Positions 1-64,000 of a stretch of 64,000 nucleotides of DNA are shown one piece after another; position 1 is the first letter of the stretch, and every line of letters starts with the position of its first letter. This DNA comes from a virus. The stretch lies in the IMG/VR virus record IMGVR_UViG_3300014202_001519, one strand, 5' to 3'. A model generated the notes under the pieces. The model was not told where the DNA came from, did no database searches, and worked only from the letters and a program-made list of their open reading frames with translations. The position numbers were made by a program, and so were the translations under genes.

Positions 1-103
1 ATTCACACTCAGGTTTCAGGTCGGCAACGCCGTATACAACTTCTTCTGGCAGGACAACATTACCCCGCGACTTAGACATTTTTTCGTATGCAGGTTGCGT
101 CAT
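1..103 (-). CDS. 5' part of an ORF with a class I aminoacyl-tRNA synthetase KMSKS motif (runs off the window)
   Basis: Manual translation from ATG at 103: MTQPAYEKMSKSRGNVVLPEEVVYGVADLKPECE. The frame is open upstream to an in-frame TAG at 173-175, so the start is uncertain. Confidence 0.45.
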   Translation of the reverse strand, partial: MTQPAYEKMSKSRGNVVLPEEVVYGVADLKPECE

Positions 104-194
104 AAAAGTAAGCGGCAGGGGTGTACGTTGCCATTCGCTGTTGCGCAAGGATAAGACGTTACCCTTATCATCCTACTGGCTAAAAGACAGCCGC

Positions 195-656
195 TCACTT
201 TGAGCTACTTGCGTCCCGATTCCCCTGCCGCTGTATCACGTCCATAGCTTCTTGTGCAAGTTTTGTATCATGCAAACAAGCTACGGCATATTCCGCTAGT
301 TTAACCCGAATCTGGTCTTCGGATAGCGATGATTTATACTTAAAACCATCGTATTCGTTTAAGATGTTGCACATGTAATCATCAATATGCAGACGGTCAA
401 CATGAGCCATTTTCTCTGCCTTTATGAACGTTGCACCGCAATCAGGACACTTATACGTTGGCGGATTTGTGTCGCCATAATAATAAGCATTAGGATGTTT
501 GCATTCAATCATCTTGTTTGCTACGTCTTCATCGTAGAACCGATATCCAGGCACAAGGGATCGGCCCCTAGCCTTCTGTAATTCATCAGGCGTAAAAGTT
601 CTAGTCCTACCAATGTCAGGATCATAAGCGTCTAAATGGTGGTCGCCCCAACCCAT
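195..656 (-). CDS. hypothetical protein (N-terminus resembles pRiA4b ORF-3-like GWxxxHL motif; CPxC)
   Basis: MGWGDHHLDAY and KCPDCG; tiles with neighbours. Confidence 0.4.
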   Translation of the reverse strand: MGWGDHHLDAYDPDIGRTRTFTPDELQKARGRSLVPGYRFYDEDVANKMIECKHPNAYYYGDTNPPTYKCPDCGATFIKAEKMAHVDRLHIDDYMCNILNEYDGFKYKSSLSEDQIRVKLAEYAVACLHDTKLAQEAMDVIQRQGNRDASSSK

Positions 657-659
657 AAA

Positions 660-878
660 TCACCCGTTAGGCCAGAGAACGACAACATCTTCAACGTTGT
701 CATATTCAGCTTCATCATCTTCCGATAGAATTTCGCCACGACAAGTGCTACTCGGCACATACCTGGCACTACAAATACTGGAGCATGGAGAGAACCCATT
801 GCCTTCGCCATCCCTTGACAGGACGACTTTGACATTGGGTTCTTCCAGCAATGCTTTAGCCAATTCATGAGTGGTCAT
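660..878 (-). CDS. hypothetical phage protein
   Basis: 72 aa, DGEGNGFSP motif, abuts upstream gene. Confidence 0.5.
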   Translation of the reverse strand: MTTHELAKALLEEPNVKVVLSRDGEGNGFSPCSSICSARYVPSSTCRGEILSEDDEAEYDNVEDVVVLWPNG

Positions 879-1411
879 TACATGAATACCTTATGAGTTT
901 TTTCCCAAACTGTATCAGCACCAATCTTTTCGGTTGCGTGATACTTATTAAACTTCATCCATTGGGTGATTTCGTTTAAATAAGGATTTTTATAAGTTGG
1001 TATTTGTGTTTCGACTATGATCTTCTTTGGTCGGCTTATCAGGTTTTTCAATGCAAACCACTCAGCGCCTTCCATGTCCAAGAATAGCAGGTCAATGTTT
1101 CCTGGGTCATACTTGTCCATCGTAGCACAGCGGCATGAAGTAGTTCTGCCGCCACTACTGCCAAACTGGACATATGGGGACTTTATTCCCTTTATATGGG
1201 ATATTTGATTGCTCTCTATGAAACTGCATTGACCATTGTAATCATATATGGCCAAGTTATGAACTTTGACGTTGGGATATTTGGATGTTGTCTTCGTAAT
1301 TTCTTGGTAAAAGGAAATGAGTGGTTCAAATAGAACGCATTCAGCTTTTTCCCAATAAGGTCTTGAACGACAAGTCCCAAGCGGCCCAACGCCAATTTCA
1401 TAAATAACCAT
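878..1411 (-). CDS. FkbM-family methyltransferase
   Basis: EIGVG, VLFEP, VHNLAI and DLLFLDMEGAEW motifs. Confidence 0.75.
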   Translation of the reverse strand: MVIYEIGVGPLGTCRSRPYWEKAECVLFEPLISFYQEITKTTSKYPNVKVHNLAIYDYNGQCSFIESNQISHIKGIKSPYVQFGSSGGRTTSCRCATMDKYDPGNIDLLFLDMEGAEWFALKNLISRPKKIIVETQIPTYKNPYLNEITQWMKFNKYHATEKIGADTVWEKTHKVFM

Positions 1412-1421
1412 ACACTATCTA

Positions 1422-1889
1422 TTACTTGACAATGTATTTAACGCCTTCAACGATCAACCAGTTGATTTCACGGTGATCGACTTGGCGAACGCGACCCTTT
1501 GGACTATCCGCTGGTTCATCCAAATCTTCAACCATGCTACGGCCAAGCAAAGCTTCATGTTTGATAAAACGACCACGCAGAACACGCTCGCTCTTATCGG
1601 CCTTGTTGAATGAAACCGTAAATGGACGGTTGAATAGAGTAATAAGGATTTCAGCAGCTTCGGTCTTTGTCACCTTCTCAGTTGCGACAAACTGATCGGC
1701 AGACAAAGAGTTTTCCACCAAGTCCTTACCAGTTATCTTAATGTCTCTTTTGTTGTGGTCAAGGTCGGTTACGATTAATTCTTCACCACCTGACAAAACC
1801 TGCTTGACTTTGACGTAGTTCACAAACGCCATCACGTCATTCGTGCCAACTTTACCTGTCAACACTTTGTTAATTTTTCTGTCTTTCAT
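1422..1889 (-). CDS. hypothetical protein
   Basis: 155-aa ORF in tiled operon. Confidence 0.55.
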   Translation of the reverse strand: MKDRKINKVLTGKVGTNDVMAFVNYVKVKQVLSGGEELIVTDLDHNKRDIKITGKDLVENSLSADQFVATEKVTKTEAAEILITLFNRPFTVSFNKADKSERVLRGRFIKHEALLGRSMVEDLDEPADSPKGRVRQVDHREINWLIVEGVKYIVK

Positions 1890-2149
1890 GATAGTTCCTT
1901 TAAATCAGTTTTCATTTTGTCAGCTTCCATTTGGCTCTCAATCAACCGATAGGTTGTGAGAGCGGCAATTAATCCAGCCTTTTTACAACAAGGCGGTAAC
2001 TTGCCAGTAAATATATGGAGGAAGCCAGCTATAGTAGGATTATGGGTACTCAAGTGCTTAGCCATAATACTCAAATAGTCATCATCTGCAATCTCTTTTT
2101 CAATTGACCAGCAAATTTCTTCACTGACCTTTGGCACAACTGGTTCCAT
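1886..2149 (-). CDS. hypothetical protein
   Basis: 87-aa ORF with 4-nt overlap to the next gene. Confidence 0.5.
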   Translation of the reverse strand: MEPVVPKVSEEICWSIEKEIADDDYLSIMAKHLSTHNPTIAGFLHIFTGKLPPCCKKAGLIAALTTYRLIESQMEADKMKTDLKELS

Positions 2150-2221
2150 TGTATTCCTTGTAAATAAGATCGAAACTTACTTACAAAGACTACAATTTTT
2201 TTCAGAAATTTGCAATGGCAA

Positions 2222-2746
2222 TTATGAGGTGTGCCACCAGTACGGCCACTTGCCTTCGTTGAAATTCTTGATGTAAGTTTGGTCCAACTTACTTATCGAC
2301 CACCATTCAGTGCGGTCTTTTCTCTTCTCGGATGGAGTCTTAGCACGTCCATTCGCGCCACCCAAAGAAAAAGAACATATATAGCCACGTTCTTCTGGAT
2401 AAGCAGGACGGCCCCAAGCTTCTTTATAGATGGCGTCGATTTCTTTCCAAGTCATATCAACAAGCTCATTTAGCTTGTTCTTCTCTATATGCTTGAAAAC
2501 ATTATCGAACACTTTTTCAGTAAACAACTTGGTTAGTTGCTCAGTGGTGGGCTTTGGTGTTCGGCCTATAAACCAGGATTTCAAAATTGCAACAGGAACA
2601 TACATAGCGTCTGCTGGTGCATCGCCATTATAGTAGTCTTCTGTGCTATCTCTATCAGGAATGGCATTGATTAAGCCGCCTGCGTGACCGCTGGGCTTGT
2701 TTTCCCAATCAATGCCACCGCCTTCATTGCACTTCCACCAGCCCAT
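2222..2746 (-). CDS. hypothetical protein
   Basis: 174-aa ORF. Confidence 0.55.
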   Translation of the reverse strand: MGWWKCNEGGGIDWENKPSGHAGGLINAIPDRDSTEDYYNGDAPADAMYVPVAILKSWFIGRTPKPTTEQLTKLFTEKVFDNVFKHIEKNKLNELVDMTWKEIDAIYKEAWGRPAYPEERGYICSFSLGGANGRAKTPSEKRKDRTEWWSISKLDQTYIKNFNEGKWPYWWHTS

Positions 2747-3230
2747 CGACGGCCTCTTTCCAATATGAAAACGAGTTGTCGCTTACCCAACCGTTCTCTT
2801 CGTGAATCTTCTTTAGGAATTTATAGAACGCAACCGCTTCTTTCTCAAGACCTAGAAGACGGCAACTTCTTAAAACTCTTGTAATTCTAAACCAGTTATG
2901 GTTTGCTATCTTGAACAGGATAGGCTCAAAGGCTTCGGTTTGAACAACTTCACCCGCTACATATCCCAAACCAAAAAATCGCATATATCTTAAAAAAGAA
3001 TAATGCAGATTGATTTGGATAATGGGATTAACTTTGCATATCTTGATATCGTCTTCGGTGAGCAGTGGGGCATCTGGATTGAAGTTGCTGACTTCTGGAA
3101 GAGGAAAAAGCCATTGAATATAGTTGTGGCAATATTCAAAGTATTCATCATCCTCAAGCCAAATGTCGGAGAGTTTCCTGCCGTCGCAATCAACGCCTGT
3201 CTCATCGTAAAACTCAGTGATCTTTGACAT
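2724..3230 (-). CDS. opioid growth factor receptor (OGFr)-like conserved domain protein
   Basis: HNYIQWLFPLPEVSNFNPDAPLLT and NHNWFRITRVLRSCRLLG; probable start MSKITEFY at 3230. Confidence 0.8.
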   Translation of the reverse strand: MSKITEFYDETGVDCDGRKLSDIWLEDDEYFEYCHNYIQWLFPLPEVSNFNPDAPLLTEDDIKICKVNPIIQINLHYSFLRYMRFFGLGYVAGEVVQTEAFEPILFKIANHNWFRITRVLRSCRLLGLEKEAVAFYKFLKKIHEENGWVSDNSFSYWKEAVDGLVEVQ

Positions 3231-3237
3231 AAATATA

Positions 3238-3501
3238 CTACAATTTTTGTGGGTGTCCAATGGGTTTCTGTGGAACTTCGATATCCACCTCTTTGCAAAA
3301 TTCCAGCGCAAGAATTTCGATCTTCATGTCGTCATCTTCGGCACGCTCATGCAGTCTTTCTTTAGCCAAATCTACATTTGGACTATCGGCGTAGAACATC
3401 GTGACTACTTCACGGGAATCTCCCGCTTCGTAGTATTGGTCCCAATTTCTAGGAGTTAAGAACCACTCTTTAACTCGAAAACCAAAGGACCACTTTTTCA
3501 T
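3238..3501 (-). CDS. hypothetical protein
   Basis: 87-aa ORF ending in TAG. Confidence 0.5.
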   Translation of the reverse strand: MKKWSFGFRVKEWFLTPRNWDQYYEAGDSREVVTMFYADSPNVDLAKERLHERAEDDDMKIEILALEFCKEVDIEVPQKPIGHPQKL

Positions 3502-3656
3502 TTAAATTCCTTGAAGGAAATAACCAGTGCGGCAACTAAGAACGCACCAGTCGCTAATGCAGAAAATGGGTCAAAAAAAAGGTAGCCCATCCACGCTAGC
3601 ATAAGAACCAAAAAACAAACGCCCTTTTTGACTTCGGGCACAGGATTGAGACGCAT
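3498..3656 (-). CDS. small membrane protein (below the ORF-track cutoff)
   Basis: Manual translation MRLNPVPEVKKGVCFLVLMLAWMGYLFFDPFSALATGAFLVAALVISFKEFK fills the gap; two hydrophobic stretches. Confidence 0.5.
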   Translation of the reverse strand: MRLNPVPEVKKGVCFLVLMLAWMGYLFFDPFSALATGAFLVAALVISFKEFK

Positions 3657-3661
3657 ATATA

Positions 3662-3982
3662 TCACCTTACATGAATTACAAATCTATTATAAGCATCTTC
3701 AAATGCTTTGTCTATGTCTATCTTAAACAATTCCATATCAACGGCCACTAGAACATCTTCATTGCCAACTGAAATTTCAATTTTGTCGTTGCGATAGCGG
3801 ACGACATGATTGGTGATACAGGTATCCCTAAAGTATCGACCAATCTGCTCGCTCATAATATTCATCATCATTTTCTGCCACAGCTTAGCTGCGGCACGAT
3901 GATGAATAACCGCTTCACGGTATTTGCTCCTATAGTAGAGCAACCCAACAAAGCACGCTAGGGAGGCTAATGCTCCAAGCAT
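3662..3982 (-). CDS. hypothetical membrane-anchored protein
   Basis: AGGAG SD before ATG at 3982 (MLGALASLACF). The longer track ORF overlaps the tRNA and is unlikely. Confidence 0.55.
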   Translation of the reverse strand: MLGALASLACFVGLLYYRSKYREAVIHHRAAAKLWQKMMMNIMSEQIGRYFRDTCITNHVVRYRNDKIEISVGNEDVLVAVDMELFKIDIDKAFEDAYNRFVIHVR

Positions 3983-3993
3983 AGCAGACTCCT

Positions 3994-4098
3994 GCAATTT
4001 CGCAGCAACACCCAACATGAGCTTTGCCGCAACTTCACAACAAAACACAAGCGACTTTACAGCAACTCCCGCTATGAGCTTTGCTGTAACATCACAAC
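3994..4098 (-). repeat. two 48-nt imperfect direct repeats (57-nt period), each forming a hairpin
   Basis: 3994-4041 aligns with 4051-4098. Minus-strand stems TTACAGCAA/TTGCTGTAA and TTGCGGCAA/TTGCTGCGA share an internal AGCTCAT. Confidence 0.7.
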
Positions 4099-4169
4099 GC
4101 TCCCTGCGGGATTCGAACCCGCAACGCACAGTTTTAGAGACTGCCGCTCTGCCATTGAGCTAAGGGAGC
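4098..4169 (-). tRNA. tRNA with CTA anticodon (amber suppressor)
   Basis: GCTCCCT-TA-GCTC AATGGCA GAGC-G-GCAGT CTCTAAA ACTGT-GCGTT-GCGGG TTCGAAT CCCGC-AGGGAGC-G: full cloverleaf, G73, no encoded CCA. Confidence 0.92.
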
Positions 4170-4175
4170 ATACCT

Positions 4176-4394
4176 CTATCGAATGCGTCGTGCAATACGA
4201 CCTTTGGTTAAGTCATAGGGTGAAATTTCAACTTCCACCCGATCACCAGGAATAACCTTGATGAAATTCTTCCGCATCTTACCAGATATATGAGCTATAA
4301 TCGTATGTCCATTATCTAGTTGAACCCTGAATTGGGTATTAGCCAGGGCTTCGAGAACTTTACCTTCACACTCAATTGTTTCTGTTTTCGCCAT
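4176..4394 (-). CDS. infA: translation initiation factor IF-1
   Basis: [61 protein letters not shown]. Confidence 0.97.
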
Positions 4395-4951
4395 TACTTT
4401 ACCTCTTCAAACAAATTATGATGCCCCTCATCTGTGTTCAAGTTATAAGGAACCTCCTGCTCATATTCTTCATCTCGCCCATTCTCATCTAGCTCGATAG
4501 CCTTCCTTGATTTGCCAGTCTCCCAAACGTCCACCACAGATGTTTGATTCCAACCTACCGCAATTATATGAAGGTCGGGATTGGAACATTTTGCATTAAG
4601 TTCCATAATTTTTTCAATATCGTCTGCCTGTTTGGTGATATGACAGTGTGCAGGCAACCACTTAGCAGACTCTCGCATTGCGGCGACAAGACGTTGGAAG
4701 TCGCCAGAGTAGACTACAAACTTATCGTAAGTAGTAGCCAGCGTAATACGATCATGCAGTGGAACGGCTGGATTATCCGCCAGTTTCCACAGTGCTTTCA
4801 TTGATTCTTCATTCATCAAATTAAACGGCGTGTTATACTTCTCAGCCATGCTATTCCAAACAATCATGGCACCGTGCCAAGCATTCTTATACTCGGCAAA
4901 GTATTCAAGATCACCGTCTGGTCTGAAAGCACACAGAGTAGTACAACTCAT
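4394..4951 (-). CDS. hypothetical protein
   Basis: 185-aa ORF in tiled operon. Confidence 0.55.
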
Positions 4952-5187
4952 TTTACACCTTTAATTGGAGTGGGATGCTCGCCATACTTGCGAACCATGT
5001 ATTCCAAATTGGCGAACATCATCCCATTATGTGTTATGATCTTCGTCCTGCACAACTCCAGCAAATCGCATAGATGCCCAGCGGCATCTTCATACGATCC
5101 TTGCTTGATGCAATAATTCATAGCATCCAACTTTTGCTCAAGTGGCAGAATAGGAATGCCTTTGTCTGAATATTTTCGTTCTGCCAT
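4948..5187 (-). CDS. hypothetical protein
   Basis: 79-aa ORF with overlapping start/stop. Confidence 0.5.
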   Translation of the reverse strand: MAERKYSDKGIPILPLEQKLDAMNYCIKQGSYEDAAGHLCDLLELCRTKIITHNGMMFANLEYMVRKYGEHPTPIKGVK

Positions 5188-5480
5188 TAGTCTTCTACCT
5201 TACTGACTTTGCCATATAGACCGTTCTTGCCGATCCAACCATTAACAAAGCCGTGGTTGTTAGAAATCTGATAACGCTCACCCTGAATCGCGGTCAACAG
5301 GTGGACGTAGTATTTTCCTTTTACCTTACAAAAGACGATATCGCCTTTATGAAGGTCTGATACATCTGGTACAATTGTAATTAGCTGCCCCGACTTAATC
5401 TTGGGCAACATAGAAGAACCTCTTGGACGACACTGGATTGTCTCGCCCAAGAGGAGTTTATCTGCGAAATGGCGATTCAT
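5187..5480 (-). CDS. S24/S26 peptidase-like protein
   Basis: GSSMLPKIKSGQ...GDIVF...YVHLL; His rather than Lys at the general-base position. Confidence 0.65.
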   Translation of the reverse strand: MNRHFADKLLLGETIQCRPRGSSMLPKIKSGQLITIVPDVSDLHKGDIVFCKVKGKYYVHLLTAIQGERYQISNNHGFVNGWIGKNGLYGKVSKVED

Positions 5481-5695
5481 GCTAGTTGGGTTTCGTATCC
5501 TTGTTGTTTGAGCGTTTCAAGCAGGGCTTCTGCAATCGTTGCTTCACCTATGGTGCCATCTTCTTTTCGAACGTTTATCTTGTATTCCTTTGTGAATTTA
5601 CAAGCAAGGCAATGGCAATGCCAGGGTTCCTTTTTATTTGCGTGGCTCATGGCGTGGCCAGCGGCGATAACATTCAGCAACGTTGCATTCGACAT
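5477..5695 (-). CDS. hypothetical protein
   Basis: 72 aa, CHCLAC motif. Confidence 0.45.
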   Translation of the reverse strand: MSNATLLNVIAAGHAMSHANKKEPWHCHCLACKFTKEYKINVRKEDGTIGEATIAEALLETLKQQGYETQLA

Positions 5696-5707
5696 TGAAA
5701 CCCCTAA

Positions 5708-6157
5708 TTACATGGCCCGTTTATTATAACGTGGCCGATGAACAAAATCAGCTATAATCCGTGAACCATTCACTGGATTATTTACGTCCATACAAGTCAA
5801 TACGATCCCGTCTAACTCTCGGACGACAAACAGGATGTTGCTTTCAACTAGGAACCGATAACGGTCATAACCATACTTGTTATACATGTGGTTCATGAAG
5901 TTGGTGTCGTTGTTGAAAACCTTCACTTCTTCGGCGTCATGCAGCTTGGCACAGATGATCTTGTCCCATATCTCTTTCTTCTCGTTCACGATTTCATGAA
6001 GCCAGAAGGTCAATTCTCGACAATGCTCGCAGCCACGGCAACGGCGCAAATGGGCAAACTCCCGACTCTCCCTTGAAAAACGTTCCACAAACCGTTCACG
6101 AACATGATGGGTAATTACAAACTGGTACTCCCTACGACGGCTCATTGTAGCGTTCAT
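5708..6157 (-). CDS. hypothetical protein
   Basis: 149 aa, THHVRERFVER and CxxCxxC. Confidence 0.5.
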   Translation of the reverse strand: MNATMSRRREYQFVITHHVRERFVERFSRESREFAHLRRCRGCEHCRELTFWLHEIVNEKKEIWDKIICAKLHDAEEVKVFNNDTNFMNHMYNKYGYDRYRFLVESNILFVVRELDGIVLTCMDVNNPVNGSRIIADFVHRPRYNKRAM

Positions 6158-6197
6158 CGTGATTCCCCATAGAGTTATACATCACACATTAATGGTA

Positions 6198-7211
6198 CTA
6201 CAAAGTTTCACTTTGTAAAATCTCCCGCGAGAATTTCTCTACAAACAAATCAGCCAATTTAACAATGTCATCCTTCCTGTCTAATTCATCTTTAAGATGA
6301 GCAGGGAAGATTTCTTCGCCTCCTAATGCCCCTAATAAACCCCCAACTAAAGAAGCATTCGTGTCCGCATCACCGCCAACATAAGCGGCATCTATCATAC
6401 TCTGAATTTTAAACGGACTACGAATGAAAAAGGCATAAGAAATTGGTAGTGAGTTATAAACGTAGCAAGAGCCGCCGCCATACTCATTTACCAGATGCTG
6501 GTCATCATACAATAGTTTTGGGTTCTCGTATAATGGCAAAAGACCTTTAAGCCTGTCGGTCAGGTCATCTTTAATGGTTTCTGAGTAATAGCTACGACCT
6601 ACTTCACTTGCACGAATCAATTTTCGCAGAAATACCTTGGTGTCGAAGGTTTGTGGGGTCTTGCTTAGGCAGTCTAGTAAGGCGATTGTGTGAGCAAGAC
6701 AGGAACTTATCGCTATGCTAGTTTGATGGGTCATCGCGGTGAAATCAACCAGATTCTTTGTAAATCCAGTCAGATTTCCAGTTAAACCAAAATAGGCAGC
6801 AAGGGGCGATGCCTTCATGGGTACGCCATTGCCCAAGCCCCGCCGTTCATTTCCTTGGAAATCGCCAGACTCTTTCCAGCTAATCCCTTCCTTAAGTCTC
6901 TTACATGCTTCCCTAGTGGTTGATCCCCAACCACTAACTGTATCATCATAGGCAGCAATATGCTCTATAGCAACATGCCCCATATCAAATTCGCCAGCAC
7001 CTAGAATTGCTTTGGCTGTTGCAATAGTTAATTGGGTGTCGTCGGTCCAGCTTCCTTTCTTTTTCCAACGCCCACTTCTATAGTTTTCTCGTTTTTTTAC
7101 TTTTTTCACCACATCGTATGGCTTAGATTCGAAGGGCATTCCTAGTGCATCCCCAATTGCAACACCTAAGAACATCCCCCTAACCTTATCTTTGACATTC
7201 ATGTGTGGCAT
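6198..7211 (-). CDS. ADP-ribosylglycohydrolase (ARH/DraG family)
   Basis: GVAIGDALGMPFE, WTDDTQLT, GNGVPMKASP and GGDADTNASLVG. Confidence 0.93.
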   Translation of the reverse strand: MPHMNVKDKVRGMFLGVAIGDALGMPFESKPYDVVKKVKKRENYRSGRWKKKGSWTDDTQLTIATAKAILGAGEFDMGHVAIEHIAAYDDTVSGWGSTTREACKRLKEGISWKESGDFQGNERRGLGNGVPMKASPLAAYFGLTGNLTGFTKNLVDFTAMTHQTSIAISSCLAHTIALLDCLSKTPQTFDTKVFLRKLIRASEVGRSYYSETIKDDLTDRLKGLLPLYENPKLLYDDQHLVNEYGGGSCYVYNSLPISYAFFIRSPFKIQSMIDAAYVGGDADTNASLVGGLLGALGGEEIFPAHLKDELDRKDDIVKLADLFVEKFSREILQSETL

Positions 7212-7395
7212 CCATCAAGTCGTTTGTTGGTAAATAAACTTCTTTATTATCTGGCTTGACGACCATTGTTATTTTTGCTAAATGTGGTTTTTCAACCTTG
7301 AGTCTCCACAAGGTAAAGGCTTGTTCTGCTGCTTCTCTTGGTGAACTACTTTCAACTACCGTCGTAAACTCTCCCGAAATTACCGTATATTTCAT
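7186..7395 (-). CDS. hypothetical protein
   Basis: probable start MKYTVISG. Confidence 0.45.
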   Translation of the reverse strand: MKYTVISGEFTTVVESSSPREAAEQAFTLWRLKVEKPHLAKITMVVKPDNKEVYLPTNDLMDATHECQR

Positions 7396-7455
7396 AGAAT
7401 AAAACTCCATTACGAAACACTGTACTATACCATATACAAGTGTTTCGTCCAAGTT

Positions 7456-7968
7456 TTATTCTACCAAAATTCCACTCTCCGTGAGAGCCTTGGATAAACT
7501 CATCAAATGCTTACACATTCCAGGCATTTCTTTAGGGTTAATGCGATAATTACCTTCGTATTTTGCCCTTTTCCTGCCGTGTAAGGAGTTGTCCAGGTGA
7601 TCGTAGTAGTTAAAACGCCAGTAGAAATCAGGACAATTACACCGAACCGCAACTTCATTCGCGGCAGGCGATAATTTATCTAAAACGTACTCTAAGCCAT
7701 CGTCAGCAGCGACCCGAATTGCGATAGGAGATTGACTGTCGTAGCGGACTGCCTTAAAAAGTATGACAGGATTATACTCTCGCCCCTCATTTTGGGCTAA
7801 ACCCTTAAAGTATATGGTCCTCATACCTTTAAATGGCACTATGGACAACTGCGTGATCCTTATAGGATCAACCGCATGTTGTCGCAAAGTAGTTTTTGGG
7901 AACGCCGCTACCGACGAATTATAAAGATCATTTATACTTGATTCATTAAGCCAGCCACTAAAGTTCAT
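7456..7968 (-). CDS. SWIM zinc-finger protein
   Basis: VRCNCPDFYWR...GMCKHL. Confidence 0.7.
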   Translation of the reverse strand: MNFSGWLNESSINDLYNSSVAAFPKTTLRQHAVDPIRITQLSIVPFKGMRTIYFKGLAQNEGREYNPVILFKAVRYDSQSPIAIRVAADDGLEYVLDKLSPAANEVAVRCNCPDFYWRFNYYDHLDNSLHGRKRAKYEGNYRINPKEMPGMCKHLMSLSKALTESGILVE

Positions 7969-7975
7969 GCCATAT

Positions 7976-8164
7976 TTAGTCTTCGGTATCTAAAAACCAA
8001 GCAATCGGCTTAATACCGTGCAAGACATTCAGCAACACCCCTTTGCTGACTCTAGGCTTGTTGTTCCTGAAACAGACAGCCCTGCATTCATCACCAATCG
8101 TCGTTCTCATGCGGGCGAGCAAAGAATCCAGTAGATTCATCGTGTCTTGATCCCATTGAATCAT
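7976..8164 (-). CDS. hypothetical protein
   Basis: small ORF filling the gap; start uncertain. Confidence 0.4.
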   Translation of the reverse strand: MIQWDQDTMNLLDSLLARMRTTIGDECRAVCFRNNKPRVSKGVLLNVLHGIKPIAWFLDTED

Positions 8165-8165
8165 A

Positions 8166-8747
8166 TCACTTAGTCTTTTGTTGTTTGGCTTTTCGCTCAT
8201 CTGCAATTTCCTTCTGATAACGTTCAACTAATTTTTCACCAAATTCTAATTTTTCAATTCCGTCTGCGGAAAAGTAACGAAGGAAGAGTTTACCCCATTT
8301 CAAAGCATTCTTCAAGTCATCTATCGAGTAATAACAAATTGCCAAACGAATACGAACATCACTCCGCATCTGCAAAGCCCAAGCCATACCTTCGCCACAC
8401 ATACCATAGGCCAATTCCCTACTGCCACGGTCATAGATGGCTCTGTAGCATTCAATGGCTTCCTTAACATAGCCCATTTGAAATAATGGCCCCGCATAAT
8501 GCCACAGGACCGTAGGGCAATGGGGATTGACTTTCTTTGCTTTCTTACCCCACTTCAAAGCGGTTCTATAATCTCGCTTTTCATAGTAGGCTGAACAAAT
8601 ATGAGCCAAATACCAATGCCTGGAGTAGTCTTTTACCCATTCATGGTCGCCAAAAGGCAGACGAGGCAATCGTTTTAACTCTTTTTTAGCTAAAACGATT
8701 GCCTCATCGTAACGATCTTCCATGATAAGATCGTTAATGTCAGGCAT
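8166..8747 (-). CDS. tetratricopeptide repeat protein
   Basis: TPR-like helices AYYEKRDYRTALKWGKKA, LFQMGYVKEAIECYRA and CYYSIDDLKNALKW. Confidence 0.75.
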   Translation of the reverse strand: MPDINDLIMEDRYDEAIVLAKKELKRLPRLPFGDHEWVKDYSRHWYLAHICSAYYEKRDYRTALKWGKKAKKVNPHCPTVLWHYAGPLFQMGYVKEAIECYRAIYDRGSRELAYGMCGEGMAWALQMRSDVRIRLAICYYSIDDLKNALKWGKLFLRYFSADGIEKLEFGEKLVERYQKEIADERKAKQQKTK

Positions 8748-9438
8748 ACTTTTTGACTTTGATTGCATCGTTGGTGCCATAGCGTTCAATCTCAAAGGCC
8801 ACGCCGTTGACTCCCACCTTAGTCAAGGTGGTGCGACCGATACGAACGTTATCGTAACGATCCACAGTCAAGTTTGCAACCACAGAAGAAACGTGCGGTG
8901 GCTGGCCTGGATAGCCAGCGTTCTTCGGCACAACGCACACTTCACCGTTCGGTGTGCTGGTGCAAACAACCACTTCCACCTCGTCACCAGCCTTCAAATT
9001 AAGCTCACGGATAAGCTTATTCGGAACGCAGAGACGATCCGTGGTGTCAAACTTATACACCACGCTACCATCGGCAGCAATGTCCATGCCATCATCAATT
9101 GCCGTCATGCTAGACGTTGGCGTTGGCGCTGGCAATGCGGCGGTAGATGGTGGTGCCACTGGCTTACCGTCATAGGTAGTCGGGTCAGCAGATGGCGGGT
9201 AATAAAGGAAGGGTTGCGGGTTCACATTCTGCAAATTAGCCAGAACGCGGTTATAGCCGTGAATATCACCGCTATCCCACATCTTGTGAACTTCCTTTTT
9301 CACTTCAAAATGCTGCACACGATCCTTGGAACGCTTACGGACTTCTACCGTAACGTCCCAAGCCGTGAACATCCTGCCAGAACCGACAAATTCATTCACA
9401 GTGTCAACAATTTCGTTCAGATACATACACATAATCAT
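8740..9438 (-). CDS. protein with C-terminal AbrB/MraZ-like DNA-binding repeats
   Basis: DRLCVPNKLIRELNLKAGDEVEVVV and a second VDRYDNVRIGRTTL repeat after a Pro/Thr linker. Confidence 0.55.
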   Translation of the reverse strand: MIMCMYLNEIVDTVNEFVGSGRMFTAWDVTVEVRKRSKDRVQHFEVKKEVHKMWDSGDIHGYNRVLANLQNVNPQPFLYYPPSADPTTYDGKPVAPPSTAALPAPTPTSSMTAIDDGMDIAADGSVVYKFDTTDRLCVPNKLIRELNLKAGDEVEVVVCTSTPNGEVCVVPKNAGYPGQPPHVSSVVANLTVDRYDNVRIGRTTLTKVGVNGVAFEIERYGTNDAIKVKKYA

Positions 9439-9448
9439 TCTCCTGTTG

Positions 9449-9838
9449 TTAAAGGTTAAGCTTCCAGTCAATGTAGTTGTAAATCAAACTAACGGTAAAT
9501 AGTTCCTTAACGGCATCTACCGTTCGCTTTTCTTCGATGTTTTCAAATTCGTTGGTATAAGGCAATGCTTCTCGCAACTGCTTCATACCTACATCAGTGA
9601 TTTTACCATCCTGAATATATTCAGGATTTTCCCTGAACACCGTTTCAGGAAACAATTCGTCTCGCGGTATGTTGATATTAAATTCCCGCTCCAGGCGGAA
9701 AGTAATATCAAGGAAATCAATCGACTCAGCACCTAGATCATTTATAAGATGTGAAGTCTCTTTGACTTCATCATCATCCAGGCCCAAAGCCTGAGCAATC
9801 ACGCCATTCACTTTTACATTAATTTCCTGCTGATTCAT
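9449..9838 (-). CDS. acyl carrier protein (long type)
   Basis: DLGAESIDFLDITFRLEREF with the phosphopantetheine Ser; C-terminal LFTV. Confidence 0.9.
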   Translation of the reverse strand: MNQQEINVKVNGVIAQALGLDDDEVKETSHLINDLGAESIDFLDITFRLEREFNINIPRDELFPETVFRENPEYIQDGKITDVGMKQLREALPYTNEFENIEEKRTVDAVKELFTVSLIYNYIDWKLNL

Positions 9839-9848
9839 TACTAACTCC

Positions 9849-10970
9849 CTATTCTTCATCCCTGAGTCTCATAAAATACGGAAAACGCGGCTTACCATCA
9901 GGCGTATAGTTAAAGAATTTGATTGTCCCAACCTTTCCAATATAATCGTCCTTTTTCAAGAGCAGTTCCTTACAGAACTCACGGGTGCCCTTGATATTGG
10001 AATCAAACGTGGTCTTGCCGTCAAGGAACGCCGTGCCGTCCAGCTTCTTACAGACGACGTTGCCAGCACCGCCACTGCGGTTGCCAACACCTTCATTAAC
10101 CCCTACGATGAGGTATTCAGCATCCATGAACTCTTTATACTTGAGCAAATTCTTAGTTCGCTTTTGCTCATACTTGGAATCAATACGAACCATCAGCCCT
10201 TCATAGCCATCTTCTACGAAACTTTCGTAGTGGACAACCACTTCCTTTTCTTCCTTGACTTCATGTGTAGCAACGAGTTGTAGTGCAGGATGGCCCTTGG
10301 CAAAATGGAGAACCTTTTTCAATTCTCCAAAGCGTTCGCTGAATTTGCCGTCCCAAAACGGGAAGTCGTAAATATGATATTCGATGGATTTCGCCGCTTC
10401 AAGTAAATCTTCCTTCGTTGGTTTGCTTTTCTTTGCCAGCGAACAGATTTTATTGAAATCGTTGGCGAACTTATCCGCATACACTTCACCGTCGAAAATG
10501 TACTTCGGATTGTATTTGAACAGCGGGGCCAATGCCTCATAAATATGAGGAATTGACTTATATTCCTTGCCGTTGCGAGTCCACAACCCATCTTTATTAG
10601 CAATGAGCCTCAACCCGTCCAACTTCGGCTGGACGAAGAGTGGATACATTACCTCGTCCTTATAATCTTGCCAAACTTTAGCAAGCATGGGTTCGAAGAA
10701 AGAAGCATTATCAACATCGTTGATATCTGCTTTATAGCCCTTATCCACCTTCTTCTGCCATTCGGCCTTAGCTTCAGCCATCGCTTGTTGGGCAGCGCTA
10801 GTTTCATTCGCTCGCCCAATGTTCTTTCCACCGCAGACCGTCCATTCGGCAGTAACGATTTCGCCGTTCATAATGCCAGATAGGGACCGATGCTTATTGC
10901 CATCGACTTCTTTTTCCCAAATTTGAATTTTGCCGTCTGAACGCCGCGAATATAAAGGCGGAAGCTTCAT
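9849..10970 (-). CDS. ATP-dependent DNA ligase
   Basis: EPMLA, QPKLDGLR (motif I), DGEVY, EGYEGLMVR, LLKYK and PRFP; OB domain present. Confidence 0.93.
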   Translation of the reverse strand: MKLPPLYSRRSDGKIQIWEKEVDGNKHRSLSGIMNGEIVTAEWTVCGGKNIGRANETSAAQQAMAEAKAEWQKKVDKGYKADINDVDNASFFEPMLAKVWQDYKDEVMYPLFVQPKLDGLRLIANKDGLWTRNGKEYKSIPHIYEALAPLFKYNPKYIFDGEVYADKFANDFNKICSLAKKSKPTKEDLLEAAKSIEYHIYDFPFWDGKFSERFGELKKVLHFAKGHPALQLVATHEVKEEKEVVVHYESFVEDGYEGLMVRIDSKYEQKRTKNLLKYKEFMDAEYLIVGVNEGVGNRSGGAGNVVCKKLDGTAFLDGKTTFDSNIKGTREFCKELLLKKDDYIGKVGTIKFFNYTPDGKPRFPYFMRLRDEE

Positions 10971-10978
10971 TTTAACTC

Positions 10979-11545
10979 CTAAAAAAACAATTCGTTATAT
11001 ACTACCTTATCGAGTTTCAAGAGGTTCAGGATCAGCTTATCCAAAGTTGTAATATTATTATAACTGTAGCCAATAGGCAGTGACTCTAGTACAATAATCG
11101 GCCTTCCTGTTTCAAGGAAAGCAACATTTGGAGCCTCGACAAATACCTGATATTCCCCTTCCTTCTCTTTACGATCAACTCTAGTGCTTGTCGTTATGCC
11201 AATTTTCTTTTGTATTTCTAGTTTACTATCCCTTACATACAAAAGACCTTTTCGATCATCCTTGCTGATGTAGACCTTTGCCCTTTTGGTGGCCTCTTTC
11301 AATGCCGTCATAACAATGATGGCTAATAATTGGTTTCTAGGATAATGAACCTGATTAGCCTTATTGACGTTATCTTGCACAGTTGCACTTTGCTGTGGAA
11401 GATTGTTCAAATCATTGTTAAACTCAGCATACAATTTGGCCACTTTCATTTGCCAAGACCCAATAATCTTGGCCATTTTAATTTTAACATATCCTTCAAT
11501 CAATTCTTCGTTCAACATATTAGTCTTCAAACTCTCCCAAACCAC
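10979..11545 (-). CDS. hypothetical protein
   Basis: 188-aa ORF. Confidence 0.5.
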   Translation of the reverse strand: MVWESLKTNMLNEELIEGYVKIKMAKIIGSWQMKVAKLYAEFNNDLNNLPQQSATVQDNVNKANQVHYPRNQLLAIIVMTALKEATKRAKVYISKDDRKGLLYVRDSKLEIQKKIGITTSTRVDRKEKEGEYQVFVEAPNVAFLETGRPIIVLESLPIGYSYNNITTLDKLILNLLKLDKVVYNELFF

Positions 11546-11957
11546 CGTTCATCTGAATAAACGCACAATTCAGAGGGACGACATGCTCCTGTGCTACAAG
11601 CATAGCCTTAACGACTGCCACAGGCAATGATAGCTCCGCAATTAAATTTGCAGAACCAATGACTTCCCTCTCAGCCTGGAGCCAAAATTCAACACCATCG
11701 CTAACAGGCCGACCAGCTTGCTCCCACTTGGAATAAGCTAATTCACTAATCCTTGCCGTACTAGCATCAATGGTTTCGCTTTTTATCTTAACCAAAATCT
11801 CTTCGGTTAAGTCTTCTGGCTTAATAGTTGCCAGTAGGTTGTTCCACCGCTTTGCAAAAGTCTTTAGCTCATCCGAGCCTTGGACCTTATCAAGCTCGGC
11901 CTTGTATGTGGTCCAAATGGAGTCATCTTCAATATGAAGATAAATCGGCAACTTCAT
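11520..11957 (-). CDS. DUF2934-domain protein
   Basis: ISELAYSKWEQAGRPVSDGVEFWLQAEREV. Confidence 0.7.
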   Translation of the reverse strand: MKLPIYLHIEDDSIWTTYKAELDKVQGSDELKTFAKRWNNLLATIKPEDLTEEILVKIKSETIDASTARISELAYSKWEQAGRPVSDGVEFWLQAEREVIGSANLIAELSLPVAVVKAMLVAQEHVVPLNCAFIQMNGGLGEFED

Positions 11958-11966
11958 CGCTGACCC

Positions 11967-12134
11967 TCAAAGATCAAAACTGGAGGCTTTAAGTCGCTCC
12001 AGAATTTGTTCCGCCTCTTCTTCACCCATGATACCAATAAGATTCATAAGAACGTCATCGGCATCCCCGCTACTCTTGCCTTCTTTGAAGAGGTTCTTAT
12101 ACTCTTCAAAGAAGGCAATTAGTTTTTCTTTCAT
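11967..12134 (-). CDS. hypothetical protein
   Basis: ATGA overlap with the PARP stop; MKEKLIAFF. Confidence 0.5.
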   Translation of the reverse strand: MKEKLIAFFEEYKNLFKEGKSSGDADDVLMNLIGIMGEEEAEQILERLKASSFDL

Positions 12135-13741
12135 GCTGCAAACTCCACCAAGTAACGCAACTGGTTTTGCTTGCCGTCGTAGATGATCCACTCATTGTTG
12201 ACCACGCCAGACTTGCCCGCCTTGCCGTAGACACAATGATGACCCTTCGGTGCCGACGTATAACCGCCGCACCCTGGAGCAACCCAAGGATTGCCCAAGA
12301 CAACATCGCACGCGAACATGAAAGCATCACGGCCACGAACCCCACCGTCACCAGCGGAGTAATAACCGCCGCGAAGACTGGTATAACCAGCCGACTTGCG
12401 CCAATCATCAGCGAAGTAACAGCCAGGGCCGAACATAGCGCCTGTAATCACTACGCCGACTAGCTGCTTGGGCAAACGAAGCCCTTCTCGCAAGATACCA
12501 GTAACATTAACGCTACGAGTACCGTGGAAAAGCAGAGCCGTATTCGTATCATGATAACGCTTAATCAAATCATTATCTTCAACATCCTGCCGTTCCTTTG
12601 GCTGGAATGGCGCACGTTCAGTAATACGGCATTTCTCTTTGAGAACCATATCCTGAGCGCCACTGACCTTATTTTGGTCCCCGTGGCGAGCGACCTTCCA
12701 CATGTTCTTAATCTTCATTTCGCCAACGCCATAATGACGATTGGCGGAAGCCTTTGGCCACCAATTGTATAGGAACTTACCAGTGGCCGAAGTTGGGTCG
12801 ATCCATTCCATTGCCAAAGGCATACCCTGGAATGGATCATTAACTTTATCATCCTTGACAGTATCATCATGCACATAAAGAGCCGCCTCGAACGCATCCA
12901 AGTCAGCGTTCCATAGCATGATGTTATTCTTGTTCAGAATCCAATCTTCGGCAGCACAGTGTAGAGCCTTCTTCTTTGGAATACGCGAATACATAACTCG
13001 CGTAAGCTGAACAAGCTCATTATCAGCAGCTTGCTTATCAACGCTGTCACCAACCTTAATAAGACGCTTCTGTGCTTCTTGAAGGATTTGACGACCTTCT
13101 TCGATTGACTTTTGGGTAGGCAACGAAGAGTCAGCCATCGCACCACGGGCATAAGACACCGTAGCGACGTTCAAATCCTTCATGAGACGCATGGTATGCG
13201 TATCAATAGAAGGCTTCCTGACAATGACTGATGGTGCGTCACCTTTAACTGCTGGTGCAGCGGGAGCCTTAGTGACCTTGGCCCCTTCATTCAACTTAAT
13301 CGTTTTGCCATCGGGCAGGCCAGTTGAACGGGTAGCCATAGGACGGACCAAATAACAATCCTTATTTGGCTTTGCGGTCAAAGTCTTAATGCCAGCGATG
13401 GTGGTCCACATGCCACGCTTATCGTTCTTGTCATGCAGTTGGTCAGCAAACTCCTGTTGAGCATCGCTTTCACCACTGCATTCTACGAATTGGAATTGGG
13501 GTGAAGTGGCACCAGTACGGCCCCACTCAAAATATGTATACCACTTCTTAGTCTTCCTATGCTGGACCACAGCGCCGTGGTAATATTTATTGCTGTCTTT
13601 ACCCGACTGATCGAAACAGCCAAGGTCAGCAATCTTACACTTATCAAACTGACCGTCTTCGGTAGCTGGCGGTCCAAAACACTGAAAATCGTCAGGACCA
13701 GAACCAGTTGGAAATTCGCTCTTACCTAGTTTAACGCCCAT
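12131..13741 (-). CDS. WGR-domain poly(ADP-ribose) polymerase (PARP)-like protein
   Basis: WGR (YFEWGRTG), helical regulatory region (YSRIP) and catalytic LLFHGT, GAMFGPGCYFAD, SAGY and NNEWIIY (H-Y-E triad). Confidence 0.9.
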   Translation of the reverse strand: MGVKLGKSEFPTGSGPDDFQCFGPPATEDGQFDKCKIADLGCFDQSGKDSNKYYHGAVVQHRKTKKWYTYFEWGRTGATSPQFQFVECSGESDAQQEFADQLHDKNDKRGMWTTIAGIKTLTAKPNKDCYLVRPMATRSTGLPDGKTIKLNEGAKVTKAPAAPAVKGDAPSVIVRKPSIDTHTMRLMKDLNVATVSYARGAMADSSLPTQKSIEEGRQILQEAQKRLIKVGDSVDKQAADNELVQLTRVMYSRIPKKKALHCAAEDWILNKNNIMLWNADLDAFEAALYVHDDTVKDDKVNDPFQGMPLAMEWIDPTSATGKFLYNWWPKASANRHYGVGEMKIKNMWKVARHGDQNKVSGAQDMVLKEKCRITERAPFQPKERQDVEDNDLIKRYHDTNTALLFHGTRSVNVTGILREGLRLPKQLVGVVITGAMFGPGCYFADDWRKSAGYTSLRGGYYSAGDGGVRGRDAFMFACDVVLGNPWVAPGCGGYTSAPKGHHCVYGKAGKSGVVNNEWIIYDGKQNQLRYLVEFAA

Positions 13742-13798
13742 AGTTTATTCTCGTTTCTGTTGTCAAAAGGTTGTTATTTGTTTAATCGTACATTTTGG

Positions 13799-15304
13799 TC
13801 ATACACTTAAATTAATTCTGGAATTTTGTCCTTCATTAATAATGTCCATTGCCTTGTCCTTATGGATGTGGCCCATTATCAATTCACAAGCTTCCGTAAT
13901 GCGATGCCAGGGAAGCGTTGCAATGACAAATCCTCTCTCATCCACGAAGCCAATGCTATCCTTACCATGCAAACCGCCACGTTGACGTACTGGCCTACCG
14001 TGCTTGTCTCTAACCTCAACAAAGATCGGCCTGCCTTCATTCAGGCACTGCCAGAAGATTGTATCAATGAAGAACCGAACAAAATACCGACTTCTGATAT
14101 AATCAGACATCGGTGTTAGAAATTGATACATTTCCGTCAAGAACGGCGCACTGGCATCATTAACGGTACTTGTGTATTGATACTCCTCAATCTCATACAA
14201 GAAAGGCTTGTAGTTAGTCACAATCTCAATGAGTTGTGGCGCACCAATCGTCAGGAAGTCAACCGCCCGCGCATCAACATAGTGACTCAATTCTGTTAAA
14301 AGAAGAGACAACGTATGAGCAGCATAGTGGTTAAAATCCGCTTCATCCCTTAGTTTCTGAGGGACTTCCTTTATCTTGTAATCACCCCAAATTGTGTCTC
14401 TGGACCGTTTGTTTCTTGCAATCAAACTGGTTATGATGAAGACAAGGCTGATATCTCTTTTGTCCTTCAACTCAGCTTCATCATAGCATTGCTGCCCGCT
14501 CACAGCCTTGTCAGCTAGTGCGGTGACATAGCCATAAACGTCCTTGAATTTTTCATAGTTCATTCTATCGCCCGTGAACATTTGTGTTAGTTCAGGACGA
14601 GTGAATGAAGCATAGAAATCAATGCAAGGCTTGATTGTGCTTTCTCGCTTGCCAAGTACATTAATCATGAAGAGGGCTTTAGTGTTATGTGAACTATTAG
14701 CCGCTGGTGCGAGTGGCACCATCTTCACAATATCAAGGCATGTTTTAGAAAGAGGACCAGTGAAATCCAGGCTCACAACATCATAGATGTTATTATCATG
14801 GGGAAGCATGTTCTCTAAGCGGCCAAGCTTAGCGTTAATTCCATACCGATAAGCATTATCGTGAAATTCGCTTTTGGCTGCTTCATCACCACCTTCATAG
14901 CCCACGATGTTTTGTGGCTTGAAACCTAGTTCAAGGTACATTGGGATTTCTAAGCACTTCTTGCCTGGGAGACAAAGGACTTTCATCCTTTCTCGTTCAG
15001 AGGGCAGCGTGTGCTTATTAACGAAGTCTTTCCACTTTTGTCGCCAAAGCTGCTTTGTTGGGTTATCATAATTGGCATGACAACCTTCTACAGTGTCTTC
15101 AACAGCAAGTTCTACTGGCCTTGAAACTAGCTGGGTCTTATTAGCTCTGATCTTAGTCCAAGCCGTAACCGCAGCAATTGTGGGCAGACTTACGCCAAAC
15201 TGATCCGCACAGGTTTTACGACGTTCTTTCTTCTCATCTTCATTCGCCGCTTCTTCAACGTAAGCACGAATAAATTCCTTGTCGCTCTCAGTTAGTTCTG
15301 CCAT
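13799..15304 (-). CDS. hypothetical protein with a possible N-terminal HTH and a class I methyltransferase-like fold
   Basis: CADQFGVSLPTIAAV, VLCLPGK, IVGYEG and YDVVSLDFTG. Confidence 0.45.
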   Translation of the reverse strand: MAELTESDKEFIRAYVEEAANEDEKKERRKTCADQFGVSLPTIAAVTAWTKIRANKTQLVSRPVELAVEDTVEGCHANYDNPTKQLWRQKWKDFVNKHTLPSERERMKVLCLPGKKCLEIPMYLELGFKPQNIVGYEGGDEAAKSEFHDNAYRYGINAKLGRLENMLPHDNNIYDVVSLDFTGPLSKTCLDIVKMVPLAPAANSSHNTKALFMINVLGKRESTIKPCIDFYASFTRPELTQMFTGDRMNYEKFKDVYGYVTALADKAVSGQQCYDEAELKDKRDISLVFIITSLIARNKRSRDTIWGDYKIKEVPQKLRDEADFNHYAAHTLSLLLTELSHYVDARAVDFLTIGAPQLIEIVTNYKPFLYEIEEYQYTSTVNDASAPFLTEMYQFLTPMSDYIRSRYFVRFFIDTIFWQCLNEGRPIFVEVRDKHGRPVRQRGGLHGKDSIGFVDERGFVIATLPWHRITEACELIMGHIHKDKAMDIINEGQNSRINLSV

Positions 15305-15370
15305 CAGTAGAGTTCCAAGGGTAAAATTGATGTGACACTCTACTATACCACGATTTTCGACTTTGGAAAA

Positions 15371-16168
15371 TCACTTGTAGTTGGCAGGCCGTTCAATTGT
15401 CCAATTAGAAGGCAAGAACTGCGGGTTCATCTTATCAACAAAATGCTTACGCCAATCTTGTATAAAAATCTCTATATCTGTAACTTTTGCCATGACGATC
15501 TTGCCGTGATGGACATAATCACCAAAGTCATAAGGGTCTTTGTTTACCAATTCCTGTAAATCAGCGTCAGACACTTCTCTTTTTAGGTAAGTCTTAATAC
15601 GCCCAAGCAATTCTTCCTGTCGAGCAAGTGGCACCCTATCTCGGTTTATAAGAAGTACAGCCGCCGCCCCTCTCGCCTTTGCCAAATCTTTATTATATTT
15701 GACTCCCATCCCGCCTAAAGGAGCTTCATATTTAACCTCTAAAGCCTTCTTAATCTCTAAAGCATGTTCTTCATATGAACGGTGGCATGGAATGCATAAT
15801 GCCATAACATCGTAACTGCGATGGTTCTTTAGGTGTAATGGAAAGAATTTGCGATAGCAATAAGGAACAATATGATGACGTGTTAAAGACTCTTCGCTTC
15901 CGCACACGACACAACGGTTCTCCATTTTTTGTAAGAAATAAGGATCATTAACGTGCCCAACACCTTTAGGAACAAAGGTAAGCTGGACTGTAAGCGGCTC
16001 ATCGACAACCTTAGTCCCTAGTTTTTTGTCTAAATACCAGACAGCTTTTTTTCGACAACATCGAAACATTAACTGTCCTTCGGGACTCAGTACCTCGCAG
16101 TTTTCATACTGTGGTCTTTTGAGGGTGTAATGGTATCCAATTTTTCTATTTTTTTGTATTTTATCCAT
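15371..16168 (-). CDS. HNH-like protein resembling the C-terminal domain of EXD2
   Basis: YENCEVLSPEG...KKAVWYLDKKLG, NRCVVCG, HHIVPYCYRKFFP, DVMALCIPCH and WRKHFVDKMNPQFLPSNW. Confidence 0.8.
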   Translation of the reverse strand: MDKIQKNRKIGYHYTLKRPQYENCEVLSPEGQLMFRCCRKKAVWYLDKKLGTKVVDEPLTVQLTFVPKGVGHVNDPYFLQKMENRCVVCGSEESLTRHHIVPYCYRKFFPLHLKNHRSYDVMALCIPCHRSYEEHALEIKKALEVKYEAPLGGMGVKYNKDLAKARGAAAVLLINRDRVPLARQEELLGRIKTYLKREVSDADLQELVNKDPYDFGDYVHHGKIVMAKVTDIEIFIQDWRKHFVDKMNPQFLPSNWTIERPANYK

Positions 16169-16184
16169 TCATATTCCATTAACA

Positions 16185-16230
16185 GAATGCCCCCACTTTA
16201 CTTTGGGAGTCAAAGTAAAGTGGGGCATTC
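16185..16230 (-). terminator. long hairpin, probable terminator
   Basis: near-perfect ~20-bp inverted repeat gaatgcccc..actttactttg / caaagtaaagtggggcattc between genes. Confidence 0.65.
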
Positions 16231-16244
16231 TTATTGATTAAGTT

Positions 16245-16460
16245 TCAATAATGACAAGGCACGCTTCTAATAGCGTTAATTACTTCTTCATCCATTACTT
16301 CATCGGCACTACCAACGAAGCTTGTGTCGCGTTGATTCATGACAATTGCTTCACCCTTCTCCGCGTTACCGCGAAGAGAAGCAATGAGCTTCTTTCTTTC
16401 AACATCATTCAAAGGTTTGAACTTCACCATTGCAGACTCCTTTTTTCCACACAGGACCAC
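16245..16460 (-). CDS. hypothetical protein
   Basis: small ORF. Confidence 0.4.
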   Translation of the reverse strand: MVLCGKKESAMVKFKPLNDVERKKLIASLRGNAEKGEAIVMNQRDTSFVGSADEVMDEEVINAIRSVPCHY

Positions 16461-16791
16461 AATCTGGCAGATTATTCACTGCCCTACAAAACAGATAAGT
16501 GTGGGCTAAAACACAAGGTTCAGCTAACAGTATAATTTCTCGCCTATATAGGCTAATGCCTACGCCTTCAAAGTCGTCTAATTCAACAAACAACTTCTTC
16601 TTTATATTCCATAACTCACCTTCAATGGCAAGCCCTCTCGTTTCTTTGACTAATGCTGGAAAGTTACCACACCCATACATTCTATAGAATGGATGCGTCT
16701 TAGCCTTGCAAACGAACAGGCCACCTTGAAGTAAGTTATTGTTACAGAAACCAGATTTAAGGCTTCCGTAGACGAACAAGAAGTCGTCCAT
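16405..16791 (-). CDS. gamma-glutamylcyclotransferase (AIG2-like)
   Basis: LFVYGSLKSGFCN, FPALV, GELW and LDDFEG. Confidence 0.88.
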   Translation of the reverse strand: MDDFLFVYGSLKSGFCNNNLLQGGLFVCKAKTHPFYRMYGCGNFPALVKETRGLAIEGELWNIKKKLFVELDDFEGVGISLYRREIILLAEPCVLAHTYLFCRAVNNLPDCGPVWKKGVCNGEVQTFE

Positions 16792-16816
16792 TACTATACC
16801 TCAAATTCGTTGTGTG

Positions 16817-17557
16817 TCAAGAATCCACGTCAGGGATTTTTTTCTGAAAATCAATATGTCCCAATTCCTTGAGACAAATAAATTCTGTCTTCTTATTCGT
16901 AGTGGGATGCTCAATCCACTTCTTCCAATCCACATGCCAATGCCCAAAAATCCACCTTACAGGCTGGTGGATTTGGTACATATTTTCCAACATCTGCTCG
17001 GTACGATTTCGATAAATCTTATCACCAAACATCCTGTTGAACGGAATGGCCTTGATAATTGACTCTGGAACCGTATGCGTCACCACGAAATCAGGCTTTA
17101 ACTTTTCATAAAGCCCAATCGCATTTACGCACTGTTGGTATGTAAGTTCCTCATCCTCCCACCACGAAACATTCCTAATACGCCAATCCTGGTCAATGCT
17201 CCATGCCCCACGGGTATAGAATATAGAGCCAAATTCAGGAACTTCCCATACGCCATAGTCCTTCAAGAAATGGCGGCTTAGATGCGAGAACGTATATCCC
17301 CGCGTCTCACAGACGGAACAGTTATCCTTATCCGCACCCTTACAAGCATGGCAAGGCTCAGTGGTATAATTATCGTGATTGCCACCAATGAACTTGCCAA
17401 ATTCAGGGTCTAGGAACCGCTGGAAATAGGAATATTCAAAACCCACGTCACCTACGCAAAGGGAGTAGACGGATTCCTTAGCCAGATGTAGGTATGTGTC
17501 ATATTTGCCGTGGCAGTCTCCGATAACTCGGAGATGTGCTACTTTTTCTTTACTCAT
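16817..17557 (-). CDS. calcineurin-like metallophosphoesterase
   Basis: GDCHG, GDVG, GGNHDN, VTHT and FGHWH. Confidence 0.9.
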   Translation of the reverse strand: MSKEKVAHLRVIGDCHGKYDTYLHLAKESVYSLCVGDVGFEYSYFQRFLDPEFGKFIGGNHDNYTTEPCHACKGADKDNCSVCETRGYTFSHLSRHFLKDYGVWEVPEFGSIFYTRGAWSIDQDWRIRNVSWWEDEELTYQQCVNAIGLYEKLKPDFVVTHTVPESIIKAIPFNRMFGDKIYRNRTEQMLENMYQIHQPVRWIFGHWHVDWKKWIEHPTTNKKTEFICLKELGHIDFQKKIPDVDS

Positions 17558-17966
17558 TTTCCTTCTCCGTAATCCGTTTTATTAGTTCCACGCACTGTTC
17601 CTTGGAGAACATAGCTATATGAGCGTCTTTAGGTGATAATTCCATTATCTCTTGCAGAAACTTATAAGCCTGATTCCTATGTAGATTTTTCTTCTTCCAA
17701 TAAGAATCGAACTTTTCATGGGCTTCAATCCTTGCGATTTTAGTTTCTTTGTTAGCTGGAACCCCTAATGGATTGCCCTCAGGATCGGCACCGTGGGCAG
17801 CTTCACATAAAGGGTAGCGGGAACACCCATAAAACTTACGCGGACTACCATTTCGGTATGTAAACCTAGTGGTAGTCCGCAGCACCATGTATGCCCCGCA
17901 TTCAGGACAAGTTAAATTATGCAGCTTTCGTCTCCCCGACCAAAGGAATAAGTGATTTCTCTCCAC
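17550..17966 (-). CDS. topoisomerase-type zinc ribbon / DUF3268-like protein
   Basis: [24 protein letters not shown]...PLG.PA and RNQAYKFL. Confidence 0.75.
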
Positions 17967-19218
17967 GAACTACTTCGTCGGTGACAACAAAAGTCTGACC
18001 CTTCCCATCATCCAGGTTATATTGCAATTCAAGCATCAAGTCTTCGACCACACCACGCAATGCTCTTGCGCCAGTGTTGCCCTTCAAAGCTTTCTTTGCA
18101 ATTTCTCGAATGCCAGTATCCGAAAATTCGAGATTGATGTTGTGATAGCGAAACAGCTTCTTATACTGTTTGAGCAACGCACTCTTAGGCTCAGTCAAAA
18201 CCTTGACCAGTGCCTCTTCGTTCAACTCCTGTAGAGCCGTGATGATAGGCAGACGCCCAACAAACTCAGGGATAAGGCCGAAGTGAATCAGGTCATCAGC
18301 CGTCGTTTGAGCGAGCAGCCAATCACGCTCTTTCTTCTTATCAAGGTCATGCTCATCGACCTTAGCCCCAAAGCCGATGCTTCTCTTGCCGATTCGTCGG
18401 CCAACAATATCCTCAAGCCCCACAAACGCTCCACCGCAGATGAAGAGAATGTTCGTAGTATCAATCTGGATATATTGCTGTTCAGGATGCTTGCGACCAC
18501 CATGCGGCGGCACGTTGGCCAACGTACCTTCCAACATCTTGAGCAGAGCTTGCTGGACGCCTTCACCTGACACGTCACGGGTAATGCTGACGTTCTGGCT
18601 AGTCTTGCCGATCTTGTCGATTTCATCAATGTAAATGATGCCCGTCTGAGCGCGTTCCAAGTCGAAATCGGCAGCACGAATCAATCGTAGCAGCAAGTTT
18701 TCAACGTCTTCACCGACATAACCAGCTTCGGTCAAAGTGGTTGCGTCACCAATGGCGAAAGGAACATCAAGTGCCTTAGCCAGCTTTTGGCAAAGCAAAG
18801 TCTTTCCCGAACCCGTAGGACCAATGAGCAGGATGTTGCTCTTGTCGATTTCCACGTTATCAAGTGGATCACTAGATTCCTTTGCTCTCTTGATTTTGTC
18901 GTCGTCTACCAATCGTGTATAGTGGTTGTTTACGCCCACAGCAAGCACTTTCTTCGCTCTGTCTTGGCCAATTACATCTTGGCTAAGAAGCTCGAAAATA
19001 TGCTTCGGGCTTGGAATACGGGAAGGAACATGAACGGAACCAGCATTTTTTTGTCTCATAACGTTTGTGCAAATCTCCACACATTTTTTACAGATATAGA
19101 CAGGACTCTCGCCCACAGCTTTACCGTTGTTTGGACCACCTTGCCCCTCGACCATTCCTTCTTCTGAATTTCCGCAAAAATCGCAGAAGTAACGTACACC
19201 CTTTTTCTTTCTAGTCAT
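17917..19218 (-). CDS. clpX: ATP-dependent Clp protease ATP-binding subunit ClpX
   Basis: C4 zinc finger, [46 protein letters not shown] loop and GARALR. Confidence 0.97.
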
Positions 19219-19287
19219 CGCCTCTCCTTTTCATTGTATTGTCGGAATCGTAGACAGCACATTACTTTACTACATTTTCAGGTGTTG

Positions 19288-20121
19288 TCAAATACTAACC
19301 TTTGACTCCCGCAACTCCATTAGTAGGGGAACCACATCAACAACTCTTAGCTTAACTTTCAACGCCTCATCTTCTATTGTTTCAAGTACAGTAATTAGTT
19401 CAGGCAAATCAGCATGTTCTAGCTCTGGTCTATCTAATGCTTCACATATATCTTTCCGCATTTTATATAATAAGGTGAGCAGTCTGGCGTGTGCTAATTC
19501 ATTCTGCCCAACAACACCCATAAATATAAATATTGCACCAGCTAGGTAATATCCATTATAAAAAGCTAGTACAGCCAAAATAGCCCCGCCAACTTGCCCA
19601 AATCTAACCGCCCACCATGTCCCCCTTTTATGGCCGAGCATAATGCTCAAACACGCTCTTAAAACCCTGCCGCCATCCATAGGATATATCGGCAATAAAT
19701 TAAACGCAAAGATAACAAAATTGCTAGTCGCCATAACCAAACAAACAAGGAACATGCCAAAGTATTCTAGATAAGCAAAAACTATAAATGCTGGCATAAA
19801 TATCATGAAAAATCCTAAACTAACCAATGGCCCAGCTAGAGCTACCAGAATCTCTTCTTTAGGTTTGTAATGCTTGAAAGTTATCTGAGCTATACCGCCT
19901 ATTGGTAGAATGGTAATGTCATGAACAGGCCAATTAAATCTCCTGGCCATGAAACAGTGACCATATTCGTGCAGCAGCACAAAGAATAAGGAAAATATGT
20001 AAATAGCTACTGCTAATATGCCAAGGTCTTCCCTGGTGTGATATATGAACAATACGAATGGCAGTGTTAATATGTTGAAGTATAATGGAATACCAAAATA
20101 ATCAGCTATTCTCAAATTCAT
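19288..20121 (-). CDS. site-2 protease (M50 family)
   Basis: HEYGH, AGPLVS and FNLLPIYPMDGGRVLR; multiple TM segments. Confidence 0.92.
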   Translation of the reverse strand: MNLRIADYFGIPLYFNILTLPFVLFIYHTREDLGILAVAIYIFSLFFVLLHEYGHCFMARRFNWPVHDITILPIGGIAQITFKHYKPKEEILVALAGPLVSLGFFMIFMPAFIVFAYLEYFGMFLVCLVMATSNFVIFAFNLLPIYPMDGGRVLRACLSIMLGHKRGTWWAVRFGQVGGAILAVLAFYNGYYLAGAIFIFMGVVGQNELAHARLLTLLYKMRKDICEALDRPELEHADLPELITVLETIEDEALKVKLRVVDVVPLLMELRESKVSI

Positions 20122-20154
20122 TTTATACCTACTATAATGTTATAAAGGAGTATT

Positions 20155-20721
20155 ATGCGTCTCGATCACATCGCTTACCGAGTAGCCGACAGAAAGAAAA
20201 CGGCAGACTTCTTCATTGATGCTCTAGGATACAAGATTCAACAAGAATTTTCCATACAATTTGATGACGGAACAACTGCGCAATGTATTGCCTTGGAGCC
20301 TTCAGAGAAAACCACGAAAGCACCCTGGACGTTTACCCATCATTGGACTAATGAAACATGGCATCCAAACCGCAAGAGTCAGGAACAAGTATATCATATG
20401 CCTCCTGAAATATTTGTTAGTGACGGTCCTCCAGGTAGTATTGTAGGCGATTGGGTCACAGCGCGTAATGGTATTGGTGGCATTCACCACATCGCCTATC
20501 AGGTTGATAGTGTCAAACAAAAGATGGATGAATGGAAGGCCAGAGGCTATGCAGAGTTCAGTAGTGATGAACCTATGAAGTGCCCTGGACTAACTCAAGT
20601 TTTCACGAAGCCTTCCGCTCTGACAGGCGTTATTTATGAGTTTATTGAGCGTGGGGAACATGGCTTCTGTGCGGACAATGTTAAAAACTTAATGCTGGCT
20701 ACAGCCGAGAATAAAGGATAA
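20155..20721 (+). CDS. VOC/glyoxalase family protein (HPPD-like)
   Basis: LDHIAYRV, GGIHHIAYQV and GVIYEFIER; SD AAGGAG. Confidence 0.8.
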   Translation: MRLDHIAYRVADRKKTADFFIDALGYKIQQEFSIQFDDGTTAQCIALEPSEKTTKAPWTFTHHWTNETWHPNRKSQEQVYHMPPEIFVSDGPPGSIVGDWVTARNGIGGIHHIAYQVDSVKQKMDEWKARGYAEFSSDEPMKCPGLTQVFTKPSALTGVIYEFIERGEHGFCADNVKNLMLATAENKG

Positions 20722-20722
20722 T

Positions 20723-21187
20723 ATGAAATCAGTTAATTTACCAGATGACTTAGAAAGTCCAAATGACAAATTCTTCACCCATCCAGTCGTAGATTGGTTC
20801 CTGACCAACGCTGGTTCAACCGAAACCATCGACTGGAGTGAAATGGTTGATACTAAAGACAAGGAAAATAAGTATAAGAAACTATTAACCAAGTTATTAG
20901 ATATCACCGAAATGCTTGTTAAAAAGGGTGGCAAAGGTTATTTTTGGCTAGTTGTTTCACCACAAGTGAGCAACATCTTTACTGCCATGAAGCCACTATT
21001 CGTATCAGATTGCCTTGACCAATTTCCACTAGGATATCCTATTGTGTTATACATGGGTTGCTTGGACAAGCGTTGGAGAATCTATTCTGACCTTGCATTG
21101 ACAAATGATACAATGCTCATGGGAAGTTGTTTCTCCAGAAAGCACGCCAATTTCTACTGTAAGATTAAAGTAGAGAACTACAAATAA
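20723..21187 (+). CDS. protein resembling the C-terminal part of T4 gp23-like major capsid protein
   Basis: KGYFWLVVSPQVSNIF...MGCLDKRWRIYSD...MLMG resembles gp23-type NWLVTSP...GTL..RWKVY.DP; recognised by eye. Confidence 0.5.
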   Translation: MKSVNLPDDLESPNDKFFTHPVVDWFLTNAGSTETIDWSEMVDTKDKENKYKKLLTKLLDITEMLVKKGGKGYFWLVVSPQVSNIFTAMKPLFVSDCLDQFPLGYPIVLYMGCLDKRWRIYSDLALTNDTMLMGSCFSRKHANFYCKIKVENYK

Positions 21188-21218
21188 AAAAAAGGGTGGC
21201 TTTTAGCCACCCTTTTTT
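21186..21218. terminator. bidirectional rho-independent terminator
   Basis: aaaaaagggtggct-ttt-agccacccttttt between convergent genes. Confidence 0.85.
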
Positions 21219-21219
21219 G

Positions 21220-21597
21220 TCACACCTCTTCCAAGGCATAACGTGCGGGACGAGTTTTTGGTTTAGTCTTCCGCTTAAACTCAGCATCCCCAATGAGTAC
21301 CTGCTGAACGATATTGCGGAAGTTCTTGCCGCTGGTGGTTTTATAACCAGCTTCAAGTACAAACTCCGCAATTTCCTTCACAGTCAGTGGTTCATTGCTG
21401 CTGTTCAAGACGTTCTTGACGAAAATCTTCAGTGGCTTTTGCTCTTTCAAAGCACCACCAATCAATTTCGCCAACCGCTGATCGCAAGATGCGAGTAGCG
21501 ACCGAGCTTTATCAATATCACTCTTGATGCTCTCTGCTTCATGTGAGTGATGTGTCAAAAGCTGTTGTAGCTGAGATAGAGAAGGATTGGCGTCCAA
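21220..21597 (-). CDS. coiled-coil plus winged-helix DNA-binding protein
   Basis: LTVKEIAEFVLEAGYKTTSGKNFRNIVQQVL. Confidence 0.6.
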   Translation of the reverse strand: MDANPSLSQLQQLLTHHSHEAESIKSDIDKARSLLASCDQRLAKLIGGALKEQKPLKIFVKNVLNSSNEPLTVKEIAEFVLEAGYKTTSGKNFRNIVQQVLIGDAEFKRKTKPKTRPARYALEEV

Positions 21598-21614
21598 CTT
21601 TAGCCCCTTTTCAG

Positions 21615-21947
21615 TTACAGCAAGTCAATAAGCTTCTTCGCTTCTTCCTTGCCAAGCTTGTCAATCAATTCCTTGACGTTCTTGACCACATCAAGAACGT
21701 TCGTCCGTGGCTTGGGCGGAAGTGGAGTAATAAACTGAGGCAGCTTGGACGGAAGTGGCTGGACGGCCTGACGTTCCATCTGCATATCCTTACGGACATG
21801 GTAGAAGGTAGCATCAGCCAAGGTCAACTTGTGGTTCTTCATGAACCACTTCTTAGCTGCACCGAAGGATGCTTCAACGCCCAACTCAGTCAGGCATTCA
21901 CGGACCAGCAGCTTCTTTCGTCCCTTGGGGACAGTGACGGTAGACAT
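21615..21947 (-). CDS. small basic putative DNA-binding protein
   Basis: Lys-rich; ends NVLDVVKNVKELIDKLGKEEAKKLIDLL. Confidence 0.5.
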   Translation of the reverse strand: MSTVTVPKGRKKLLVRECLTELGVEASFGAAKKWFMKNHKLTLADATFYHVRKDMQMERQAVQPLPSKLPQFITPLPPKPRTNVLDVVKNVKELIDKLGKEEAKKLIDLL

Positions 21948-21966
21948 GATAATTCCTTTGGGTGTT

Positions 21967-22010
21967 TTAAGAATAAAGCCTCTGCGCAATTACAGAGGCT
22001 TTATTCTTAA
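21967..22010 (-). terminator. hairpin terminator
   Basis: ttaagaataaagcctctg / cagaggctttattcttaa 18-bp inverted repeat. Confidence 0.7.
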
Positions 22011-22025
22011 GGGTTGGGATTTTGA

Positions 22026-22550
22026 TTAGGCAGCCGCCGCGATGGAATACTTCTTGGTCTTGTCGTCGCGGTTGATAGCCTTTTCCTCTCTGAGGGCATT
22101 GATTGCCTGAGAAATGACAGCGGAAAGGCTCTTGGCATGAGACGTATATTCCTTGCGGTCGATCATAGCCTGGACTTCGGTTCTGATACCGCCCAAATCC
22201 AGACCATCGGGATTCTTGCTCAGAACCGTCTGAACGACTTCCTTCAAGGATGGATACTTGCCATCCCCTTCCTTCTTCTGGCGGGGAGCGCGGGGAGCGC
22301 CACTGCCAGACTTCTTGGCGGGTGCCGTCTGAACAACGGTGCCCAGGCGCTTTTGAAGCTCCCCCAGCACGGCATTCAAATCGGCCTTGACCGTCTCATA
22401 CTCCGTGACGGAAGCCTTGAGAACGTCATGACGTTCAGCAGTCTTCGTCAACTTCTCACTCAACTGAGCCGTGGTCAGATCGGCCAGAGTAGGAGCGGGA
22501 GCAGCAACAGGGGCGGCGGCGGGAGCGGGAGCAGAAGCTGTGTTAGACAT
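22026..22550 (-). CDS. coiled-coil plus winged-helix nucleoid-type protein
   Basis: Ala/Pro N-terminus, coiled coil, basic linker and SLKEVVQTVL...ISQAINAL. Confidence 0.55.
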   Translation of the reverse strand: MSNTASAPAPAAAPVAAPAPTLADLTTAQLSEKLTKTAERHDVLKASVTEYETVKADLNAVLGELQKRLGTVVQTAPAKKSGSGAPRAPRQKKEGDGKYPSLKEVVQTVLSKNPDGLDLGGIRTEVQAMIDRKEYTSHAKSLSAVISQAINALREEKAINRDDKTKKYSIAAAA

Positions 22551-22763
22551 AGGACAAACTCCGTAAGACCCTTTTTTGAAAGAAGTTATGACGATTCCGA
22601 TACGCGGGTCTAAGACGTTATTGGAATCGCCATTCATTAGCAACACCCTTATAATACTCCGCGCTTTGACTTTGTAAAGGGCGGAAAAATTGGATTTTTA
22701 GAATTTACTTAAGCTTACTCCAGTAAAAGCATTAGGGCACACACTTTTAAAAAGGGGTATCGA

Positions 22764-22952
22764 ATGCTAGTGCTAAGCCGAAAAAAGGATGAGACAATTC
22801 TAATCAAACAGCCAGGACAGAATCCAATCAGGATCACAGTGGTACGCATTGACAACAAGAATAAGGTACGACTAGGGATAGAAGCAGACAAGGAGGTTAC
22901 GGTCTTAAGGTCTGAACTAGAAACCGTGAACGCACATCCACTACCGCAATAA
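22764..22952 (+). CDS. csrA: carbon storage regulator CsrA
   Basis: MLVLSRKKDETILI...VRLGIEADKEVTVLRSEL. Confidence 0.95.
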   Translation: MLVLSRKKDETILIKQPGQNPIRITVVRIDNKNKVRLGIEADKEVTVLRSELETVNAHPLPQ

Positions 22953-23918
22953 GTCACTGATAGAGCCGCCTTCATCATGAATGCGGCGAATCGCCCTGGC
23001 AAATAGTTTGGTTGTGCTTAGGACTTTTATTTTAGCCTTAATATCGTCAGCCACCCGTAATGGTATGGTGTCGGTCACAACCAACCGCTGTAATTTGCCT
23101 AAATTTTCGTTGACGTTCCCTACACATAATGGGTGGGTGGCACATGCTGCATAAAGCGTGCCACCGAACTTCTCAACTGTCTCACTGGCCTTGACCAGTG
23201 TGGACCCGCTGGCAATCATATCATCAACGACAAGGATGATCTTACCTTTCACGTCATCGGTAATACGACTACCGTGAACTATATCCCCTTCCCGTATCTT
23301 GTCCAAATGAACAAGATCAATCTTCCTGTTCATTTTTATAGCAAGCTTTTTACGGAAACGCTCTGCACGTTCGGTGCCACCACTGTCTGGAGACAGCACC
23401 GCAATCTCGGCAGGGTTCTCTTTTAATTCCGTTGCCAAATATTCAGCCATGATGTTCTTGGCTTCCAAATGATCCGTGCGGCAACGGCGGAAATCATTCT
23501 GATAGACTTTTAAGCTATGCACATCCATTGTGAGGACACGATTCAACCCAGCCATTTCTAACATCATAGCTGTATATTTGGTATGAATGCCAGCCCTACT
23601 CTCTGTCTTTCGGTCTTGTCGTTGGTAGCTAAAATAAGGTGTTACCAAAGTAATACGTTCCGCACTTGCATCCCACAATGATCCAATAAAGAAGCAGAGT
23701 TTAACAAACTTGTCGTTAACTGACTCATTCTCATCCGAGTATAAAGACTGGATAATGTAACAATCACAGCCTCTAACATTTTCGTCAGCACGCACATATG
23801 GTTCTTTATCGGGGAAATACTTTTCAACATGCTTAGCGAGACTTACATCGAGGTGATCCGCTATTGCTTCCGCGTATTTTACAGTAGCATTCATACCGAA
23901 TATGCGTAGATTGTTCAT
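22941..23918 (-). CDS. prs: ribose-phosphate pyrophosphokinase
   Basis: PYFSYQRQDRK, TMDVHS, SPDSGG and VVDDMIASGSTL. Confidence 0.95.
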   Translation of the reverse strand: MNNLRIFGMNATVKYAEAIADHLDVSLAKHVEKYFPDKEPYVRADENVRGCDCYIIQSLYSDENESVNDKFVKLCFFIGSLWDASAERITLVTPYFSYQRQDRKTESRAGIHTKYTAMMLEMAGLNRVLTMDVHSLKVYQNDFRRCRTDHLEAKNIMAEYLATELKENPAEIAVLSPDSGGTERAERFRKKLAIKMNRKIDLVHLDKIREGDIVHGSRITDDVKGKIILVVDDMIASGSTLVKASETVEKFGGTLYAACATHPLCVGNVNENLGKLQRLVVTDTIPLRVADDIKAKIKVLSTTKLFARAIRRIHDEGGSISDLLR

Positions 23919-24763
23919 TTTTGTAGTCTCGCAGCTTCCACCGTGTTGTGTAACAGCATAGCAACCGTCATCGGCCCCACACCACCAGGGACAGGCGTAA
24001 TGGCCCGAACCTTGTCAGTTACCGCTATGTGACAATCGCCCACCACCTTACCATTGACTCTATTAATACCAACATCAATGATGATTTGATGTGGTTTAAC
24101 CATATCCTCAGTTAAAAAATCAGGGATGCCCACAGCAACCACTATTATATCTGCTGCCAGACATAGCCCTTTAAGTTGATGCGATGGAGTGTTATCGTGG
24201 CATACAGTTACAGTAGAGTTCGCATACTCCCCATTATCCTGCATTAACATAGATGAAAGCGGCTTACCAACCACGTTGCTGCGGTTAATAACCACCACAT
24301 GTTGACCACGCAGCGGTAAACCATTCTGAACTATAAGCTCCCGAACCGCATGGGGTGTCGGCGGTAAAAACCTTGGGCGATTCTGAACTAATAGTCCTAC
24401 GTTATCTGGATGGAATACATCCACGTCCTTTATGGGGTTAATGTAATCGAAGATTCTGAAACTATCCCAGCCATCGGGCAACGGTAACTGGACTAAGATG
24501 CCACTACACGGATCATGACCATAAAGAAACTGGAGCATAGTCAGCACTTGTCGCTGTTGGTCAGCCTTGAAGTTATGAATTTCTGATTGAATGCCCACCG
24601 ATGCACAGGCTTCTTGTTTCTTTTTAACGTATATCGCACTTGCGGAATCTTCTCCTACGAGGATTACGTCGAGTCTAGGGGTTAGTTTTTCGTCTTGTAT
24701 TATTGTTCTAATCTTATTTTTAACATTTTCTGCTATTGGCAATCCTTTGAGTAACAAAGCCAT
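23915..24763 (-). CDS. folD: methylenetetrahydrofolate dehydrogenase/cyclohydrolase
   Basis: YVKKK, GILVQLPLP, KDVD, RSNVVGKP, IDVGINR and TPVPGGVGPMT. Confidence 0.97.
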   Translation of the reverse strand: MALLLKGLPIAENVKNKIRTIIQDEKLTPRLDVILVGEDSASAIYVKKKQEACASVGIQSEIHNFKADQQRQVLTMLQFLYGHDPCSGILVQLPLPDGWDSFRIFDYINPIKDVDVFHPDNVGLLVQNRPRFLPPTPHAVRELIVQNGLPLRGQHVVVINRSNVVGKPLSSMLMQDNGEYANSTVTVCHDNTPSHQLKGLCLAADIIVVAVGIPDFLTEDMVKPHQIIIDVGINRVNGKVVGDCHIAVTDKVRAITPVPGGVGPMTVAMLLHNTVEAARLQK

Positions 24764-24773
24764 TATTTATCCT

Positions 24774-25301
24774 CTATACTGAAAATCCAGATGTAATCCA
24801 TCCAAAATTGATAGTATGAACTTCAAAAAACCCTTCCGTCCAATCTGGTGTTTCATATTGCTTATCATGTTCGGTGGCTACATTTAACCAGTAGTCATAA
24901 GAGTGACCACGGTTGTCCTTTTCAAATCGCCTTTTCGCATGAACTTCAGCAGCATCTTTAGGAAACACAATAGCATGGCATTCTACATCAAAACTATCAG
25001 CCAGGGCAACCCATCTTTTACGGGCTTTTCTACTGATGTTTAGTCCACGATCCACAATAACATTTCGACCCAAGGATACGCCGACACTAATTACGGTGTT
25101 CTCCAGGGTCTTATAAAGGATTTTCAGCTTTTTGTCGTATAGAGTATAATCGTCTGCATGAACCATATTTACGATGGCGTCGTCATTCATTATGACCGCG
25201 CCTTTTTTGGAAGCGGTTCGGCAATAGGTTGATTTACCACTGGCAATCATCCCAACAAGAACATAGATTTTTGGTGTCATGGCCTGATTGTATTCGGCCA
25301 C
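24774..25301 (-). CDS. P-loop kinase (AAA_33/PNK-like)
   Basis: VLVGMIASGKST and VIVDRGLN. Confidence 0.8.
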   Translation of the reverse strand: MAEYNQAMTPKIYVLVGMIASGKSTYCRTASKKGAVIMNDDAIVNMVHADDYTLYDKKLKILYKTLENTVISVGVSLGRNVIVDRGLNISRKARKRWVALADSFDVECHAIVFPKDAAEVHAKRRFEKDNRGHSYDYWLNVATEHDKQYETPDWTEGFFEVHTINFGWITSGFSV

Positions 25302-25311
25302 GGAAAATAAA

Positions 25312-25596
25312 TCAATGTATTCCTAATTCCTTGATCGCTTTTTGAAATTCGTCGTGAGAGTAAGAGTTATCTTCCACCAGAGAATAAACGAGAATAGCTT
25401 CGTGTTCTGCGAGTTTAGTATCTGAAATCAATTCATCAACTCCATGATACCTGTTTTTGCGTACCAACCATGAAGCTGATAGCAGGCGATTGGGAACATT
25501 GCTTTCAAAGATTCGTTGACAATTAATGCAACTGGCTAATCCGTTAACTAGCGCTTCGGGGATTCCAGTGCCGCAGTGGGGACAAACTAAAATCAT
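25312..25596 (-). CDS. zinc-ribbon hypothetical protein
   Basis: CPHC...CINC. Confidence 0.5.
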   Translation of the reverse strand: MILVCPHCGTGIPEALVNGLASCINCQRIFESNVPNRLLSASWLVRKNRYHGVDELISDTKLAEHEAILVYSLVEDNSYSHDEFQKAIKELGIH

Positions 25597-25625
25597 ATTC
25601 TTAGGTATATATTCATATTAAAACA

Positions 25626-25656
25626 AAAAGGACAGGCATTTCTGCCTGTCCTTTTT
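25626..25656 (-). terminator. rho-independent terminator
   Basis: aaaaaggacaggca-ttt-ctgcctgtccttttt. Confidence 0.8.
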
Positions 25657-25675
25657 GCCTTGGCGGAACAGCGGT

Positions 25676-26953
25676 CTACGCACTGAGTTTCTTTAAGACG
25701 TTATTAATGTCTTCTTCGCCATCCAGAATCGACTGATAAGCGATTCTGAACACTTCAAGGATTTTCAGGTCCGCTAAGCTGAAATCCTTCTTTTCAATCA
25801 TTTCTTCTACCAATTCTAACTGTTTCTTAATCTTCGGGGCACGCAAAGCGTTTAGGAACCCACTAGCTTCCCGAAGATGCTTAGACTTTACCATCGGCTT
25901 CGAGGTTGCAGCCTTAACCTGCTTTCGCTTTTTCGTCTTTTCGATAGCTTGCTCAGCGGCGGTTTCAAGTTCCGCAATTGCTTCGGGAGATTCACCCTTG
26001 GCCTTAGCTTCTTCCACTTCGGCTTGAGCTAATTCTTCGCCAATTTCCGCCTTCTCCAGAAGCTTTTCGTTCTTGGTCTGAAGTGCCGCATGAGCAGCCA
26101 GCGCCTTCTTCCAAGCATCTTTTAGCCAAGTCTGACGAACAGCCGTGTCCTTGACCTTGGCTAAATCCAAGGCCACCTTACGATTGATGTTGTTGGCTAG
26201 AAGGAAGTTAAAGCAAAACTCGTCTAATTCATTCAAGCTGCATGTCTCGGCAAGCCACGGCTTGCTCTTATTGAGCAGCTTACAGATTTCTTCATCTTTA
26301 AGACCCTTAGAATAAAGGGTCTTAACCAGACGGGCATTAGCCCCGTCACCCCACTTAACATTGGTTTCGCTAATAGCACAAGCTCGCATGAACGCTTCTT
26401 GTTCGGTCATGCATTCAATGCGGCACAGCACCTTTGAATATACTTCTGTAGCTGGCATGAACTGCTTGTGCTGTTGACTATAAACATTAAGTTTATCGTC
26501 CCGCATACGTTCAAGGCAGCGGTAGCGACGTTCACCATCATGAACGCGAACCCTGATTGCGGGCGGCTCACTCATGGTGAAGAAGCACTGAAGTTCATAC
26601 TTCTGACCGTTCTGGACTAGATCAGTCAGCAATTCCCGCATTTCAGCCTTGCTAAAGCCTTGTCCAAGAAAAAACTCTGTAGCCTCATCCTTGTCATCTT
26701 CATACTGTCCAAGGTGACGGGGATTGAAAAATCGAAATTCTTTTTCTTCCCCATTCATTTCCTTGGCGATTTCAAGCAGGCTCCAATCAACCAAATACAA
26801 TCCGTCCTCGCTGATAGGCGTTATGCCTTCGGGCAGATCATATTCCTCATTATTTATCACGATCTTGTTTGTGGTGGCTTCCATAGCCAACTCCTTCTTA
26901 ATGGGCGATGCCAAAGATGCTAGAAATTGTAGTTCTTGTGCGGACGGCGGCAA
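25676..26953 (-). CDS. ParB/Srx-like domain protein with HTH and coiled coil
   Basis: VHDGERRYRCL box II-like motif; EICKLLNKSKPWL HTH. Confidence 0.65.
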   Translation of the reverse strand: MPPSAQELQFLASLASPIKKELAMEATTNKIVINNEEYDLPEGITPISEDGLYLVDWSLLEIAKEMNGEEKEFRFFNPRHLGQYEDDKDEATEFFLGQGFSKAEMRELLTDLVQNGQKYELQCFFTMSEPPAIRVRVHDGERRYRCLERMRDDKLNVYSQQHKQFMPATEVYSKVLCRIECMTEQEAFMRACAISETNVKWGDGANARLVKTLYSKGLKDEEICKLLNKSKPWLAETCSLNELDEFCFNFLLANNINRKVALDLAKVKDTAVRQTWLKDAWKKALAAHAALQTKNEKLLEKAEIGEELAQAEVEEAKAKGESPEAIAELETAAEQAIEKTKKRKQVKAATSKPMVKSKHLREASGFLNALRAPKIKKQLELVEEMIEKKDFSLADLKILEVFRIAYQSILDGEEDINNVLKKLSA

Positions 26954-27555
26954 CGGATCAACCAGTTTACTTCATATTCCTTTTGTCCAAAGTTGTCAAT
27001 AGTCGAATTTAATTTGCGTAAAACAAGACCTTCCACTTCGTCTCCACGATCCTTCACAAATTCCTCCTTGAATCCAGAGTAAAAAGTCGGTGCCAGCAAA
27101 ATATTATCGGAGACAACGTATCCCATTGCCCGCATACTATCAAGCTTAGTTGGGTTGCCGCACACTTTGGCAAGAAGTTCCAAGCGTCCTACTTGATTAG
27201 GACTCAAAAACAAGTATTTGTCGTAGTGCAAAATATCAAAAAGCACAATCTTGTGCTTCGTGTCAGCAGCAGTAGTCTTAGAGAGTAGTTCAGCGTCCAG
27301 CCAGACCTCAATACCCTTTGGCAACCCTGGCAATGCCAGGATTTCACTTTTTACAGATTCAGGCATTGCATATGTGCGGTGTGCCCGACCGTGGCGGCTG
27401 TAGCTGGAAACCTGACCATCTGCGCTAATGTGAATTGGATTACGAGAGCCGTTATACTTAGGTTGAGCGCAGTAGAGATTCAACGATTCATAGTACCCAA
27501 GCTCACCAGGCGGAATCGCGCCCTTTGGCCTGGGTGGGAAGATTATACTGTTCAT
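26920..27555 (-). CDS. stand-alone ligase-type nucleotidyltransferase (adenylation) domain
   Basis: AQPKYNGSR, LDAELL, VLFDIL and EGLVLRK; no OB domain. Confidence 0.8.
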   Translation of the reverse strand: MNSIIFPPRPKGAIPPGELGYYESLNLYCAQPKYNGSRNPIHISADGQVSSYSRHGRAHRTYAMPESVKSEILALPGLPKGIEVWLDAELLSKTTAADTKHKIVLFDILHYDKYLFLSPNQVGRLELLAKVCGNPTKLDSMRAMGYVVSDNILLAPTFYSGFKEEFVKDRGDEVEGLVLRKLNSTIDNFGQKEYEVNWLIRCRRPHKNYNF

Positions 27556-27660
27556 TTGTATAGATGATATTGTTCGTCGGGCATCCGTAGCTCACTCACT
27601 AATGATAGCACGAAAACTACCAATGGTAAAATGGATTCCACAAACGACGTAAACCCTTAA

Positions 27661-27942
27661 CTAGACTACAGTAACGTCATCCGATATTTCAAAAAACACA
27701 CCTCCGATTTGTTTCACCACTGTAATCACCATCTGTTTCTGATAGTAAGTCTTTACTTGTCCACGAATAGAAATTTTGTTTCCATTACATTCAACTTGAA
27801 TTTTCCCCATTTTAGTATGACCATTTTCCTTAAGTCCTTTCTCTAAAGCGAGTCGAATCTCAGAAACCAGTTTTGTTTTTTTCATTGTCGCGTGGTTTAT
27901 GGGGAGGTAAGCTACATACATATTCGCAAGGAGGCTAATCAT
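27661..27942 (-). CDS. BON-domain protein
   Basis: IQVECNGNKISIRGQVKTYYQKQMV...GGV...DDVTV. Confidence 0.75.
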   Translation of the reverse strand: MISLLANMYVAYLPINHATMKKTKLVSEIRLALEKGLKENGHTKMGKIQVECNGNKISIRGQVKTYYQKQMVITVVKQIGGVFFEISDDVTVV

Positions 27943-28150
27943 GAAGCTGTCTAGGAATTTCGATTTTTGTTTGAGTTGTGGCCTTTCTTATGATTACCCC
28001 ATCATGCTAGTCGATGACGGCGGCGTGTTAAGAGTAGCAGGTGATCCAGAAGATAAATGCAACACCTGCAACAATTGTAGTAATTGTTGCAGGTGTTATA
28101 CAAGCTTAGTGATCCCCGCCTATGTCGATATGCAGGGAATCAAAGTATAG
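27941..28150 (+). CDS. small hypothetical protein
   Basis: strong SD AGGAGG before ATG; the 3' part overlaps a hairpin. Confidence 0.4.
   Translation: MKLSRNFDFCLSCGLSYDYPIMLVDDGGVLRVAGDPEDKCNTCNNCSNCCRCYTSLVIPAYVDMQGIKV
28061..28097. terminator. 16-bp perfect hairpin
   Basis: aacacctgcaacaatt-gtagt-aattgttgcaggtgtt just past the stop of 28106..28435. Confidence 0.6.
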
Positions 28151-28435
28151 TTTATGCTCTAAATTCTTAGAGCGTTCCAAGTTTTCGAGCCATGCCCTAA
28201 ATTTCGCCCTGGCATCCTTCCTACAAAGTTTATAGGTTTCACATATCGAACCTATCTCAATTACTAGGTCACAGTAGGACATGAGCAACTTTTGCTTTAG
28301 TTTATGAAGATGCGGACTCTTCAAAGTAATTTCTGGAAGAAACTCGTCACCTTCATGCTTCTGCGCCATTTCATTAACAAGCTTAGAAGCAGCTTTAGCC
28401 ATGTGTGCAAACACAATTGAATCCTTAGGTTTCAT
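28106..28435 (-). CDS. hypothetical protein
   Basis: 109-aa ORF. Confidence 0.5.
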   Translation of the reverse strand: MKPKDSIVFAHMAKAASKLVNEMAQKHEGDEFLPEITLKSPHLHKLKQKLLMSYCDLVIEIGSICETYKLCRKDARAKFRAWLENLERSKNLEHKLYFDSLHIDIGGDH

Positions 28436-29294
28436 GGACTGTTTTACCTCGCATATTCCTTTTAGCGCGGTGATATTTACGGATCGGATGATCCAACGTT
28501 TTGAGTGGGTGCATTATGGATGCTTGTAAAAAATGCTGTTCCTCGTATGTGAGTTCTGGTCGGAATCTTATAGGATATTTTCGGTAGTTGCCAGCCCACA
28601 TACCAGTCATCTGATTGTAGGTAGCGAACTGCTTTATTTTGCCGCCAAAGTGTTTCACTATAGTCGGCAGGGCATGTTCTGTCAAGTCCCAAGCATCATA
28701 AAGAGGACAAAACCCTTTCTGGAAAGGGTTTGTGTAAAACAAGAACCTCTGGAAAAACTCCTTATCCAATGCCATTTTTATAAAATCTCTATGATAGAAA
28801 ATACAAGCTCCTAACAAATAAACCACCTCTTCGAACTTGCCTTGTACTACCTTTTCTAAGATAGAAAGATTAACTGTCTGTTTGTCTCGATAATCATTTC
28901 CAATGCACCACACGCCATCCTGCTCAGCTTCCTCCAGGTCTTTCTTAAAAGCAGACGATCCCACCAGACAGTCATACTCCATATAACAGAACCAGTCCGT
29001 ATCTTGCCAATGAGTTGCAGCGGTCAAAAGTCCAAGAAATATGTTCCTGTAAGGAGATTTATACCAATTGTGGTTAAATCCGCGAAGCTTATAAGCTGGT
29101 AAATTAATGCCAGTGAACGTGTCCCAAGCTACTCCGTCAACTACTACAAGAATCCTGTCAGTCATGTAGTTTCTTATGGAGTCTACCGTATCTAAAGTAA
29201 TGTCTGGAACCCCGTGGGTGTTTAAAATTGTTGTAATTTTCATAGCAATACTATAATATAATAAGAAGAGGTTAAAAAATGGAATTAGACGCAA
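28425..29294 (-). CDS. putative glycosyltransferase-like protein
   Basis: ILVVVDG and WFCYMEYDCLV (DxD-like); glycan-island context. Confidence 0.45.
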   Translation of the reverse strand: MRLIPFFNLFLLYYSIAMKITTILNTHGVPDITLDTVDSIRNYMTDRILVVVDGVAWDTFTGINLPAYKLRGFNHNWYKSPYRNIFLGLLTAATHWQDTDWFCYMEYDCLVGSSAFKKDLEEAEQDGVWCIGNDYRDKQTVNLSILEKVVQGKFEEVVYLLGACIFYHRDFIKMALDKEFFQRFLFYTNPFQKGFCPLYDAWDLTEHALPTIVKHFGGKIKQFATYNQMTGMWAGNYRKYPIRFRPELTYEEQHFLQASIMHPLKTLDHPIRKYHRAKRNMRGKTVHET

Positions 29295-30382
29295 AATTAG
29301 AAAAAATAGAAAAGACCCTTACTGACATTACGGCAAACTTAGCAAGTTTAACCGCCGTTGTTGGCCATTTAATGAATCCACCCCCTGTTGTAATTCCTCC
29401 TTTACCACCAGTTACACCACCACCACCATCGGCCCCACCACCGCCACCACCATCCGTTACGCCACCTGTTGTCGCCAAGCCAGTTGCACCAGTTGTTGAA
29501 ACTGCTAAGCCAGTTGCACCAGTTGTTGAAACTGCTCCTAAGCCAGTTACTCTTGTGCCAGAGGCTGCCCTAAAACAGCCGCCAATGGAGCTTGTCAACC
29601 TTCTAAACTCCAAAGCATGGCCACATGCTGTTGATCCCGCTCTAATTTGTGACATTAGTTCAGAACAAGACAAGGAAGATCGTGCTGAGGGCATCCTAGA
29701 TTTAATAATTGACATTCATTTGGAAAACCTAAAGTTCTTGGATTTCGGTTGTGGCGAAGGTCATGTAGTTAATAAAAGTCGAACACAAAAGCCAAGAATG
29801 TCTGTTGGTTACGATATTAAGAAAAGCGAAAAATGGGATAAGTGGGAAAAAACACCAAACATATTCTTCACAGATGACTGGAGTGCAGTCAAGAACCTTG
29901 GGCCATTCAATATTGTGTTACTATACGACGTTATTGACCATATGATACTGCCAGAACAAGAAATTGTCAAACAACTTAAAGAAATCAAGCAGTCTCTCGC
30001 CATTAATGGGAAAATATATCTAAGGGCGCATCCTTGGTGTTCTCGACACGGAACACACTTATATCATAAACTAAACAAAGCTTTCGTACACATGGTTTTC
30101 ACAGATGAAGAACTTCAAGCAATGGGATACAAACAAGAAAAAACTATAAAAATACTTACCCCCATGATAGATTACGGTAGAATATTCGCAGCCGCTGGCT
30201 GTAAGATTCATAACGGTCCCCACCAAATCCGAGAAGGCGTGGAACCTTTCTTCATCAATACGCCCATCCTGTCAGAACGTATTAAGAAAAACTATCAAAC
30301 ATGTGGACGTGAGGATTTAAGAAAAGGCAAGTTTCCAAGTGGCCCAATGGAAAACCAGTTTCTTGATTATATTTTAATATAG
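29279..30382 (+). CDS. class I SAM-dependent methyltransferase with Pro-rich N-terminus
   Basis: FLDFGCGEG and VLLYDVIDH; poly-Pro and KPVAPVVETA x2. Confidence 0.85.
   Translation: MELDAKLEKIEKTLTDITANLASLTAVVGHLMNPPPVVIPPLPPVTPPPPSAPPPPPPSVTPPVVAKPVAPVVETAKPVAPVVETAPKPVTLVPEAALKQPPMELVNLLNSKAWPHAVDPALICDISSEQDKEDRAEGILDLIIDIHLENLKFLDFGCGEGHVVNKSRTQKPRMSVGYDIKKSEKWDKWEKTPNIFFTDDWSAVKNLGPFNIVLLYDVIDHMILPEQEIVKQLKEIKQSLAINGKIYLRAHPWCSRHGTHLYHKLNKAFVHMVFTDEELQAMGYKQEKTIKILTPMIDYGRIFAAAGCKIHNGPHQIREGVEPFFINTPILSERIKKNYQTCGREDLRKGKFPSGPMENQFLDYILI
29477..29536 (+). repeat. 30-nt tandem duplication (coding)
   Basis: aagccagttgcaccagttgttgaaactgct x2. Confidence 0.9.
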
Positions 30383-30383
30383 A

Positions 30384-31310
30384 ATGATTAAAATTTCCGC
30401 CAAAACCATCAACATTTTAGTGTTGAATAATTATTCATTTAAATATCAGGACAATTATGAAAAAGTCACTGTTATGGATAAGAAAACAGACGACTATTTA
30501 TACATAGAACCGCATCGGTCAGAGAACTATGAGAATTTTGGCTTGGTAAAGTTGAAAATTTACTGTGATGACCACAATATTAAACTCATCTCTTTTGGAC
30601 ACAAAAACCAACTGCCGTTGCTCAGTATGATATCGGACGAAATCCGCCTTGTTGATTATCCTGAATACTACGATGGCATCTACGGAGGTACATATGGACT
30701 AACCTCATGGCAAAATCCCCAACAAGAAAGTTTGAATAGGGTGATAATGAAATCCAATTTAGTCACGCACATTAACAACAGTAATAAGGATAGTCGGATC
30801 AAAAAGATCAATGACGTAGACGAAGCAAGAATCAAAAACTTCCTTATGAACCAAAAGATTTATATTAGGAAAGAATCTTTTGACATATTTGAAAAAGAGA
30901 AAATCAGTCTACCAAAAGACGTTATTGTGTGTGAAATTAAGAAGTGCAAGTATCGAGACAAACTGCTGAATGAATCTAATTTTTTAGGACTTGACTACAC
31001 GTTCCAAAAATCGCTGGTCAGCCGATTCAAATACCACTACATGACGCTCCAAATATTGGCTTCTTTCTATCTCGATTGGTTTTACGTTTGTATTGGCGGC
31101 TCCGCAAACTTATTTTCTTTGCTTCCTATCAGGTGCCTGATGATGGGGGACTCCTGCTTGGAAAACAGTTATCCTATGCTGGAAAAAATATATAATGGTA
31201 TTCCTAAGTTGGTCTACAAATACAAAAATAACGAAAGTGTAGAAGAGATTGCCTCTCTACGCGACTTAGCAAGAAGAGTCAACTACAAACTTAGGGTCAC
31301 ACAGTTCTAA
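30384..31310 (+). CDS. hypothetical protein
   Basis: 308-aa AT-rich ORF. Confidence 0.5.
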   Translation: MIKISAKTINILVLNNYSFKYQDNYEKVTVMDKKTDDYLYIEPHRSENYENFGLVKLKIYCDDHNIKLISFGHKNQLPLLSMISDEIRLVDYPEYYDGIYGGTYGLTSWQNPQQESLNRVIMKSNLVTHINNSNKDSRIKKINDVDEARIKNFLMNQKIYIRKESFDIFEKEKISLPKDVIVCEIKKCKYRDKLLNESNFLGLDYTFQKSLVSRFKYHYMTLQILASFYLDWFYVCIGGSANLFSLLPIRCLMMGDSCLENSYPMLEKIYNGIPKLVYKYKNNESVEEIASLRDLARRVNYKLRVTQF

Positions 31311-32752
31311 AACACCCTCACTTTGTAATAATTTTCAAACTCATCTGCATCTAACCGACTGTTTACGATAGGCTTTCCTTTTATATTCAGGCTTGTATTT
31401 AAAAGCATAGGACAATCATACTTTTCTTTATACCTTTTCAATATTTTATAGAATTGCTCATTTTCTTCCGCTGTTACCGTCTGTATTCTGGAGGTTTTGT
31501 CAACGTGACAAATGGCACGAAACTCATCGGGAAATTTACATTTAAATGCGTATTGCATGTAGGGACTATCATTGCGATTCATAACAAAATAGTCCTTGGC
31601 TATTTCGGACATAATTGATGCCGCAAACGGCCTAAATTTCTGCCTACGCTTAATCTCATTTACTTTATCTTTCATACCTGGCAGTCGCGGATCGGCCAAC
31701 AAAGACCTATTCCCCAAGGCTCTAGGGCCAAATTCAGCACGACCACTGGCTATACCAACTATATTCCCCTTGCTTAGTTTTTGGCAAATTTCATCTATGC
31801 AAATTTCACCACTAATGTTATGGCCGAGATAAGGTCCACACCATTTTACTTTACGACCATAGAGATACGCTGCACACCCCAATGCCGTGCCAGCATCGCC
31901 AGGATTTGGCATAATCCATACATTTTTAAATATCTCCGATAAGTAATTATTGACTACACAATTTAGTGCTACACCTCCACAGTAAACCAAATTCTCTGTA
32001 ACAATTAACTTCTTTGCATGACGCATGATTCTGCAAACGGTTTCCCTGGTCACTTCCTGAATGCTTGCAGCTATATCCAAAAGGTCCGCATTCGGCAAGT
32101 AATTACCAATTCCATAATGACAAGGCTTTTTCAGAGAAAAAAATCCACTGCCGATAAAGTCCTTTTTTATTTTATCACAGTACAAAGGTTTGCCATAAGC
32201 CGCCATCCCCATTAAAATGTACTCTTCTTCATTTGGCTTCAACCCACAACGCTGTGTAAATGCCGAATATAACAGTCCAAGGGAAGAAGGGAATGAGACT
32301 CTATCTTTCAAAGACAACTTATCGCCTATACCTTCCCATATTGTAACAGTATCCCACTCCCCGACCGCATCAATAACAACAACCGTCGCTCGGTCAAAAT
32401 TGGAAGTATGGTAGCCTGATGCGGCATGAGATAAATGGTGATTAACACAAACAACCTTGGTGTTAATTCCCATGTCCTTTAAATACGACTGCGGCCAAAC
32501 ATCAGGATCAAAAGCCCTTAGAAATTGGAACGAACAGAGTTGTCGCGTTTTCTTGAGCCAAACGTTTTCATAAAATCCTATCAAATCAGGATAACCGTAG
32601 GTAAGAGCCTCCTTTACTAAGTCACAATGCAGCCATTTATCCTGCTTAATGCCAGAATACCGCTCAGCATGTGCAGCAAAAAGAATCTTCCCATCTTGTA
32701 TAACAGCAATAGCTGCGTCGTGAACCATTGCTGTTACTCCCCATATTATCAT
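31307..32752 (-). CDS. O-carbamoyltransferase (NodU/CmcH family)
   Basis: HDAAIA, HHLSHAAS, GGVALNC, GDAGTALG, EFGPRALGNRS, FRPFA and LLNTSLN. Confidence 0.95.
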   Translation of the reverse strand: MIIWGVTAMVHDAAIAVIQDGKILFAAHAERYSGIKQDKWLHCDLVKEALTYGYPDLIGFYENVWLKKTRQLCSFQFLRAFDPDVWPQSYLKDMGINTKVVCVNHHLSHAASGYHTSNFDRATVVVIDAVGEWDTVTIWEGIGDKLSLKDRVSFPSSLGLLYSAFTQRCGLKPNEEEYILMGMAAYGKPLYCDKIKKDFIGSGFFSLKKPCHYGIGNYLPNADLLDIAASIQEVTRETVCRIMRHAKKLIVTENLVYCGGVALNCVVNNYLSEIFKNVWIMPNPGDAGTALGCAAYLYGRKVKWCGPYLGHNISGEICIDEICQKLSKGNIVGIASGRAEFGPRALGNRSLLADPRLPGMKDKVNEIKRRQKFRPFAASIMSEIAKDYFVMNRNDSPYMQYAFKCKFPDEFRAICHVDKTSRIQTVTAEENEQFYKILKRYKEKYDCPMLLNTSLNIKGKPIVNSRLDADEFENYYKVRVF

Positions 32753-33648
32753 TCTAACTCCTGATATATGCTAGATTTAGTAAAACTGTCCAAAAATGCG
32801 TCTATTGTGAACTTGGTTTTATCCATGCTTTTAAGATAAAGATGACCTTCTTCGATCTTATTCAGTTTATTTGCTGCGTCATTCAAATCAGAGTAGAACA
32901 GTGGATAATCGTCCCCAAGATATTCCACAGCGGCGGGCAGTTTATTAATAAGAATGGGTGTATTTCTGATAATGCACTCTAAAACAACGTTGCAGGCGGC
33001 AAGGTCATACATATCCAGAAAAACCGCTGAGGATGTCAATAAATCATCGTATGCATCATTGTTTAGGTAATCCATAAAATTTACCTTACGGCATTGAGAA
33101 TACTGTATCATTTCATCGTAATCTTCTTTAAAACCAGCGGTCTTTAGTAAAACTTTTTCCATAGTCGTAGGCAATTCACAAATGCTGTGGTAGCGTCTGA
33201 GCCATTGACCAACCGTAACAACCCTTGATTTATAGTTATGCATAAGAAAATTCTTACGAACTGGTAATACCGAATGCACTAATGATATTACATTTTTTTT
33301 AGTGTATTTTCTTAGGAAGCTAGCTGTGTGTTCACTTAGAGTAAATATGCCTTTACAATGTTTTAACGATTTGAGAAAGTGAGGTTGTTGTACCAGCCTG
33401 TTGAGCGGATAGATTCGGCCTGAATATTTTCTTTGATACTCTGTTGGATAACGAATTACGTTGTGAAAAATGCCAAGCCAAGGATGCTCAATTGAATTAT
33501 TATTATTGAAAACTTTGTCGGCCCAATCATATAATGTTATACCGTTGGCACTAAATAAGTTATGGTATAAAGCTTTAGAAATAGGCTCCCATCCTGACCG
33601 ATGGTGAGCAAATGTGGTCGGCCTAATGTAAATTTTCCGTGAAAACAT
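32749..33648 (-). CDS. glycosyltransferase-like protein (GT-B-like C-terminus)
   Basis: HRSGW; VFLDMYDLAACNVVLECIIRNTPILINKLPAAVEYLG. Confidence 0.55.
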   Translation of the reverse strand: MFSRKIYIRPTTFAHHRSGWEPISKALYHNLFSANGITLYDWADKVFNNNNSIEHPWLGIFHNVIRYPTEYQRKYSGRIYPLNRLVQQPHFLKSLKHCKGIFTLSEHTASFLRKYTKKNVISLVHSVLPVRKNFLMHNYKSRVVTVGQWLRRYHSICELPTTMEKVLLKTAGFKEDYDEMIQYSQCRKVNFMDYLNNDAYDDLLTSSAVFLDMYDLAACNVVLECIIRNTPILINKLPAAVEYLGDDYPLFYSDLNDAANKLNKIEEGHLYLKSMDKTKFTIDAFLDSFTKSSIYQELE

Positions 33649-34240
33649 GATCTACTCCGAAAAATATAAGTTTATCTATTTTTCAATACCTAAAACTGGA
33701 TCAACCACTATATCTAGTATCTTAATAAAGGATTACAAGGCTGTCGCTCATTATGATAGGCATGACAACCGAATCCCGCTCCACGCAAAAGATTACTTTA
33801 AGTTTAGCACTGTCCGCAACCCTTATGAACGTGCAATTTCTGGTTACACTCACGTCACTAGCAAACTTAATGTAAATGTGCCAGAGGTTTTCGAGCATTT
33901 TCACCTTATCTCCATGACAGACTATCTAACGCAAGAACTAGCCATCGAAAAATGGGCCACCGCCCACGATAATTATAAAAATATGATGACTAAGCGACGA
34001 GGGCCAGGAATAAATATCCACCTTTTGAGGCTTGAGAACCTTGAAACCGATTTTTCAAAACTATATTTTGTAAAGAATAAAATTAAACTAGATAAGCAAA
34101 ATGCCACAACTATGTTTCCATCGAAGCAAATTATGGATCAAATAGTAAAATATGTAAAAGTTAACTATAGGAAGGATTTTGAGAACTTTGGATACGACAT
34201 CAATATTAATCCCTATCGGAAAACACCACTATTTTGTTGA
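33647..34240 (+). CDS. sulfotransferase family 2 protein
   Basis: IPKTGSTT (5'-PSB), VRNPYERAIS and LRLENL. Confidence 0.85.
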   Translation: MIYSEKYKFIYFSIPKTGSTTISSILIKDYKAVAHYDRHDNRIPLHAKDYFKFSTVRNPYERAISGYTHVTSKLNVNVPEVFEHFHLISMTDYLTQELAIEKWATAHDNYKNMMTKRRGPGINIHLLRLENLETDFSKLYFVKNKIKLDKQNATTMFPSKQIMDQIVKYVKVNYRKDFENFGYDININPYRKTPLFC

Positions 34241-35177
34241 ACTGTGTAGTAAAAACATTTTAGATACCGCAGGGGATATAAACATAATATTCTTAACGAC
34301 CAAGGATATTCCAGAAAAACTTGAACATGCTCTAAAAGGTAAACAACACCTTAGATGCCCATATAACTTCAAAGACTACAAATTCACCCACCTGCACCTC
34401 TTAGATTGGGCATTTTATCACGGCGATTTACCTGACCGCCTCTATGTTCAACATGCTGACGTAATGTGGGTCGATAAAGGTTGGTTGACCGCTATTCAAA
34501 ATTTTGAAAATAAGACAGCCTGTGTTCTACCGTATGCGACTTCAGCAAGTGACTTCCAACATATTCAACACAAATTCATGTTTCATGGTAAAAAAATTCT
34601 AAGAACACATGATTTTGCAGCGGTCTATAATCGTAGCAATTTTGTCGAAAATAAGCTTACCTTCTCAGCAGGTAATGTCGGATTGGATTTTCCAATATCA
34701 GATAAACTTAAGTTTGAAATCATACGCAATAACTTCAGTTGGATTGTAACCAACCGCGCCGTTCAACTAGGGGATATGTTTGACGGCTCCGACGCAATTG
34801 CCTTAGAAATTTATGCCAACTGTCCGACTCAAATTGCTGAAATTCCCATGTCTCAAAAATTGATTCATTGCTGGGACTTATTTGCAATATCCAAAGACAT
34901 GCGAAGAGAAGGAACTACTCTTTTTATAGATCGTCCACTGAAAAGGTGTGAAAGAGCCTTGGCTAGTTATTCTTGGGTGAGCAGTCAACTTTTCGATCCC
35001 GAAGAGGTAATATTTCCCTGGAAACACTTGCGAGCTATATGGCCGAATATCAGCGAGCCGAGATTCTGCAAAATCTTGGAAAAATACATACAGAAAAGAG
35101 ATATCAACAATGCTTTCGGAATAAAAAAAATAGTATTCGATGACTTTGTTTACAAGTGCCCTGTAAGTCTAATCTAA
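34179..35177 (+). CDS. hypothetical protein, possibly GT-A-like
   Basis: YVQHADVMW; island context; start uncertain. Confidence 0.45.
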   Translation: MRTLDTTSILIPIGKHHYFVELCSKNILDTAGDINIIFLTTKDIPEKLEHALKGKQHLRCPYNFKDYKFTHLHLLDWAFYHGDLPDRLYVQHADVMWVDKGWLTAIQNFENKTACVLPYATSASDFQHIQHKFMFHGKKILRTHDFAAVYNRSNFVENKLTFSAGNVGLDFPISDKLKFEIIRNNFSWIVTNRAVQLGDMFDGSDAIALEIYANCPTQIAEIPMSQKLIHCWDLFAISKDMRREGTTLFIDRPLKRCERALASYSWVSSQLFDPEEVIFPWKHLRAIWPNISEPRFCKILEKYIQKRDINNAFGIKKIVFDDFVYKCPVSLI

Positions 35178-35256
35178 CGGATAAACTTCATCATTCTTCT
35201 GATTTCTTCTTCGCATGAACATTATCTTAATGTTATAGATTATTAGCTTTATTATT

Positions 35257-36006
35257 TCAATTAGCTTTCTCATAAATCTCTTTATACTTGTTAATTAAAA
35301 TCTTACCGAAATTCAGGTTTGTTTGAACGCCTGGGTGTCCCCCATCTCTTGCTAGGTCAACTTTTTCTATCGAAGCAACCTTCTTACTAATATCAAGACC
35401 TAGAAAGTTAAATATATCCTCATCATGCTTCCTAATACTAAACAGCCACTTAATGCTGTAAATCTTACATAAACATTCTACTAATTTGAAAGTCTTGTAT
35501 AAATTAGCGGCATCCTGATAATCACTGGTAAGGTCCAGTAAGCTTTTATGTATCTTATTTCCTACTAGACAATTACTGCGACTGTCGGGACGGAAATCGT
35601 GTCTACGACATTCTGCATCAAAAAATTCTCTACGGCAAAATGATGGAAAAGCAACCAGAAGAACATTGGGTTGGAGGGAAGGGATCACAGTGCTAAGAAT
35701 CCTGCCTACATAATCAACAGACTCGCCAGGCCACCCCATATTCCAATCCGCTGCATTAAACTTAGAACAAAATACAGCACTGAATCTTTTGTCGGCTGGT
35801 ATCCCATTGCCAAAAACGACACTACATCCTATCGTCAATACATTCATCTCCAACCTTGTAAATTCATCACTCCTATAGCCGTAATTATTAAACTTGTAAC
35901 TTATTGGGTAATTGTATGCCCTTTTCGGATCACTGTCCGTGCTGAATGCATTTAGTGTGGCATTAACATACTTGGTCTTTGGTATGCCAGTAAATAATTC
36001 TTTCAT
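35257..36006 (-). CDS. SGNH-like hydrolase/acyltransferase-like protein
   Basis: TIGCSVVFG, NMGWPG and DGGHPG. Confidence 0.6.
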   Translation of the reverse strand: MKELFTGIPKTKYVNATLNAFSTDSDPKRAYNYPISYKFNNYGYRSDEFTRLEMNVLTIGCSVVFGNGIPADKRFSAVFCSKFNAADWNMGWPGESVDYVGRILSTVIPSLQPNVLLVAFPSFCRREFFDAECRRHDFRPDSRSNCLVGNKIHKSLLDLTSDYQDAANLYKTFKLVECLCKIYSIKWLFSIRKHDEDIFNFLGLDISKKVASIEKVDLARDGGHPGVQTNLNFGKILINKYKEIYEKAN

Positions 36007-36689
36007 AGCCTCTTATCCATGTTAAACTTATGCCACGCTCTTGTATCCCCGCGATTTAAACCGCAAAAATGACAGCCGTGGGTAAAATCTGGTAAAATCC
36101 CGTCCCTTTTGCATATGGCTATTTCCGTGGTAAAAATACAAATTTTTTCACCATTAAACCTTGAGAAAATAGCCGCTACTAATCCTTGTTCATCAAAGTA
36201 ATCATTCCAGGGTTTAATCGCCGCTTCAATTTTTGTTTTAAAATCGAAGTTGGGCGGGATTCCGATGATACCACTGTTGAGAAATTTACGCAGAGAGACA
36301 TGATATTTATAATTACCATAAAGTCCAAATAAGCCCTCCGTATAAATAACTGAGTTAGACGATAAAAACTGATTGATTTTATCTAATTTTTTGAACAAAA
36401 TCAAATCATTGTCAATAAAAAGTTCGTGTGATTCTATTCTTAGTCTTGGAGGGTAGAGTTTCCACGCCACTCCACTTGGCGGGTAAGATAAACTAGCTGG
36501 GTCTTGTTCTATAAAGATTACGTCATACTTCTCCAAATAATTTAATTCTTTTCGCTGGATCGAATTATAGCAAACGAAATAATCGAAAGTATCTCCGTAT
36601 AAATTTTTAATTAACTTGATAGACAAATCTAAGCTTTTGTGCCCGTATTGGTGAACTCTGCCGACAGTCCAACGAATAAGTGGTTTCAT
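36003..36689 (-). CDS. putative glycosyltransferase
   Basis: LFIDNDL, LNSGIIG and DEQGL. Confidence 0.55.
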   Translation of the reverse strand: MKPLIRWTVGRVHQYGHKSLDLSIKLIKNLYGDTFDYFVCYNSIQRKELNYLEKYDVIFIEQDPASLSYPPSGVAWKLYPPRLRIESHELFIDNDLILFKKLDKINQFLSSNSVIYTEGLFGLYGNYKYHVSLRKFLNSGIIGIPPNFDFKTKIEAAIKPWNDYFDEQGLVAAIFSRFNGEKICIFTTEIAICKRDGILPDFTHGCHFCGLNRGDTRAWHKFNMDKRL

Positions 36690-36690
36690 T

Positions 36691-37401
36691 TTATATATTT
36701 AGTATTTCCCTACCAACTCTATTGATGTTCTGGAATATTTTGCACTTGAAATCCACCTGCACAAGTGGATGATGATTGAAATAAAACTGCTTGTAGTAAA
36801 TTTGCTCAGAAAAAACATGCTTTGTTTGAAAAGTGTAGTTTTTAATTTCAGTTATTTTAGATTTTATGAAGTCGGTTTTAGCAATCCAAAGTCCAGCATT
36901 AAGAAAGGGAAACAAGGAATCACCTGCTGCCCGTTTTTCAAATTCAATTATGGTCCCTGACAAATCTATTGGCCATATATTCTTCTCACCATTAAAAATC
37001 ATTTCACAATTAAAATCTCTAAAATCATCTATAATGCCTTCCAAACCCCTCACCAATAGCACGTCCGAAGAATCACTCGACAGTATATACTCAGTTTTTA
37101 AGTCCTGAAGAAATAGTTCTAGCAAAGGTATCTTCAGCTTATTAATCCATGATGTAATCCCTTTGCCCAAAACATGGAAATTGTCTATCCCTGCACGAAG
37201 CAATGACTGCTCAAATGTGCCATTAGTTTTGCCGTTATAACCTAGTGGACCATTATTATAGGTAACAATTGTAAGATCGCATGGACACACTGTTTTGAAT
37301 TGAAAATCTATAGACTTAATTGACTGCCAGAGTGGTAAGAATTGCGGACGACCAGAAGCATGTGTAAACCTTGGGTGGGTGTTATATATGAGGTTTATCA
37401 T
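36691..37401 (-). CDS. PLOD/procollagen-type glycosyltransferase domain protein
   Basis: SSDSSDVL, FNGEKNIWP, FLNAGLWI, SEQIYY and DFKCKIFQN. Confidence 0.7.
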   Translation of the reverse strand: MINLIYNTHPRFTHASGRPQFLPLWQSIKSIDFQFKTVCPCDLTIVTYNNGPLGYNGKTNGTFEQSLLRAGIDNFHVLGKGITSWINKLKIPLLELFLQDLKTEYILSSDSSDVLLVRGLEGIIDDFRDFNCEMIFNGEKNIWPIDLSGTIIEFEKRAAGDSLFPFLNAGLWIAKTDFIKSKITEIKNYTFQTKHVFSEQIYYKQFYFNHHPLVQVDFKCKIFQNINRVGREILNI

Positions 37402-38177
37402 ATCATCTTAATTAGTAGGCTTTTTAAATTTTTCTCCAATGTCTTTGTCGCTGGATGTGTCATCTTAAATATTCTTTTATTAGAAAAATTTGCTTTGTAA
37501 ATAGCATCGGTTGGGTCGAGTTTAACCCCCAAAAAGTCGGACACGTTTGCCAATACATACTCTGTAGAGTGTATCAAATCCTCGTAGGAAACGCTGAGAA
37601 AATCAACATTGCCTAGAAAATTATTCCAAATGGCACGGTACAAACACGCATCCTTCCAACACTGCATCAAAAGGGCAGCATCGGCTTCGACGTTAGACTG
37701 CGTATAATTGGATAAAGAGGTTTCATCGTAGATATGGTACTTCTTCGTTTGTCTGGCAACATAAATTGATATTGCATGAGCTACTTCATCATTTCTATAT
37801 AAATGGATAAATTTAATATCTGGCAGTAATGATTTTACATACTTTTGGTCATATTTCTTAACAGCCCAATCGTATTTCTCCAATTCATAAAAATCTGCAT
37901 AAAATCCAGGTCGATAACGATTGGCATTTGGAATCGCCGCTATAACTTCAATGTATTGATGATAGATAACTTTACAGTACGGCGGGACAAATCGCTCGAA
38001 CTCGATTCGATTGTTAAACAATCTTAACCACTCATTGAACGCAAGTCCTTGCTGAATTGGTCCTTTCTTATCACTTAAAAGAGGATGGTTGTATGCTTTA
38101 AACAAACCACTATTATTCAAGAGTTCGCAAAGATAACTAGAGCCAGTCCTGGGAGTACATAAAATCCAACATGTCAT
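37398..38177 (-). CDS. Stf0-family sulfotransferase
   Basis: PRTGSSYLCELL, FIHLYR..VAHAIS and VSYEDL. Confidence 0.82.
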   Translation of the reverse strand: MTCWILCTPRTGSSYLCELLNNSGLFKAYNHPLLSDKKGPIQQGLAFNEWLRLFNNRIEFERFVPPYCKVIYHQYIEVIAAIPNANRYRPGFYADFYELEKYDWAVKKYDQKYVKSLLPDIKFIHLYRNDEVAHAISIYVARQTKKYHIYDETSLSNYTQSNVEADAALLMQCWKDACLYRAIWNNFLGNVDFLSVSYEDLIHSTEYVLANVSDFLGVKLDPTDAIYKANFSNKRIFKMTHPATKTLEKNLKSLLIKMI

Positions 38178-39013
38178 AAAATGGACCTACAATACTCGGT
38201 TAAAGATTTTTGAGGACGCCAATTGAGCATTTCGACAGTCTTATTTATATCAGCCAAGGTGTCGCGTGCTTCCCCTGGACGCGCAGGAATGTATTGAACT
38301 TCTGAATTATTGAACATTTTAGCAACCTCATTCAAAGAATAGTTAATGCCACTGCCCAAATTAAATACTTCACCTTTCCACTCCGCTTCCGACATGGCAA
38401 TTAAGCCACTGACTATATCATCAACATGAGTAAAATCCCGCCGCTGTTCCCCGTCACCAGTAATTGTTAAAGGCTGCTTGTTATGATACTGCCGCTCCCA
38501 AATACCAATGACAGTAGAATAATCACCTTCCCCAATCTGTCTCGGCCCATAAACGTTGAAAAACCTTGCAATCGCCGTAGGGACACCATAGATGTGACTA
38601 TACAGTTTGCAACATTCTTCCCCAGCGTGCTTGAAGAAAGCGTAAGGATTCAGATATATGCCACCGTAGAATGTACTGGACCCAGCGTAAACAATTTTGG
38701 ACCTGTGGCGTCTGGCAAATTCTAACATCACCATCGTACCAGTGGAATTTGCCAGATAAGTTTCAAAAGGTTGTTCGAAGCTAGGTTGTATCCTTGCCAG
38801 TGCCGCCAGGTGGAAAATTATATCTACCTTCTCAACTGGAACGTGCGGCAATTTTTCTACCTTCCCTTCCAAGAACGTTGCTTTAGGATTGAGATTCTCC
38901 ATCTTTCCAGTAGAAAGGTTGTCGAGTACATAAACAGTGTGGTCTTGATCTATAAGTCTGTCCACTAGATGACTACCAATAAATCCACCACCGCCAGTCA
39001 CAAGTATATTCAT
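38174..39013 (-). CDS. NAD-dependent epimerase/dehydratase
   Basis: TGGGGFIGSHL, HLAA, YAFFK (YxxxK), RFFNVYGP and RDFTHVDD. Confidence 0.93.
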   Translation of the reverse strand: MNILVTGGGGFIGSHLVDRLIDQDHTVYVLDNLSTGKMENLNPKATFLEGKVEKLPHVPVEKVDIIFHLAALARIQPSFEQPFETYLANSTGTMVMLEFARRHRSKIVYAGSSTFYGGIYLNPYAFFKHAGEECCKLYSHIYGVPTAIARFFNVYGPRQIGEGDYSTVIGIWERQYHNKQPLTITGDGEQRRDFTHVDDIVSGLIAMSEAEWKGEVFNLGSGINYSLNEVAKMFNNSEVQYIPARPGEARDTLADINKTVEMLNWRPQKSLTEYCRSIL

Positions 39014-39069
39014 AATTTGCCCATAAATATTATAATAACAACATGGAAAATATTGCACTATATTAATCC

Positions 39070-40002
39070 ATGAACATCCTAGTAGTTCCAACAATCAGAG
39101 AGAATTGCCTTAAAAACTTCTTACATGCTTGGAGATTTGAAGTTTTTGATAAGATAGTTGTTGTAGAGGATAATCCAACTATAACCTTTCATACAGACTC
39201 CGTATACCACTTTTCATGGCAAGAAATAGAAGAGGAATGGGGAGAGAACAGTTGGATATTTTCAAGACGAGATAGTGCTATTCGTTCATTTGGCTTCTGG
39301 AAAGCCTACCAACTAGGTGCCGAAGTCATTTACACCCTGGACGACGACTGCTATCCAATACCAGATGAAGCCTATCTTCATACCCACCTATTTAACCTGG
39401 AAGAAACCTGTAAATGGGGGGAATTGATCGTTGGTCTAAGAACCAGAGGACTTCCCTACTACAACATGGGCACACTACCAGTCGTCGCCAATGTAGGATT
39501 ATGGACAAATATTCCAGACCTGGATGCTATTAATCAGATTGCTAATCCAATTATAGACTTTCAACCAGATGTAAAAGAGAACAGGGTAATGCCACATGGC
39601 CAATACTTCCCATTTACTGGCATGAACTTCTGTTTCAAAAGGGAAGTTGCGGTAATGGCCTACTTCCCTTTAATGGGAGAAGGTCAACCTTATAGAAGGT
39701 TTGATGATATCTGGTTCGGCATTATATTCAAGAAGGTGTGTGACCACTTAGGTTATCATATTACGGTGGGGCATCCCTTTGTAGAGCATCGTAAAGCGAG
39801 TCACCCATTGGTCAATTTGGTCAAGGAAGCTCCTGGCATCCAAGCAAATGAGACTTTTTGGGAAGTGGTCGATAAGATCAAGCTGACCTGTAAAACCCCC
39901 AAGGATTGCATGTTTGAGATTGGTGAAGGGTTATACAATGAAAATGATGCTTATGTTAAGAAGTTGGGGCAGGCCGTGACGATTTGGGCTGAACGGTTTT
40001 AA
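39070..40002 (+). CDS. reversibly glycosylated polypeptide (RGP)/UDP-arabinopyranose mutase family
   Basis: SAIRSFG, TLDDDC, RGLPY, GLWTNIPDLDA, GMNFCF, YFPLMGEGQP.RRFDDIW, CDHLG and HRKAS.PLVNL. Confidence 0.85.
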   Translation: MNILVVPTIRENCLKNFLHAWRFEVFDKIVVVEDNPTITFHTDSVYHFSWQEIEEEWGENSWIFSRRDSAIRSFGFWKAYQLGAEVIYTLDDDCYPIPDEAYLHTHLFNLEETCKWGELIVGLRTRGLPYYNMGTLPVVANVGLWTNIPDLDAINQIANPIIDFQPDVKENRVMPHGQYFPFTGMNFCFKREVAVMAYFPLMGEGQPYRRFDDIWFGIIFKKVCDHLGYHITVGHPFVEHRKASHPLVNLVKEAPGIQANETFWEVVDKIKLTCKTPKDCMFEIGEGLYNENDAYVKKLGQAVTIWAERF

Positions 40003-40083
40003 GAATCTGCTTTAACTTCTGTATAATATCTTTGCTTGCGTCTGACAGCTTGTTGTTCTTCTTTCTGTTAAGCCAATAGTTTT

Positions 40084-40323
40084 TCATGGTCTAATTGAGC
40101 GTTGTTTTATCGCTTTTTCTGCGGCATCTTTGGTGTCAAAATACCCCGTATAGATTCCATTATTAATGTTAAAAGTGGTGACTCTCCACACGCCATCTGT
40201 ATGTAAAAACAGGTCCGTGCCAGAGTCACCACTTTTCATTACATACCATTTGCCATAGTGTTCGGCATATGGGTTCTGTTGTTGATATATCCTCGGCTTT
40301 CTAAGTAACCAAAAGTTCCTCAT
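40084..40323 (-). CDS. hypothetical protein
   Basis: 79-aa ORF. Confidence 0.45.
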   Translation of the reverse strand: MRNFWLLRKPRIYQQQNPYAEHYGKWYVMKSGDSGTDLFLHTDGVWRVTTFNINNGIYTGYFDTKDAAEKAIKQRSIRP

Positions 40324-40383
40324 ATCCCTGCCTTGTCAATAAGAGACTTTACCTCTTGTAAAATCTGCTTATATCTATCAGGA

Positions 40384-40815
40384 TTAACTTGAATAAATCC
40401 CTCGCACTTTATTCAAAATATCCTGAAAGACAGGGTTATTAAACTCGGTCTTATCCTTCTTTGGGGCGTGGACCTTTCTATGGCAGTTGGCGCATAAAAC
40501 AGCACATTTTAGCATTTCATCAATTATTTCAGAAATATTCATGTTACGGTTGCACATCGCTGCAACCGTAAGTCTTTTCTCATTAAGGTGGTGAAACTCC
40601 AGACAATCAGGATCACGCTCAGGACATTTAGCACATCCAAACATCGACTTCAATTCATCTACAAGCTTTTTAATGTCCTTTTTTCTTTTCTGTCTATTAC
40701 GGACATACTGCGGGTCTTTGTCCGCTCTCATGCGGTAATAAGCCCTAGCGCGAGAGTTAACTTTATCTCTATTCAATTTATTATAACTTTGTTGATATTC
40801 TTTATTATAATTCAT
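40384..40815 (-). CDS. HNH endonuclease
   Basis: CAKC...LEFHH...KCAVLCANCHRKVH. Confidence 0.8.
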   Translation of the reverse strand: MNYNKEYQQSYNKLNRDKVNSRARAYYRMRADKDPQYVRNRQKRKKDIKKLVDELKSMFGCAKCPERDPDCLEFHHLNEKRLTVAAMCNRNMNISEIIDEMLKCAVLCANCHRKVHAPKKDKTEFNNPVFQDILNKVRGIYSS

Positions 40816-41725
40816 ACCTTCTCATGACCTCTTTTATTTCAGCAAGAGCATTTTTATGTTTATCTGGTATCTCAACACAGCCCTTGAGCGATCCGTAATG
40901 ATAGTCAAGGCATTCCAGCAACAGCTTCTTAATCTCTTCCTTGCGAGGCTTTGCTGGAAGTTCACATTTACTGTAAAGAGCTTCTAGTTGCCTTTCCTTA
41001 TCCGAGGCCCACTTACGAATTTCAGCTTCGGGCATTTCGCCACGGCGAATAGCCTTTAGCTGCTCATTATTAAGCCGCAAATCCATTGAACCAGTGGTCA
41101 GGATTTGTTCGCATTCATTGAGAAGGCGAACAAGATGGTATCCGAATTTAACATCGAACCCAAACTCCTCCCGAATCTTTTTACGCTTACCAGTGGGCTT
41201 CTTGCTAGTCATCTTATGAAGCTGACTGTAAGCGTAATTTTTGAAGTTGGCATAGCAACCCTTGTGTAAGAAAACTTCCCTATTTTCTCTTACAAGATTA
41301 CCAACATAGGTCGAATGCAATACACACTCCTGCGGAGTGTAAATGCTGTCAATAATGTTGGGGTTATTGTCAATCAAAAGGTCGAAGTATCTCACGATAT
41401 TAAAGATCGTGAAGTCATACTCGCGGCCCTTGCCACCTAGCGCACTCTCATCGACAACGCCGTGCTGCTGCCACTGTGCGAAAATCTCTGGTTCGTCACC
41501 AAAACCAACCTTGAACTCATGCTTCACAGGCACAAAGATTACGCCGCCTAAATGGGGAAACACTGTTTCCTTCTTAGGGATGGCAAAACCGTAAATGTCC
41601 ATGTCACTTGTATCACTGGACACGCCGTAAGCCACACTACCCATAATAGTTAGGTAATGAGTGTTGGTTGGCAACCAGTCTGGCGGTTTAATGAGTTGTT
41701 TGTCTACTAAGTCTTGAAGGATCAT
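40805..41725 (-). CDS. DNA polymerase beta-superfamily nucleotidyltransferase
   Basis: GSVAYG.S..TSDMDIYG, NPNIID, YAYSQ and KFGYHLVRLL. Confidence 0.82.
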   Translation of the reverse strand: MILQDLVDKQLIKPPDWLPTNTHYLTIMGSVAYGVSSDTSDMDIYGFAIPKKETVFPHLGGVIFVPVKHEFKVGFGDEPEIFAQWQQHGVVDESALGGKGREYDFTIFNIVRYFDLLIDNNPNIIDSIYTPQECVLHSTYVGNLVRENREVFLHKGCYANFKNYAYSQLHKMTSKKPTGKRKKIREEFGFDVKFGYHLVRLLNECEQILTTGSMDLRLNNEQLKAIRRGEMPEAEIRKWASDKERQLEALYSKCELPAKPRKEEIKKLLLECLDYHYGSLKGCVEIPDKHKNALAEIKEVMRRYEL

Positions 41726-41737
41726 ATATCCTCCTTT

Positions 41738-42565
41738 CTACATGCATTCTTGCCTGAATTTGGCCCCTGTCATGATGGGCCGATAGAACATAGACGCAGT
41801 TTCATGGACACGCTTCAATAAATTCATGTTCGTGGCCAATTGTTTCCTGTCTAAATCAAAATAGATGTTATCTTCCAGCCCAATCCTGACGCCACCACCC
41901 ATTGCGATTGCAGCGGTTGTAACTGGTAACTGAGCGTCACCAATGCCACCAAAGGCCCATGTACTACGTTCTGGAAGCTGTTTAATGGCAATGCCCATCT
42001 CAGCTAGATCGGCTTGCATTCCAAAGACATTACCAAAGATCAGATTGAAGTAATAGGGGAATTTAACCAATCCCTTATTCATCAGATATTTGGCTCCATT
42101 AATCATGCCCAAATCGAAAACCTCAAGCTCTGGCATGACCTTATATTCTTGCATTTTCTTTGCCAGCTTGAGTATCATTTCAGGGGCATTCATACTGGCT
42201 TCTCTGGCAAAGTTTAGGCTACTAAGCGTCAAGGAAGCCATATCTGGCTTCAATTCTATGGGTTCAGAGCGTTTCTCAAATTCAGGAGACTTGCGACCGC
42301 TTAATGACAAGCAGATAATCAAATCTGGACAATACCGCCTTACCCCATCGTATATTTTGAAATATACGTTCTTGTCGGATGTAGGCGCACCTTCATCGTC
42401 ACGGGCATGTAAATGCGCAATGGTGATTCCATATTCATATGCCTGATGCACTTCCTCGATAATCTCGGTAGGCGAAATCGGCACATGCGGAGTCATTACC
42501 TTGGTCGGCACCATCCCCGTTGGTGTAAAATTGACGATTAACTCTTTCAAGACACCAGCCCTCAA
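41738..42565 (-). CDS. beta-keto acid cleavage enzyme (BKACE/Kce, DUF849)
   Basis: PTG, VPISPTEI, AHLHARD, PDMASL, ELEVFDLG and GGGVRIGLEDN. Confidence 0.9.
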   Translation of the reverse strand: MRAGVLKELIVNFTPTGMVPTKVMTPHVPISPTEIIEEVHQAYEYGITIAHLHARDDEGAPTSDKNVYFKIYDGVRRYCPDLIICLSLSGRKSPEFEKRSEPIELKPDMASLTLSSLNFAREASMNAPEMILKLAKKMQEYKVMPELEVFDLGMINGAKYLMNKGLVKFPYYFNLIFGNVFGMQADLAEMGIAIKQLPERSTWAFGGIGDAQLPVTTAAIAMGGGVRIGLEDNIYFDLDRKQLATNMNLLKRVHETASMFYRPIMTGAKFRQECM

Positions 42566-42573
42566 ACAAAGGT

Positions 42574-42774
42574 TCAGATAATTTCCAAATTATACTGTTC
42601 TACTGAGACAACCTTGGTATGGGCCGAATGACTTGTGCTAAACTCAAACTGAACATCTATCCAGTCACCGTCTAGCCTAACAACGTATCCAACCTTACCA
42701 CTTAAATTGCCATCTGCGCCCTTATAGCGAACACGCTTCCCTATACGGAATCTGTTAATCCAAAAATTCTTCAT
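42574..42774 (-). CDS. small SH3/KOW-like hypothetical protein
   Basis: IGKRVRY...GKVGYVV. Confidence 0.4.
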   Translation of the reverse strand: MKNFWINRFRIGKRVRYKGADGNLSGKVGYVVRLDGDWIDVQFEFSTSHSAHTKVVSVEQYNLEII

Positions 42775-42806
42775 AAATATAGCCTTTCTATAGACTTACA
42801 ACTTAT

Positions 42807-43352
42807 TTATAGTATTTGGCTAATATTTAATATCGACTTAAATGGAACTCCCATATCTTCAAAGAGTTTATAAGCCCCTTGATTACGGTCCACTACTGAT
42901 ATTACTTGTGTAACTTTTGCGACCTTTTGAACTTCATTGATGGCTTTAAGAAGTGAGCCACCCGTGGTCGTTACGTCTTCTACAAGAACTACGGTGTCTT
43001 TTTCAACCAAAAGACCTTCGACAAGTTCTTGTTGACCATAATCTTTAGTTTCTTTTCGTACAAAGAAACCTTTCATTGGCCATTTGTGTTCGTGCATCAT
43101 GGTAAGGATGCTGGCCACAATTGGGATAGCGCCGTAGGCAGGCCCACCTACGGCTGTTACTTTTTTCCAGCTATCAACTTCTTCAATAATCGAAGAAGCG
43201 ATTAGTGACAGACCAACGGAGTCTAGGACAACTTTACTCAGGTCAATGTAATAATCACTTGTTTGGCCGCTTGCTAGCCTGAACGTTCCCCTGCTCAGTG
43301 CCTTTTCCTGTATTAGACTGATTAATTGGTTGCGTTTTGACATTATTTTCAT
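42807..43352 (-). CDS. pyrE: orotate phosphoribosyltransferase
   Basis: FRLASGQTSDYYID, VRKETKDYG and VLVEDVTTTGGS. Confidence 0.95.
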   Translation of the reverse strand: MKIMSKRNQLISLIQEKALSRGTFRLASGQTSDYYIDLSKVVLDSVGLSLIASSIIEEVDSWKKVTAVGGPAYGAIPIVASILTMMHEHKWPMKGFFVRKETKDYGQQELVEGLLVEKDTVVLVEDVTTTGGSLLKAINEVQKVAKVTQVISVVDRNQGAYKLFEDMGVPFKSILNISQIL

Positions 43353-43449
43353 CCAGTGTATCCAAACGATACTTTATTCTAATCAATTTTCCATAAAGTT
43401 CAACCAATTTATCATTAATGCCATTTATTTCTTGAGCATGTGGTTCCAT
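43255..43449 (-). CDS. hypothetical protein
   Basis: TAATG coupling to the upstream gene. Confidence 0.4.
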   Translation of the reverse strand: MEPHAQEINGINDKLVELYGKLIRIKYRLDTLDENNVKTQPINQSNTGKGTEQGNVQASKRPNK

Positions 43450-43976
43450 TATTCTTCTCCTTTAAGTCCACCTGGCAAACTCATTGCTGGTGTCCCAACT
43501 TTAGAAGCGAACCCAGCAGTCCAATACTTTCCAGCAACGCCAAAGCCAACATCTTTAAAACGTGAGTTTTCGATGTTGGCTCTATGACCAGAAGAATTTA
43601 ACCATCCTTGGAAAACCGCCTGTGGCGTTGCGTATCCTGACGCGATATTTTCACCATATGTACTCCATCTATACCCTTCTGCTGTAATACGATCCCCTGG
43701 ACCCTTAGAACCTTCAAAATGATTTAAAGTCTTATTCTGTAGCATCCAATTACTATGCTTTTGAGAAGCATTATTCAACTGTGTATTAAGCGTCAATATG
43801 CCCAAACCGCGACTCTGACGGTGTGTGTTATGCAGTTGAAGTAACTGTGTAACAAAATCCGATGAAGGTGGTGTAGGAGTGGGCGTAGGAGGAGTAGGTG
43901 TGGGGGGTTGAGGCTTAGGGGCAATCGCCTTAATTATAGCCTCGATAATTAACTTAATAATATCATTTAAGCTCAT
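43449..43976 (-). CDS. CAP/SCP domain protein
   Basis: LHNTHR, HSNWM, GENIA, WLNSSGHRANI and VGFG; Pro/Thr linker. Confidence 0.92.
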   Translation of the reverse strand: MSLNDIIKLIIEAIIKAIAPKPQPPTPTPPTPTPTPPSSDFVTQLLQLHNTHRQSRGLGILTLNTQLNNASQKHSNWMLQNKTLNHFEGSKGPGDRITAEGYRWSTYGENIASGYATPQAVFQGWLNSSGHRANIENSRFKDVGFGVAGKYWTAGFASKVGTPAMSLPGGLKGEE

Positions 43977-43987
43977 GCTATATCTAT

Positions 43988-44027
43988 AAAAAAACCCCTC
44001 TTTCTGAATAAGAAAGAGGGGTTTTTT
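43988..44027 (-). terminator. rho-independent terminator
   Basis: aaaaaacccctctttct-gaata-agaaagaggggtttttt. Confidence 0.85.
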
Positions 44028-44036
44028 CTATTACTT

Positions 44037-44663
44037 CTAGGCATCGTCGCCCATGTCGTGCGCTAGTTCCGTCTCCCAATAGGCGACACCAAGAATTGAC
44101 TCCCAACTCTTGCAACGGTAATCGCCCTTATAGAACGTGAAGTGAGGCTTCTTTGGCTTCCTCATAAGCTTCATTCCACACTCTTCAGGAGTACGGTCTG
44201 CCTTCTTCTTATTGCAACGGGTGCAAGCAAGAACGCAGTTCTCCCAAGTCGTTGCACCACCACGCGAACGCGGCTGAACGTGGTCAATGCTCAATTCAGC
44301 CGTCCCAGGCTTAATACCGCAGTATTGACACTGGTTGGCGTCACGACGGTAGATCGTGCGTCGGCTGAAATGGACTCGCTGTTGCGGCAGCTTGTTATAG
44401 CGACTCAACAGAACGATTTCAGGAATACGGAAGTCGCGCCTGCCACTACGAAGTGCGCCTTCACCAGCTGCTGGAATAAGCTCTGCCCATTCCGCCCAAG
44501 TGTACGCCTTAAACTCCGTAGTCGGGTCCATAATCCTTGCTTTTGGCTCACCGTTCGCATACTCCGAACAGATGAGACACATTGCACGCTCAAGCGTGAC
44601 GACAGCAATCGGATTCCAGCCCCGATTAAGAACAAGCACCTTACGTTGAGTTAAAACACTCAT
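44037..44663 (-). CDS. HNH endonuclease (McrA-like)
   Basis: VLVLN, RRTIYRRD..QCQYCG, SIDHVQPRSRGG.TTWENCVLAC and CN.KKA.RTP. Confidence 0.92.
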   Translation of the reverse strand: MSVLTQRKVLVLNRGWNPIAVVTLERAMCLICSEYANGEPKARIMDPTTEFKAYTWAEWAELIPAAGEGALRSGRRDFRIPEIVLLSRYNKLPQQRVHFSRRTIYRRDANQCQYCGIKPGTAELSIDHVQPRSRGGATTWENCVLACTRCNKKKADRTPEECGMKLMRKPKKPHFTFYKGDYRCKSWESILGVAYWETELAHDMGDDA

Positions 44664-44696
44664 AAAACCTCCGTTTCCTTATATATGATTTCTACT

Positions 44697-45206
44697 TCAG
44701 GTTGGTCCACCAGCAATCGCTTTTTCAATATCTTCTGGTGGTCCGTTCGTCCAGTCGCGGTCCAGCAACGATGCCAGATTCCACAACACCCCTTCCACTT
44801 CTTGTGGTTCTAAGTCATAGTCTTCTGCCTCCTCTTTAACCGTCCACCCTTCTTCAAGTAATCCCATCAATATCAATGAAATTGGTATTCGATGGCCTTG
44901 AACACAATTCTGTCCACCCCGCGTTTCAGGGTCCGACATTATATATTGGCTATTAATCTTTAGTTCGCATAGCTGACTGACTAAATCAGTCCATGCCAAC
45001 TTGATTTCATCATAGCTAATATCAAAATTTTCCGCAATCTCACTTAGTTTGTCCCCGTCAGCAAGCTCAGCCAAAAGTTGCGCCATACTGAACCTATGTC
45101 CACGAATGCACGGTTTTCCACCCAGGCGAAGTCTTTCTGACCAAATTCCAGTTGTATCCATGACGCAACTCCGCACAAAAGGTTCAGGTTCGATGATAAG
45201 AACCAT
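44697..45206 (-). CDS. tandem DUF433-domain protein
   Basis: GGKPCIRGHRF and GGQNCVQGHRIP repeats. Confidence 0.8.
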   Translation of the reverse strand: MVLIIEPEPFVRSCVMDTTGIWSERLRLGGKPCIRGHRFSMAQLLAELADGDKLSEIAENFDISYDEIKLAWTDLVSQLCELKINSQYIMSDPETRGGQNCVQGHRIPISLILMGLLEEGWTVKEEAEDYDLEPQEVEGVLWNLASLLDRDWTNGPPEDIEKAIAGGPT

Positions 45207-45471
45207 AATTCAACATCAAACCAGCCGCTAATGCCATCGGACGCCAAAAATCCGCTGTCCCAACACCTGACTGATTACCGACTTCCAACAAACCCTCAAA
45301 AGCCAACCCCAACTCATTGTGGTCAAGATATTCCTCGATTAGCAGGCAGAATCCCTGATGGTCTGCGGCTGTGCCGCCAATGCGGTTTAATTCAGCCAAA
45401 GCTAAACGCAAATTGTCTTCCGTTGGCTTCCAGTGTTTCATCAAGACCTCTGGTACAATTGCAATTACCAC
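45184..45471 (-). CDS. hypothetical protein (MafI-like immunity motif)
   Basis: IEEYLDHNELGLAFEGL. Confidence 0.4.
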   Translation of the reverse strand: MVIAIVPEVLMKHWKPTEDNLRLALAELNRIGGTAADHQGFCLLIEEYLDHNELGLAFEGLLEVGNQSGVGTADFWRPMALAAGLMLNYGSYHRT

Positions 45472-45950
45472 TCGCGGACTAGACTTAATCTACTATCGTT
45501 ATGCCAAAAGTAAATAAGAATTTGCGGAAACACCAAATCATACTCTGGAATAGCGATGTGTTCTTCGTTCACCCACTTCTTCTGACTTGTGGGTAAATGC
45601 CACAACTCCATCGGATCAGGCGACACCTTATCTGGTGCATCACTATTACCGTGAAGCAAGAAAGTATACGTCTTGCCTTCATCCAAATAGCGGTGCCACA
45701 CTGACTCTCCTATATGTTCTATATGAACATTAAGTTCCCTAGTAATTGGATTATATCCAGTTACACGGAAGGTAATCCACTTCTCATTACCCTGTTGCTT
45801 GCCGAGATACTCTTCAATCTTTGAAGTCATATTCGTTGCACCATTCTTCGAGTTTCTTGTAATCCCCAATCGTCGGCCCAGCATCAACTCCCGCTTTGTG
45901 GTAATTGAGATAGGTGTACTCTTCGTCTTTACTATTAACTGCCGTCTCAT
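45465..45950 (-). CDS. hypothetical protein
   Basis: probable start MTSKIEEY. Confidence 0.45.
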   Translation of the reverse strand: MRRQLIVKTKSTPISITTKRELMLGRRLGITRNSKNGATNMTSKIEEYLGKQQGNEKWITFRVTGYNPITRELNVHIEHIGESVWHRYLDEGKTYTFLLHGNSDAPDKVSPDPMELWHLPTSQKKWVNEEHIAIPEYDLVFPQILIYFWHNDSRLSLVREW

Positions 45951-46071
45951 GAAACAAACTACACTGCTTCGGCCAATTATCAGGAATCCCCTTCGCTGTG
46001 TGGAGAAAGGGTTTCAATATTTCCTTGAGCCTCTGGAGTTCTGTGCTGTTCAACATTAATGCTATGTTCAT
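45814..46071 (-). CDS. hypothetical protein
   Basis: 85-aa ORF. Confidence 0.4.
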   Translation of the reverse strand: MNIALMLNSTELQRLKEILKPFLHTAKGIPDNWPKQCSLFHETAVNSKDEEYTYLNYHKAGVDAGPTIGDYKKLEEWCNEYDFKD

Positions 46072-46252
46072 GTTCCCCGTTCCCTAGTTTTATGTTGTAC
46101 TTCTTAGCACACTCGGAAGCGTGTGGAAGACAGAGTTGCTTAGAGTCCCTGAATCCCCTGTTATAAATATATACGGCTGGTCTATGGCATTTACTCATAA
46201 AACAGCTATGAGTCCTGCCAGGAACTTCTCTTAATGGGTCTAATTTATGCAT
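45980..46252 (-). CDS. hypothetical Cys/His-rich protein
   Basis: C...C...C..H motif. Confidence 0.4.
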   Translation of the reverse strand: MHKLDPLREVPGRTHSCFMSKCHRPAVYIYNRGFRDSKQLCLPHASECAKKYNIKLGNGEHEHSINVEQHRTPEAQGNIETLSPHSEGDS

Positions 46253-47010
46253 CTTTTCTCCGCTGTCTCACAGTGTTCTTTAGATATATCACAGCATATG
46301 TATTTTCGATTATGCTTCTTCGCCGCCACCGCAGTAGTCCCACTACCGCAAAACGGATCAACTATTATATCACCTTCATCCGTAGAAATCAAAACCAACC
46401 ATTCAGTAAACGTAAGTCCTTTGATGGTAGGGTGATAGATGTTGTTGACTTTCTGGAAAACTGAATTTTCACTCGACCACGGGTATTCTTCCCCAAACCA
46501 ACAAGACGGCAACCTTGTCTTATACTCTGGAACAGGTTTGCGACCCTTATTAGGGATTACACCTGCCTTTTTGTTCTTAATTAACTTAGTCTGCCTAAAC
46601 CTAAATCTACCTTTATGAGCAAACATTATCCAGTCACTATTAGTCTGGAACGTTCCATATAAGTCGGTCTTGCCAGAAGCTCGTTTCTGGCAAATAATTG
46701 GCTCTTTCATAGCGAACCCAACACTTTCAATTTCCTTGTAATGGAGCGGATATTCGCTCCAGCCAGTGAAAGCGAAAAGTGCGGAGTCAGGACGCAGTAT
46801 ACGGTAGGCTTCCTTAGCCCAATCCGTATAATCAAAATGCACGGCATCGTTTTCGATCTTGCCGTGCATTTTATGAGTGAAATTGTTTTGGTAGTTTATA
46901 CCAAATGGTGGATCAGTTATTATTGCTGCTATTGATCCATCAGGTATTTTAGAAAGCAATTCTTTATAATCACAACACACAAGTTCCGATGTAATATTGT
47001 TCATATACAA
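46240..47010 (-). CDS. orphan N6-adenine/N4-cytosine DNA methyltransferase (beta class)
   Basis: ITDPPFG, HPTIK and VDPFCGSGTT. Confidence 0.92.
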   Translation of the reverse strand: MYMNNITSELVCCDYKELLSKIPDGSIAAIITDPPFGINYQNNFTHKMHGKIENDAVHFDYTDWAKEAYRILRPDSALFAFTGWSEYPLHYKEIESVGFAMKEPIICQKRASGKTDLYGTFQTNSDWIMFAHKGRFRFRQTKLIKNKKAGVIPNKGRKPVPEYKTRLPSCWFGEEYPWSSENSVFQKVNNIYHPTIKGLTFTEWLVLISTDEGDIIVDPFCGSGTTAVAAKKHNRKYICCDISKEHCETAEKRCIN

Positions 47011-47143
47011 GCACAGTCATTCCAATACTAGGAACATAAAACTCACCCTCGCCTTTACATATAGGGTGAAACCATCCTTCATCAGTCAAAATCCTACCCA
47101 TTTTATGGGGATCACGATTGTCTAATACTTGTTTTAATTTCAT
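46970..47143 (-). CDS. 57-aa mini-protein resembling the gp5/gpV OB-fold N-terminus (not in ORF track)
   Basis: Manual translation MKLKQVLDNRDPHKMGRILTDEGWFHPICKGEGEFYVPSIGMTVLVYEQYYIGTCVL; ATGA-coupled to the upstream gene. Confidence 0.55.
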   Translation of the reverse strand: MKLKQVLDNRDPHKMGRILTDEGWFHPICKGEGEFYVPSIGMTVLVYEQYYIGTCVL

Positions 47144-47736
47144 GGTTTTCCTTTAATCTTCAACAACATATTCAATTGCCATTTCAATACATCCCCTTTC
47201 TTTACCCATACGCCCTGCTTGCCAGCAGACATAATATCACCGCTACGTTGAACGCTCATATGACTGCCACCTGGATAGTAGTTGTTAATGATACTCATAA
47301 GGCTGTATTCGCCAACCTTGTGTTTTAACAAAGGAATCTTGCAGCCATGCTTGAACTTAACTACTGCCTGCTCGACCATCTGGTTCATGTCTTCTTCGTA
47401 CAAACTATGCATGTTTAGATGGTAATAAGCGTAAATCTTGTCTTCAGCAAAGAACAAATCGCCACGATATAGGTTCATTAAAGGCAATTTGATACTATCG
47501 CCAGCCTGCACAAATTCTGCCGCCCTATCATCTGTAGCCCAAATAATAGGCACTTTATGAGCTTTGCCTTCTTCATCTAAAACCACTGTATCCCTAAATT
47601 CTTTCATTGTCGCTTCATCACAACGACGAAAGAACCTGGAATATCTAAATTTTGGTTCCTCGGCCTTAATGAGATTACCAAGGCCAAAGACGCTCAAGGA
47701 TGCCGCCAACGCCTTCATGAAAAATCTACGATCCAT
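47140..47736 (-). CDS. twin-arginine-like leader fused to a T4 gp15 (tail terminator)-like region
   Basis: MDRRFFMKALAAS..., KVPIIWA, IKLPLMNL and YEEDMNQMVEQ. Confidence 0.55.
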   Translation of the reverse strand: MDRRFFMKALAASLSVFGLGNLIKAEEPKFRYSRFFRRCDEATMKEFRDTVVLDEEGKAHKVPIIWATDDRAAEFVQAGDSIKLPLMNLYRGDLFFAEDKIYAYYHLNMHSLYEEDMNQMVEQAVVKFKHGCKIPLLKHKVGEYSLMSIINNYYPGGSHMSVQRSGDIMSAGKQGVWVKKGDVLKWQLNMLLKIKGKP

Positions 47737-48004
47737 GTTTCAACCCTTTCATTATCTTGTCAGAATGTTCTCGAATTGCTTTCTTGCTCTCTTCCCTACG
47801 TTCAAAGAAACTCTTGCCGTCCTTGCCCCGCTTGCAGTGCATCTGATCTTGATGCTCAGAGCGACACCAAGCAATGAAATTCTTTGCATCTTCTGGCAAA
47901 TCCTTCCCATGCTCGAATATCCATGCTTCGTGCATATATGTCAAGTGTTCATCAGCTATCTCGATCAAGTCAGCCTGATATAACTTCATTGGTCTTTCTT
48001 CCAT
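47726..48004 (-). CDS. hypothetical protein
   Basis: 92-aa ORF. Confidence 0.45.
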   Translation of the reverse strand: MEERPMKLYQADLIEIADEHLTYMHEAWIFEHGKDLPEDAKNFIAWCRSEHQDQMHCKRGKDGKSFFERREESKKAIREHSDKIMKGLKHGS

Positions 48005-48070
48005 ACAGCAGAGTCCTCATCATTTTTAGGGAATCTCAGAATAACACAAAAGTCTTTGTGCCAGGGTCTT

Positions 48071-48289
48071 TTAGACCACAATGATCTTGATAGGGCATAG
48101 AATCACCTTTGAACCTTGAGAAATTAACTCTTGAACAAGTAGTTCGTGATTCTCACCATAATAGAATATATCTGGATTGTTCTGTGCTAATGAATCTACG
48201 TCTATAGAGTCGGGAACATCAAGATAGATTGCTTTATCCTCTTCTTGAATCCCCGTCCATTGTTCCATCGGTTGTATTTTGACTATCAT
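48071..48289 (-). CDS. hypothetical protein
   Basis: 72-aa ORF. Confidence 0.4.
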   Translation of the reverse strand: MIVKIQPMEQWTGIQEEDKAIYLDVPDSIDVDSLAQNNPDIFYYGENHELLVQELISQGSKVILCPIKIIVV

Positions 48290-48596
48290 TCTTTATTTCA
48301 ATCTTTCCATAATGCTTGGCACCCTCTTCTAGTAATTTCTTACCATACTTTGTAAGAATGCCCTTCTGTGGTTTAAAGCTCGCCACATCTATAACAGTTG
48401 GCTTAAAGTCTGGTGGCATAATAGGACAATAGAAATAACCTTCGTCTAAAGTTACCTTTATAGGAATTACCTTATAAGGAACTTTGTCCCTGCATTCCAT
48501 GCAGACGCCGTACATAAACTGCGAACCGTCTTCAAGCTCGCACAAAGGATACACTATTGCGGTTCTGTTGTTACATATCTTGCAAAGTTCATTCAT
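48234..48596 (-). CDS. zinc-finger protein with a gp23-like GYFYCP motif
   Basis: CKIC...CMEC then EGYFYCPIMP. Confidence 0.45.
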   Translation of the reverse strand: MNELCKICNNRTAIVYPLCELEDGSQFMYGVCMECRDKVPYKVIPIKVTLDEGYFYCPIMPPDFKPTVIDVASFKPQKGILTKYGKKLLEEGAKHYGKIEIKNDSQNTTDGTMDGDSRRG

Positions 48597-48638
48597 GCTA
48601 TCAATATAGCGTCAAATCCCCTTAGCTGCAAGATCACA

Positions 48639-51542
48639 TCATGGGCTTACAAAGCTTTGTGACGAAGAGATAACTGGAGTCACACACTTCAAGACGCCAG
48701 ACCACACAAACAAGAACCAACACAGGCAGTCATCTGGAGTATAGGCTGTAACTACATTCGGTGGTCCACTTGGGCCACAATTACAAATTGCGGAGTGAGC
48801 AGGTAAAAATTCAGTCTTCACATGCATCAAGTTTCCAACATTAGGATTGAAGTAACTTGGGAATGGTGGCAATGGCACACCATTCATGAAGAAAAAGTCT
48901 GCATACTGACTCTGTGCGTCACCTACCGCTGTTGCAATTTTAGGCTTCCAGGTATATTTGGTATTCCATGAAACACTGTATTCGTTACTACCGCCAATCG
49001 TATCTGGCTCGCAACCAACACACTTGAGAAGCTTGGCACCATGCCATATTATAATCTCTCTTGTCTCACTCTCAGTAACCGTTCCACTAACTGGAACGCA
49101 ACAATGCTGTCTAGGTCTGGTAATAACCTGTGGACCTGTATCGTATATGACTAGCAACGCAATACCTTGTCCACCACAACAACCTGGGTAGTGAGGTGAA
49201 TCGGAAGCTGCATAAGCAATCGCAGAGCTTGGTTCTACACCTGGAAGCGATATTAAATAAGTACCAGAGCCAGGAACTAAAGCTGTTACATCCTGCCACC
49301 AAACCTTGTTTAGTAAGTTGTTGTCTTCTTCCAAATCACCATGATCGCTACCATCAGCGGAACAGAAAGCTGACCAGCAAGTATTGCCACAACAGCCAAT
49401 AATATCGCCAGGCACCTCTACATCGTTAAATATAGCAGTATCAGGGCAATTGTCAGCACCGCCAATTGTGTTCCAGTATAAATAAGCCTTGATAACAGGC
49501 CCAGGAACAGTAATGGTGATCGGAGCAGGGAATATATTTGTATACTCATCCCTTATACCAACACCTTCAAGCACAAAGTCTACATTTCCAACTACACGAT
49601 CATACTGATAAAGTTGGTCGAATGGTGCTTCTGCGTGACAGGCGTTTGGACCGCAATCACTTGGCTCGCAAATAAGTGGGTAAGTTACACCAACATATAA
49701 GAACCAACACAAACAGTCATCTGGAGTAGCTCCTTCAATGAAATTGGAGCCAGCTTGCATTTCAACCAAATGCTCATTTAAATGCAACAAATTCCCAAAA
49801 TAAGGATTGGCATAACTTCCAGCGGCATTTTGCGGCAATGGATTACCATTCCACGAAAAATTATCACCGTAAAGCGTCTGAGCATCGCCAATGCCTAAAA
49901 CGATTCTAGTACAACCTGTCTGTTCTGCATCTATTGGGCCAACGTCAACCGTATAAGTGTCGGTGCCACCATAAGTGGCTGCTAGTGAGGCTGGAACCAA
50001 AAGAACCGATCCATCAAAGACCTGCAAGTGTTTTAGACCACAAGGCGAATCATAAATAATAAGCAATACAACGCCTTGGCTACCAGCACAACCTGGGAAG
50101 TGTGGTGTATCAGAAGCCAGGAAAGCAATTAACGGATCAAGGATAATATTCGGTATGGTTATAGATGAATTGAAAGTACCGCCCGTTGGTACAGCCGCCT
50201 GTACTTGGGCTGTTACATCGGCACGATATACTTTGTTCTTAATGCCTGGATTGAATCCAGTATCAGCTAGTCCGCAATAATTAGGTGGCGACCAACAGGT
50301 GTCACCAACTGGATCAAATGCTACAGTGTCAACCCCATCTACAGTATAAGGAGTACCATTTAAAATAATGGTATCTGTGGTCACGTTATCATCTGTGATA
50401 ACGTTCCAGTATAGGTAAGCTTCAAGTGGTGCGCCAGGAACGCCAGTGTTGAATACTACTGGCGTACTAGCTATATCTAAGTCTCTAGTGCCCCTGCCAT
50501 TAACTACATAGTCATAATTACCTGTCAAGTCCTTAAAGGCAGCTAGACTGCCAGCGTCAAGCAACACATCATCACAGGCAACCTGTTCTTCACCGCAATA
50601 AACAAACAAAAACCAACATAGGCATTCCGTTCCACCTACAACGCTCATGGTGCCTAGATTACCAGTTTCAAAGGCACAAGCATTGAGAGCAATAGTAGTG
50701 TTTAGTAGATTTGGACCAGTTGGACCACCACCATTAGGATTAATCGCACTGCCGAATGCATTTTGCGGCAAACAGAAACCGTTAAAGCAGAAAGAATCGC
50801 CATAATCAGTTTGTGCATCACCTGCCGCCAATGCTATTTTAGGATTGGTTAAGTAAACGCCAGCATCAAAGTTTACAGTATAGGAAGGAGTGCCACCGAA
50901 AATGCTTCCAGATGGAGCTAATAACTTGGCACCTTCCATCACCTGTATTTCACGATTTATAAGCGTGCCATCATTATAAACAACCAATAACGCAACACCT
51001 TGACTACCAGCACAAGTTGGATAATGTGCTGAATCAGAACCATTAAAAGCAATGCTGTCTATGCCAGTAGCTGTTACGATACCTGGAAGTCTAACAGAAA
51101 AGGTGTTTGAACCAGCTAAAAGCCCCGCTGCAACATCAGTTGTTACATCAGTAGCATAAACTCGATTGTATATATCTTGAAGAGTAGTCGCCCCGTCATT
51201 ACCTGAGCCGTTCCCTTCGGCAAGCCAACAGGCGTCATTACACCAGCCAATCAAGGTTGTTCCTAAAGAAGAAAATCCACCACCATTAACATCAAAATCA
51301 ACAGTTGGGAAGACGACAGGATGTTCTACTAAGATGTTAGTGTAAAGAGTTGCATTAACTATAATAGCGCCAGAGGGGATGGTTAGAGTAATCTCAGCAG
51401 GCGTAATATTTGTGTCGAAATCTCTAGTGCCAGCACCACCTAATACAAAATTCTGGCCTGGGCCACTATATGTGGCGACAGGCGTACTCGATAATAGGTC
51501 AAATAACGGCGCAGGCGGTGGTGTTCCAGGCGTACAAGCCAT
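48639..51542 (-). CDS. 967-aa protein with three ~300-aa Cys-containing repeats (putative surface/virion protein)
   Basis: three copies each of GxRD, AYLYWN-like, QG..LL..Y, GDAQ.xY.D and CLCWFL. Confidence 0.75.
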   Translation of the reverse strand: MACTPGTPPPAPLFDLLSSTPVATYSGPGQNFVLGGAGTRDFDTNITPAEITLTIPSGAIIVNATLYTNILVEHPVVFPTVDFDVNGGGFSSLGTTLIGWCNDACWLAEGNGSGNDGATTLQDIYNRVYATDVTTDVAAGLLAGSNTFSVRLPGIVTATGIDSIAFNGSDSAHYPTCAGSQGVALLVVYNDGTLINREIQVMEGAKLLAPSGSIFGGTPSYTVNFDAGVYLTNPKIALAAGDAQTDYGDSFCFNGFCLPQNAFGSAINPNGGGPTGPNLLNTTIALNACAFETGNLGTMSVVGGTECLCWFLFVYCGEEQVACDDVLLDAGSLAAFKDLTGNYDYVVNGRGTRDLDIASTPVVFNTGVPGAPLEAYLYWNVITDDNVTTDTIILNGTPYTVDGVDTVAFDPVGDTCWSPPNYCGLADTGFNPGIKNKVYRADVTAQVQAAVPTGGTFNSSITIPNIILDPLIAFLASDTPHFPGCAGSQGVVLLIIYDSPCGLKHLQVFDGSVLLVPASLAATYGGTDTYTVDVGPIDAEQTGCTRIVLGIGDAQTLYGDNFSWNGNPLPQNAAGSYANPYFGNLLHLNEHLVEMQAGSNFIEGATPDDCLCWFLYVGVTYPLICEPSDCGPNACHAEAPFDQLYQYDRVVGNVDFVLEGVGIRDEYTNIFPAPITITVPGPVIKAYLYWNTIGGADNCPDTAIFNDVEVPGDIIGCCGNTCWSAFCSADGSDHGDLEEDNNLLNKVWWQDVTALVPGSGTYLISLPGVEPSSAIAYAASDSPHYPGCCGGQGIALLVIYDTGPQVITRPRQHCCVPVSGTVTESETREIIIWHGAKLLKCVGCEPDTIGGSNEYSVSWNTKYTWKPKIATAVGDAQSQYADFFFMNGVPLPPFPSYFNPNVGNLMHVKTEFLPAHSAICNCGPSGPPNVVTAYTPDDCLCWFLFVWSGVLKCVTPVISSSQSFVSP

Positions 51543-51571
51543 AATCCTCCAAGGTTTTATTAAATGCTACT

Positions 51572-51826
51572 TTATATAGAATAGTCTGGTATATATTCAT
51601 CTGGTAATGGACATTGGTATAAAATTTTCCCTGGCTCTGGAACCCACCCATGCAGATACCAGCCGTAAATTTGGCCATAATTGAAAACAGTAAGGGGAGT
51701 CACCAGGACTCCCCTTGTCTGACATTCGTTAATGGTAGCCTCCACCATCTTCCAATTTTCCTCAAGAGTAAACCTCGGATCACGATGAATACTCACTTTT
51801 GGCACCAGACTCATTGCTTCCTTCAT
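51572..51826 (-). CDS. hypothetical protein
   Basis: 84-aa ORF. Confidence 0.45.
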   Translation of the reverse strand: MKEAMSLVPKVSIHRDPRFTLEENWKMVEATINECQTRGVLVTPLTVFNYGQIYGWYLHGWVPEPGKILYQCPLPDEYIPDYSI

Positions 51827-51827
51827 A

Positions 51828-52205
51828 TTAATAAAGCTTTAGTTCTTTAGTGATTTCGTCAACTTTTAACGCTTCATGCGGTCCAATGGCGCAACACGTC
51901 CTTGTTGGCACCCCATCAAACTCAGTTTTACCACTATCTGTTACCAAATAAGCAGTAAGACCTTTCTCCCTAGCCTTATTAAACACCTCTAATAAAGCTG
52001 CTTCGCTATCAACCTGGAGCGTAACTTTGGTAAAAGTGCCTGTCATCCACTGAGTTTCTTCGTCAGTGAGCATGATTTTTGTGTATAAATACCGCTGTAG
52101 GCGCTCACTCAACCACATCATGGCTGCGTGAGCGCCCTGTGCGATTTCCTTACCCCGCCGCATCTTCAGGTCGCGGCGAATCACTATTACCTGCTTTACG
52201 CTCAC
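51828..52205 (-). CDS. pth2: peptidyl-tRNA hydrolase, Pth2 family
   Basis: KQVIVIRRDLKMRRGKEIAQGAHA, KVTL, DSGKTE and TCCAIGP. Confidence 0.93.
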   Translation of the reverse strand: MSVKQVIVIRRDLKMRRGKEIAQGAHAAMMWLSERLQRYLYTKIMLTDEETQWMTGTFTKVTLQVDSEAALLEVFNKAREKGLTAYLVTDSGKTEFDGVPTRTCCAIGPHEALKVDEITKELKLY

Positions 52206-52515
52206 GATAACACCTCATGTCTGGATAGTCTAAATAATACTTTCCATCGTCTGTTTCGATGAAATGGCCATCCAGCAGCTTAATCTTCAAGTCATGATGG
52301 CGAATCTTATAATCCTTAAAGATTGTGCCACCTTTTTCATTTCTCTTATGTTTGCCGTTTTCGTCATATTCATATATGCGAAAGGCAACTATGGTATCCT
52401 TACACTCAACAATCTCATTACCGTGTCGATTTTTCTTGCCCGTTGGAACGGCTGTAGAAAAATCGGGGTAAATAAGAAGAAATCCTTCCGTACCTGCTGC
52501 ATCAAACTCTTTCAT
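52150..52515 (-). CDS. hypothetical protein
   Basis: 121-aa ORF. Confidence 0.5.
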   Translation of the reverse strand: MKEFDAAGTEGFLLIYPDFSTAVPTGKKNRHGNEIVECKDTIVAFRIYEYDENGKHKRNEKGGTIFKDYKIRHHDLKIKLLDGHFIETDDGKYYLDYPDMRCYRERKAGNSDSPRPEDAAG

Positions 52516-52769
52516 GATGATTGCGTAGCACTTTCGCTACACGATAACGAGGTTTTCTGCTCTGCTTCCAACTTTTTAATCAGTCTGTCTACAACACTTA
52601 CACAAGAGCTATAGCCAATGTCTATTCCGACTGATTTCTCATAACACCCTGGAACGTAATCGCCATACTTCACACGCATGTCTTTTTGAAATTTGTGTTC
52701 TCTGGTAATCTCTCTACGCCATTTGCGGCGGAACTTACGCAGAGTGTCAATAATTTCTTGTGTTTCCAT
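52512..52769 (-). CDS. hypothetical protein
   Basis: 85-aa ORF with 4-nt overlap. Confidence 0.45.
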   Translation of the reverse strand: METQEIIDTLRKFRRKWRREITREHKFQKDMRVKYGDYVPGCYEKSVGIDIGYSSCVSVVDRLIKKLEAEQKTSLSCSESATQSS

Positions 52770-52771
52770 TG

Positions 52772-53047
52772 TTATCTCGGTATTACGTCATTCTTGTCTA
52801 ACCGATCCGCTGTAGTCCGCATCAACTTAATGCAGTCTTCGCGGTTCGCATTACTTACATACTGTGTAATCTTTGACTCATCACAAAGCAATAGCACAAA
52901 CAAACATTTCCCATTCTTTGATGGGCCAGGAGGCAACACGCTCTCCGTTGCCCGTGCGAGCAAATTGCAATACTCTCGCAATTCAGGCTCAGTCATATCT
53001 TTTAGTAATTTCATACAACTTTCCATGTTATGCTCGCCCGATGCCAC
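52772..53047 (-). CDS. hypothetical protein
   Basis: YVSNANREDCIKLMR. Confidence 0.5.
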   Translation of the reverse strand: MASGEHNMESCMKLLKDMTEPELREYCNLLARATESVLPPGPSKNGKCLFVLLLCDESKITQYVSNANREDCIKLMRTTADRLDKNDVIPR

Positions 53048-53194
53048 TTATGACAATAACCACAACGATAAGTGGTCATACCCTTTTGGGCAGCTTCTTC
53101 CTCAGAATCAAATCCCACCTTCCTATCACAAGCTCTATGCTTCCGATAGGCTTTGGCGGCTTGTCTGGAAAATTGCTTGTACTTATTCATGGAG

Positions 53195-53266
53195 TGGGCC
53201 TGCCTGGATTCGAACCAGGAACCAAGGTTTTATGAGAACCCTGCTCTGCCGTTGAGCTACAGGCCC
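53195..53266 (-). tRNA. tRNA(CAT), probably Ile2 (lysidine-modified)
   Basis: GGGCCTG-TA-GCTC AACGGCA GAGC-A-GGGTT CTCATAA AACCT-TGGTT-CCTGG TTCGAAT CCAGG-CAGGCCC-A; C4:G69 and C5:G68 match TilS determinants. Confidence 0.88.
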
Positions 53267-53505
53267 GCTTCATCTAAATCCATCGGGGCTTGCCCCACAT
53301 CAGCCTCTTTAAGACGTTCATTATCCATCTTATGATTCAGAACTACAACCTTATTAATACCACTCTGTTCGTTGAACAACCACCCACGAATACATTCCAA
53401 CACCTTTTCAGGATCGTCCGTTTCATAGGTATTCAGTGGGAAAATCTGCCCAATTGAGTCAGCATCATTCTTGACGTAGTGTGCATTAATTGTGTAGTTT
53501 TTCAT
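53257..53505 (-). CDS. hypothetical protein
   Basis: 82-aa ORF. Confidence 0.4.
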   Translation of the reverse strand: MKNYTINAHYVKNDADSIGQIFPLNTYETDDPEKVLECIRGWLFNEQSGINKVVVLNHKMDNERLKEADVGQAPMDLDEAGL

Positions 53506-53774
53506 ATTCGCTTCGGCGTCAGATGAATTTTTTCTTTCCTGCTACCACTATCATTAGAAAACTCTACATAAACGTCGAAATTAGGCCCGTCTATAACACT
53601 TGTTTCCCTTAGATAATCAAAATCATCATCGACTTCAAACTCAAATGATGTTTGGTTGGTAAGGTCATAGACTCTAGGCTTATAAGCAACCCAACCATCA
53701 CTTAATTCGATGGTCAGTTTGACATGCTTGAGACGTTTTGCAGATGGTTGTGGTATTTCAACTATATATTTCAT
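53502..53774 (-). CDS. hypothetical protein
   Basis: 90-aa ORF. Confidence 0.45.
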   Translation of the reverse strand: MKYIVEIPQPSAKRLKHVKLTIELSDGWVAYKPRVYDLTNQTSFEFEVDDDFDYLRETSVIDGPNFDVYVEFSNDSGSRKEKIHLTPKRI

Positions 53775-53974
53775 AGGTATTTAGATAAGATATCTCGAAT
53801 CTTACCCTTCAATGCATTCCAAGGACTAGCGTTGAGTTCTTCTTCTATCTCAGAAACCATTTCCTGATAGTCTTGGACTATAGAAATTAGTTCTTCATTA
53901 GTCAATTCAGTCAATTGCTTCTGCATAAAAATGGGGAGCGTAGTAATGCGAGTCACTACGCTCCCCGCCCCCAA
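53771..53974 (-). CDS. hypothetical protein
   Basis: 67-aa ORF; start uncertain. Confidence 0.35.
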   Translation of the reverse strand: MGAGSVVTRITTLPIFMQKQLTELTNEELISIVQDYQEMVSEIEEELNASPWNALKGKIRDILSKYL

Positions 53975-53977
53975 CTT

Positions 53978-54787
53978 TTAGGCAACCTTCTTCAATTCCT
54001 TGAAGATTTCGGTCAAGGAACGCTGGTCAGGCTGCTGTGCCAGAACAGGAGTCTGGATGCCATGCTTGATAGCATAACCCCTGAATTGCTGTTCATTATT
54101 CAGGATCATGAGGTATCTCATGATTAAGCTATCGGTTGGTGGGAAACCACCTTGTAGGACCACACACAATCGCTCTGTTAGTTTACCACTGTCATAGACA
54201 TTGGTAAACGCACTTCCTGGGAAGATTTGGTACATCAAGCCGCTTTTTGCCCTAACCGAGACAGAGCCTCGTCGGACAAAATCCTTGAACTTATCTTCAC
54301 CAAGAACCCTACGCAACGTCTCCCGTGCCCGTTGCTCACGCACATCACTGGCATAACCCAATGGTACGCGATTAGTAAGCACACCTGGAGCCATTCTGTG
54401 ATGCAGAATGTCCTTGAGACGTTCCGCCGCAGACTTTTGTGGTGAAAGCCATAGGGCGGTATTACCATAAGTATAAGTAACGGTATCCGCACCACCACGA
54501 TAAACTCGCAGCGTATAGCCGCCTGTTGGCTCATATCGCCACGTTGTCGGCATATCCAGCGTTGCATACTCGGAGTATTGCATTTCAATAACTGTGGAAG
54601 CAGCAGTGCTGTTTGCCCAATTATTGGCTGGATAAGTATTACTTGTGGCGGTCGGCCATTGTTGAATGCGATACTGTATTCCGCCAGTAGTCACATTGCC
54701 ATCAGTTATAGTATTGGTATTAGTGTCTACATTACAATAGACACTTGTTCCCTCGCCATAACTGATTGTGGGACAATATCCTACCAT
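53978..54787 (-). CDS. hypothetical protein (low-complexity N-terminus; C-terminal domain with RLC motif)
   Basis: EQRARETLRRVLG...MYQIFPG...RLCVVL.GGFPPTD. Confidence 0.6.
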   Translation of the reverse strand: MVGYCPTISYGEGTSVYCNVDTNTNTITDGNVTTGGIQYRIQQWPTATSNTYPANNWANSTAASTVIEMQYSEYATLDMPTTWRYEPTGGYTLRVYRGGADTVTYTYGNTALWLSPQKSAAERLKDILHHRMAPGVLTNRVPLGYASDVREQRARETLRRVLGEDKFKDFVRRGSVSVRAKSGLMYQIFPGSAFTNVYDSGKLTERLCVVLQGGFPPTDSLIMRYLMILNNEQQFRGYAIKHGIQTPVLAQQPDQRSLTEIFKELKKVA

Positions 54788-54789
54788 TG

Positions 54790-55152
54790 TTAACCTCCTG
54801 CCACTTGGTTAATTGGCATGAAGATAACTTCTTCGGCTTCAGGATCAAATTCATCCATCACTTCTGCCGAAGCTCTGCCGTCAGTGCCTACACGATAAGG
54901 CACTAGACCCTTGGCAACGCATTCATCAAACATTGCCTTGGCATCTTCAATCTGATCCATGTCGCGGGAGTCCCATACGACACGCTTATCCCCATCCTTG
55001 GGAGTAAGGATACGAAAACAGCGTTCCCACCTACTTGTCTTCTCACCATCCTTGAGAAACCGAAGTCTCTCAGGTTTAGTGATAGTGTCCTTGAGGTTGC
55101 TGTTCTTGATAAGCGCAACTTCAATTTCATTTTCGGCAATTGCAGTCGCCAT
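54790..55152 (-). CDS. hypothetical protein ending in di-glycine
   Basis: GDKRVVWD...EFDPEAEEVIFMPINQVAGG-stop. Confidence 0.6.
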   Translation of the reverse strand: MATAIAENEIEVALIKNSNLKDTITKPERLRFLKDGEKTSRWERCFRILTPKDGDKRVVWDSRDMDQIEDAKAMFDECVAKGLVPYRVGTDGRASAEVMDEFDPEAEEVIFMPINQVAGG

Positions 55153-55799
55153 TACTTCTTTCCTTTCGGTTTGGATTTCTTGGCAGCCTTCCTATTCGCT
55201 GCCTTGACGATATCGGCGGGCACTAAAGAAAATGCATTACCTTCTTGGCTAAATTCATCAAGGAATGCGTTCCATTCATCAAGGAATGCTTCAAAATCAT
55301 CGTGTAGGTCGCCATGAATGCCAGCGACTTCACTGCATAAGTCGGACATTACACAGTCGATTTGCTCTTGAACATCTTTGCCAATTCCACCGCAATCTTT
55401 GGGATTAAGCAACGTGCCGCTGCATTCGGTGCCGAAAACATCGCAAACGGATTGCGACCAACGATTTTGCAGCAGTTCGTCAAACAAGATGGGAGTTATA
55501 TCCACGTCCATTTTGACGCGGAGAGTGACGCTCTTAGTCTTGTTACAGCGGGCGGCAAGCTTATCGAACTTCTTCCTTAATTCTTCGATGCGGCCAAGGT
55601 ACTTCCCGCCACCCTTTTCACACTTAATCCATTCCTTTTTAGCTTCGCTAGCTTCGTTGGCCTTACGGCTTTCGATAGCAGCCTTAACATCACTGTCAAG
55701 GCTAAGCAACTCGGTGTAGGTCAAAGCTTTTAGATCAGTAGTCATAGCGGTAGTTCCTTTCAAAAAGTTATTCGCCTTCAGCACGTCCGTAAATTTCAA
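55152..55799 (-). CDS. hypothetical protein
   Basis: 215 aa with basic tail. Confidence 0.5.
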   Translation of the reverse strand: MKFTDVLKANNFLKGTTAMTTDLKALTYTELLSLDSDVKAAIESRKANEASEAKKEWIKCEKGGGKYLGRIEELRKKFDKLAARCNKTKSVTLRVKMDVDITPILFDELLQNRWSQSVCDVFGTECSGTLLNPKDCGGIGKDVQEQIDCVMSDLCSEVAGIHGDLHDDFEAFLDEWNAFLDEFSQEGNAFSLVPADIVKAANRKAAKKSKPKGKK

Positions 55800-56127
55800 T
55801 CCAGCGTTCGCGGAAAAAGTTATCCCTGGCTAGGTCTTCGCTGGACCTGATAATTGCACCATCCCTTGCATGGGACGTTTTCTGCATTTTTTTAGTTATT
55901 GGTTCTTTGCTACAAGCGGATTTAAGGGGCATGATATCTTCTACAGGGTCGCCATTAGAAAAACGGCCATCTTCTACAATTTGACCCTTTTTGATACAGC
56001 GTTGGTGTCTATGATGGCACATTGGGCATTCAACCCAAACTGTCCTATCATATTCCATATTAAGACGGAATCGGATATAAGTTTGGCATTCGCCACAATA
56101 CCATTCTTGAAAAATCTTATCGTCCAT
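55768..56127 (-). CDS. zinc-ribbon hypothetical protein
   Basis: CGEC...CPMC; probable start MDDKIF. Confidence 0.5.
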   Translation of the reverse strand: MDDKIFQEWYCGECQTYIRFRLNMEYDRTVWVECPMCHHRHQRCIKKGQIVEDGRFSNGDPVEDIMPLKSACSKEPITKKMQKTSHARDGAIIRSSEDLARDNFFRERWIEIYGRAEGE

Positions 56128-56141
56128 CTTTGCTCCAGTTA

Positions 56142-56173
56142 TAAATCCACCCCTGTTGCCAGGGGTGGATTTA
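56142..56173. terminator. 14-bp hairpin
   Basis: taaatccacccctg-ttgc-caggggtggattta. Confidence 0.6.
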
Positions 56174-56188
56174 CCTTTCCCCTGGCAA

Positions 56189-56644
56189 TCACTTCTTCTT
56201 AGTGAACGTATTGATTTTTTCCCAAGCTTCACCAAACGCAGCGGCGGCGATATTGATTATAACATCCACGCCATTCTCGTCAAGCACAGTCTGAATGGTA
56301 AGTCTGGTTTTGAAATGTGGGTCAATCCAGACCCAAGTACCAGGCTCATTGCGCAACTTGTCCCACATCTTCCACCACGTTGCATTAGGGACCGCTGCCT
56401 TTAGCTTATTGGTATCATCGTGGACATGCACCTCGCCCTTGCTCTCATGGATGCGATAAGCGCCGATGCTAGTCTTTTCGCTTCTGCCGCTCTTTACCTT
56501 GACTTCGCTTTTTTCCTTTTCCACTGTTGTTTCTCTTTCGCCGCCCATTCTTAGCCTCCTCATTAAGTCTTTCACGAACCTGTAAAGGATGGACACCAGC
56601 TTCATAGTCTCGATCCGATATCTCAGAGAGTTGTTCTTGAGCAA
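56189..56644 (-). CDS. hypothetical protein
   Basis: 151-aa ORF; start uncertain. Confidence 0.5.
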   Translation of the reverse strand: MLKNNSLRYRIETMKLVSILYRFVKDLMRRLRMGGERETTVEKEKSEVKVKSGRSEKTSIGAYRIHESKGEVHVHDDTNKLKAAVPNATWWKMWDKLRNEPGTWVWIDPHFKTRLTIQTVLDENGVDVIINIAAAAFGEAWEKINTFTKKK

Positions 56645-56927
56645 ACTCTATGAACGACTGAGCATAAGCAATATTATGTTGCAGATCATCAAAGTCTGGA
56701 TTTTTGCTGCAATCGAAATATTGCTCTGCGTGCTGAAGCCTATGCTGAGCCTGACTAATCAGGAATATGGCATCCCTAACATAGTTAGTTCTAAAGTGTA
56801 TAGCAGAATTGCGTCTATCTATAGCAAGCTGATCTTGGAAGGCTTTTTCTTCCTTAGCGGTGCGTTTCTTTTCCTTGAAACCACGCTTCTTCACAGCTTT
56901 CCTACCCTTCCAAGGCCAAAGTTTCAT
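56469..56927 (-). CDS. hypothetical protein
   Basis: 152 aa, overlapping the downstream gene. Confidence 0.4.
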   Translation of the reverse strand: MKLWPWKGRKAVKKRGFKEKKRTAKEEKAFQDQLAIDRRNSAIHFRTNYVRDAIFLISQAQHRLQHAEQYFDCSKNPDFDDLQHNIAYAQSFIEFAQEQLSEISDRDYEAGVHPLQVRERLNEEAKNGRRKRNNSGKGKKRSQGKERQKRKD

Positions 56928-57223
56928 GCTATTTTAACCCTATCTTCGCGTCTCCTGATATCATAGCCCTTCATCTTATCAAACTTCTTCTCAAAGCAGT
57001 CGTCACAGATGAAGGCTTCGATTTCATCACAGGCAAGCATCTTCTCCATAGGAGATTCGCCTACATGGTTCTTGCGCCCAGCAAAACCATGACATTGATC
57101 GTGGCGAGAGCCATAGTGAAAGGTTACTAGCATGAAGCCAGCATCCATCACATTGCCACGGTGCGATTCACCTGGATCATAGTCCAATTCTTTGTCACAC
57201 ACAAGGCAATTAACTTTTTCCAT
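56924..57223 (-). CDS. zinc-binding hypothetical protein
   Basis: CLVC...ICDDC. Confidence 0.5.
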   Translation of the reverse strand: MEKVNCLVCDKELDYDPGESHRGNVMDAGFMLVTFHYGSRHDQCHGFAGRKNHVGESPMEKMLACDEIEAFICDDCFEKKFDKMKGYDIRRREDRVKIA

Positions 57224-57404
57224 TGATTTTGTCCGTGATAGTGGTTAAGTGGGTTGTGCAGTGGTCGCATATGTTCAGTCTATGCCACTGAATTATGCCT
57301 TTGGATATCGTGCTAATTTGTAGCCCGATCCATCCATTAGTATAATAACCGAATTGATCTTCACTTAACTCCGATGTTTTCGAGCAAATTGAACAATTAA
57401 TCAT
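57210..57404 (-). CDS. zinc-binding hypothetical protein
   Basis: CSIC...ICDHC. Confidence 0.45.
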   Translation of the reverse strand: MINCSICSKTSELSEDQFGYYTNGWIGLQISTISKGIIQWHRLNICDHCTTHLTTITDKINGKS

Positions 57405-57629
57405 TGGTTGTCCCGTAGGCAGGATTCTGTTTTATGCTATCATTTGTCTATTGGCACCGACCATACCCGTTGTGCTGCTCACCCACTGAGTATATTTGGC
57501 TTGCTCCCTCCGTAGTTCAAACGATACTTGCGGCTTTCGCCGCTTTCTCTCCTACGTTAAGCAGTGGAGTCCCGACCTTCCTCACATCCCTTGCGGGGTA
57601 GTGCGATAGCTCAGACAACCAATGATTAA
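57397..57629 (-). ncRNA. rnpB: RNase P RNA (compact, reduced specificity domain)
   Basis: 16-bp P1 (57614-57629 with 57397-57412), P2 GCTATC/GATAGC, GAGGAAGGTCGGGACTCC (CR-I), GGAGCAAG..CAAATA, and AAAACAGAATCCTGCCTAC (CR-V/P4). Confidence 0.88.
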
Positions 57630-58339
57630 ATTGCATCCAGATACTGTGTCCAATATATCAAGTTCTCATTACCTTCCGTGACCAATTGCTTGCCATCCAT
57701 TTCATAAAGCGACGACGCACCCTTCCAATCGCTATTCAGCAAAGTAAACTTCCGACGAATATGACCCAACATAATCGTCGCCTTAGCCAACATGATGTTC
57801 TTAAAGACTTCCTTGCCCATGCCGCCACAATTAAGAACATCAAGACCCTTGGATTTGGCTATGTCGTCAAACAAAACCTTAGTTTCGTTATAACAAGCCT
57901 CAAGCTGCTGAGGGTCCAACTCAATCTGTAGGACTGGTGCGCCAAGCATCAGCAGTGTGTGGTCAATAGACAACTGTTTGTCAGGAGCTTCAAACGGCGT
58001 GTTATCCCTTATAAGTTGCTGTGCTTCTATAAGTGGTGGTTGTGTCCCATCCAAAGAGAAAACTTCAATTTTGGTTTCTTGGTTACGAACAGGAACAATG
58101 ATTAGCTCCCAATCGTCAAGAGCCTTTCTTATATCCTGCTTATGCCATCTTTCCTTCATTCGATCAATGAACGCCTCGGCCTTATAAGGTGGAAGCTGGC
58201 CAACGTTCAAGGTAAGGCAAATAAATCCCCTGGACCTCTTTGGTACAATTGCAATATCGCCTTTGGCGACTTGGGCGACGGCACCCAGGCCAAGAAAACC
58301 AGCGATCCAGGCCATGAAGCCTCTACGATTCTTGTCCAT
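57626..58339 (-). CDS. twin-arginine-like leader + portal (gp20)-like segment + neck (gp13)-like segment
   Basis: NRRGFM..., LNVGQLPPYKAEAFIDRMK, MLGAPVLQIEL and LGHIRRKF...DGKQLVTEG. Confidence 0.6.
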   Translation of the reverse strand: MDKNRRGFMAWIAGFLGLGAVAQVAKGDIAIVPKRSRGFICLTLNVGQLPPYKAEAFIDRMKERWHKQDIRKALDDWELIIVPVRNQETKIEVFSLDGTQPPLIEAQQLIRDNTPFEAPDKQLSIDHTLLMLGAPVLQIELDPQQLEACYNETKVLFDDIAKSKGLDVLNCGGMGKEVFKNIMLAKATIMLGHIRRKFTLLNSDWKGASSLYEMDGKQLVTEGNENLIYWTQYLDAI

Positions 58340-58700
58340 CGCTTGCTCCTAGATATTGCTGTTCACTTTCGTCATAGACAGCCAATTGGAACCTAGTATT
58401 GCCCTCTGGTGTCTTATGAGGGTCAATTACTACATGGAATGGAAATCGCTTTTTGAAAAGTAATACACAATCTTGAAAGTCTTGTGTATTAAGGATGACA
58501 TTGGCGGTGGCGAATCCGAATCCACACCATTTGGCAGCTTCTGCAAATCTATCCGTTGTGGTGAACAAAGGCAATATCGTTTTTCCGCCCAATTCTAAAA
58601 AAATGGGATTATTATTGGCGGGGTTAATTGGAAGCAACATACCCCTTATTTGATATTGGATGACTTTTTCTGTAACCTTTTTCATTCTGGTTGCGCCCAA
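58323..58700 (-). CDS. hypothetical protein (SseB-like)
   Basis: ILPLFTT..RF...VVIDP. Confidence 0.4.
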   Translation of the reverse strand: MGATRMKKVTEKVIQYQIRGMLLPINPANNNPIFLELGGKTILPLFTTTDRFAEAAKWCGFGFATANVILNTQDFQDCVLLFKKRFPFHVVIDPHKTPEGNTRFQLAVYDESEQQYLGASDGQES

Positions 58701-59044
58701 ACTTCAGGGTCTACTCTCCTAGCCACTCTTAAAGCCACTAACTGCTGCAAACGGTGTAAAGCGTCTACAAATTCCTTATTATCCGCTTCCGACCGTTTAT
58801 CTAAAGCACTATAAACATTAAATGCTTCCCCTAATCTTTGAAGAAGCTCTCTTTCTTCTAAGGTTAATTTAACGAAGTCGTTTGTATTAATGAATACTGC
58901 TGAAGGTTGTGGTGAAGGTTGAAAAGGGTTAGGTTGTGGTTGATAGTTAAAAGGGTCATGGGTAAATTGGAATGGGTTAATGAACCCAGGATTAAGACAA
59001 CACCCCAAACAAGTAGGCTGTGCTGCCGAAGTCTCTACAGTCAT
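58682..59044 (-). CDS. hypothetical protein
   Basis: Pro/Gln/Asn linker plus helical C-terminus. Confidence 0.5.
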   Translation of the reverse strand: MTVETSAAQPTCLGCCLNPGFINPFQFTHDPFNYQPQPNPFQPSPQPSAVFINTNDFVKLTLEERELLQRLGEAFNVYSALDKRSEADNKEFVDALHRLQQLVALRVARRVDPEVWAQPE

Positions 59045-59077
59045 AATACTACTCCTTTTCGCTTTGTAAAAAGAAAA

Positions 59078-59320
59078 TCAAGAATTTACAGTGACGGTGT
59101 TCTCGACTCCACACCGAGAACACTCAATAGTAAATTTCTTCTTCTTAATTGAGTTCTTCAAAGCGAATTTTGTAGTACCTTTACACAACCAACAATGAAA
59201 ATATAGTGGTCGGTAGCCTGCGGGCGCACGCTCATCTTTAGCTGGCTTTACCTCAACATCGTCTATTTTAGTTATAAAACTAGCTATAAAGTCTGAAACT
59301 GCCATAAAAAGAGATTGCAT
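59078..59320 (-). CDS. zinc-ribbon protein
   Basis: CWLC...CSRC. Confidence 0.5.
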   Translation of the reverse strand: MQSLFMAVSDFIASFITKIDDVEVKPAKDERAPAGYRPLYFHCWLCKGTTKFALKNSIKKKKFTIECSRCGVENTVTVNS

Positions 59321-59324
59321 CTAG

Positions 59325-59573
59325 CTATTTAGGCTTATTAAATACAGTCTTCGTGAATCTATATTTTTTTCTAGCTCTTTGACCTGGGAATTTGAACTTA
59401 TCACCGCAAATATCACATGCATATGCCAAATCTAGCTCTCCCTGCCAGCTTTCTTTAACAAATTGCGCATGGACTAATCCACCACACACACACTTGACTG
59501 GATAACCTTTCCAGCATTCGCAGCAACGGCGGTCCCCGACTGTATGTTCTGCCTTGTTTAATAAAAATGCCAT
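59325..59573 (-). CDS. zinc-binding protein
   Basis: CCEC...CVC...CDIC. Confidence 0.5.
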   Translation of the reverse strand: MAFLLNKAEHTVGDRRCCECWKGYPVKCVCGGLVHAQFVKESWQGELDLAYACDICGDKFKFPGQRARKKYRFTKTVFNKPK

Positions 59574-59617
59574 AATATCTCCCTGTTTTTTCTAATATCA
59601 TTATTTTACCCGTGAAC

Positions 59618-59905
59618 TTATAAAGGATTTGGCGGATTATCTATGACTTGAAATCTGCCCATAGGCGTAATTACATCCTGTTCTACAAGCGTCTCTATGC
59701 CTGTAAAACCCTTTATAATTACGCCTATACCTGGATGTGAGCCTCTGAACCATCTTCTTACTCTTTTAAAGCTGTTGTTTTGATAGATGATTTTCTCATC
59801 TAAAAGCTCTAGTTCGGCATTGCCTATAACCACATACCGCCTTGCAATTGTAAATAGGTCTTTTATATTTACAACTGTAAACCGAGGTTTTTCTATAAGT
59901 AGCAT
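59618..59905 (-). CDS. hypothetical protein
   Basis: 95-aa ORF. Confidence 0.45.
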   Translation of the reverse strand: MLLIEKPRFTVVNIKDLFTIARRYVVIGNAELELLDEKIIYQNNSFKRVRRWFRGSHPGIGVIIKGFTGIETLVEQDVITPMGRFQVIDNPPNPL

Positions 59906-59910
59906 AAGAT

Positions 59911-60639
59911 TTAAGAATATTTAAAGGTTTCTTTTACACTGACACAGGTTTTTAGGTAAGTGTCAATACTTTCCCCTGCGTCACCCCAATAACCAGTTAT
60001 CTTATTAGCCTTAAGCTTACCTGCTCGTAAATAGATGTTGTTTAAATCTGTGATTTCTAATTCATTACGCTTGGAAGGCTTCAATCCCTTGAGCTTCTTC
60101 CAAACGCTAGAGTCATACATATAAAGCCCAATAGCCACCCAATTAGACTTGGGTTTCTTAGGCTTCTCAATAATCTCTTTAACACTATCGCCATCCAAAG
60201 TAACTACTCCATACCACTCTGGATGGTCGTTTTGGGTTACAAATATCCTAGCACCCACTGGATTATTATTAAACTCTTCCACAGCATCACAGAAAGAATG
60301 CTGAAGGATGTTATCCCCCAACATCACGCAGATACTATCCCCATCAGCCCAAGACTCAGCCAGAGCCAACGCATGAGCAATACCGCCAGCTTCCTTCTGA
60401 TAAGTGTAGGCAATATGCTTTAAGCCAAACTCTTCGCCATTGCCTAGAATACGCAGGAAGTCACCTGGATTCTGCCCACCACAAACCAAAAGAATGTCTG
60501 TGATCCCACTATCCACCATGCTTTGGATAGGGTAGTAGATCATCGGCTTGTTATAAACTGGTAGTAAATGCTTATTAACAACATTCGTTAACGGGCGAAG
60601 TCTCGTCCCATTACCACCAGCAAGGATAATTCCACGCAT
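59911..60639 (-). CDS. rfbA: glucose-1-phosphate thymidylyltransferase
   Basis: GIILAGGNGTRLRPLT, KHLLPVYNKPMIYYP, LGDNI, EKP and ELEITD. Confidence 0.92.
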   Translation of the reverse strand: MRGIILAGGNGTRLRPLTNVVNKHLLPVYNKPMIYYPIQSMVDSGITDILLVCGGQNPGDFLRILGNGEEFGLKHIAYTYQKEAGGIAHALALAESWADGDSICVMLGDNILQHSFCDAVEEFNNNPVGARIFVTQNDHPEWYGVVTLDGDSVKEIIEKPKKPKSNWVAIGLYMYDSSVWKKLKGLKPSKRNELEITDLNNIYLRAGKLKANKITGYWGDAGESIDTYLKTCVSVKETFKYS

Positions 60640-60646
60640 ATGCTCC

Positions 60647-60820
60647 CTAGATCGAAAAATCAACCAGGCAACCGCAACAATTGCAGTCCACCAAATTTAC
60701 CAACCAAGGCTTTAAAAGATAGTCACCACTTCCTTTGCAAAGAGGACACTCTGAATCAAATGGTTTTTTACAATTAAAGCATATCCAACACCCTAAATCC
60801 TCATCAAAGACCTTGCTCAT
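60647..60820 (-). CDS. small Cys-rich protein (not in ORF track)
   Basis: Manual translation MSKVFDEDLGCWICFNCKKPFDSECPLCKGSG...; fills the gap. Confidence 0.45.
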   Translation of the reverse strand: MSKVFDEDLGCWICFNCKKPFDSECPLCKGSGDYLLKPWLVNLVDCNCCGCLVDFSI

Positions 60821-61065
60821 GCAATACCTCTAACAAGGGCACAGTCTGGACATATGGGATGTTCGCTCACTATTTGTGGGCCAACACCACCCTTATCATC
60901 TACCCACTCTTGCTTAGGTTTACCAGATTTGTCAACACCCCATCGCCTGTGAACTTTAGGACGAAATGGATGATGGAAAATCGCAGTCTTAACAACCCTT
61001 TTACAAGGTGTTCTTGCTTCTACAGTCTTTTTACAAAAATCGCATTTATACATAATATGGCCCAA
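60817..61065 (-). CDS. zinc-binding hypothetical protein
   Basis: CDFC...ICPDC. Confidence 0.5.
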   Translation of the reverse strand: MGHIMYKCDFCKKTVEARTPCKRVVKTAIFHHPFRPKVHRRWGVDKSGKPKQEWVDDKGGVGPQIVSEHPICPDCALVRGIA

Positions 61066-61074
61066 TTCCTTAAG

Positions 61075-61965
61075 TTAGTATTTGGTTTCAGTTAATTTTT
61101 CATAAGCTTCGATATATTTTTCTCTTGTCTTGGCAACAACCTCTTCGGGTATCGGCGGTGGCTCGCTACTCTTGTCCCACCCCGATTGCTCAGCCCAATC
61201 TCGCAAATATTGCTTGTCAAACGAATTGACCGACTGACCCAATTTGTATTCACTTAAAGGCCAAAATCGAGAGCTATCAGGAGTCAAAATCTCATCTACC
61301 AAAATTAAAGTATCCTGCATGTGCTTCAATAGCCCCCATTCGAACTTGGTATCAGCAATAATAATACCCTTGTTCCACGCAATCTGTGCCGCGTCAGTGT
61401 ATAATTCAATGCTTAACGCTTCCATTTCAGCACTGATTTCATTCCCAAGCTTCTCAGCCATGTATTCAAATGATACATTTTCATCATGACCCGTATCATT
61501 CTTGATGGCTGGAGTGAAAATTGGCTTGGGAAATTGCTGGTTTTCCTGTAATCCTGCTGGCAATTTAATACCACATACTTCACCTGTTTTCTGGTATTCC
61601 TTCCAAGCAGACCCAGCCAGATACCCACGCACTACGCATTCAAAAGGCACAACTTCCGCCTTCTCAACAAGCATAGTTCTGTCTTCAAACTCTGGTTTTC
61701 GGAAATCTTCTGGAAGACGCACTAAATCCGTACTAATCAAATGATACTTAAAATCAAGCATCTCAGACCAGAAAACGGACAATTTGTTTAATACTTTTCC
61801 CTTGTCAGGAATCACTGTATTTGGGAAAACGTAGTCGAAAGCACTTATTCTGTCAGACGTTATGATTACAAGCATCGTCGGACCAAGTTCGTAAATGTCA
61901 CGAACCTTGCCACGGCGACAAACGTAATTTTCAACCTGCGACTGATATAAACCTGGAGTATTCAT
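61075..61965 (-). CDS. purC: SAICAR synthetase
   Basis: RGKVRDIY, SDRISAFD, ECVVRGYLAGS, IADTKFEWG, DEILTPDSSRFW and FDKQYLRDW. Confidence 0.97.
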   Translation of the reverse strand: MNTPGLYQSQVENYVCRRGKVRDIYELGPTMLVIITSDRISAFDYVFPNTVIPDKGKVLNKLSVFWSEMLDFKYHLISTDLVRLPEDFRKPEFEDRTMLVEKAEVVPFECVVRGYLAGSAWKEYQKTGEVCGIKLPAGLQENQQFPKPIFTPAIKNDTGHDENVSFEYMAEKLGNEISAEMEALSIELYTDAAQIAWNKGIIIADTKFEWGLLKHMQDTLILVDEILTPDSSRFWPLSEYKLGQSVNSFDKQYLRDWAEQSGWDKSSEPPPIPEEVVAKTREKYIEAYEKLTETKY

Positions 61966-61971
61966 GTCAAT

Positions 61972-61999
61972 ATCTTAACAAAAAAATGATTCAAGTCAA
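61972..61999 (-). promoter_or_regulatory. sigma70-like promoter upstream of purC
   Basis: TTGACT-N16-TAAGAT on the minus strand in a divergent intergenic gap. Confidence 0.4.
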
Positions 62000-62010
62000 G
62001 GTATATAAAG

Positions 62011-62454
62011 GTGATGGAAAATTTCAAGAATTATATTGAGGATAGGGAAAAGGGCACTGAGTCGTCATCCACCGCAAAAGAAGCGCTCAGAGAAATCCAA
62101 ATCGTCATGAATGCAGGAATTGGTAAAACTACCAAGGTTAATGGCTTTGGCATTAATAGCATTGAGTTCCATGTAATAAATCAGGAAGCAGCGGAATCTG
62201 GAACCCAGGTTAATTTAGAGGCTAAAGGCGAAGCTATCGCCAAAAATGAAAAGCATATTAGCCGCATGTTGCAAAAGCTGGTAACATCAACCAGAGAAGA
62301 CTTGTGGAAGAAAAAGATATTCTTGGAGATGATGTATCACAAGATCGACGTTTCTGAGACAAAACTAGAGTCAGAAGACGACGACGATCCAAACATCGGT
62401 CTAAAAAGAACACTATATTTCACAGTAATTTGTGCGGCATGTGTATTCAATTAA
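62011..62454 (+). CDS. hypothetical protein
   Basis: 147-aa ORF. Confidence 0.5.
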   Translation: MMENFKNYIEDREKGTESSSTAKEALREIQIVMNAGIGKTTKVNGFGINSIEFHVINQEAAESGTQVNLEAKGEAIAKNEKHISRMLQKLVTSTREDLWKKKIFLEMMYHKIDVSETKLESEDDDDPNIGLKRTLYFTVICAACVFN

Positions 62455-63253
62455 ATGGATGAAGTCTATCCTATTAACTGGCGGTGTCGGTGATGTGCTA
62501 GCAGTCGAATCCCTCATGACTGATGAGGAACGTAATGCGATCAATTGCATTTACTATGCAACAAGAGCATTCAAGCCTTGCGTGGAATTGTTTGAAAACC
62601 TGCCTAGTTTTCCAGAACTTAAAATGCAACCCATCCTCTGGAAAGACTTCTCAAAAATATTTTGCTTCCATGATAAAGAACAACTAGCGGATAAACTCTG
62701 TGCCTATCAGCCAAACGCTCTCCAACAATTAGCCAGAAAGTTAATGGCTCCTATTGAAGATTATAGCATTAAAAAGATATTCGCTGAAGATAGGGCTTAT
62801 ACCTATTCTAGTTTTGTAAAAACAAATCTTGCTTCTCTCAAAAAATTTAATTTGCCAGCAGACTACTTTTGCATATGCCCTTATAGCAACAATGATAAAA
62901 GAGATTTAAGAAGGGACTATAGTTCGGCGGATTGGGGACAAACGCTGAATATATTGAAAAGAAGGGGCATGTACGGAGTTGTAATAAACATGGGGCAAGA
63001 AACAATCCCTCAAGACCCATATATTATTAATCTAAGCAACAAAACTAATATAAGAGAAGCTGTTGAAGTGGTAAAACAGGCTAAAGGTTACATTGGCATT
63101 GATACTGCTTTTTCGGTTATTGCTGCAAAAGTCTTTAATCCAGATGATATAATTATAAAATGTTTAAACGAGCATTGCTTTCGCTGGGCACCAGTATATT
63201 TTAAGCCATTAACCACATTTCAATTCTTAAAAGAAAAGATTATGGACCAGTAG
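62432..63253 (+). CDS. GT9 (heptosyltransferase)-like glycosyltransferase
   Basis: GGVGDVL, INLSNKTNIREA and YIGIDTAFS. Confidence 0.65.
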   Translation: MRHVYSIKWMKSILLTGGVGDVLAVESLMTDEERNAINCIYYATRAFKPCVELFENLPSFPELKMQPILWKDFSKIFCFHDKEQLADKLCAYQPNALQQLARKLMAPIEDYSIKKIFAEDRAYTYSSFVKTNLASLKKFNLPADYFCICPYSNNDKRDLRRDYSSADWGQTLNILKRRGMYGVVINMGQETIPQDPYIINLSNKTNIREAVEVVKQAKGYIGIDTAFSVIAAKVFNPDDIIIKCLNEHCFRWAPVYFKPLTTFQFLKEKIMDQ

Positions 63254-63403
63254 CTTTTCTTTTATTCAATACCTTTTGCACAGAGGACCATAAAGACTTG
63301 GGATAGACATACTTTCCATCCTTTTTGGGCTTTTCCGTCCGTTCTTTCCGACGATCTAGCCAGTAGTTCTTCACAAATTTATCTATGGTTAATATATAAT
63401 TTC

Positions 63404-63628
63404 ATGAAAACAAACTTTAATGAATGGATTACCCAAAATAAAGAAGAAGAATTTAGTGCCCTATCAAGTCAAGGACTTGGAATGCGAACCCGCGAAGATG
63501 TAGACCTAATTGAAAGCCAATTAGATCAGTGGGTAAACAAACTAATGGGACTGCTCAACGCAGTCCCACAAGAGAGGAAACAGAAATTCTTAGAGAAGGT
63601 AATTAACAACATCAAAACTAGGCTTTAA
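63404..63628 (+). CDS. hypothetical protein
   Basis: 74-aa ORF. Confidence 0.45.
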   Translation: MKTNFNEWITQNKEEEFSALSSQGLGMRTREDVDLIESQLDQWVNKLMGLLNAVPQERKQKFLEKVINNIKTRL

Positions 63629-64000
63629 TTTCGTCACGGACCTCCATTAGAATCTTGCCAAGCCAGTTTTGGCCTTTACCCCTGCACACACCCCAAAAGG
63701 TGTCATTCCAGGTGTTAGTCTCTTCTAAGTGTGCGTCCCCTGTAGCTAAAAGTTTCTCTTTTAGCTCTTTGTGTTTGGAGAACTTTTGAAGGACTAAATC
63801 CTTCATCACACCGATTTTAATTTGTTCCCAATCTGGCCGTATCTTGACCTGTTTGCCAAGACGTTTCGCGTCAGCGGGTTTCTCTGACTCCTGAATCCTC
63901 AGTCTTTGCGCGGCATCCTCGGTCTTCGCCGCCTGATAAGCGTGTTCGGTCGAAGCGTATTCCATACCATCATATTCCACGGTTGCTAGTTGGAAATTGG
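63618..64000 (-). CDS. NADAR/YbiA-family protein (5' end beyond the window)
   Basis: NFQ...EHAYQAAK, AKRLGK, KFSKH.ELK..LLATG and WG...GQNWLGKILM. Confidence 0.93.
   Translation of the reverse strand, partial: NFQLATVEYDGMEYASTEHAYQAAKTEDAAQRLRIQESEKPADAKRLGKQVKIRPDWEQIKIGVMKDLVLQKFSKHKELKEKLLATGDAHLEETNTWNDTFWGVCRGKGQNWLGKILMEVRDEIKA

Follow-up and report, generated by a model that had tools for sequence, protein, structure and literature searches.

A 222-nt gap between two minus-strand ORFs (57626–58339 and 57210–57404) is occupied by a putative RNase P RNA, the ribozyme that processes tRNA precursors, which at 233 nt has roughly half the usual size, in the 64-kb stretch of viral DNA analysed here (the window; IMG/VR record IMGVR_UViG_3300014202_001519). 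Positions 57629..57397 on the minus strand match the Rfam model of bacterial type A RNase P RNA (RF00010) along model positions 1–367. The match is significant (E 2.4e-20), though its 67.8 bits are lower than the gathering score of 100 bits, and the RNA appears only under E-value thresholds. At gathering thresholds, the Rfam search of the window returned two tRNAs only and no RNase P RNA. The low score results from the loss of approximately 110 nt of the specificity domain and of helix P18. An earlier note, made from the letters of this DNA alone, had placed an RNase P RNA of approximately 233 nt on this strand, and the end-to-end match bears out both the assignment and all of the coordinates given there. 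The covariance model built in this analysis (R1) positions the window copy at 57396–57629, and the predicted fold has a z-score of -4.8 relative to shuffles. Both the match and the fold are well outside what chance would give.

Helix P1 of the RNA overlaps both neighbouring genes, as had been read from the sequence: RNA 2–4 is the stop codon of the upstream ORF, and RNA 226–228 is the start codon (ATG) of the 64-aa ORF downstream. The flanking ORFs have no family match and are conserved in phage LR756511 only; no co-located protein cofactor was found. A tblastn search of the 967-aa ORF against phages gave no match, and neither a promoter nor a terminator belonging to the RNA was found on the minus strand of the window. 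The nearest tRNA is located approximately 4 kb away, and the window copy does not lie within a tRNA array; both tRNAs of the window lack an encoded CCA. A recoded genetic code was ruled out for the window, since Table 11 gives 91% coverage and TAG terminates 27 of 108 ORFs.

The flanks of the RNA show synteny with LR756511, a curated phage of 595 kb, which upholds the earlier view that the RNA is phage-borne. Between the window RNA and its LR756511 counterpart, identity is 74%, compared with approximately 43% for the flanking proteins. The window also contains PHROG family matches and weak Pfam Gp23 capsid matches, and its genes are dense and nearly all on one strand. Judged by sequence comparison, the assignment as a true homologue of RNase P RNA in which the specificity domain is reduced, carried in phage DNA, is supported.

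A family of related RNAs in phage genomes

Blastn of the window RNA against the phage collection returned LR756511 and LR756502 only, and two other family members used as queries yielded nothing new. A covariance model was therefore needed. The search of IMG/VR viral contigs with R1 returned 48 full-length matches (37 distinct, 198–298 nt). The curated huge phages LR756511 and LR756502 also carry copies, as does Stenotrophomonas phage DLP6, which is in culture and has its copy at 105769–106019 of KU682439.2. All 37 distinct sequences share one and the same reduced architecture; they come from very different phages with a GC content from 31% to 60%, and conservation of the flanking genes does not extend across the family. 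The sole match to the exact CR-I 19-mer is an unrelated locus (L003) that is not matched by R1.

All copies scored against RF00010 reach 55–68 bits, including those of DLP6 (E 8e-15, 54.7 bits) and contig G002 (E 5e-17, 55.5 bits), some copies are undetected by this model, and the LR756502 copy matched RF00373 only. Because its members score under the gathering score or have no match, the family is missed by standard annotation. No publication on a phage RNase P RNA was found in the literature.

Structural elements and their covariation

The elements of the window RNA are listed in Table 1. Across the modelled helices, 93.2% of cells pair, compared with 36–41% in slid controls. In the alignment with phage homologues, compensatory changes occur in 40 of 44 modelled pairs and 475 cells are doubly compensated, values that none of 500 shuffles reaches. 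A model-free alignment also yields P3, P4, P5 and P7, together with the stub helix, P15 and P16, and compensatory changes are seen in 23 of its 31 pairs. This very strong covariation indicates one conserved phage family with an intact catalytic core and a predicted structure under selection.

Table 1. Elements of the putative RNase P RNA in the window. RNA position n corresponds to window coordinate 57630-n.
Element	Window coordinates	Strand	RNA positions	Remarks
Miniature RNase P RNA gene (putative)	57397..57629	minus		233 nt
P1 5' strand	57612..57629	minus	1-18	pairs with 57397-57415
P1 3' strand	57397..57415	minus	215-233	
P2 5' strand, GCUAUC	57605..57610	minus	20-25	pairs with 57436-57441 (GAUAGC)
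P3 hairpin, GNRA (GCAA) loop	57583..57603	minus	27-47	inner helix paired in 100% of cells
CR-I and P4 5' strand	57570..57583	minus	47-60	A51, A52, bulged U55 (57575)
J2/4, CR-V (ACAGAA) and P4 3' strand	57417..57435	minus	195-213	
P5 5' strand, CUCC	57566..57569	minus	61-64	pairs with GGAG, 57504-57507
P6 pseudoknot 5' strand, CUGCU	57560..57564	minus	66-70	partner AGCAG, 57475-57479 (RNA 151-155, L17)
Specificity-domain remnant	57511..57556	minus	74-119	P7, GA, stub helix, conserved single strand GUUnnnA
J5/15, CAA	57501..57503	minus	127-129	A128/A129 = E. coli A248/A249 (RF00010 alignment)
P15-P16-P17 arm	57456..57500	minus	130-174	L15 GGU at 57460-57462
CR-IV joining region, GCCAAUAGACAAAU	57442..57455	minus	175-188	P18 position in type A RNAs

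The long P1 comprises a 16-bp terminal helix (RNA 1–16 with 218–233) followed by two further pairs (18 bp in total), and all eight of its eight modelled pairs have compensatory changes. P2 pairs in 91% of cells (22–55% when slid) and is absent from the R1 structure. The earlier note had described this terminal helix, the GCUAUC/GAUAGC pairing of P2 and a P3 closed by a GCAA loop, and all three are present and covary in relatives. P4 is formed by RNA 52–60 and 206–213 with U55 bulged; it pairs in 97% of cells, compared with 19–41% when slid, and contains 77 doubly changed cells. The two core signatures that had been picked out for this helix, GAGGAAGGUCGGGACUCC (57583–57566, CR-I and the P4 5' strand) and AAAACAGAAUCCUGCCUAC (57433–57415, CR-V and the P4 3' strand), are both in place. 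The proposed CUCC/GGAG helix P5 is likewise found, with 99% of cells paired and compensatory changes in four of four pairs. The P6 pseudoknot had to be reassigned. It had been proposed as CCACUG/CAGUGG, six positions that pair in only 15–29 of the 37 sequences, and the P6 that covaries is CUGCU/AGCAG, which lies outside the R1 model and pairs in 95% of cells (25–52% when slid).

The 110-position specificity-domain segment of RF00010 is reduced to 18 nt in the window RNA, with P8–P14, CR-II and CR-III absent. The remnant contains P7 (5 bp, RNA 74–78 with 115–119; 97% of cells pair, four of five pairs compensatory) and a stub helix, which in the window carries a GCGGC-GAAA-GCCGC hairpin (57530–57543). 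This reduction to P7 and one hairpin had been recognised from the sequence, and a separate analysis with MAFFT and RNAalifold yields the stub helix as well. In every family member the specificity domain consists of P7 and a short stub, the loop of which is often A-rich. P18 is also absent, a loss that the earlier note did not mention; 23 positions of RF00010 correspond to 1 nt in the phage RNA. Compared with RF00010, approximately 40% of the ancestral RNA is missing from the window RNA. P8–P14, CR-II and CR-III normally bind the T-loop of tRNA, and the L18–P8 and L9–P1 contacts are tertiary braces of the fold. In the absence of these T-loop-binding elements and contacts, the efficiency or substrate range of the RNA could differ greatly from that of cellular RNase P.

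The elements that would contact the 3' end of a tRNA are retained. P15, P16 and P17 pair in 98%, 84% and 97% of cells, respectively, all with compensatory changes. Both GGAGCAAG..CAAAUA and the GGU near L15 (57462–57460) are present, as had been reported; the L15 GGU is the pairing site for the tRNA 3' CCA in type A RNase P. A51, A52, A128 and A129 are invariant (37 of 37 sequences), U55 is kept in 36 of 37 and the L15 GGU in 35–36 of 37. Part of the conservation of CR-I and CR-IV/CR-V stems from the search itself, in which patterns from these regions served to retrieve homologues; the DLP6 copy, which was retrieved by the model alone, agrees with it.

Possible role in phage tRNA maturation

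The eight near-complete carrier genomes in which tRNA genes were counted contain 72, 77, 55, 60, 50, 36, 26 and 28 of them. In DLP6 and in contigs G002, G031 and L155 the RNA is embedded in a tRNA array. A PF01743 (PolyA_pol) protein, from the family to which CCA-adding enzymes belong, is encoded in all five carriers searched, and LR756502 encodes RnpA (PF00825, 52 bits; TIGR00188, 52.5 bits with a cut-off of 38.35). The large tRNA gene sets (26–77), the tRNA-array location, the protein of the CCA-adding family and the single phage RnpA fit a role in phage tRNA maturation. Among 47 carrier records, rnpA is missing from 46, and none was detected by six-frame phmmer in the window, which is a genome fragment. 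This absence fits host RnpA as the partner, although the partner is assumed. Searches of five carrier genomes detected neither a separate specificity-domain RNA nor a second RNase P RNA of full size. A sediment metatranscriptome contig (Logan) spans 57411–57621 with six differences. It is the sole sign of expression and no more than a hint, since DNA is a possible source of the contig and the ends of a transcript cannot be read from contigs.

Homology, structure, conservation, distribution and co-occurrence are observed. Beyond them, we consider it likely that the RNA is catalytically active as an RNase P RNA of the phage and matures phage pre-tRNAs, in most cases together with RnpA of the host; its transcription, partner, catalysis and substrates are inferred. 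The RNA retains the entire type A catalytic domain, including P1–P5, the bulged U of P4, the CR-I AA, the J5/15 adenines, P6, P15–P17 with the GGU, CR-IV and CR-V. It would be contained in a minus-strand polycistronic transcript and trimmed to the long P1 helix. It would then fold into the catalytic core and bind RnpA, which may be supplied by the host in most carriers and by the phage itself in LR756502. The 5´ leaders of the many, often tightly arrayed, phage pre-tRNAs would be cut by this RNA, with the acceptor stem and CCA end, and not the T-loop, as the recognised features, and the phage CCA-adding-family enzyme would act alongside. The net outcome would be a phage-owned capacity for tRNA maturation during infection.

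An active ribozyme without T-loop recognition could instead act mainly on substrates other than pre-tRNAs, such as phage or host mRNAs and tRNA-like or structured RNAs, in operon processing or host RNA degradation. Some non-tRNA substrates are known to be cleaved by cellular RNase P. Such a function would suit an RNA whose specificity domain is cut down to P7 and a stub in all family members and that, in the window, lies between protein genes with P1 across a stop and a start codon. However, the strong association with very large tRNA sets and tRNA arrays and the conservation of the CCA-pairing GGU make it unlikely, and no alternative substrate stands out because the flanking genes vary across the family.

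In the type A holoenzyme, every RnpA contact lies within the catalytic domain, which is the part retained here. The RNA could be a non-catalytic decoy that mimics the RnpA-binding face, titrates host RnpA and stops host tRNA maturation as a form of host takeover. The absence of rnpA from most carrier genomes is compatible with this explanation, and a decoy role was proposed for the camelpox RNase P-like RNA (PMC3001073). The nucleotides that serve chemistry and substrate docking and not protein binding (the bulged U, the CR-I AA, the J5/15 adenines and the L15 GGU), however, are invariant or nearly so, and the P6/P15–P17 substrate pocket covaries. The carriers, with 26–77 tRNA genes each, need tRNA processing of their own, and LR756502 supplies RnpA instead of removing that of the host. 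A decoy is decidedly unlikely on these grounds.

A cellular origin of the window, for instance in a reduced-genome bacterium with an unusually small RNase P RNA, is very improbable indeed. The window is only a genome fragment, and a few mini copies occur in bacterial-MAG contigs, such as L155, which is labelled 'Roizmanbacteria'. L155, however, spans just 3 kb and contains 12 tRNAs, as is typical when a phage tRNA array has been mis-binned, and in Bacteroidota genomes with the same motif the RNase P RNAs have their full size of 340–385 nt. Complete phage genomes with terminal repeats harbour relatives, as does cultured DLP6, and the synteny with the curated huge phage LR756511, the PHROG and weak capsid matches and the dense, near-single-strand gene layout also speak against a cellular window. 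A decaying, functionless remnant of a host rnpB picked up by chance, to which the score under the gathering score and the loss of some 40% of the RNA might point, is effectively refuted by the covariation with its doubly compensated cells; the single reduced architecture across very different phages and the higher identity to LR756511 of the RNA than of its flanking proteins also speak against it.

The reading of an active phage RNase P RNA can be extended, if only tentatively. The phages may be self-sufficient in tRNA 5´-maturation through a new natural RNase P architecture, in which a bacterial catalytic domain is joined to the P7-stub without the canonical T-loop-binding domain. The protein might be phage RnpA, an unrecognised phage protein or none. 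Such an enzyme might be tuned to the arrayed pre-tRNAs of its own phage and might insulate phage translation from host RNase P and tRNA-targeting defences. We regard this combination as possible but doubtful.

RNase P RNA is seen as a ribozyme of cells and organelles. The sole claim of a viral RNase P RNA found in the literature concerns an orthopoxvirus RNA, which was inactive. As a conserved family whose catalytic core is intact, the phage RNAs would provide the first convincing case of an RNase P RNA encoded by a virus and would rank among the smallest bacterial-type RNase P RNAs known. They would show, by natural experiment, how much of the specificity domain and of the L8/L9/L18 tertiary braces such an RNA can lose, and 5´-end processing would join the translation functions of huge phages, which include tRNAs, CCA-adding-family enzymes, IF-1 and others. 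The presence of a copy in cultured DLP6 makes these questions directly testable.

Comparison with known RNase P RNAs

The closest known counterpart is type A RNase P RNA (RF00010; E. coli M1 RNA, rnpB), which has the same catalytic domain and is the best-scoring Rfam family for the window RNA. The CR-IV–P2–CR-V sequence signature is common to the phage RNA and full-size Bacteroidota RNase P RNAs. The phage RNAs are 198–298 nt in length, in contrast to 340–385 nt for the Bacteroidota RNAs checked; they lack P8–P14 (with CR-II and CR-III) and P18, and P1 is unusually long (18 bp).

Type T RNase P RNA is similar in being naturally minimised to approximately 200 nt, with the catalytic domain kept and most of the specificity domain absent. 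According to PMC3579882, type T has an archaeal-type catalytic domain, a 3-bp P2 and the partners Pop5, Rpp30 and Rpp29. In contrast, the phage RNA exhibits a covarying 6-bp P2 and bacterial P6, P16, P17 and GGU features, and RF00010 is the best model of the clan for the window RNA. Membership of type T is ruled out by the 6-bp P2 and the bacterial features, and the similarity is one of convergent reduction.

Among viral RNAs, the camelpox (orthopoxvirus) RNA is also virus-encoded and RNase P RNA-like. According to PMC3001073, it had no activity in pre-tRNA processing and resembles RNase P RNA in some secondary structure only, whereas the phage RNA aligns with the Rfam model from end to end and has kept its catalytic nucleotides. 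Theta (HDV-like) ribozymes located beside phage tRNAs are proposed to mature phage tRNAs, including suppressor tRNAs, in PMC10879173, which assigns 5´ maturation to cellular RNase P. Unlike the phage RNase P RNA, these ribozymes are of another class and cleave themselves, and their site of action is the 3´ trailer.

The catalytic domain of the E. coli RNA alone cleaves substrates with reduced efficiency (PMC5839562). The phage RNA looks like a natural counterpart of this engineered, catalytic-domain-only RNA. It differs in being evolutionarily maintained, in also lacking P18 and in keeping a conserved module of P7 plus stub.

Identity and fold of the mini RNA

The 233-nt mini RNA is located at 57629..57397 on the minus strand, where the earlier note had proposed a phage-encoded minimal RNase P RNA. 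At gathering thresholds, the two tRNAs are the sole Rfam matches in the window. With E-value thresholds, the RNA aligns significantly to RF00010 (bacterial RNase P class A) over model positions 1-367 (67.8 bits, E 2.4e-20), as the proposal would have it. This score lies below the RF00010 gathering score of 100 bits because the 110-position specificity-domain block is shrunk to 18 nt and P18 (23 positions) to 1 nt. The fold energy is -79.6 kcal/mol (z = -4.8 versus shuffles). The RNA exactly occupies the 222-nt gap between the minus-strand ORFs 57626-58339 and 57210-57404, and the claimed overlap with the flanking genes was observed: the outer P1 pairs cover the stop codon of the upstream ORF and the ATG of the downstream ORF.

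The only ORF in this gap (55 aa, plus strand, 57434-57601) is antisense to the mini RNA and was taken as spurious. A 'terminator-like' site at 57530-57543 on the plus strand, also antisense, corresponds to the GAAA hairpin in reverse. Each appears to be an artefact of the RNA gene.

Elements of the mini RNA (RNA position 1 = 57629; window coordinates on the minus strand)
Element	RNA positions	Window coordinates	Remarks
P1	1-18 with 215-233		terminal helix, 16 perfect pairs and two further pairs
P2	20-25 with 189-194		GCUAUC/GAUAGC
P3	27-47		GCAA loop
P4	52-60 with 206-213		U55 bulged
CR-I/P4 5' strand		57583-57566
CR-V/P4 3' strand		57433-57415
P5	61-64 with 123-126		CUCC/GGAG
P6	66-70 with 151-155		CUGCU/AGCAG, 3' strand in loop L17
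P7	74-78 with 115-119
Hairpin			GCGGC-GAAA-GCCGC, present
J5/15	127-129		CAA
P15	130-132 with 172-174
P16	138-142 with 162-166
P17	144-146 with 156-158
L15 GGU	168-170	57462-57460
CR-IV	175-188
CR-V	195-213
GGAGCAAG..CAAAUA			present
P18			absent

All elements listed from sequence alone lie on the minus strand where they had been placed, and the predicted reduction of the specificity domain to P7 and a hairpin holds. The P6 pairing first proposed, CCACUG/CAGUGG, was rejected: it is not maintained in relatives, and the true P6 lies elsewhere. In every family member, the specificity domain is cut down to one common small module, which runs from P7 through GA and a 3-4 bp helix to a single-stranded G-U-U-n-n-n-A that returns to P7. 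A short loop, often A-rich or GNRA, usually closes the helix, which is sometimes expanded; in the window's copy the helix bears the GAAA hairpin. We suggest, by inference only, that this hairpin is the counterpart of P8 or P9 and preserves a loop-helix interaction with P4 or P1. L8-P4 is a major interdomain contact of type A RNAs according to PMC8457005.

Covariation in a phage RNA family

In LR756511.1, an uncultured phage of 595 kb, the mini RNA and five flanking proteins have collinear counterparts (74% nucleotide identity for the RNA, ~43% identity for the proteins). A second homologue is present in LR756502.1 (642 kb), a record that corresponds to one of the four largest curated genomes in PMC7162821. 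Compensatory changes in P1, P4, P5, P7, P15 and P16 were already observed among these three RNAs, from which RNAalifold recovered the same helices unaided. The covariance model R1 was built from the three RNAs and run on IMG/VR loci retrieved by two short degenerate patterns, giving 48 full-length matches (37 distinct, 198-298 nt, GC 31% to 60%). The scores are bimodal, with real matches at 45 bits or more and all others at 28 bits or less.

Standard pairs fill 93.2% of cells in the modelled helices, compared with 36-41% after sliding the partner strand by 1-3 columns. Both-sided changes occur in 40 of the 44 modelled pairs, 475 cells are doubly compensated, and no shuffle out of 500 reached the observed covariation values. 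P2 and the P6 pseudoknot, which were left outside the structure of R1, show pairing in 91% (P2) and 95% (P6) of cells, versus 22-55% when slid; the P6 covariants include UUGC/GCAA, CCAC/GUGG, CCGC/GCGG and GAAC/GUUC. As an R1-independent check, 16 diverse members were simply aligned with MAFFT and folded with RNAalifold, which gave P3, P4, P5, P7, the stub helix, P15 and P16 with 23/31 pairs compensatory. The copy in DLP6, a cultured Stenotrophomonas phage (KU682439.2), scores 46.5 bits with R1 and 54.7 bits with RF00010 (E 8e-15). The covariation check proposed in the earlier note thus came out positive; its observation is confirmed with P6 corrected, and its interpretation is supported computationally.

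In the IMG/VR contig G031, a further mini-RNase-P-like match of lower score (23.9 bits, 177 nt) lies ~470 nt away from the first (71621-71797, L131:1501-1677, and 72265-72474, L130:1501-1710, respectively). The weaker match lies inside a tRNA array that also yields weak tmRNA-like matches, and the arrangement recurs in two other contigs with identical RNAs (L048, L049).

The window has 42% GC and a coding share of 91-94% under table 11, and carries almost all genes on the minus strand. It encodes an ATP-dependent DNA ligase, an ADP-ribosylation set (PARP-like polymerase, ADP-ribosylglycohydrolase and NADAR; Pfam), the translation-related IF-1 (IF-1/eIF-1A fold) and peptidyl-tRNA hydrolase PTH2 (Pfam), and nucleotide and sugar metabolism enzymes, with weak Gp23 capsid matches. 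This protein set is typical of large phages. An amber-suppressor tRNA (anticodon CUA) is located at 4097-4170 on the minus strand. TAG terminates 27/108 predicted ORFs and genes are intact under table 11; therefore, the phage is not wholly recoded, and stage-specific or partial amber read-through is possible.

Conserved nucleotides, tRNAs and proposed function

A51, A52, A128 and A129 are conserved in 37/37 members, the bulged U55 in 36/37 and the GGU in 35-36/37. From the RF00010 alignment and established numbering, we take A51/A52 to be E. coli A65/A66, U55 to be U69, A128/A129 to be A248/A249, and the GGU to be G292, G293 and U294; in E. coli, these nucleotides serve in catalytic metal-ion binding or substrate contact. 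Part of the conservation of CR-I and CR-IV/CR-V follows from the retrieval patterns themselves. However, the CR-IV/CR-V pattern was what brought in most members, and these nonetheless retain CR-I, J5/15 and the GGU lie outside both patterns, and the DLP6 copy, found by R1 alone, agrees on the conserved nucleotides.

The near-complete genomes counted among the carriers (phage genomes or contigs with a family member) are all tRNA-rich (8/8). Five of 425-642 kb have 72, 77, 55, 60 and 50 tRNA genes and three of 82-169 kb have 36, 26 and 28, often arrayed with spacers of only a few nt. The DLP6 RNA occupies an unannotated gap that separates CDS AAY80_165 from tRNA-Arg, and stops 7 nt short of the latter. 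The RNA lies between two tRNAs in the large carrier genome G002, and likewise within a tRNA array in G031 and the MAG contig L155. In the window, the nearest tRNA (tRNA-Met, 53194-53266) is 4 kb off, and neither of the two tRNAs encodes CCA. A PolyA_pol/CCA-adding-family protein (PF01743) is found in 5/5 large carriers (W01, W02 at 598559-598936, and G001-G003), within long open frames of 899, 931 and 657 aa in G001, G002 and G003, respectively.

Among the carriers searched, rnpA (PF00825) was found only in LR756502, and not in 46 other carrier records (eight at least 90% complete) or the 64-kb window. RnpA is encoded at ~525.2 kb (L124:1498-1800, plus strand), within a 131-aa open frame ~90 kb from the RNA at ~614.7 kb; its 101-aa core scores 52.5 bits with TIGR00188 (cut-off 38.35) and contains an RNRVKR motif. 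LR756502 therefore encodes both subunits of an RNase P holoenzyme. Five carrier genomes yielded neither a full-size RNase P RNA nor a separate piece of specificity domain.

The mini RNA is probably an active phage RNase P RNA, with catalysis and expression inferred. It would remove the 5' leaders of phage pre-tRNAs, with host RnpA as partner in most phages and phage RnpA in LR756502, and substrate recognition would rely on the acceptor stem and CCA end, not on the T-loop. The type A catalytic domain alone stays active, according to published work (PMC5839562). Loss of the T-loop module would also suit a ribozyme redirected to non-tRNA substrates, which is unlikely as the main role given the association with tRNAs. 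Still less credible is a decoy for RnpA, since the catalytic and substrate-docking nucleotides are conserved and the carriers themselves need tRNA processing. Synteny with curated phages makes a cellular origin of the window very improbable, and a pseudogene is refuted by the covariation.

Origin, expression and known systems

In bacterial assemblies, the CR-IV-P2-CR-V motif occurs mostly in full-size Bacteroidota type A RNase P RNAs (340-385 nt, 225-270 bits), which hints, without a tree, that the family may have been captured from a Bacteroidota-like host. The mini form occurs there only on short contigs, which are probably mis-binned phage. L155 (JAAXWV010000224.1, 3,053 bp, binned as Candidatus Roizmanbacteria) carries a mini RNA at 314-548 on the minus strand (R1 60.7 bits) beside 12 tRNA genes on 3 kb; it is probably a piece of a phage tRNA array that was wrongly binned into a bacterial MAG.

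Neither a sigma-70-like promoter nor an intrinsic terminator was found nearby on the strand of the mini RNA, so the simplest assumption is that the RNA is co-transcribed with the flanking genes and then processed. Public runs contain only relatives of this stretch (share ~0.05), in sediment, freshwater sediment and soil. A 978-nt contig of a sediment metatranscriptome, deeper than its neighbouring contigs, aligns to 57411-57621 with 6 differences, beyond which it diverges. This contig shows that conservation is higher in the RNA than in its flanks and that the RNA occurs in an RNA library; transcription is not proven. In metagenomes from sediment, freshwater sediment and soil, the RNA gene is matched at 94-97% identity by contigs whose similarity ends at or close to its borders; therefore, close RNA variants sit in different gene neighbourhoods.

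The mini RNA is inferred to work like, and descend from, bacterial type A RNase P RNA, but its specificity domain, P18 and gathering score do not meet type A membership. Loss of the specificity domain is paralleled in archaeal type T (PMC3579882), to which the mini RNA does not belong because it has a 6-bp P2, bacterial P6, P16, P17 and GGU, and a bacterial model as best match. Among viruses, the literature yielded a single RNase P-like RNA, that of camelpox, which is inactive (PMC3001073). Searching across bioRxiv, the key huge-phage papers and 8.1 million articles in PMC turned up no account of an RNase P RNA from a phage. Theta ribozymes, phage ribozymes for tRNA 3' ends, are conceptual neighbours, and their description assumes that 5' ends are handled by cellular RNase P (PMC10879173). 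The mini RNA represents a known ribozyme in a new form as regards structure and host range, apparently unpublished, and its family is testable in a cultured phage (DLP6).

Follow-up and report, generated by a model that had tools for sequence, protein, structure and literature searches.

What is a protein that joins a twin-arginine leader to pieces of two head-tail connector proteins doing among the non-structural genes of a huge T4-like phage? This question is raised by a single ORF within a window of 64,000 nucleotides, the whole stretch analysed here, from IMG/VR virus record IMGVR_UViG_3300014202_001519. The preliminary description had read the ORF at 57626-58339 as a chimera of a Tat-like leader, a portal-like motif and a neck-protein-like segment, re-used as an exported or membrane-tethered decoy, and all the sequence strings that it quoted are present in that ORF. 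Our analysis reveals that the encoded protein is a conserved paralog derived from two parts of the lineage's own head-tail connector. Its domain composition and its non-virion role are near certain, whereas the site and the purpose of its action are matters of graded likelihood.

Gene model and segment boundaries

The ORF (P0001) occupies 57626..58339 on the minus strand, from an ATG at 58339 to a TAA stop at 57626-57628, and encodes 237 amino acids behind a strong Shine-Dalgarno sequence. The public gene call begins at Met9 and gives a product of 229 aa. Because residues 1-8 (MDKNRRGF) are kept in homologs with 31-66% identity, the longer frame is preferred here. The gene can be divided as follows:

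58346..58350, minus strand: Shine-Dalgarno sequence AGGAG, 6 nt 5' of the ATG at 58339, read from the sequence
58259..58339, minus strand: Tat-type signal, residues 1-27, assigned from conservation and from sub-threshold Pfam TAT_signal matches in relatives
58229..58258, minus strand: linker, residues 28-37, ranging from 0 to 25 aa in homologs and modelled with low confidence
58037..58228, minus strand: portal clip-like domain, residues 38-101, counterpart of T4 gp20 residues ~283-356
57992..58036, minus strand: short helix and inter-module linker, residues 102-116, taken from the AlphaFold model
57629..57991, minus strand: four-helix bundle, residues 117-237, counterpart of gp13 domain I (3-51 and 239-300)

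Searches with the undivided protein were uninformative. Scans of the 237-aa protein alone against Pfam (a set without PF26809), PHROGs and NCBIfam gave nothing useful, and the precomputed PF26809 Phage_T4_gp13 label was faint for this protein and weak in three of the relatives checked. The whole AlphaFold model (pLDDT 73.7) returned only noise of the GST/thioredoxin type from the PDB by Foldseek, and a Foldseek-type search of BFVD returned weak, mixed neck and portal matches, none at E<=1e-3. The comparisons with portal and neck genes reported below were made in LR756511.1 (595 kb), the one relative analysed as a whole genome.

A clip domain without the rest of the portal

By sequence, residues 38-101 are a homolog of the T4-type portal clip. 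In T4, gp20 residues 279-358 form the clip from three strands and helix alpha6, and this domain lies outside the capsid, where it docks the terminase gp17 and gp13, with N291, M292, R295 and K296 as tip residues (PMC4493910); R295 and K296, together with R339, touch acidic residues of gp13 (PMC12929587). The window protein shows the order strand, helix, two strands, carrying the motifs NVGQLPPYKAEAFIDRMK and PVRNQETKIEV, and an isolated model of its N-domain (pLDDT 75.5) adopts a strand-helix-strand-strand fold. Family profile positions 40-72 match, at E 1.6e-12, an 859-aa frame of LR756511.1 that is this phage's own portal (Pfam Portal_T4, E 1e-74). Collinear similarity to this portal spans residues 38-97 of the 237-aa protein, with the portal segments CFYVDVGQLPPYKAEAFMDRIKEQFRK...DIWIPIRPQSNTRIDTLPG aligned to ICLTLNVGQLPPYKAEAFIDRMKERWHK...WELIIVPVRNQETKIEVFSLDG across an ~18-aa deletion, and the clip tip block is identical at 18/30 positions (60%) and similar at 87%. 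Individually, 13 of 53 family members match Pfam Portal_T4 (PF07230; best E 3e-7), covering only positions ~204-236 of the 433 in that profile. K53 and R85, the counterparts of gp20 K296 and R339, are nearly invariant or invariant in the 18-member family alignment.

The significance of the clip assignment comes only from the LR756511.1 portal and from these Portal_T4 matches of family members. Aligned by hhalign with T4 gp20 alone, the family picks gp20 283-356 at a non-significant E of 0.11, and a comparison of the isolated N-domain model with 48,161 PDB chains gave no significant portal-clip match (best Z 4.8, DinI and MIF-like). The resemblance of the middle segment to a gp20-type portal motif, proposed in the preliminary description, is thus upheld on the basis of sequence, and it can be refined from a motif to the whole clip domain. 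The claim that 237 aa cannot make a functional portal also holds. Relative to T4 gp20 (PF07230), the clip is collinear (strand, alpha6, two strands) and the tip motif G-x-[LM]-P-x-x-K-A is kept, whereas a portal of ~500 aa or more has the wing, stem, crown and tunnel loop that this protein lacks, as well as the ~18-aa loop from alpha6 to the next strand that has been deleted here.

The C-terminal half is domain I of gp13

Residues 117-237 are gp13 domain I, built from the N- and C-terminal helices of that protein. A profile search of PDB sequences reached T4 gp13 (E 8e-4) over two collinear segments, with family positions 123-159 equivalent to gp13 9-45 and 171-231 equivalent to gp13 237-296, and hhalign of the family with T4 gp13 returned a probability of 82%. 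Structure concurs: with chains of the 2026 T4 portal-neck structures as gp13 references, VIA-align placed residues 117-237 on T4 gp13 (9lu6_A) with Z 13.4 and an rmsd of 2.7 A over 105 residues, and the next unrelated match had a Z of 7.9. The likeness of this end to gp13 neck proteins, which had been noted by eye, is therefore confirmed by profile and structure alike.

In T4 gp13, domain I is a four-helix bundle (3-51 and 239-300), accompanied by swing domain II (52-192), fibritin-binding domain III (190-239), an adaptor loop (266-279) that binds gp14 and a C-terminal arm (301-308) that binds the portal (PMC12929587). The 237-aa protein is without domains II and III, ~190 residues in all, and its flanking helices are only ~15 residues apart. 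It stops 3-4 residues past the alpha6-equivalent helix, leaving no portal-binding C-arm; the gp13-like ORF of LR756511.1 runs ~15 residues past the same helix. Nothing remains of the gp13 regions that hold the capsid, the portal wing and fibritin, nor of the C-arm that plugs into the portal. At the position of the gp14-binding adaptor loop there is a loop of variable length and low model confidence that ends in a conserved DG. No gp14 homolog was found by sequence, and T4 gp14 shows no similarity to the 237-aa protein. Compared with T4 gp13 (Ad2; PF26809; PDB 9lu4/9lu6/9mkb), the protein shares the domain-I bundle and the motifs LGAPV.KIELD..QL and [IL]DG..L..EG; it differs in carrying a portal clip and a signal peptide in front of this bundle and in lying away from neck genes.

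An extra paralog outside the structural module

The family profile recognises an ortholog in LR756511.1 at E 2e-85. Profile positions 120-163 and 180-232 also align with opposite ends of an ORF of 304 aa in the same genome (E 1e-10 and 6e-6, respectively), which is itself assigned to the PHROG head-tail adaptor Ad2 at 6e-13. Both connector-like segments hence match this relative's own portal and neck genes, which stand in here for those of the window's own phage that the preliminary description had proposed to align. In LR756511.1, the portal, the gp13-like gene (304 aa) and the gp15-like gene (351 aa) are canonical genes in a T4-like module, with the gp13-like gene adjoining the gp15-like gene. 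With portal and gp13 both present in normal form in this lineage, the 237-aa protein represents an additional paralog of chimeric make-up.

The genomic setting agrees with this. In the window, the gene lies among small hypothetical and auxiliary metabolic genes (NTP-transferase, SAICAR synthase, PTH2), and in four relatives the family gene likewise lies among non-structural genes, with a head/neck module in none of them. Together with the separate canonical portal, gp13-like and gp15-like genes of LR756511.1, these contexts sustain the earlier view that this is not an ordinary virion gene. Other small ORFs of the window give weak matches to gp23 and to gp5-type domains.

A nearly invariant twin-arginine leader

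The leader reads MDKNRRGFM-AWIAGFLGLGAVAQVA-KG, with the twin arginines in the context NRRGFM and candidate signal-peptidase sites after the h-region AWIAGFLGLGAVAQVA at AVA|Q or AKG|D. Across 53 diverged leader-bearing members, the pattern is RR-x-F-[MFIL], an uncharged run and a small-x-small site, with RR in ~52 members, F at +2 in 31 and the small-x-small site in 51. For the uncharged run, the median length is 16 aa and the mean Kyte-Doolittle value 1.6, and the h-regions are highly diverse in sequence while RR is nearly invariant. An 86-aa mini-paralog in LR756511.1 carries a canonical SRRNFLK and matches both TAT_signal (E 0.0056, sub-cut-off) and Portal_T4 (E 9e-4). The Tat-like character first ascribed to a single leader is therefore a property of the family.

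The curated models speak more softly. Pfam TAT_signal (PF10518) matches 3 of the 53 members (best E 9.5e-4), all under the 22.7-bit cut-off, and the 237-aa protein itself matches neither PF10518 nor TIGR01409 in Pfam and NCBIfam scans, which is weak evidence given that short-motif Tat models are insensitive. The RR, the phenylalanine at +2, the moderate hydrophobicity of the h-region and the A-x-A-like c-region are all features that the family has in common with bacterial Tat signals (S/T-R-R-x-F-L-K; PF10518, TIGR01409). The family differs in that its leader sits on a phage connector-derived protein, that model matches fall below cut-off and that export is predicted. In its pattern the leader is of the Tat type, unlike Sec signals or TM anchors, and its h-region is too short and too Gly/Ala-rich for a typical stable TM anchor. 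Export of the 237-aa protein is thus predicted as likely. LR756511.1 encodes no TatA/TatC, so export would depend on the host Tat system. The agreement of the leader, clip and gp13 parts is far beyond chance.

Family size and modular architectures

A word-indexed search recovered 19 homologs of the 237-aa protein at 31-100% identity, several of them on 590-595-kb contigs (huge phages), and among 50,697 phage records the sole match was LR756511.1, from a 595-kb uncultured phage. Blocks conserved in the 18-member alignment are the leader, NVGQLPPFKAEAF, PVR.QETK, LMLGAPV.KIELD..QL, LA.A.IMLGHIR.K and DG..L..EG. When 1.84 billion cluster representatives were searched exhaustively with HMMER, the family grew to 782 relatives at E<=1e-3, of which 208 pass E<=1e-10 and 39 pass E<=1e-30. 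The best 158 of the 782 representatives were sorted by architecture. For leader + clip + bundle, leader + clip and clip-only, the script regex tallies of 28/13/41 were corrected by eye for missed leaders, and the permuted class was counted by eye:

Leader + clip + bundle: ~32 of 158 representatives
Leader + clip: ~19 of 158
Clip-only: ~35 of 158
Bundle-only: 45 of 158
Permuted, with bundle helices first and clip last: ~5 of 158
Other N-terminal extensions: 15 of 158

Across these 158 representatives, the leader accompanies the N-terminus of the clip, and bundle-only proteins almost never carry it. Some clip + bundle relatives are leaderless or have different N-terminal domains, and the N-terminal extensions of leaderless relatives gave no Pfam clue. 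At least one bundle-only gene, which has a terminase-like ORF close by, probably encodes a genuine adaptor of small size. The idea that a leader + clip protein exports a neighbouring bundle-only partner was rejected, the two showing no adjacency in a 586-kb phage.

A companion mini-gp15 carries the same kind of leader

A regex scan of the window found only one other true RR-leader ORF, which is followed by a short overlapping ORF:

47140..47736, minus strand: mini-gp15, 198 aa, a Tat-type leader (MDRRFFMKALAASLSVFGLGNLIKA|EEP) followed by a trimmed gp15 core
46970..47143, minus strand: 57-aa ORF whose start overlaps the mini-gp15 stop (ATGA)

Mini-gp15 matches T4 gp15 by blastp at E 3e-4 and keeps the gp15 core motifs VPI.YA, LP..... 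and YE.DM.Q..EQ. Its homologs carry PF16724 (gp15 tail terminator / sheath stabiliser), with the leader conserved, and its profile matches the canonical 351-aa gp15-like ORF of LR756511.1 at E 4e-46. Relative to this canonical form, mini-gp15 is without an internal insertion and the C-terminal tail. It lies 10 kb from the clip-gp13 fusion in the window; in LR756511.1, a leader-tagged short copy is found 6 kb away from the fusion, and one 32-kb contig also bears both families. The fusion and mini-gp15 are found together in every testable relative. Translational coupling links the 57-aa ORF to the mini-gp15 gene, and an ORF at the same position in one relative is 60% identical to it; the window ORF shows weak gp5/VgrG OB-like similarity and is possibly a partner. 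That gp15 has likewise been tagged and trimmed hints at a use of connector parts outside the virion that has yet to be described.

Candidate roles and competing explanations

The reading that we tentatively favour, on the strength of sequence patterns and short of an even chance, is that the protein may be a Tat-exported or envelope-associated connector mimic acting alongside mini-gp15. Its clip and bundle modules would pack together as the portal clip and the adaptor do in the virion, with the covalent clip-bundle fusion standing in for the lost C-arm, so as to form a mini-connector subunit complete in itself, copies of which may assemble into a ring. Folding or assembly in the cytoplasm would precede export, and a Tat rather than a Sec signal would be expected because the protein would fold in the cytoplasm first. 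The host Tat system would then deliver the mini-connector to the periplasmic side of the membrane, where, independently of virion assembly, it could act in concert with mini-gp15, which bears a similar tag. As to what it would do there, our guess is an envelope-level interference or exclusion directed against phage components or DNA crossing the envelope. A parallel is offered by Spackle (Sp) and Imm of T4, superinfection-exclusion proteins of the envelope or periplasm that act on incoming-phage components; sp, too, is found in a non-structural region of the T4 genome. The parallel is a functional analogy only, as Sp and Imm bear no sequence or fold relation to the 237-aa protein and are not virion-derived. 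We know of no periplasmic target for a clip/adaptor mimic, and the existence of leaderless clip + bundle relatives suggests that the module is able to function in the cytoplasm as well. A bolder variant, in which the trimmed connector set (the fusion, mini-gp15 and possibly the 57-aa ORF) would be exported to form a connector-like ring or channel in the envelope, either trapping or conducting the DNA or tail components of an incoming phage or assisting a slow entry or exit of the phage's own genome, appears decidedly unlikely.

The main competitor, though unlikely, would keep the protein in the cytoplasm as a binder or decoy whose module binds a connector partner (the large terminase, gp13/gp14/gp15 or finished tails) or a host portal sensor, thereby regulating the phage's own assembly, sabotaging that of a competitor or blunting defence; the leader would then be only a membrane or TatBC tether or a protein-disposal route. 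Leaderless clip + bundle, clip-only and N-extended forms are common, the most conserved block is the clip tip that in T4 docks the terminase and gp13, and the weak gp23 and gp5-type matches of other small window ORFs point in the same direction. A near-invariant RR leader in 53 members that recurs in the gp15 family argues that targeting matters, however, and some bundle-only matches look like genuine small adaptors, which lend a decoy no support. Known portal sensors such as Avs are cytoplasmic, and for this reason the earlier proposal of a decoy that titrates such sensors fits poorly with a conserved export signal; the companion proposal, blocking the assembly of superinfecting phages, would likewise take place in the cytoplasm. 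Quite unlikely, too, is a membrane-anchored platform in which an uncleaved leader would fix a clip/adaptor ring at the inner membrane, nucleating or holding the portal or prohead as a functional analogue of gp40/YidC-assisted portal assembly on the membrane in T4. The T4 portal assembles at the inner membrane despite having no TM segments (PMC4493910), T4 gene 40, which encodes a small protein tied to portal and membrane, is likewise found in a non-structural region, and a flexible linker follows the leader here. Yet an RR placed N-terminal to the hydrophobic run predicts an N-in/C-out topology that would put the domains on the wrong side, the h-region is short (~16 aa), there is no C-arm of the kind by which gp13 docks on the portal, and gp40 has neither detectable similarity to the 237-aa protein nor a Tat-like leader.

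Two further explanations would place the protein within the virion or deprive it of function. The protein being a minor virion or neck component, such as an alternative adaptor or a portal accessory with its hydrophobic N-terminus as a propeptide or assembly handle, is improbable: both modules do come from connector proteins, a loop is present at the position of the one that binds gp14 in gp13 and structural genes are scattered in huge phages, but gp13-like and gp15-like genes of the canonical kind are encoded separately, the segments that bind capsid, fibritin and portal have been lost, the neighbours are non-structural in all contexts examined, and the leader follows the Tat consensus, unlike capsid-targeting or protease-site peptides of the T4 type. 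That the gene is a relic without function, left by the duplication of structural genes in an oversized genome, for which the many paralogs in huge genomes might speak, is hardly credible in view of an intact frame, motifs kept at 31-66% identity in at least 18 homologs, hundreds of cluster representatives and the recurrence of the same leader design in a second family, mini-gp15.

Significance for phage biology

To our knowledge, portal, adaptor and tail-terminator proteins are held to be strictly virion parts, and no description of Tat-tagged connector paralogs was found in the literature searched. The individual domains belong to known families, whereas the combination of a Tat signal, a clip and an adaptor core, mini-gp15 and the many clip-only proteins are undescribed in that literature. 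These findings highlight a huge-phage lineage that keeps extra, minimised copies of the ring-forming cores of its connector proteins, export-tagged and away from the structural genes, with related small proteins of the clip-only, bundle-only and fused kinds numbering in the hundreds in metagenomes. If exported, they would constitute a new class of envelope-acting, connector-derived phage proteins and candidates for superinfection exclusion or DNA-traffic control; if cytoplasmic, they would be candidate regulators or decoys of packaging, neck assembly and portal-sensing immunity. Either way, a small protein with clear motifs offers a concrete, testable handle.

Genomic surroundings of the 237-aa gene

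The gene for the 237-aa protein, with its Tat-type leader, clip-like domain and gp13-like bundle, is directly followed by a putative RNA element, which begins 4 nt after the stop codon, and ARAGORN calls two tRNAs in the window.

RNA features of the window:
57400-57622 (-): bacterial RNase P RNA (class A) match, 223 nt
4097-4170 (-): tRNA with anticodon CTA, labelled Pyl (amber-reading suppressor type)
53194-53266 (-): tRNA-Met

The RNase P RNA match scores 67.8 bits (E 1.6e-20) against a gathering score of 100, and its 223 nt cover model positions 1-367, the whole class A model. Judged by this match, the element seems to be an RNase P RNA that the phage encodes in strongly reduced form. The 237-aa reading frame is closed by TAA, and recoding is not needed. 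Auxiliary genes of the huge-phage type occupy 6198-15304 and 29279-40002; among these genes is one for a 536-aa protein whose C-terminus matches a PHROG labelled polymerase, together with the following:

6198-7211: ADP-ribosylglycohydrolase-like gene
9849-10970: ATP-dependent DNA ligase gene
31307-32752: Nol-like carbamoyltransferase gene

Other small ORFs with weak likeness to virion proteins

Two further small ORFs of the window weakly resemble virion proteins, the second of which overlaps with its start the stop of the mini-gp15 gene (ATGA), mini-gp15 being the leader-bearing trimmed gp15 core.

48234-48596 (-): 120-aa ORF with CxxC zinc-ribbon motifs
46970-47143 (-): 57-aa ORF

The 120-aa ORF gives a sub-threshold match to the Pfam major capsid protein Gp23 (profile positions 312-348; E 1.3e-4, 21.9 bits, cut-off 24.4) and may be a further small protein bearing a virion-protein fragment. 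The 57-aa ORF matches the gp5/VgrG OB domain Phage_base_V only weakly (E 0.078), and the relative L049 has an ORF at the equivalent position that is 60% identical.

Leader-bearing ORFs, a portal gene and permuted relatives

Further ORFs of note lie in the 595-kb phage LR756511.1 and in L005.

LR756511.1 410484-410744 (-): mini-paralog, ~85 aa
L005 1677-1934 (+): mini-paralog, ~85 aa
LR756511.1 129141-129599 (-): RR-type leader ORF (MERRGFMFSVLAFLGAG...)
LR756511.1 157861-158208 (-): RR-type leader ORF (MDRRSFLGVATVGLIPL...)
LR756511.1 531017-533593 (-) (L012): T4-type portal, 859-aa frame

Both mini-paralogs consist of a Tat-type leader, the first strand of the portal clip and its helix alpha6, and nothing else, with the sequence pattern RRVWYVDISNLP..AEDFI..LK; one of the two was found with T4 gp20 itself as query (E 0.0065). 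For the two RR-leader ORFs, neither a Pfam match nor a structural paralog could be detected. In the portal, residues ~101-333 (CVAGDTLIS...VMHNC) appear to form an intein-like insertion, and a cluster combining an intein with Portal_T4 is among the ESM Atlas neighbours of this protein.

In five cluster representatives related to the 237-aa protein (P0020, P0055, P0066, P0070 and P0078) the order is permuted, with the gp13-like LMLGAPV helix N-terminal and the clip-like block C-terminal. The existence of these permuted relatives suggests that clip and gp13-like modules have been fused repeatedly and independently.
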